IMG/VR virus record: IMGVR_UViG_3300021399_000148
Strand: one strand, 5' to 3'
From: an uncultured virus (IMG/VR IMGVR_UViG_3300021399_000148)
Taxonomy: Duplodnaviria; Heunggongvirae; Uroviricota; Caudoviricetes
Length of the DNA: 20,000 nucleotides
Shown one piece after another: positions 1 through 20,000 of this stretch (position 1 is its first letter; the number at the start of each line of letters is the position of its first letter). The notes beneath the pieces are model-generated. The model worked only from the letters and a program-made list of their open reading frames with translations. It was not told where the DNA came from and did not search any database. Position numbers and translations under genes: made by a program.

Positions 1-70
1 TAGGTTTAATAAAGGGTACGCGTTCAATTTTATAGCCCATCTCAAAAAATAAAAAAATCCTAAAAACCTC

Positions 71-99
71 TTGACAAATTTAAAAGTCTATGCTATAAT
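71..99 (+). promoter_or_regulatory. sigma-A promoter P1 (drives non-coding 106-201)
   Basis: TTGACA-17bp-TATAAT with extended -10 TG. Confidence 0.85.
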
Positions 100-105
100 A
101 TGATT

Positions 106-201
106 GTCCTCAAGAGATAGGACATAAAGAATTTCTCTTCGGCAAGGGCGTACCCGTTATCTAAGCCTTTCTCAATGGCACTACAAAGTGCCATTGAGAA
201 A
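106..201 (+). ncRNA. candidate small RNA
   Basis: No ORF between P1 and P2; 5' hairpin GTCCT/AGGAC and a perfect 15-bp inverted repeat at 168-201. Confidence 0.45.
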
Positions 202-224
202 AATAAAAAATTTAAAAAAAGGTA

Positions 225-253
225 TTGACAAACTTAAAAAACTATGATATAAT
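225..253 (+). promoter_or_regulatory. sigma-A promoter P2
   Basis: TTGACA-17-TATAAT with A-rich upstream element; nearly identical to P7. Confidence 0.9.
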
Positions 254-299
254 GTAAATGTAAGATAAAGGAAAACAAAAGTAAAAGAAAGGAAACACT

Positions 300-626
300 A
301 TGACTCAGAGAGAATTTTTCAACGCAGTTATCGCAGAAACTCAGAACACCGCAATCAAAGAGTTTGCAACGAACGCACTTCACAAGATGGATGAACGCAA
401 CGCAAACCGTTCTGCAAAACCGTCTAAGACTCAGATTGAGAACGCACCGCTCATTGCTCAGATTAAAGAGATTCTGACCACTGAACCGATGCTTGCAAGT
501 GAAATTGCAGAAAAGGTTGGAATCTCAACCGCCAAGGCTTCGGCACTCGTCAAGAAAGTCGAGGGTGTACACGTTACCGATGTAAAGGTAAAGGGAAAGG
601 GTGCGAGAAAGGCATATTCTCTTTAA
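300..626 (+). CDS. small protein with C-terminal winged-helix domain, paralog 1
   Basis: RBS AAAGGA; LASEIAEKVGISTAKASALVKK HTH pattern; similar to 2316..2648 and 5941..6297. Confidence 0.85.
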   Translation: MTQREFFNAVIAETQNTAIKEFATNALHKMDERNANRSAKPSKTQIENAPLIAQIKEILTTEPMLASEIAEKVGISTAKASALVKKVEGVHVTDVKVKGKGARKAYSL

Positions 627-666
627 TAAATAGGGTTTGCGGTCATCCCTTAAAACCGCATTATAT

Positions 667-750
667 GGGATTGTATCTTAAATGGCAAAGTATCTGACCT
701 AAATGCGTGCATATCAGACATTGTGGGTTCGAATCCCACCAATCCCACCA
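667..750 (+). ncRNA. tRNA-like RNA with 16-nt anticodon loop
   Basis: Acceptor GGGATTG/CAATCCC + ACCA; T arm GTGGG-TTCGAAT-CCCAC; anticodon stem TCTGA/TCAGA closes 16 nt. Confidence 0.8.
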
Positions 751-784
751 CAAATTGACACATTGTTACCTCCTTTTCTTAAAG

Positions 785-813
785 AGAACACCGCAAGTCG
801 GTGTTCTTTTTTT
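785..813 (+). terminator. intrinsic terminator
   Basis: AGAACACCG-CAAGT-CGGTGTTCT followed by T run. Confidence 0.85.
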
Positions 814-823
814 CTAGAAAAGA

Positions 824-869
824 CGAACATACGTTCGCGGCCGGCCAAATGCAGACGAACATACGTTCC
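824..869. promoter_or_regulatory. two LexA (Cheo/SOS) boxes, 824-837 and 856-869
   Basis: CGAACATACGTTCG and CGAACATACGTTCC match Bacillota CGAAC-RNRY-GTTYG. Confidence 0.75.
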
Positions 870-917
870 CGAAATGCGCCGGGCGCGATTGTATACAATA
901 TATTTTTAATTTAGGGG

Positions 918-946
918 TTGACATTCCTCTTCATATGTGGTAATAT
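918..946 (+). promoter_or_regulatory. sigma-A promoter P3
   Basis: TTGACA-17-TAATAT. Confidence 0.8.
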
Positions 947-976
947 TAATACAGAAAGAAGAAAGGAGGATAACAA

Positions 977-1135
977 ATGAACAGAACAAGAAAATTGCAT
1001 TACGTAGTTAATGGATACGGAGAAATAGTCGGGCGTTTTACCGATAGATACAGTGCGATTGCTTATATAAGATATTATCATTCTATTTGCCCTAAAGAGT
1101 GGGTATTTCTTAGAACGATAACGATAAAAGGGTAG
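977..1135 (+). CDS. hypothetical protein, 52 aa (MNRTRKLHYVVNGYGE...)
   Basis: Own promoter, RBS AAGGAGG; below ORF-track cutoff, translated manually. Confidence 0.75.
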   Translation: MNRTRKLHYVVNGYGEIVGRFTDRYSAIAYIRYYHSICPKEWVFLRTITIKG

Positions 1136-1201
1136 TATAAATACACAAGAAGACTTATTAATAGATACAAATAAAATTTAAAATTAATTTTTAAAAAGGG
1201 G

Positions 1202-1230
1202 TTGACATTCAACCCTTTTTATGATATTAT
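1202..1230 (+). promoter_or_regulatory. sigma-A promoter P4
   Basis: TTGACA-17-TATTAT with extended -10 TG. Confidence 0.8.
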
Positions 1231-1262
1231 AATTATAGAGAAAAGGAAAGGAGATAGGAACA

Positions 1263-1427
1263 ATGACAAAGATGGAAATGGTAAACAGAATGATAATTCT
1301 CGGATGCATCAAGGAATCTGACAGAGCAAACATGATGCGTAGAAGTAAGACAAGAATCACTGAAATCTATATCAGAATCGTTCCCGTCAGACTTGAATGG
1401 ATTGAAGAAAATAAGAAAAAGGGTTGA
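1263..1427 (+). CDS. hypothetical protein, 54 aa (MTKMEMVNRMIILG...)
   Basis: RBS AAGGAG; stop codon overlaps the -35 of P5; translated manually. Confidence 0.75.
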   Translation: MTKMEMVNRMIILGCIKESDRANMMRRSKTRITEIYIRIVPVRLEWIEENKKKG

Positions 1428-1452
1428 CAACCCTCTTCAATTATGTTATACT
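1424..1452 (+). promoter_or_regulatory. sigma-A promoter P5
   Basis: TTGACA-17-TATACT with extended -10 TG. Confidence 0.85.
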
Positions 1453-1483
1453 ATAGATACAATAAAGAAAGGGAGATAACATA

Positions 1484-1747
1484 ATGGAAATGACTAGAAT
1501 GCAGAGTATATGGAAGGAACTTAACTACATTGTACTTATCGCACTGATTGCAGGTCAGTGTGTTGTAAAAGCAGACTTTTTAATCGGTCAGTTTGTCTAT
1601 CTGTTCGCCAATGTAATGTCTTTCACTCGTTGCTTTGTTCTTGATAGACCAATTGCAGACAAAATCAAAGATGGATGTTGTTTAGGCATCACGACTGGAT
1701 TAATCGCAATGGTAATTCTTGAAAGTTATGGGATTCATATTGTATAG
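1484..1747 (+). CDS. small membrane protein
   Basis: RBS GGGAG; about three hydrophobic segments. Confidence 0.8.
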   Translation: MEMTRMQSIWKELNYIVLIALIAGQCVVKADFLIGQFVYLFANVMSFTRCFVLDRPIADKIKDGCCLGITTGLIAMVILESYGIHIV

Positions 1748-1767
1748 GAAAAAGAAGGGAGGAAGAA

Positions 1768-1983
1768 ATGCCTATCACAATTATTGGAAATATTGAAATT
1801 AATTTAAATGAAGTCATAGATATTAAATCTATTAAAGATAACATTGTAGATATGGTAGTAGACCAAATAGACTATGACATCTATAAAGAAATTATAGAAT
1901 ACAGTCCAAATTCTTATCAGGAACTTATTAAAGATTGTATGCTTTATATAGCACAATATCTTATCGAAGAATACGAGGGGTAA
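1768..1983 (+). CDS. small acidic hypothetical protein
   Basis: RBS GGAGG; 15 D/E versus 4 K in 71 aa. Confidence 0.8.
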   Translation: MPITIIGNIEINLNEVIDIKSIKDNIVDMVVDQIDYDIYKEIIEYSPNSYQELIKDCMLYIAQYLIEEYEG

Positions 1984-1995
1984 TACCCCTCTTTT
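1975..1995 (+). terminator. intrinsic terminator
   Basis: GAGGGGT-AAT-ACCCCTC-TTTT. Confidence 0.7.
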
Positions 1996-2013
1996 AGTTC
2001 GCGCCGGCCCGCG

Positions 2014-2028
2014 AATTGTCAGAATATT
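2014..2028. promoter_or_regulatory. CodY-like box
   Basis: AATTGTCAGAATATT, 13/15 to AATTTTCWGAAAATT; identical copy at 5229-5243. Confidence 0.6.
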
Positions 2029-2067
2029 CTGTGTTTACGAAAACGATTAAGACTTCATCGAAAACTA

Positions 2068-2096
2068 TTGACTTTCCTCTTCATTTGTAGTAATAT
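2068..2096 (+). promoter_or_regulatory. sigma-A promoter P6 (drives non-coding 2103-2180)
   Basis: TTGACT-17-TAATAT. Confidence 0.7.
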
Positions 2097-2100
2097 ATAC

Positions 2101-2180
2101 TTGTCAAGGGGAGATAAAAGAGTAAATGAAGAAACATGAGAAATCTGATAACAGAGTAATTGGAAAACTCCCCTTGACAA
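2101..2180 (+). ncRNA. candidate small RNA: 13-bp closing stem with 54-nt purine-rich loop
   Basis: TTGTCAAGGGGAG (2101-2113) / CTCCCCTTGACAA (2168-2180), starting at the predicted P6 start site. Confidence 0.45.
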
Positions 2181-2206
2181 AATTCAAAAAAAATTTAAAA
2201 AAGGTC

Positions 2207-2235
2207 TTGACAAACTTAAAAAAGTTTGATATAAT
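2207..2235 (+). promoter_or_regulatory. sigma-A promoter P7
   Basis: TTGACA-17-TATAAT with extended -10 TG. Confidence 0.9.
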
Positions 2236-2315
2236 AAAGACAAGATAAAGGAAAGGGAGACAGGAACTCCCAAAAGTAAAAATAGGTTGCGACTTACCGC
2301 AAGAAAGGAAAAGTT

Positions 2316-2648
2316 ATGACTAAGAGAGAATTTATGCAGATGGTTATCGATGGTGTTACTTCTGAGGAAATGGTTGCATTCGCTACCGCAGAAATCACAA
2401 AGATGGATGCTCGTAACGCAAAGAGGGCAGAGAAGGCGAAGGAAGTCAAGCCCGAAGATGTTGCACTGGATGCAAGAATCCATGAGGTTCTGACTTCTGA
2501 CTATCAGACCGCAACTGAAATCGCTAATCAGATTGAGGGTGTTACTCTCGCAAAGGTTGCGGCTCGTCTGAGAAAGATGGATGACATCTCGGTTATCGAT
2601 GGCGAGTCCCTCGGAATGGGTAAGAAGAAGGTCTACGCTCTCGCATGA
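2316..2648 (+). CDS. winged-helix protein, paralog 2
   Basis: MTKREF... N-terminus and KMDARNAKRA linker shared with 300..626; TATEIANQIEGVTLAKVAARLRK HTH. Confidence 0.85.
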   Translation: MTKREFMQMVIDGVTSEEMVAFATAEITKMDARNAKRAEKAKEVKPEDVALDARIHEVLTSDYQTATEIANQIEGVTLAKVAARLRKMDDISVIDGESLGMGKKKVYALA

Positions 2649-2659
2649 CCTCTTCAATG

Positions 2660-2688
2660 GGGAACGGACGAAAGTCCGTTCTCTTTTT
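2660..2688 (+). terminator. intrinsic terminator
   Basis: GGGAACGGAC-GAAA-GTCCGTTCTC-TTTTT. Confidence 0.9.
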
Positions 2689-2698
2689 GACCCAAAAA

Positions 2699-2712
2699 AG
2701 AACATACGTTCG
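2699..2712. promoter_or_regulatory. LexA box
   Basis: AGAACATACGTTCG. Confidence 0.7.
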
Positions 2713-2735
2713 CGGGCCGGACCGCGCCGGGCCGA

Positions 2736-2753
2736 TTGTTAAAAAATTAACTT
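2736..2753. promoter_or_regulatory. Rex-like operator
   Basis: TTGTTAA-AAAA-TTAACTT versus clostridial TTGTTAA-N4-TTAACAA (12/14). Confidence 0.45.
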
Positions 2754-2764
2754 TTAAAAAGGGG

Positions 2765-2793
2765 TTGACATTTCTTTTGATTTGTGGTAATAT
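2765..2793 (+). promoter_or_regulatory. sigma-A promoter P8
   Basis: TTGACA-17-TAATAT. Confidence 0.8.
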
Positions 2794-2821
2794 TAATATA
2801 GAAAGAGGAAAGGAGAAAAAA

Positions 2822-3037
2822 ATGAAAGTCAGAGGTTATAAGGATTTTAATGGTTGTCCTAAGTGTGGCGGATATGACTATGAAAGTTGGATTGATGGAT
2901 TCGATTTTCTTGATTTAGGTGAGCAATACATAGCCGTACATCATGTTGTTACTTGTAACTGTGGACACCATTACAGATTTGATGAGATTTATAAATATGA
3001 ATGTGACTTAATAAAAGAAAGAGAGGTTATCAAATGA
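2822..3037 (+). CDS. small Zn-ribbon-like protein, 71 aa
   Basis: Start moved to the ATG after AAGGAG; CPKCGG...CNCGH. Confidence 0.8.
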   Translation: MKVRGYKDFNGCPKCGGYDYESWIDGFDFLDLGEQYIAVHHVVTCNCGHHYRFDEIYKYECDLIKEREVIK

Positions 3038-3231
3038 AAATCACAACGAACCATCACGAACACAGATTCGTTCCTGTAGAAAATACAATCCACAACGTGA
3101 TTAAAATAATGGATATGTTGGATTGTACCTATCTCTACAACTCTAAAACTGGTGAAGTAATCAGAATTGAAGATTTATGTAAAACGGTTGATGTTCTGTC
3201 AAAATTTTGTCACGTAGATACGATGAATTAA
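3034..3231 (+). CDS. hypothetical protein
   Basis: ATGA overlap with the upstream gene; RBS GAGG. Confidence 0.75.
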   Translation: MKITTNHHEHRFVPVENTIHNVIKIMDMLDCTYLYNSKTGEVIRIEDLCKTVDVLSKFCHVDTMN

Positions 3232-3245
3232 TTTTAAAAAAGGGG

Positions 3246-3274
3246 TTGACAAATCCCTTTTTCCATGCTATAAT
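3246..3274 (+). promoter_or_regulatory. sigma-A promoter P9
   Basis: TTGACA-17-TATAAT with extended -10 TG. Confidence 0.9.
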
Positions 3275-3315
3275 TAACTTGTAAGTTAAAAAGATACAGA
3301 AAGGAAGTAACAACA

Positions 3316-3984
3316 ATGGTAAAAATTGACCGCAGAAAATCTTATTACATGGTATTCGATACGGAAACTTCTAACGGACTTGATGACCCAATTGTCTACG
3401 ATATTGGATTCGCAATTGTAGATAAAAAAGGCAATGTGTATGAAGCGAAAAGTTTCGTAATCTATGAAACTTTCTGCAAGATGAAAGACTTAATGCAGAG
3501 TGCATACTATGCGGATAAAATCCCTAACTATATTGAACAGATTGAAAATGGTGAAAGAAAAATTGTTCGATTCGCAACCGCAAAAAAGATTATGCGTGAA
3601 TTGTGCGAAAAGTATAATGTCAAGGCAATTATGGCACACAATGCGAGATTCGACTACAAAGCAACCGCAACCACTCAGCGTTACTTAACAAAATCTAAAT
3701 ACCGTTTCTTCCTTCCTTATGGTATTGCACTATGGGATACTCTGAAAATGGCAAGAGACACAATTTGCAAACAGACCATGTATAAAGAATGGGCAAGAAA
3801 AAACGGATATGTAACAAAAAACAATCAAGTAAAAGCAACCGCAGAAATCCTTTACAGATACATCAGCGGAAACAATGACTTCATCGAATCCCATACTGGA
3901 TTAGAAGATGTATTGATTGAGAAAGAAATCTTCGCCCACTGCATGAGACAACACAAATCCATGAGAAAAGAGTGCTTCGCTTGA
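3316..3984 (+). CDS. DEDDh-family 3'-5' exonuclease (DnaQ/RNase T-like)
   Basis: ExoI FDTETS, ExoII AHNARFD, ExoIII HTGLED motifs. Confidence 0.9.
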   Translation: MVKIDRRKSYYMVFDTETSNGLDDPIVYDIGFAIVDKKGNVYEAKSFVIYETFCKMKDLMQSAYYADKIPNYIEQIENGERKIVRFATAKKIMRELCEKYNVKAIMAHNARFDYKATATTQRYLTKSKYRFFLPYGIALWDTLKMARDTICKQTMYKEWARKNGYVTKNNQVKATAEILYRYISGNNDFIESHTGLEDVLIEKEIFAHCMRQHKSMRKECFA

Positions 3985-3996
3985 GCACTCTTTTTT
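3966..3996 (+). terminator. intrinsic terminator
   Basis: AAAAGAGTGCT-7-AGCACTCTTTT-TT. Confidence 0.8.
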
Positions 3997-4051
3997 GAGC
4001 ATGCTCAGTGCGGCCGGGCCAAATGTATACAATATTTTTTTCAAAAAACTA

Positions 4052-4080
4052 TTGACAAATTTATTTATTTGGTATATAAT
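4052..4080 (+). promoter_or_regulatory. sigma-A promoter P10
   Basis: TTGACA-17-TATAAT. Confidence 0.85.
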
Positions 4081-4109
4081 ATCTATAGTAAAAGAAAGGA
4101 GAAAATACA

Positions 4110-4262
4110 ATGACTATTACAAAAGAATTAAATGACTATTTAAAAGAAGTGATTCGCAATAGTTATAAATGTGCGCATTGTACCTTTAATCATTCGGGAA
4201 TTTGTTTCTTTGCTTATGAATGTATTAAAAAAGATTTTCAAAATTTTACCGAAGAAGATTGA
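4110..4262 (+). CDS. small Cys-rich protein, 50 aa (MTITKELNDYLKE...CAHC...C...C)
   Basis: Own promoter, RBS AAGGAG; translated manually. Confidence 0.75.
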   Translation: MTITKELNDYLKEVIRNSYKCAHCTFNHSGICFFAYECIKKDFQNFTEED

Positions 4263-4270
4263 AAAATCTC

Positions 4271-4299
4271 TTGACAACTTCCGCAATTGGGTGTATAAT
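4271..4299 (+). promoter_or_regulatory. sigma-A promoter P11
   Basis: TTGACA-17-TATAAT. Confidence 0.85.
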
Positions 4300-4331
4300 A
4301 TCTATAGAAAATAAAGAAAGGAGAAACAAAA

Positions 4332-4670
4332 ATGGGTGTGAGTTATTTAATGTCAATTGGTTTTGGAGTTATTGTTGACGAAGAGAAAGCCGAAACCATA
4401 GAAAAATACGTTAAGGAAAAATTTTCCGCAAATAAGGCAGACCTCTTCATAGGAGAGTATTTAACTCCTATTAATGCACGGACAAGTGAAGATTATTTTT
4501 TAGGGGTTATAAAAGACTTGAGCTATTCTGATAGAGTGAAGATTGATAATAATCTTTGTGATATGAGAGCAGTAGTAAAATTCTTGCACATGATTACTGA
4601 ATATGAAATCATTCAGTTTCTTTCTAAAAAAGATGAACCAGAATTTTATTTATTAAACTTTTGTTATTAG
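4332..4670 (+). CDS. hypothetical protein
   Basis: RBS AAGGAG; 112-aa ORF. Confidence 0.8.
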   Translation: MGVSYLMSIGFGVIVDEEKAETIEKYVKEKFSANKADLFIGEYLTPINARTSEDYFLGVIKDLSYSDRVKIDNNLCDMRAVVKFLHMITEYEIIQFLSKKDEPEFYLLNFCY

Positions 4671-4673
4671 GGG

Positions 4674-4702
4674 TTGACAAACCAATTCAAACATGATATA
4701 CT
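4674..4702 (+). promoter_or_regulatory. sigma-A promoter P12
   Basis: TTGACA-17-TATACT with extended -10 TG. Confidence 0.85.
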
Positions 4703-4745
4703 ATAGGTACAATAAAGAAAGACAGATGAAGAAAGGTAGGTAATT

Positions 4746-5099
4746 ATGGCAGTATCTCGCAAGGTAGAACGTGAAATGATTAGAACAAACTTTCTCAATC
4801 TCGTAGCGGATTATCTCCACTCGGTTGATGAAGAGGTTTTGCTCGTCAAGTCTAATGAAATCGCAATCCCTGTCGTGGGTTGTGAGGGCAATGAGGATTT
4901 TCTTGTAATCACTTTCAAAGTTCCCACTGGTGCAAACAAGGGGATGGAACCCTATGACGGATATGCAGAAGCCGAAAACTTTGAATTCAAGCAGATGGAA
5001 AAGGCGATGAAAATGCAAGAAAATGCCAAAAAGAAGGCAAAGAAAATTGCTCGTGATGAGGAAATCCGCAAGGCGAAAGCCAATCAGAAAAAAGAGTAA
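4746..5099 (+). CDS. hypothetical protein with basic C-terminal helix
   Basis: RBS AAGGTAGG; K/A-rich C-terminus. Confidence 0.8.
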   Translation: MAVSRKVEREMIRTNFLNLVADYLHSVDEEVLLVKSNEIAIPVVGCEGNEDFLVITFKVPTGANKGMEPYDGYAEAENFEFKQMEKAMKMQENAKKKAKKIARDEEIRKAKANQKKE

Positions 5100-5105
5100 C
5101 TCAAA

Positions 5106-5131
5106 GGCGGTCGGATTGACCGCCGTTTTTT
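5106..5131 (+). terminator. intrinsic terminator
   Basis: GGCGGTC-GGATT-GACCGCC-GTTTTTT. Confidence 0.85.
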
Positions 5132-5198
5132 ATTGTCAACTGCGCAAACAATAAAAGTATTATGTCAACCGCGCGCCGGCGTAAACGCGCCGGCATAA

Positions 5199-5212
5199 CG
5201 AACATATGTTCG
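5199..5212. promoter_or_regulatory. LexA box (perfect palindrome)
   Basis: CGAACATATGTTCG. Confidence 0.8.
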
Positions 5213-5228
5213 CAGGTCCGCCGGCCGA

Positions 5229-5243
5229 AATTGTCAGAATATT
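5229..5243. promoter_or_regulatory. CodY-like box
   Basis: AATTGTCAGAATATT, identical to 2014-2028. Confidence 0.6.
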
Positions 5244-5280
5244 TCAAATTTTAAGACTTCTTAAAATTCTAATTTCCCTA

Positions 5281-5309
5281 TTGACTTCCCATTAATAGTG
5301 TGGTATAAT
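5281..5309 (+). promoter_or_regulatory. sigma-A promoter P13 (no credible CDS downstream)
   Basis: TTGACT-17-TATAAT with extended -10 TG. Confidence 0.75.
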
Positions 5310-5325
5310 TAATTGGGGGAACTTA

Positions 5326-5367
5326 AATTGTCAGAATTTTCTGAATTGTCTGAGTTTTCTGATGTAT
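5326..5367. promoter_or_regulatory. tandem overlapping CodY-like sites with 9-bp period
   Basis: AATTGTCAGAATTTT / AATTTTCTGAATTGT / AATTGTCTGAGTTTT / AGTTTTCTGATGTAT at 5326, 5335, 5344, 5353. Confidence 0.6.
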
Positions 5368-5405
5368 ACAGTATCCCGTATTTTGTATACAGTATACGCG
5401 CGGGA

Positions 5406-5419
5406 CGAACGTATGTTCG
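5406..5419. promoter_or_regulatory. LexA box
   Basis: CGAACGTATGTTCG, the reverse complement of 824-837. Confidence 0.75.
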
Positions 5420-5445
5420 CGGTGTGTCAAATTTTACGGGTCGTA

Positions 5446-5783
5446 GGGAGCTGCAAAGCGAGCTGCGTTTGGTCAGCCAGGGAGCTGCGTCGCGCGGCTG
5501 TGAGGGAGCTGCGTTTACGCGCGGGCTAAGGAGCTGCATTTTCGAGGGAGCTGCGCCCCAGAAATTTGACAAAAAATTTCAAATTTTAAATAAACTTTCC
5601 TGAAAATTTGACTTTTAATTTCAAACTGTGATATAATATAAAAAAACAATTAAATTTTTGCAGCTGCAAAACTTGATTTTTAAAGTCAAATTTTAGCCGC
5701 GCAGATAATCCAAAAGAAGCTGCAATTTGAGAACTTCTGAAAATTCTAGTATACTATATATAGAAAGTGAGAGAGGGAGCTGC
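5446..5783 (+). repeat. co-oriented (G)GGAGCTGC repeats
   Basis: Copies at 5446, 5460, 5480, 5504, 5529, 5546, 5775; AGCTGC variants at about 5662 and 5718. Confidence 0.85.
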
Positions 5784-5851
5784 AAAAAATCCTCTCTTGT
5801 GCGGGAAGAGGGAAAAGAAAATTTGAAAACCTCAGAAAATCCTGCTATAAT
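5608..5851 (+). promoter_or_regulatory. three tandem promoters P14 (5608-5637), P15 (5727-5755), P16 (5823-5851)
   Basis: TTGACT-18-TATAAT; TTGAGA-17-TATACT; TTGAAA-17-TATAAT; P15 and P16 share the leader ATAGAAAGTGAGAG. Confidence 0.7.
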
Positions 5852-5940
5852 AATTATAGAAAGTGAGAGAAGAAAGTAACTCTTCTCAAAAGAAATGTGA
5901 CTGGCGCCCACTGCCCTAGTGTGGGAGAAAGAAGGATTCT

Positions 5941-6297
5941 ATGATGACCAAGATTGATGCTTACAAGGCTGTTGTTGCTGGTGAAGTGACCGAGGAAGTT
6001 AAGGAGAAGTTCGCAGAGATGATTGCGGCTTACGAAACTGAGGCTGGAAAGCGTAGAGAGCGCGCAGCCGAGAAGAGAGCCGAGAAGAGAGCTGTTGATG
6101 CGGGCCTGGAAGCTGCAATTCTGGAGGCTCTGGGAGAGGAGCCGATGTCTGCCTCTCAGATTATGGAGGCTGTAGAGGGCATCGCAACGCCGCAGAAGGC
6201 TACCGTGCTGGTCAAGAGACTGGTTGAGGACGGAAAGGCTGAGCAGGTCGACATGAAGATCGAGAAGAGAAAGGTCAAGGGCTACGTTGTAGCTTGA
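5941..6297 (+). CDS. winged-helix protein, paralog 3
   Basis: ILEALGEEPMSASQIMEAV...QKATVLVKRLVEDGK; same architecture as paralogs 1 and 2. Confidence 0.85.
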   Translation: MMTKIDAYKAVVAGEVTEEVKEKFAEMIAAYETEAGKRRERAAEKRAEKRAVDAGLEAAILEALGEEPMSASQIMEAVEGIATPQKATVLVKRLVEDGKAEQVDMKIEKRKVKGYVVA

Positions 6298-6313
6298 TCT
6301 CATCAACTAGACG

Positions 6314-6341
6314 GAAAAAAGAGCCGAAAGGCTCTTTTTTC
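6314..6341. terminator. bidirectional intrinsic terminator
   Basis: GAAAAAAGAGCC-GAAA-GGCTCTTTTTTC. Confidence 0.9.
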
Positions 6342-6344
6342 TTT

Positions 6345-7380
6345 TGTATACGTATACGTATACGTATATATGTACGTATAATATGTATGTTTTGTATGCG
6401 GAAATTTGACTTTTAAAGTCATTTTTTAAAAAAATTTTTTTAAAAATTTGATTGGGTTCGTTGGTTGTGGCACCCACCTACTACCACTTATTATAACCTA
6501 CTACCACTCATTGTAACCTACTTCCTTTTATTCAAACCTATTCAAACCTATTCCGAACCCTATATATATACATATAGAAACTGTCGCTTTATCCACGATA
6601 GGGAGGGTCTCTTGGTACTTGAAAGGTACGCGGACCTTGCACATACACGTTCGGAACCTCAAATTTCACAATTTTAGTATACGTATTACGTATACGTTGG
6701 GTAGTTGTTGGGGTAGGCGAAGTAAAGAGTTAAATGGGGTGGGGCGGTTTAAGAACTTATACGTATACGTATTATGTATACGTAGAATGAGTAGGTGGAG
6801 CTGGTGAGGGGCGGCGGAGTTAAGAAAGACAGAACTATATATATGTACATATTATATGTACGTATTATATGTACATACTATATATATGTATATATGTAGT
6901 GGCGGTATACTATATATGTAGTAGTTAATTGTAGTGGCTGTTCTGTATACGTTTTGTGTGGCTTTTCAGCCGTTGGCTAAAAGCCCACACAAAGTTTTTT
7001 TGGCCTTCGGCCTAGAGCAAAAAAAAATTTTTTTTAAAAAAAATTTTTATTTATAGTACGTATATATGTACATACTATATGTATATATTATATGTACATA
7101 TTATATATATTTCTCTTACGTTTTTATAATAAGTAGTTTTTAGTAAAAGTCTCTACTAACTTTTTCAGACGCAGATTTCAAAAAAATTTTTCTATTGTAG
7201 AGGGCGGCCGAGCGTAAGTTGCAGTGGTCCTGCAAAATTTTTGGAAAATTTTTAGCCTGAAAAATCTTGGAAAATTTTCAACCCATAAAGAATCTTGGAA
7301 AATTTCTCGGCCTGTGAAATCCTAGAAAATTTTCAACTGCGCGCAGTACCCGAAAAGAAAAATCTTGGAAAATTTCCCAA
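6345..7380. repeat. non-coding repeat-rich region at the transcription convergence point (possible origin, genome end or packaging signal)
   Basis: TATACG/TATGTACA tracts, A/T dyads, 20-bp phased ACCTA repeats, five YTRGAAAATT repeats; no credible ORF. Confidence 0.7.
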
Positions 7381-7381
7381 T

Positions 7382-7411
7382 AAAAAAGACTCAGGTTTCT
7401 ACCTAAGTCTT
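7382..7411 (-). terminator. intrinsic terminator of the minus-strand operon
   Basis: AAAGACTcAGGT-TTCT-ACCTaAGTCTTT hairpin followed by a T run on the minus strand. Confidence 0.7.
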
Positions 7412-7425
7412 TCGTTTTCCCTAAT

Positions 7426-7920
7426 CTATTTGCTCAATCTATCTGCAATTGATGAAGCTGCATATGAGTTTGGTTTTACCTCACAACTATATCCCATTCC
7501 ATTCACCCATCCAACAAGAGACTTAATTAGGTTTCTTGTCTTTCCGTTCTCTGCGTTGCCCGCATCGATATGAATTGAGATAGGACAGTTCTTGTAAATT
7601 TTTTGGAATTTTTTTTGTTGAAGAATTTCTATGAGCTGGTGCGCGACGGTAAGACTCCTATTAGTCTCCTCCTCTAACTTCTTTCTCACATCAAAAATTG
7701 ACCCTATATATTCCACATGATGAAAGAAGATGCCGCCGCGCCCTCTACAAATTATCGAAATCACAGAAACAATTTTAGTATACCCAGTTCTATTCTGAGA
7801 ATCTGTTCCTATCGTAATCTCCATTGGCTCGCCGCAATCTACATTCCTATTATAGAAGGCCAGCAACTTCTCTGGAATCTCTTCTATTGTCAATACTCCA
7901 TAAGATTGTGATCTCCACAT
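7426..7920 (-). CDS. RNase H-like YkuK family protein (DUF458)
   Basis: IGTDSQ, GGIFF, EET.RSL, IHIDAG..NGKT, KPNSYAASSIADR motifs. Confidence 0.85.
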   Translation of the reverse strand: MWRSQSYGVLTIEEIPEKLLAFYNRNVDCGEPMEITIGTDSQNRTGYTKIVSVISIICRGRGGIFFHHVEYIGSIFDVRKKLEEETNRSLTVAHQLIEILQQKKFQKIYKNCPISIHIDAGNAENGKTRNLIKSLVGWVNGMGYSCEVKPNSYAASSIADRLSK

Positions 7921-7924
7921 TGGT

Positions 7925-8122
7925 CTAATCTTCCTCTACTTCCACAGTCCATCCTTCAAAAATTAACACAAGGCGGCCAAGCAACCAAGCGATGAAACAG
8001 AGAGCCATGCAAATCCAAAACTCTCCTTCTTTCATTCCTCCAAAAAAATTACTAAAACCAATTCCAACCAGCAAAACAATAACCCATACAGCTACAAGAA
8101 TTGCTTCTGCTTTATCTCTCAT
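7925..8122 (-). CDS. small two-TM membrane protein
   Basis: Start moved to MRDKAE after GGAGG; two hydrophobic stretches. Confidence 0.75.
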   Translation of the reverse strand: MRDKAEAILVAVWVIVLLVGIGFSNFFGGMKEGEFWICMALCFIAWLLGRLVLIFEGWTVEVEED

Positions 8123-8285
8123 TTGACTCTTCCTCCAACCCACAAATTTCATCTGCAATAAAGTCTAACATCACCTGTAAGTCCTCTACGAACTGCGGGT
8201 AAATGCAGATGCTGCCACTCGGCGTTTTGAAATTCTTGGAAAATCTTTTATAAGATTCCATTAATCTTTTAATTCTAATCATCAT
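8112..8285 (-). CDS. hypothetical protein
   Basis: Start moved to MMIRIK after AGGAG. Confidence 0.65.
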   Translation of the reverse strand: MMIRIKRLMESYKRFSKNFKTPSGSICIYPQFVEDLQVMLDFIADEICGLEEESNER

Positions 8286-8619
8286 AACTCCTATAACTAA
8301 TTTCACAGTTTGGGTCTTCACTGCATGCATTCGCGCGCGAGGTCATCTCCTCATCCGTTATAGCCTGCGCGAACCACATTTTCATACACTCTTTATACAT
8401 TTCATCTTTATCTTCGCTATAAGCTGCACAATCTTCACACTTCTTAAACTGCCCATCATTAGGACAAAAAGGAAAAGAAGAAGTCGTTGAATAAGTTGGA
8501 AGCCACTGATTGCTCCTAACTGTAGTCCATATAACCTTAACCTTTTCCCCACTGGGAAGGGTCTGAATCATTTCAACAATATCCTGGAGTTTAATAAAGG
8601 ATTTAGTTACTTTGTTCAT
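8275..8619 (-). CDS. hypothetical Cys-containing protein
   Basis: RBS AGGAGG; 114 aa. Confidence 0.75.
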   Translation of the reverse strand: MNKVTKSFIKLQDIVEMIQTLPSGEKVKVIWTTVRSNQWLPTYSTTSSFPFCPNDGQFKKCEDCAAYSEDKDEMYKECMKMWFAQAITDEEMTSRANACSEDPNCEISYRSYDD

Positions 8620-8631
8620 TTGATTTTCCTC

Positions 8632-8769
8632 CTAAAGAATCTCGATTGAAAGAACCTCATATACATAAGTTACAACTGCTTCATAGAGTTCATCCTCAGA
8701 GTTATACTGTGTAGAGTCAACTTCGAACTCGACAAAATCATCATCAATCCATACTCTTACCGTGCGCAC
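8632..8769 (-). CDS. very acidic 45-aa protein (MRTVRVWIDDDFVEFEVD...)
   Basis: GTG start after AGGAG; fills the gap between neighbours; translated manually. Confidence 0.65.
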   Translation of the reverse strand: MRTVRVWIDDDFVEFEVDSTQYNSEDELYEAVVTYVYEVLSIEIL

Positions 8770-8772
8770 TGT

Positions 8773-8970
8773 CTATTCTCCTCTCTCCCACCGAGCATAA
8801 AATTCTTTATGTTCTTTATCTGCATTCGGACTATAAGGACTAATAGCTGTACTGATAGAATAACCACATTTACAACATCTTATTATATATGGAATTGAGG
8901 TATCTCCGCACATGGCCTCTGACCTCTCATATGCTTCACCGCCACATCTAGGACAAGGTTTAATCTCCAT
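8773..8970 (-). CDS. Lar-family restriction alleviation-like Zn-finger protein
   Basis: MEIKPCPRCGGEA...IRCCKCG pattern. Confidence 0.65.
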   Translation of the reverse strand: MEIKPCPRCGGEAYERSEAMCGDTSIPYIIRCCKCGYSISTAISPYSPNADKEHKEFYARWERGE

Positions 8971-9337
8971 TACTTTCCTCCTCTTTTACCATATATGATC
9001 CGCAATAGTGACAATAGTTCATTTGATATGCCCTTTTATCATCTACGCGATAATCTTCATCTACATGTGTTTCTACTCCACAGTTGGAGCAAATCCAATC
9101 TTCTCCGTAAGTGTCAATCCAATGCGCTCTCCTTGGTCCTAAGGCTTTCTTAACTAAATCTCTATTTTCCTCACTAATGTACGGGCAGACCAAACACCAC
9201 ACAATTTCTCTACTATCGAAATCACACAAGCGATCTGCCATTGGACAATATAACTTCATTGGTTCTCTCCTAATAACATCACTATAAGTTGGCTGTACAT
9301 CTAAGGCATCTTTATTTATCCACTCCGCCTTAATCAT
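8960..9337 (-). CDS. Zn-ribbon module protein
   Basis: AHWID...CSNCG...NYCHYCGSYM. Confidence 0.8.
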   Translation of the reverse strand: MIKAEWINKDALDVQPTYSDVIRREPMKLYCPMADRLCDFDSREIVWCLVCPYISEENRDLVKKALGPRRAHWIDTYGEDWICSNCGVETHVDEDYRVDDKRAYQMNYCHYCGSYMVKEEESNGD

Positions 9338-9338
9338 T

Positions 9339-9437
9339 CTATATACCTCCTATCAGGTGCTTCGTGATTTCATAAGTAACTATACCAATAATCACATACA
9401 CCCCTATCGGCATTCCATTACAGATATATTCAATCAT
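9339..9437 (-). CDS. 32-aa hydrophobic peptide
   Basis: RBS GAGGTG; MIEYICNGMPIGVYVIIGIV... Confidence 0.5.
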   Translation of the reverse strand: MIEYICNGMPIGVYVIIGIVTYEITKHLIGGI

Positions 9438-9449
9438 CTTGTTCACCTC

Positions 9450-9569
9450 TCATGTAGAGTGATACATAAACAAAAGTCCAAACAGTGCTATCCACCAATG
9501 GTCGAATTGCCAAGCAAGAAAGATAAAGCCAGCAACTGCGATAGCACTTACAACAAATGCCATTTTCAT
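9450..9569 (-). CDS. 39-aa membrane peptide
   Basis: ATGA coupling; MKMAFVVSAIAVAGFIFLAWQFDHWWIALFGLLF. Confidence 0.55.
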   Translation of the reverse strand: MKMAFVVSAIAVAGFIFLAWQFDHWWIALFGLLFMYHST

Positions 9570-9736
9570 TCTTCTATATCTCTCAACATTTTTTCTACAA
9601 GTATTGCTGGAATTTTTATCATTGCTTGCTCAAGTCCTTCTACCGTAATTCTGGCAAAGTAATAAGCAACTTTATAGCTCATGTCATACTCATCCATGAT
9701 TACTTCCGCTACCTTTTCAACATTTTCTTTTTTCAT
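9566..9736 (-). CDS. hypothetical protein, 56 aa
   Basis: ATGA overlaps at both ends; MKKENVEKVAEVIMDEY... Confidence 0.65.
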   Translation of the reverse strand: MKKENVEKVAEVIMDEYDMSYKVAYYFARITVEGLEQAMIKIPAILVEKMLRDIEE

Positions 9737-10014
9737 TCTATTTCAACCCCCATTTTTGCTCCACAGTTAAAACAAAATCTGTAACATATTACGGTCTTTG
9801 CTCTGCAATTCGAACACTCCATCCAACCCATAAATGCCATTTCTTCATTTTCCTCTACAGTAAAATTTCTCCAATAGGCCCTCTTTGGCTCTGCGGCCTT
9901 GTGTAATGCTTCACAAATAGGCTCATTAACACTTGTACAAAATCCACCAATCGGGTCACAGTTACCAAGAGATGTTCGCATCTGACATTTCGGATATTTT
10001 TTAATGTTGCTCAT
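9733..10014 (-). CDS. Zn-ribbon module protein
   Basis: AYWRN...ECSNC...RFCFNCGAKM. Confidence 0.8.
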   Translation of the reverse strand: MSNIKKYPKCQMRTSLGNCDPIGGFCTSVNEPICEALHKAAEPKRAYWRNFTVEENEEMAFMGWMECSNCRAKTVICYRFCFNCGAKMGVEIE

Positions 10015-10189
10015 TCTTCTTTATCTTCTCCTCTACCTTAGGACACTGCCAGTAATTACAAAAACTATCCGTTAACCTACATCTTCCTAAAGTAAAACCA
10101 ATATAATACTTTTTGCAAAACAATGCTCTGAAAAAATGTCTGATAGTTTTTCCTATATGTATAATTTTCTTTCCCCATTCATATATCAT
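10001..10189 (-). CDS. small basic Cys-rich protein
   Basis: Start moved to MIYEWG, which has an ATGA overlap. Confidence 0.6.
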   Translation of the reverse strand: MIYEWGKKIIHIGKTIRHFFRALFCKKYYIGFTLGRCRLTDSFCNYWQCPKVEEKIKKNEQH

Positions 10190-10524
10190 ACCTCGCCCTC
10201 CGTTAGACACGATTTGAGTATGGGCATCCATTTGAGAATTGGGATGCCTGGGAAATACATGCTATCTGTGCTCTCCCATTTCCCATTGCTATACCATGCT
10301 GTAAATATATCAGCCCCGTCATCAACCAGTACGATTTCTTCCTCATCGGGCAACCACTCAGAACATAGTATCCATGGGTTTACGGTCGGTTGTTCATCGA
10401 TGTCCTCGCAGAGGCCTTCAATAACCTCTTCCACCCATTTTTCATTATCTCTAAACAAGTGTCTCACGCTTTCCCAACTACTTCGAATAGAGTATTTAAA
10501 TGCGTCTGCATCTATCAATCTCAT
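10186..10524 (-). CDS. DUF551-like protein with MRLIDAD N-terminal module
   Basis: WILCSEWLP...VLV...W...WMP signature. Confidence 0.75.
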   Translation of the reverse strand: MRLIDADAFKYSIRSSWESVRHLFRDNEKWVEEVIEGLCEDIDEQPTVNPWILCSEWLPDEEEIVLVDDGADIFTAWYSNGKWESTDSMYFPGIPILKWMPILKSCLTEGEV

Positions 10525-10691
10525 GCCTCACCATCCTCTCTACCAATCTCAAACATTTGTGTTTTCTTAAACGTTACTTGATTTAAAGTAATTTCGTAAT
10601 GCCAATCTGGATTATCTGCCATAAACTTTTCCATCAGTTCTTTTTCTTTCGGGAATATGAACGTCACCATTGTTTTTTCTATTATGAACAT
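10521..10691 (-). CDS. hypothetical protein, 56 aa
   Basis: Coupled at both ends; MFIIEKTMVTFIFPKE... Confidence 0.6.
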   Translation of the reverse strand: MFIIEKTMVTFIFPKEKELMEKFMADNPDWHYEITLNQVTFKKTQMFEIGREDGEA

Positions 10692-10864
10692 CACTCACCA
10701 TCCTCTTTCCACTCACCATAACTCTCATGGTCTTCCTTAAGCCAAATTATCAAACCACCTCGACTAATTGAGTAGCGATATTGCAAGCGGTATAACCAAT
10801 CGGTATAAAGCCAACTAGCGAACTCTTCTTCCGATAGAGTCCTCAGCCATTCAAGATTTGTCAT
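10691..10864 (-). CDS. hypothetical protein (MTNLEWLRTLSEEEFASWL)
   Basis: Start moved to the ATG after GGAGGG. Confidence 0.7.
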   Translation of the reverse strand: MTNLEWLRTLSEEEFASWLYTDWLYRLQYRYSISRGGLIIWLKEDHESYGEWKEDGE

Positions 10865-10916
10865 TGCTCTTTCCCTCCCCACATAACTGCTCCGCAGTAC
10901 CACAAAATTCGTTTTC

Positions 10917-11315
10917 TCATAATCCTAACTCCTCCGCTTTCATCTTTGCATATGCATCCTGTGCCATCTTAATAGCATGGTCTTTATCTTTCGCGAAAAA
11001 TACACCTGACATGTTTGCAAGAGAAAACGCCCTCAGTCTCATTCTTTCAAGTTCTCCATGTCCTATGTAGTCGGTTTTACTTGCGCTCCACACTCCATCT
11101 ATAAGGAAAACCTCAAACATATCGTTATCGAAAGTTGCCTTTGGTTCGTCAACTTCCACTTCATAAATTGAATATGCATCAATATACATGTATTCCTGAC
11201 GCATATACTCCTTGATTACCGACTCAATGTACGCAACTGCTTTTTCCCTTGATGTGAATGCTCCAACTATTCTTCTATCTGAGTATTCACCACATTCTAC
11301 AACATATATCTTCAT
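10917..11315 (-). CDS. hypothetical phage protein (MKIYVVECGEYSD...GAFTSREKA)
   Basis: Start moved to the ATGA overlap after AAGGAG. Confidence 0.8.
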   Translation of the reverse strand: MKIYVVECGEYSDRRIVGAFTSREKAVAYIESVIKEYMRQEYMYIDAYSIYEVEVDEPKATFDNDMFEVFLIDGVWSASKTDYIGHGELERMRLRAFSLANMSGVFFAKDKDHAIKMAQDAYAKMKAEELGL

Positions 11316-11602
11316 TCCGAATCTTCTCCTTCCATCAGCGCGCCGCAGTTTTCGCAAAAGTTAGGATAAACTCCTTGTGTTGACATCATGCTTCGTTCGT
11401 GACCACACTTGTTACATCTCACTTTCCATGTATATGTCTCACTATCAATATCAATCCAATGCCCTTTGCGGTCTGTGGATGGCAAGTGTTTAAGAATAAT
11501 CGTGAACAATCTGACCCATTCTTTATTTGTTCTGTTCGATTCATACTCACCAAACGGCTGTATCTCTTCAATCGCGGCCTGTCGACTTATATTATCATTC
11601 AT
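11312..11602 (-). CDS. ISRQAAI module + Zn-ribbon module protein
   Basis: NISRQAAI...LPS...GHWID...CNKCG...NFCENCGALM. Confidence 0.8.
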   Translation of the reverse strand: MNDNISRQAAIEEIQPFGEYESNRTNKEWVRLFTIILKHLPSTDRKGHWIDIDSETYTWKVRCNKCGHERSMMSTQGVYPNFCENCGALMEGEDSE

Positions 11603-11765
11603 TATTTTGCTCCCTCTTTTGGTATTCATTCCCACATTTCCATCCCACACTAAATGCCGCGTCCCACTTATCATCATAATAAAAATTCAACACTATTAAT
11701 CCCGCAAGTCCAAGGCCAAATATCAAGCCTATAAATAGAGACAATAAATCAATCGTTATTTGCAT
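11595..11765 (-). CDS. small membrane protein
   Basis: Start moved to MQITIDLL; one TM segment. Confidence 0.7.
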   Translation of the reverse strand: MQITIDLLSLFIGLIFGLGLAGLIVLNFYYDDKWDAAFSVGWKCGNEYQKREQNNE

Positions 11766-12399
11766 TCTTTTTCCCTTCCATCTTTGCTCCGCAATACCAA
11801 CAATATGGCACTTCCAACACCTCTGCTTGAAGGTCTGTGTGTCCACAGTTAGAACACTCATATAGTGCATTACCATTGGCTAAGTCTTGTTTATCTTGCT
11901 CCTTCCATCTGATCCACCGCCCTGTCTTCGGCTCTGTGGATGGCAACCTCATCAATTCCTTCATTGCTTCAGCCCTGTCGATTAAATACATATTATCCGC
12001 TGCGGATATTGGTCTGGCAATATCGTTTATGTTCATCAGCGCATCGATCGCCGCCTGTCGGCTGATTGCATCTGAATTGTTCGGAATTTCCAAAGATACT
12101 TGTACAAACTCAAATTCCTGTGCTTCTCCATCAATCGCATTTTGAATGAATCGTCCTGCATTTCTGAATGCTTTTGCAGATACCGAATTACCGACACTGT
12201 GTATAAGTGTTTTTGCTGATTCTTTTACCAGCGGCATCCTGTCAATACTGTCAAGCCATCCCATTTGCCAAAAGCGAAAAAGAATGTCGTCAATGACCTT
12301 TATCTCTTCTGGACTGGTTTCAATATTTGTTGATTCGATTAGTTCTTTCTTAAATCTTTCAATCAGTTCAAACCTATTATCTGCACACATATCAGCCAT
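11749..12399 (-). CDS. multi-module protein ending in ISRQAAID + Zn-ribbon
   Basis: Start moved to MADMC; AISRQAAID...LPS...GRWI...CSNCG...YCWYCGAKM. Confidence 0.8.
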   Translation of the reverse strand: MADMCADNRFELIERFKKELIESTNIETSPEEIKVIDDILFRFWQMGWLDSIDRMPLVKESAKTLIHSVGNSVSAKAFRNAGRFIQNAIDGEAQEFEFVQVSLEIPNNSDAISRQAAIDALMNINDIARPISAADNMYLIDRAEAMKELMRLPSTEPKTGRWIRWKEQDKQDLANGNALYECSNCGHTDLQAEVLEVPYCWYCGAKMEGKKNANND

Positions 12400-12679
12400 C
12401 CTTTTCTCCTTCCCACTCCCACTCCCCTCCACAGTATGGGCAAATTCTAAAATAATGCCAATTCAAATCTTTAAAAACAAGTCCACATCGACTACATCTT
12501 ATCATCTCATGACCGTCATGTATCCACTCACCACTTTCTCGTTCTTGCTCTACGGAAGGCAACGATTCAATTGCGTTAATAAAACGTTCACTTCTGTTTA
12601 GGTCTAAATATCCAAACTCCTTCTGCATCCACCCAGTAAATACACTTATTGCTGCATATCTGCTAATTGCGTTATCCAT
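12392..12679 (-). CDS. ISR module + Zn-ribbon protein
   Basis: AISRYAAI...LPSVE...GEWI...CSRCG...CPYCG. Confidence 0.8.
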   Translation of the reverse strand: MDNAISRYAAISVFTGWMQKEFGYLDLNRSERFINAIESLPSVEQERESGEWIHDGHEMIRCSRCGLVFKDLNWHYFRICPYCGGEWEWEGEKDG

Positions 12680-12902
12680 CTGTAGCCTCCCCTATACAAT
12701 GATACATCTCAAGGTATGTCTCCATTCGATTAGGATTGATAACTTGAAAAAGAAATTCTAGAAAATCATTTGGTAACTCTACGGATGGCAAATTCTTCAT
12801 TGCTTCGTATTCATCACACTTGTCATCGTCTGAACACGACACAAATGGACATGTGTCGCAAACCACTTTTAACGCCGCCTCTCTGCTAATCAAATTACTC
12901 AT
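12672..12902 (-). CDS. ISR module protein, Cys-rich
   Basis: LISREAAL...CDTC...LPSVE. Confidence 0.75.
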   Translation of the reverse strand: MSNLISREAALKVVCDTCPFVSCSDDDKCDEYEAMKNLPSVELPNDFLEFLFQVINPNRMETYLEMYHCIGEATDG

Positions 12903-13080
12903 CGTCTACTCCTTTCATTTGTTTGCCGCAGTTCGGGCAGAAAGCATAATCCTCAAGGGAAAACTTTCCGCACACGGAACATCTGTAGATGAAATAGCCC
13001 CCAGTATAAGGTGTAATGGTAATCCACTTACGCGCTTTCGGCTCAATCGGAGCTTGCCTGATTATTAAGTCATTCTTCAC
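12895..13080 (-). CDS. stand-alone Zn-ribbon module protein
   Basis: KWI...YRCSVCG...FCPNCGKQM. Confidence 0.8.
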   Translation of the reverse strand: MKNDLIIRQAPIEPKARKWITITPYTGGYFIYRCSVCGKFSLEDYAFCPNCGKQMKGVDDE

Positions 13081-13229
13081 TCTCCATCCTCTCCTCTTAA
13101 AATACGAGCAATCTTCTCATCTATTGCTTGAAAAGTTTCAGTATCTTCGAAAGCTATCATTACCAAAGTCGTAAACATAGTCAATACAAATACTACAGCC
13201 ATAATTCCTAAAATTATTTCCCAAATCAT
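13077..13229 (-). CDS. small membrane protein
   Basis: Start moved to MIWEIILG, which has an ATGA overlap. Confidence 0.7.
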   Translation of the reverse strand: MIWEIILGIMAVVFVLTMFTTLVMIAFEDTETFQAIDEKIARILRGEDGE

Positions 13230-13516
13230 TCTTCGTTCCTTTCTATCTTTGCTCCACAGATACAGCAATAATTTATCTCATCAGCAAAATGTGGATCATA
13301 CGACTGCCCGCACCAGCTACAATACCACTTTGGGGTATATTCTGTTGCATATTTGCCTAACTTAGACACATCATATTCTTTAACCCAATAAGCATCTCTT
13401 CTTATATCAACGACTGGAGCAAACTCAATCAAATCGATAATCTCATAGTTATCTCTTCTATATTCGCCTTTGTCGTGAATTTTGTCTATCAGCGCATCTA
13501 CATCAATTAGTCTCAT
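13226..13516 (-). CDS. MRLID module + Zn-ribbon protein
   Basis: MRLIDVDAL...APVVD...AYWV...CSWCG...NYCCICGAKI. Confidence 0.8.
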   Translation of the reverse strand: MRLIDVDALIDKIHDKGEYRRDNYEIIDLIEFAPVVDIRRDAYWVKEYDVSKLGKYATEYTPKWYCSWCGQSYDPHFADEINYCCICGAKIERNEE

Positions 13517-13740
13517 AATCCCAACTCCTCTTTAGTTATGTCCAAGGAAGCCGTGAAACTGAAAGTATTTACATAATCTTCGACTATCCTTTTCCTTACG
13601 GTTATATACACAAAATCACCAATTCGTTCCTCTCTATAACTGATCCACCCAGACTTCTTAGCCTCGCGCCGAAAAGCCGCCAAAGATTTTCGCTCAGTCA
13701 ACGCATTAAACGTCGCATTCATCTCAATGTCAAACGTCAT
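13513..13740 (-). CDS. hypothetical protein
   Basis: Start moved to MTFDIE after GGAGG. Confidence 0.7.
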   Translation of the reverse strand: MTFDIEMNATFNALTERKSLAAFRREAKKSGWISYREERIGDFVYITVRKRIVEDYVNTFSFTASLDITKEELGL

Positions 13741-13972
13741 TTCGAATGTCCTCCACATAATACTCTGGTACTTCGATTAACGGGCAATCTACATAAACCT
13801 CATTAAATGGATTATGTATATTCTCTCCACAAGATACATACTCATTAAACTGAATCCCCAACATAGCACATCCATCACGACCTGGAGGGTATCCATCATC
13901 TCTTATGGTATAGAAGCAAGGACACTCCCAGCATCGTTTCGGCTTTTTCAAATGTTTAATATATATTGCCAT
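13730..13972 (-). CDS. small Cys-rich phage protein (PKRCWECPCF...DCPLIEV)
   Basis: Start moved to MAIYIK after AAGGAG. Confidence 0.75.
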   Translation of the reverse strand: MAIYIKHLKKPKRCWECPCFYTIRDDGYPPGRDGCAMLGIQFNEYVSCGENIHNPFNEVYVDCPLIEVPEYYVEDIRNDV

Positions 13973-13986
13973 TTCTTTCTCCTTTT

Positions 13987-14841
13987 CTACTTCACAGTAC
14001 ATCTATTAAGATAGGTCTGATTCACTCCGTTATAAGTCTCATGGCGCTTCACAGTTCCAGTCAACTCACACCATTCATTAATCTCCAATCCAAGTTCCTT
14101 AGAGGTCATCCACACAAGAGTTTCTCCGTTATAGGAAAACTGGTAAATATAGCTAAGTCCATAAGTACCGCTATATTCTCTTACACTGACAAGCTGTACG
14201 TTGAGAGCGCGCAGCCGTTCTCCAATCCGTCCTACAAAGTTTCCATTGCCTAGCCCAACCTTTAAAGAAGCAATATACTCAGCTCCTATAAATTCGGGTT
14301 CTCTTTCATCGGTCGCGGTGAACTCATACACATCAGCAAGACTAATCTTTACAGTTTCATACCCTTCAGATAAGTCTTCAATCTTATGATCACCATGCCA
14401 TCCGAGTTCTTTGTTAAACTTATATCCTTCTTTCTTTAACTCTTCCTTAATTGCATAGGTGTTGCCTTTAAGAAAAATCCAAGTTTCTTTTTCGTCGTTG
14501 AATCCGTTGTTGCGCGGCCAGTCGTTCTGACGAGCCTTTAATCTTCTTTCTTTCAGTTCCTCGGCTTTGTTTCTTCTATTCTCTGCCGCCTTCTGAAGAG
14601 AAGCATGTTCGGATTCAGTATACAGACGCACGGTCTTCTGTTCTACACCAGTACCGCCGCACTTGAAACAGCTACCTGCATACTGCGTAATACCATTGAT
14701 TACTGCGCCCCAGCCATACACGCCAGTTCCATTGCATCTACTGCACGCGTGCTTTACAATCGTATACTTGCGACCATTTCTATCAAAGGGTTCGCCCACT
14801 CTTTCCCAGTTCTTATACGAATCAGCAGTGTAGTAAGTCAT
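13987..14841 (-). CDS. protein with CxxCxGxG Zn-finger and C-terminal OB-fold-like nucleic-acid-binding domain
   Basis: CSRCNGTG and CFKCGGTG; GNTYAIKEELK..G; FVG.IGER...GTVKRH..YNG..QTYLNR; start moved to MTYY. Confidence 0.75.
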   Translation of the reverse strand: MTYYTADSYKNWERVGEPFDRNGRKYTIVKHACSRCNGTGVYGWGAVINGITQYAGSCFKCGGTGVEQKTVRLYTESEHASLQKAAENRRNKAEELKERRLKARQNDWPRNNGFNDEKETWIFLKGNTYAIKEELKKEGYKFNKELGWHGDHKIEDLSEGYETVKISLADVYEFTATDEREPEFIGAEYIASLKVGLGNGNFVGRIGERLRALNVQLVSVREYSGTYGLSYIYQFSYNGETLVWMTSKELGLEINEWCELTGTVKRHETYNGVNQTYLNRCTVK

Positions 14842-14885
14842 GTGCGTTTCCTTTCTTTTTACTTCTTTTCTCACCTTCTATAAAT

Positions 14886-14914
14886 ATTATATCAAAATTT
14901 CTAGAAAAATTCAA
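14886..14914 (-). promoter_or_regulatory. promoter of the long minus-strand operon
   Basis: TTGAAT-17-TATAAT with extended -10 TG. Confidence 0.8.
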
Positions 14915-14918
14915 ATTT

Positions 14919-14947
14919 AAAAAGAGAGGAATCCTGCGATTCCTCTC
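14919..14947 (-). terminator. intrinsic terminator
   Basis: GAGAGGAATC-4-GATTCCTCTC followed by T5 on the minus strand. Confidence 0.8.
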
Positions 14948-14962
14948 CTCATATTCCCATAT

Positions 14963-15382
14963 TTACCAAGTAGTTGCGATGTCAAATTGATGGGGATTTT
15001 CATAAATGAACTCTCCCGTGTCGCAGACGATTCCTGGGCCAAGGCTTGTCTCTACAATCGTTCCCCTTGGGAATAAATCAAGGTCGGCCGCAACCATCAC
15101 ATAGTCACCGAACATTTTTACACCGTCCTCGCGCACCCAATAGGTATATTCATAACCTAAGCTATACATTTTTTCGAGAACACCAGTCATATCGAGATTG
15201 TAATAGGTTTCCGTACACTGCGGCCCGTCGATCACGCCAAGGTTAGGGGTTAAAACGAGCTGGTCATCGTATACTTCAACGACATCATAAGCACACTTAT
15301 CTTCTATATACTGTTCATCAGCTACATCTCCAGTCACACTCGAAAGAATTATAATGGTTGTTAATACTGCTTCTGTTATCAT
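14963..15382 (-). CDS. exported 3D-domain-like (MltA/RlpA DPBB-type) cell-wall protein
   Basis: N-terminal hydrophobic stretch; VAADL..FPRGT.V.T..G.G.V.DTG...DI motif with three Asp. Confidence 0.65.
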   Translation of the reverse strand: MITEAVLTTIIILSSVTGDVADEQYIEDKCAYDVVEVYDDQLVLTPNLGVIDGPQCTETYYNLDMTGVLEKMYSLGYEYTYWVREDGVKMFGDYVMVAADLDLFPRGTIVETSLGPGIVCDTGEFIYENPHQFDIATTW

Positions 15383-15408
15383 AGCACCTCCGTTGGCATT
15401 GATGGGTT

Positions 15409-15600
15409 TTAGTTTTCATAGGTTAATCCCTCTTGAACAGCTACTACACCATGGACCAATGTAAAGGTTAAGCTATCATTGGTTTCAAAATTAAAAAGTG
15501 CGGGATAGCCGAGCAAAGTTAAGTCTTGCATATTGAAGTAACGATTGAACTCTTCTCGATTTTCAAAAGTAACTGTTTTGTTATTATTAGTCATCAGCAT
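15409..15600 (-). CDS. hypothetical protein
   Basis: Start moved to MLMTNN after AAAGGA; own promoter. Confidence 0.7.
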   Translation of the reverse strand: MLMTNNNKTVTFENREEFNRYFNMQDLTLLGYPALFNFETNDSLTFTLVHGVVAVQEGLTYEN

Positions 15601-15635
15601 TTTATTTTTTTCCTTTCTTTTCATTTTCTATATAT

Positions 15636-15664
15636 AGTATATCAAAAATTTTAAGAAAAATCAA
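15636..15664 (-). promoter_or_regulatory. promoter
   Basis: TTGATT-17-TATACT with extended -10 TG. Confidence 0.7.
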
Positions 15665-15671
15665 ATTTATA

Positions 15672-17279
15672 TTATAAATACCCTTTCACAAAACCAATAA
15701 AATTTTCTAAAAAATGTATAGATATTTTTGTATTCTCCATCGATGCTTTATATTGCCTCTTCCAATTTGCCATATAATACGAAGCATCATTCGAATCATC
15801 CACTGCGGGCGCGGAAATTGTAACTCTCACATAAGAAGAAGGGTTTTGTTCTACACTATTAATGGCAGTGCCAAGTGCAAATAGAAAAGCAGATAAAGGA
15901 ATTAACATACCCTGAAGTCCCATTACATGTATAGCATTGCCGCCTGGATTACCAATAGTAGTATAATCATCAAATAAATAATAAGCAATACCCTCTGCAA
16001 GAACTTGCGATGTCTGTGAGGTATCTCCAGCCATTATTGCTCCTTTACCATTCTGTAATAAATTATAGACAACCTGGTCTATATTGCCAACTATACCACC
16101 TAATAAAGATTTTACTTGTGTTAAATCCCACGCAGTGCCCGCGCTCATACCGCCGCGGCGACGGAAATTTTCATTTAAAGTATAGTTTTTATCATTAACA
16201 TAAACGATAAAACCATTTTTTACTTTCTCTAAATTGGCACCTAAATTACTAAACTCTTTAACTGCTGCGGCTCTAGTAGAATCCTGTTTTTCAACATTGT
16301 CAAAAGCCTGTTGAATTCTACCTCCATTCATACCAAAATAAAAAACATTATCTGCACGAGCATCCACTGCTCCTGCGCCCGCATGAACACCAGCGGAAGC
16401 TGTAACATTTGGTAAACTATTAAGTTTATTTGCAGTCATAGTCAAGCACTGATCAATTAAGACTTCTAAGGAAAGACCACCTTTAGAATGCATCGACTTT
16501 TCCAATTCTTTTTTTACTTTCCCTCTCGCACGATCCATTGTACCCCGTCTTGGCATATAACGTCTTTGAGAAAAAGCCTTAGTAAATTCTTCAGCTACTT
16601 TATCAAGCCCCCAAGCTCGCGCCAGTCCCTCTGTAAACATATTTTGAGTAGGAAATTTTTTTATAAAATTTATAATTTCTAAATAAGCATTTCGATGCTC
16701 TTGATCCATAGAATTTGTTAATTCAACATTGGCATTAAACATTCTTTGAACACCGTCATTGATCAAGTTAGGTAATTCTGCCATAAATACCTCTTTCGCA
16801 GCATCTCCTGCGCTAATAGAAGGTTTCTTAATCATAGTATCAATAATTTTTGTAGTTAAACTAGATTCCATGCTTTTATAGGCTTGCATAAAATAAGTAT
16901 GAAAATAACTAAATACGCCTTTATTTCCTTTGAACTCTTCACTAGTAATTAATGCTTTATTGCGCTCATATATAGTACGAAATTCAAAAGCATCATTGAT
17001 TGCCTCTGTCAACTGTTTAATTGCGCCAGGTTTTGTTAAGTCCAAATGTAAATCCACACCGAAAATTTGCCTTAGCATAGCCTGCTCTTTGTTGGCTTCC
17101 GCCGCGGCCATCGAAAGTATCTTGTTTCCACCTCCAAAACCATGTGTTTCAGAATCTAAAGGTTTATACATAGACATAGCTGAATTATAAACACCAGATA
17201 ATTCTGGACGAGCCTTATGTACAACCGCGTCACGTGTCAATCTTTCAAAATAAACCGCAGACATACTTCCTTTCTGCAT
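15672..17279 (-). CDS. large hypothetical protein, 535 aa
   Basis: Long ORF; start moved to MQKGSM after GGGAGGGAG; family not recognised. Confidence 0.85.
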   Translation of the reverse strand: MQKGSMSAVYFERLTRDAVVHKARPELSGVYNSAMSMYKPLDSETHGFGGGNKILSMAAAEANKEQAMLRQIFGVDLHLDLTKPGAIKQLTEAINDAFEFRTIYERNKALITSEEFKGNKGVFSYFHTYFMQAYKSMESSLTTKIIDTMIKKPSISAGDAAKEVFMAELPNLINDGVQRMFNANVELTNSMDQEHRNAYLEIINFIKKFPTQNMFTEGLARAWGLDKVAEEFTKAFSQRRYMPRRGTMDRARGKVKKELEKSMHSKGGLSLEVLIDQCLTMTANKLNSLPNVTASAGVHAGAGAVDARADNVFYFGMNGGRIQQAFDNVEKQDSTRAAAVKEFSNLGANLEKVKNGFIVYVNDKNYTLNENFRRRGGMSAGTAWDLTQVKSLLGGIVGNIDQVVYNLLQNGKGAIMAGDTSQTSQVLAEGIAYYLFDDYTTIGNPGGNAIHVMGLQGMLIPLSAFLFALGTAINSVEQNPSSYVRVTISAPAVDDSNDASYYMANWKRQYKASMENTKISIHFLENFIGFVKGYL

Positions 17280-17421
17280 CTCTCCCTCCCAATAAAAAAT
17301 GGGCGCATCCTTCCGACCGCCCAAGAGATATATATAAAAAGTCTACTCTATTAACGAGAGACTTGGATTATTCTTCTGTTAATTAAAAGTAGACTTCTTC
17401 ACATAACACTCTAAAATTTTC

Positions 17422-17679
17422 TTACCACAAAGTATTTTCTTCCAAATAACTGGCAGCTTCATTAAAAATTCTCATACCCTCCGCGTTCTCAAAAAGAAGC
17501 AACTCATTCGGAGAAATCGGCTCAATAGTAATTTTATCAATACAATCTTCTCCAAAATAATCACTCATCTTAGAAACCGCCTCGCGCATAGTATCTGCAG
17601 CCACGAACAACCAAGCTATTTGAAGACCTTTTGCCACATCATATTCATCGATAAATCTTACTTCCGCTTTAAAAACCAT
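17422..17679 (-). CDS. acidic hypothetical protein
   Basis: RBS AAGGA; 85 aa. Confidence 0.75.
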   Translation of the reverse strand: MVFKAEVRFIDEYDVAKGLQIAWLFVAADTMREAVSKMSDYFGEDCIDKITIEPISPNELLLFENAEGMRIFNEAASYLEENTLW

Positions 17680-17680
17680 C

Positions 17681-17872
17681 TTACTTCCTTTCCTCTCTTT
17701 GAATCAGCTCTTCCAAAAACTCAATCAAACTTTCATCTTCCACATAATACATGTCTGTACCATGAAGACTTTGCAAGTAACTAATTAACTGCATAAAACG
17801 AAGGTCAGGCAACTCTTCCCAAAAAGTTTCAATTTGCTTTAATACTTTTGGTATTCGTTTAACGTCCCGCAT
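17681..17872 (-). CDS. small phage protein (MRD..RI...W...PDLRFMQLI; DUF1040/YihD-like)
   Basis: Start moved to MRDVKR after GGAGG; PDLR.Q motif. Confidence 0.65.
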   Translation of the reverse strand: MRDVKRIPKVLKQIETFWEELPDLRFMQLISYLQSLHGTDMYYVEDESLIEFLEELIQREERK

Positions 17873-17894
17873 ATAAACCTCCAAGTTATTTGTT

Positions 17895-17980
17895 TGGTGC
17901 GCCCGGTCGGACTCGAACCGACACGACTTTCGTCACGGGTTTTTAAGACCCGAGCGCCTACCTAGTTACGCCACGAGCGC
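17895..17980 (-). tRNA. tRNA-Leu(TAA)
   Basis: Cloverleaf, loop CTTAAAA, long variable arm, encoded CCA. Confidence 0.92.
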
Positions 17981-17999
17981 GCATCACAATTAATAAATA

Positions 18000-18300
18000 A
18001 TGTATTCAAGCCTTCTCCCAACAAATACATTGTGTTCTTCACCGTGTGATATTTCCAGCCTCACACCGCGGCTTTGACAAGAAAGAACGTCCCATACAGA
18101 CACCTATACGTACTCGGCGCCCGCGCTATTCAGGTTGCGACCCTCGCGAATTAAGGCTCTCGCTCATACAGCGGTTATCTCCAACTTCATCCTATTCAGA
18201 AGTGCTACGCCACCAGCAAACAGCCAACCTTTCCTCACAGTATGACTTGTTGATACATAGCAGCTCTATAGCGCCACCATGCTCTCATCTATCTGGTATT
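18000..18300 (-). ncRNA. candidate structured non-coding RNA
   Basis: ORF-free, GC-richer, several hairpins with repeated loop motifs. Confidence 0.4.
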
Positions 18301-18312
18301 GAAAGGATTTTA

Positions 18313-18394
18313 TGGTGGAGATGACCGGATTCGAACCGGTGTCCTCGACAGTTCACTTTGGGTTTAAGCCGAGTCGAACGCCCATCGCATCCCC
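18313..18394 (-). ncRNA. mini-tmRNA (tRNA-like domain only, no mRNA-like domain)
   Basis: GGGGATG/CATCTCC-ACCA acceptor with G3:U70, stemless D loop ending TTCGAC, P2 CTCGGC/GTCGAG, GAC linker, T arm ACCGG-TTCGAAT-CCGGT; 82 nt. Confidence 0.8.
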
Positions 18395-18496
18395 ATATGA
18401 TGGCAAGGGACACCGCCCGCGCCATCAACAGTTTAATTATTATTCTCCTACGCGACCTATCACGGCGAGGTCGCAGTTCTCTCTGCGACATTCCAT

Positions 18497-18571
18497 TGGA
18501 GCTTCGAGAGGGACTTGAACCCCCAACCTAGAGTTTACAAAACTCTTGCGCTGCCATTGCGCCATCGAAGC
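18497..18571 (-). tRNA. tRNA-Thr(TGT)
   Basis: Cloverleaf, loop TTTGTAA, CCA. Confidence 0.92.
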
Positions 18572-18689
18572 TTGAAAAGGTGAACTAAGCTGCGGCTCCA
18601 TCTCGTGTGTTCACCCGCGGGGGTTCCTATACCCGACACACGCCTCTTACCACTTCCGAAGACCGGGTTTAAACAGTTTTCCCTCTGCA

Positions 18690-18766
18690 TGGAGAGTACG
18701 GCTGGATTTGAACCAGCGAATAACAGGGTTGCAGCCTGCTCCCTTAAGCCACTTGGGTACGCACTC
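18690..18766 (-). tRNA. tRNA-Cys(GCA)
   Basis: Loop CTGCAAC, U73, CCA. Confidence 0.92.
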
Positions 18767-18770
18767 TTAT

Positions 18771-18845
18771 TGGTTGAGGAGGTGGGACTCGAACCCACGT
18801 ACTTCAGCTTATGAGGCTGACAAGGAACCGCTCCTCCACTCCTCA
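18771..18845 (-). tRNA. tRNA-Met(CAT); initiator/elongator status uncertain
   Basis: Loop CTCATAA; U1-A72 and A11-U24 present, but lacks the three consecutive G-C anticodon-stem pairs. Confidence 0.85.
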
Positions 18846-18852
18846 ATATAAT

Positions 18853-18927
18853 TGGCGGTTTGTAAGGGAATCGAACCCTTATCTTCGGATCGACAGTCCG
18901 ATATAATAACCACTATACTAACAAACC
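18853..18927 (-). tRNA. tRNA-Asp(GTC)
   Basis: Loop CTGTCGA, G73, CCA. Confidence 0.92.
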
Positions 18928-18930
18928 ATG

Positions 18931-19007
18931 TGGCGGGACATCTAGGACTTGAACCTAGGACCTAACGGTTAACAGCCGTTTGCTACCACCAGCTGAGCTA
19001 ATGTCCC
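18931..19007 (-). tRNA. tRNA-Asn(GTT)
   Basis: Loop CTGTTAA, G73, CCA. Confidence 0.92.
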
Positions 19008-19011
19008 AAAT

Positions 19012-19087
19012 TGGTAGTCCTGGGGAGAGTCGAACTCCTCGTTACGTGGATGAAAACCACGTGTCCTATCCGTTAGACTACAGGACC
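19012..19087 (-). tRNA. tRNA-Glu(TTC)
   Basis: Loop TTTTCAT, CCA; slightly irregular T stem. Confidence 0.85.
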
Positions 19088-19092
19088 AAATT

Positions 19093-19167
19093 TGGCAGCG
19101 AGTGCAGGGTTCGAACCTGCGAATCCTGGAGTCAAATTCCAGTGCCTTACCACTTGGCTAACCCGCT
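19093..19167 (-). tRNA. tRNA-Gln(TTG)
   Basis: Loop ATTTGAC, G73, CCA. Confidence 0.92.
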
Positions 19168-19172
19168 ATAGT

Positions 19173-19286
19173 ACAGTGACTTAGGACTGCTTTCGCTTAA
19201 GTTGAGATTCGAACTCAATCCTTCCACCTTTCGGTGACTGTGCTACCCATACACCTCTCAAGCTACTAACTAATCCATATCACTGT
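19173..19286 (-). ncRNA. tRNA-mimic with GAAA tetraloop in place of the anticodon loop, mounted on an extended helix
   Basis: Cloverleaf 19195-19263 without CCA; AGUA/GAA internal loop; outer stems GGATT/AGTCC and ACAGTGAT/GTCACTGT. Confidence 0.7.
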
Positions 19287-19289
19287 TTA

Positions 19290-19780
19290 AAGTTAGGTTT
19301 CAGCATGCCACCCACAAGCAGTAGAGATTTGCGTAATCTACCAACGAAGCTTAATTAAGTTTGCGGAAAGGAATAGGGAGTTATCCGCCACACTCACATA
19401 TTCCTATTAATAATGATGATAGTATTTTTCCGTTCCCCTCTTTTATAATGCGCCAGCGGTCTGTCAGCTACTATCAAACTCCTCCTTTGCGCTTACTACA
19501 TTTCTCCTTTCGGATGCTCGCCGCTTTTCCTACTCAGATACGGCCCCTGTAGTGGGTGCAGACTGGTTGATTATACGCCCAACAAGTTAACGCGTTTTAT
19601 AAATGGCTTTGTCCTCAAACTGCGGCTCGCATTCATGGCCGAATTTTATGGGTCATGACTCCCAAACTGTTAGTGTTATTGCTTGGCTTTTAGCGGAGGT
19701 CGTCTCCTAGGACTCTTTCATATAGTTTCGCGCGCCTATATGAATTTCACATTGCCATTTTTTTTCTTTCTCTCTTCACT
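19290..19780 (-). ncRNA. candidate large structured non-coding RNA
   Basis: About 490 nt without a long ORF, directly after the promoter; several stems and a pseudoknot. Confidence 0.45.
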
Positions 19781-19790
19781 TTCTATAATA

Positions 19791-19819
19791 ATTATACTAA
19801 AATTCTCAGAAGTTTTCAA
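19791..19819 (-). promoter_or_regulatory. promoter of the tRNA/ncRNA cluster
   Basis: TTGAAA-17-TATAAT; leader ATAGAAAGTGA as in P15 and P16. Confidence 0.8.
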
Positions 19820-20000
19820 ATTTTATTTTTCTTCTCTTTCACCTCTTAATTGAGATTAAGTCAGCCGAGCGTGCAGTTTCAATCACGCGCATCCCACGTG
19901 GATTCAACGAACGTAACTGAGGTAGCTTACGCGGATTTGTGTCTGGCATATAGCTTCTGTCCGTCCACCGCCGCCTTCTGTGGTGTCTCCCCACTGCTTT

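What the first reader, a model, noticed from the sequence alone, without database searches (positions are those of the whole stretch)
18313..18394. 82-nt tmRNA lacking the entire mRNA-like domain
Seen (minus strand): GGGGATG CGATGGGCGTTCGA CTCGGC [18 nt] GTCGAG GAC ACCGG TTCGAAT CCGGT CATCTCC ACCA. Established: G3:U70 with A73 (AlaRS identity), a stemless D loop ending UUCGAC, helix P2a and a 3-nt GAC linker into the T arm are the signature of the SmpB-binding tmRNA tRNA-like domain. Normal tmRNA has roughly 250-300 nt with pseudoknots and a tag ORF where this has 18 nt. The order is not circularly permuted, so it is not a standard two-piece gene. Inference: it could sequester SmpB and block trans-translation tagging of phage proteins, or release stalled ribosomes without tagging. 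I know TLD-only tmRNAs from protist mitochondria but not as a described phage effector.
Basis: partly seen in the sequence, partly recalled or inferred. Interest (0 to 1): 0.85.

Follow-up and report, generated by a model that had tools for sequence, protein, structure and literature searches.

The report
Phage tag-less mini-tmRNA, DS6A type
This gut phage carries a real 82-base gene for only the alanine-accepting, tRNA-like head of the bacterial ribosome-rescue RNA (tmRNA); one such phage RNA was already published, so this is a further member of a large, under-annotated phage family that probably competes with the host's rescue-and-tag system.

Summary
18313-18394 (-) is a complete tmRNA tRNA-like domain (Rfam tmRNA 52.6 bits, cut-off 47), with 18 nt in place of the mRNA domain, inside a phage tRNA cluster.

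It is not an assembly deletion: contigs from two other studies bridge it without an insertion. It is not decay: close kin change only in ways that keep pairing, and at least 145 distinct viral sequences share the form.

It is not new as a phage element. A TLD-only tmRNA of mycobacteriophage DS6A is published and reported to inhibit host tmRNA. DS6A scores 64.4 bits against a model built without it and shares the apical motif. This scan has also noted the kind many times on other DNA.

Most likely it is alanylated, binds host SmpB (0 of 25 carriers encode SmpB) and competes with host tmRNA, lowering tagging (~0.5). G3·U70 and A73 are near-invariant (95 and 97 of 99), although titration reportedly needs no charging. 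That keeps template-free alanine addition, or tag-free rescue, open (~0.25). Expression, charging and binding were not shown here. Verdict: new member of a known kind.

The parts
18313..18394 (-). 82-nt TLD-only (tag-less) tmRNA gene
   Evidence: Rfam RF00023 52.6 bits; own model R1 73.8 bits, with the window in its training set
18388..18394 (-). Acceptor stem 5' strand, G3 of the G3·U70 alanine identity pair
   Evidence: Sequence; G3·U70 in 95 of 99 distinct viral matches found without fixing the 3' end
18374..18387 (-). Stemless D loop ending UUCGA, the tmRNA-type SmpB contact region
   Evidence: Rfam alignment; SmpB binds the TLD (PMC3929946 passages); binding itself not tested
18368..18373 (-). 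Helix P2a, 5' strand
   Evidence: Covariation: 5 of 6 pairs with two-sided changes, 96.7% of cells paired
18350..18367 (-). 18-nt cap replacing the mRNA-like domain: purine run plus CC, a short loop, and a weak 2-bp apical pairing in this member
   Evidence: RAR(N)CC in 75 of 102 long-class representatives vs 6.6 expected by shuffle; in 1 of 25 full-length viral and 2 of 54 host tmRNAs; fold
18344..18349 (-). Helix P2a, 3' strand
18324..18343 (-). GAC linker and T arm
   Evidence: T stem paired in 100% of cells, with two-sided changes at 4 of 5 pairs
18313..18323 (-). Acceptor 3' strand with U70, discriminator A73 and encoded CCA
   Evidence: A73 in 97 of 99 and encoded CCA in 32 of 99; related strains in runs X5 and X7 lack the encoded CCA
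17895..19167 (-). Phage tRNA cluster that contains the gene (Gln, Glu, Asn, Asp, Met, Cys, Thr upstream; Leu downstream)
   Evidence: ARAGORN, 8 tRNAs
19791..19819 (-). Host-type sigma-70/sigma-A promoter-like site upstream of the cluster; probable source of a polycistronic precursor (inferred)
   Evidence: 11 of 12 consensus matches, although 7 sites were found against 4.2 expected in that region; similar to promoter repeats at 5724-5879

Best explanation
A functional, phage-encoded tmRNA head without a message, of the DS6A type. Steps: (1) It is co-transcribed with the tRNA cluster and trimmed like a tRNA (inferred). (2) Host AlaRS charges it through G3·U70/A73 (inferred from near-invariant identity elements). 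(3) It binds host SmpB and EF-Tu (inferred; carriers encode no SmpB). (4) The complex competes with host tmRNA for limiting SmpB and for ribosomes stalled on broken mRNA. Having no reading frame, it cannot add the degradation tag, so host trans-translation tagging falls during infection (reported for the DS6A-like RNA in E. coli in a paper seen only second-hand; not tested for this RNA). Shown here: the gene, its structure, its conservation and its family. My confidence that it is a real, selected TLD-only tmRNA is about 0.95; the score below is for the competitive-inhibitor mechanism.
For: Rfam tmRNA above cut-off. Covariation: 97.4% of cells paired vs 68.7% shuffled, 13 of 18 pairs with two-sided changes (alignment fitted to the structure). 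Without an alignment, P2a pairing is 94% vs 44% in mismatched controls over 115 representatives. DS6A, not in the training set, scores 64.4 bits, against at most 27.8 for tRNAs, and has the same apical motif. Literature: the DS6A TLD-only RNA, or a similar molecule, inhibits host tmRNA, perhaps by titrating SmpB (PMC4131195 section 10; PMC11915505 section 12). No SmpB in 25 of 25 carrier records, 12 of them at least 90% complete. No full-length tmRNA in 24 of 25. Virus-enriched: 94 of 99 distinct viral pattern matches have a paired acceptor stem vs 8 of 119 parsed bacterial-genome matches flagged TLD-like under slightly different filters.
Against: PMC4131195 says the inhibition occurs whether or not the RNA is chargeable, yet G3·U70 (95 of 99) and A73 (97 of 99) are under strong selection, which a pure sponge does not explain. 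One complete carrier genome, G010, encodes both a mini and a 392-nt full tmRNA, which is awkward for a simple blocker. Blocking rescue could also starve the phage of ribosomes (inference). No RNA evidence for the element itself: the one RNA run laid gave only 36-38-nt 3' pieces with 5 mismatches. Mao et al. 2009 could not be read.
Confidence: 0.5

Rival explanations
1. Message-free rescue. Charged mini-tmRNA with SmpB enters stalled ribosomes and accepts the peptide. One or several alanines are added from successive mini-tmRNAs, and the ribosome is then recycled by host drop-off or splitting plus Pth. The product is untagged or carries a short alanine tail, which in Bacillota is itself a degron. 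The phage gains a rescue RNA with no coding region for host nucleases to cut.
For: Near-invariant alanine identity. TLD plus SmpB makes polyalanine in vitro without a template (Shimizu and Ueda 2006, as described in PMC2481249 and PMC3929946). Conserved CDS-less tmRNAs exist in mitochondria and plastids, and natural 2-residue Ala-Ala tags exist (PMC11915505). Polyalanine tails target proteins to ClpXP in B. subtilis (bioRxiv 10.1101/2024.03.03.583159 passages). The gene sits among tRNAs.
Against: With no stop codon there is no built-in release step. Carriers encode no RF-1/ArfB-domain protein (0 of 25), Pth in 0 of 5 and Pth2 in 1 of 5. The only in vivo report is inhibition.
Confidence: 0.25
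2. Decoy against anti-phage defence. The RNA soaks up a host nuclease or sensor that recognises tmRNA or tRNA ends, such as the predicted SmpB-like domain of CoCoNuT systems, or its conserved apical loop binds such a factor.
For: A family-specific apical motif that full-length tmRNAs mostly lack (75 of 102 vs 1 of 25 and 2 of 54) suggests a partner other than the ribosome's usual contacts. CoCoNuT systems carry SmpB-like folds predicted to bind tmRNA (PMC11090510 passages).
Against: The CoCoNuT link is a prediction only, and I did not test co-occurrence. 13 of 115 representatives have a short plain hairpin without the motif. The motif may simply be inherited from a gammaproteobacterial-type tmRNA, where it also occurs. 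No recurring neighbour gene across lineages among 78 flanking ORFs of 39 loci; GP88 recurs in 4.
Confidence: 0.12
3. One half of a split tmRNA whose reading frame is supplied in trans, for example by the conserved non-coding stretch just downstream.
For: About 215 nt downstream of the gene are 84-92% conserved in two relatives, L487 and L489, and an RNA-library contig covers 18021-18204.
Against: P2a is closed in cis, so there is no free strand for a coding piece. No reading frame ending in a tmRNA-type tag was seen by eye in the three minus-strand frames of four flanking stretches. The downstream stretch matched only 3 of all loci held. Rfam finds nothing there.
Confidence: 0.04
4. Artefact or relic: an assembly deletion, a decayed tmRNA, or an integration-site fragment.
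For: tmRNA 3' ends are common attachment sites (PMC9004378 passage), and internal deletions are seen in some older assemblies (PMC11915505 section 7).
Against: Contigs of three runs from three studies cover the cap without an insertion (X3 shares a study with the possible source, X5 and X7 do not). Both ends are intact. All 8 distinct stem substitutions among 11 close-kin cores keep pairing. The gene is 90-98% identical in four phage records, above the 75-90% of their matching tRNAs, and the similarity stops at the gene's ends.
Confidence: 0.03
5. An odd tRNA-Ala that decodes a codon with its cap loop.
For: Alanine identity elements and a place in a tRNA cluster.
Against: No D stem. An anticodon-arm-like hairpin occurs in only 1 of 115 representatives, and not in this one. 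ARAGORN gives no call.
Confidence: 0.02

Closest known systems
TLD-only ('standard, no CDS') tmRNA of Mycobacterium phage DS6A (tmID 11587; Mao et al. 2009 as cited in PMC4131195 and PMC11915505)
   Same: Phage-encoded, standard order, about 82 nt, G3·U70/A73, stemless D loop, P2a closed by a short cap with the same purine-run-CC motif; 64.4 bits against model R1, which was built without it.
   Different: Different sequence and host group (ruminant-gut phage, host unknown, probably Bacillota by inference). This one lies in a tRNA cluster and encodes CCA; DS6A's lies between protein genes and does not. The apical stem is weaker here.
CDS-less organellar tmRNAs (jakobid and oomycete mitochondria, Rfam RF02544; Mallomonadaceae plastids)
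   Same: tmRNA head without a tag reading frame (PMC11915505, PMC3985003 passages).
   Different: Those are the organelle's only tmRNA, usually permuted, and paired with their own nucleus-encoded SmpB. Here the RNA enters a cell that has its own full tmRNA, and it brings no SmpB. RF02544 gave no listed match (overlapping lower-scoring clan matches are hidden).
Standard bacterial and phage tmRNA (Rfam RF00023)
   Same: The whole tRNA-like domain; passes the family cut-off.
   Different: Lacks P2b-d, the pseudoknots, the resume codon, the tag frame and the stop codon, so it cannot carry out trans-translation.
RqcH/RqcP polyalanine tailing (bacterial RQC)
   Same: Possible functional analogue if the RNA adds alanines without a template.
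   Different: RQC works on split 50S subunits with ordinary tRNA-Ala and proteins; there is no homology. Analogy only, untested.

Membership tests
TLD-only tmRNA, DS6A type | tmRNA-type acceptor stem with G3·U70 and A73 | tested here: met
   7 of 7 pairs, G3·U70, A73 and CCA in the sequence
TLD-only tmRNA, DS6A type | Stemless D loop, P2a, short linker and T arm, in standard order | tested here: met
   Rfam alignment; covariation
TLD-only tmRNA, DS6A type | mRNA-like domain absent, and really absent from the DNA | tested here: met
   18-nt cap; bridged without insertion in runs X3, X5 and X7
TLD-only tmRNA, DS6A type | Same family as the DS6A RNA by profile | tested here: met
   DS6A 64.4 bits against R1 vs at most 27.8 for tRNAs; shared apical motif
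TLD-only tmRNA, DS6A type | Phage-encoded | tested here: met
   PHROG matches in the window. The closest homologue (2 differences) lies in a 144.9-kb viral record with T4-like portal, prohead protease and major capsid genes, though that record shares only one weakly similar protein family with the window. No structural gene lies in the window itself.
TLD-only tmRNA, DS6A type | Inhibits host tmRNA tagging in vivo | not testable with these tools
   Reported for the DS6A-like RNA only (second-hand)
TLD-only tmRNA, DS6A type | Expressed, processed, alanylated, bound by SmpB | tested here: inconclusive
   The one RNA run laid holds no contig across the element; charging and binding cannot be tested here
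Standard tmRNA (trans-translation competent) | Tag reading frame with resume and stop codons, and pseudoknots | tested here: not met
   308 model positions replaced by 14 nt; no ARAGORN call
Two-piece (permuted) tmRNA | 3' part precedes 5' part, with a coding piece downstream of CCA | tested here: not met
   RF04321 21.1 bits, cut-off 47; no tag-like frame seen in the flanks
tRNA-Ala | D stem and a 5-bp anticodon stem with 7-nt loop | tested here: not met

The most novel reading that the evidence does not exclude
Phages across many hosts encode a minimal tmRNA that is an active, message-free rescue factor rather than a passive SmpB sponge. With host SmpB it takes over stalled ribosomes and adds alanines with no template: a natural version of the in vitro TLD-SmpB polyalanine reaction, and a third route to C-terminal tailing beside tmRNA tagging and RqcH. 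Its conserved apical motif would recruit a release or protective factor. Near-invariant alanine identity, co-occurrence with a full tmRNA in one genome, and replacement rather than loss of the gene after a homing-endonuclease insertion in a relative all fit; none proves it.
Probability: 0.2. Interest if true: 0.75.

Novelty: new member of a known kind. Interest (0 to 1): 0.36.

Why it matters
The form is published from one phage. The 2025 tmRNA database counts only 9 standard-form sequences without a reading frame among 97,179. Two capped pattern scans alone gave 145 distinct passing sequences, the window's included, and about a tenth of sampled viral tmRNA-type 3' ends are of this kind (11 of 100). 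ARAGORN misses them, so phage annotation overlooks a common RNA aimed at host translation quality control. Testing it would show whether phages inhibit trans-translation or rewire it, and would also address how message-less organellar tmRNAs can work. The element itself is one more member, so its own novelty is modest.

Tried and rejected
No whole genome is held for the window, so the phage's own SmpB, Pth or full-tmRNA content could not be checked; 25 related carrier records were used instead.

BLAST of the element against cultured phages found only T-arm/acceptor fragments, and none covered 80%. BLAST of the cluster found tRNA matches only.

The single-sequence fold was uninformative.

A link to a DUF2828-family neighbour, seen beside the gene in G001, was not found in the window or in any other held locus outside that record. 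Flanking ORFs of 39 loci showed no common partner across lineages. The window's 550-aa ORF has no Pfam, PHROG or Atlas match.

A coding piece in trans was rejected. Exact-pattern scans for the downstream non-coding stretch and for the odd tRNA at 667-750 found nothing in viral contigs, and the scan for 18591-18694 found only the L232 record.

The RNA run showed no contig over the element; absence from contigs is not evidence against expression.

Mao et al. 2009 is not held. Paper searches showed no paper describing a widespread phage family, but subscription journals are mostly missing. I did not open the supplements of PMC11915505, which may list more phage entries.

Full report
1. Observation. 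The minus strand at 18394-18313 reads as reported. It parses into a 7-bp acceptor stem with G3·U70, a 14-nt stemless D loop, a 6-bp P2a, an 18-nt cap, a GAC linker, a 5-bp T arm, A73 and CCA. Rfam tmRNA scores 52.6 bits against a cut-off of 47, with 308 model positions replaced by 14 nt; the permuted model scores 21.1. ARAGORN tRNAs from 17895 to 19167 on the same strand but not this gene. The lone-sequence fold is no better than shuffles (z -0.52), so the structure had to be tested comparatively.

2. Real DNA. Twenty runs from 9 studies hold at least part of the region, and those with a habitat label are gut samples, several from goat, sheep or cattle. I laid 4 of the 20. A contig of X3 covers 18317-18980 with no difference; X3 shares a study with the possible source. 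Contigs of X5 (17996-18503) and X7 (18297-18461), from two other studies, cross the cap with no gap. Those two strains lack the encoded CCA. The RNA run X19 gave only 36-38-nt 3' pieces with 5 mismatches, so expression is not shown.

3. Family. After removing duplicates there were 87 and 99 distinct cores; pooled with the window, 157. Of these, 145 passed a filter of at least 6 of 7 acceptor pairs and a 5' GG, and 12 were dropped. Lengths are 64-90 nt. There are 115 representatives below 92% identity: 102 with a long cap and 13 with a short hairpin. In the unconstrained set, with no rows dropped, G3·U70 is present in 95 of 99, A73 in 97 of 99 and encoded CCA in 32 of 99.

P2a positions 2-6 pair in 94% of cells, against 44% (maximum 51%) when halves are swapped between sequences. 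A model-fitted alignment of 100 sequences (99 of the 102 long representatives plus DS6A) shows 97.4% paired cells and two-sided changes at 13 of 18 pairs, far above shuffled and slid controls. That alignment leans towards the structure, and its members were pre-filtered for acceptor pairing.

Among 19 close-kin loci (11 distinct cores; L484, L490 and L485 left out because of indels or an insertion), all 8 distinct stem substitutions keep pairing. In four phage records the gene is 90-98% identical to ours, above the 75-90% of matching tRNAs, and the similarity ends at the gene's borders. The closest record, G001, is a 144.9-kb phage with T4-like head genes and CHAP and GH25 lysins. It shares only one weakly similar protein family with the window, so the RNA is either exchanged between distant phages or very strongly conserved.

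4. Distribution. A similar pattern in bacterial genomes hit mostly 3' ends of ordinary tmRNAs. In a sample of viral tmRNA-type 3' ends (100 of 118 loci searched), 11 scored 49 bits or more as minis (threshold set by eye, just above a locus that ARAGORN calls full length). Seventeen of 56 mini loci have a tRNA within 1.5 kb.

Of 25 larger carrier records (12 at least 90% complete), none encodes SmpB or an RF-1-domain protein, and one, G010, also carries a 392-nt tmRNA. Pth was found in 0 of 5 and Pth2 in 1 of 5.

5. The cap. A purine-run-CC motif follows P2a in 75 of 102 long representatives (shuffle mean 6.6, maximum 15). It occurs in only 1 of 25 full-length viral and 2 of 54 host tmRNAs. In 74 of the 88 sequences that carry a looser form of the motif, it opens a short apical helix; in our member this helix is only 2 bp. 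Its role is unexplained: an inherited remnant or a binding site.

6. What is known. PMC4131195 (passages seen) lists 'Mycobacterium phage DS6A (TLD only)'. It says a similar molecule, chargeable or not, strongly inhibits tmRNA, perhaps by titrating SmpB, citing Mao et al. 2009. PMC11915505 (passages and section 7 seen) repeats this, counts 9 standard-form sequences without a CDS, and notes that its pipeline relied on ARAGORN and BLAST hits. Mao et al. 2009 itself is not held.

I fetched the DS6A region (accession recalled, record confirmed by the call, coordinates suggested by earlier finding e1-5661594). It has the same architecture and apical motif and scores 64.4 bits against my model, which did not include it, versus at most 27.8 for tRNAs. 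The element therefore belongs to a described kind. The scan's own notes record the kind repeatedly: a word search returned 186 notes in at least 144 genomes, of which I saw 8. These are AI notes, not independent evidence.

7. Mechanism. Shown: an intact, selected TLD with alanine identity, no reading frame, and no phage SmpB in related carriers. Inferred: tRNA-like processing from a cluster transcript (promoter-like site at 19819-19791), charging, SmpB and EF-Tu binding, and competition with host tmRNA.

The best-supported outcome is reduced tagging (0.5), since it is the only in vivo result reported. Two findings sit badly with a pure sponge: the near-invariant charging identity and the genome that carries both forms. 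TLD plus SmpB makes polyalanine without a template in vitro (PMC2481249 and PMC3929946, passages; the original paper was not read), and alanine tails are degrons in B. subtilis (bioRxiv 10.1101/2024.03.03.583159, passages). Message-free rescue or alanine tailing is therefore the main rival (0.25); its weak point is release.

A defence-decoy role (0.12) rests on the unexplained cap and on predicted SmpB-like domains of CoCoNuT systems (PMC11090510, passages). Split gene, relic or artefact, and odd tRNA-Ala are each at or below 0.04. A Bacillota host is an inference from gut origin, the promoter repeats, G001's lysins and one similar mini on a short contig of a Butyrivibrio assembly (L247). Other papers seen as passages only: PMC9004378, PMC3985003, PMC1168896; PMC10264068 gave only a reference line.

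8. Novelty and verdict. New member of a known kind. My paper searches showed no account of the family's breadth or of the apical motif, but the library lacks most subscription papers and I did not open the supplements of PMC11915505. Interest 0.36: the gene is real and testable, and the family is under-annotated, but the concept of a phage TLD-only inhibitor is in print.

Noticed in passing
L485:1393-1936 (-): The first 26 nt of a mini-tmRNA of our type are followed by a LAGLIDADG ORF (Pfam PF00961/PF14528) and then by an intact but divergent mini-tmRNA (67.4 bits). This looks like a free-standing homing endonuclease that entered the gene and brought a replacement allele.
   Followed up: partly
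G010:C1 46486-46567 and 77588-77979 (L502, L501): One complete viral record carries both a mini and a 392-nt full tmRNA. The frame I picked by eye as the likely tag reads 23 residues ending in ALSV, not the usual AA; ARAGORN picks another frame.
   Followed up: partly
window 18097-18312 (-): Non-coding stretch directly after the gene, 84-92% conserved in L487 and L489, with a core near 18100-18245 better conserved than its flanks. An RNA-library contig covers 18021-18204. No Rfam match and no unusual fold energy. A candidate unknown RNA.
   Followed up: partly
window 18591-18694 (-): Non-coding stretch between tRNA-Cys and tRNA-Thr, 80% identical to a stretch in the tRNA cluster of L232. No Rfam match. 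A second candidate unknown RNA.
   Followed up: partly
window 667-750 (+): tRNA-like gene (Rfam tRNA 53.1 bits) missed by ARAGORN. It has an intact acceptor stem, T arm and CCA but about 16 nt in place of the 7-nt anticodon loop, and lies among early-type promoters away from the cluster. No viral match to an exact pattern. Possibly a tRNA mimic or decoy.
   Followed up: partly
window 45-5879 (+) and 14850-19835 (-): Many repeated TTGACA...TATAAT-type promoters with a shared purine-rich tail in front of short genes, diverging from an AT-rich repeat zone at about 6300-7400 where GC skew flips. Probably an early region around an origin or genome end.
   Followed up: no
window 300-626, 2316-2648, 5941-6297 (+): Three similar-looking small basic proteins of 108-118 aa, probably paralogous DNA-binding proteins; no Pfam match.
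   Followed up: no
window 15672-17324 (-): 550-aa ORF with no Pfam, PHROG or usable Atlas match.
   Followed up: partly
L230:11940-13466 (+): In G001 a DUF2828/DUF7788 gene follows the mini-tmRNA and tRNA-Leu. It was not found beside other minis.
   Followed up: yes
L247, L262, L273, L294, L301, L306, L344: TLD-only genes on contigs of prokaryote genome assemblies. Whether they are proviral, misbinned or chromosomal was not checked.
   Followed up: no
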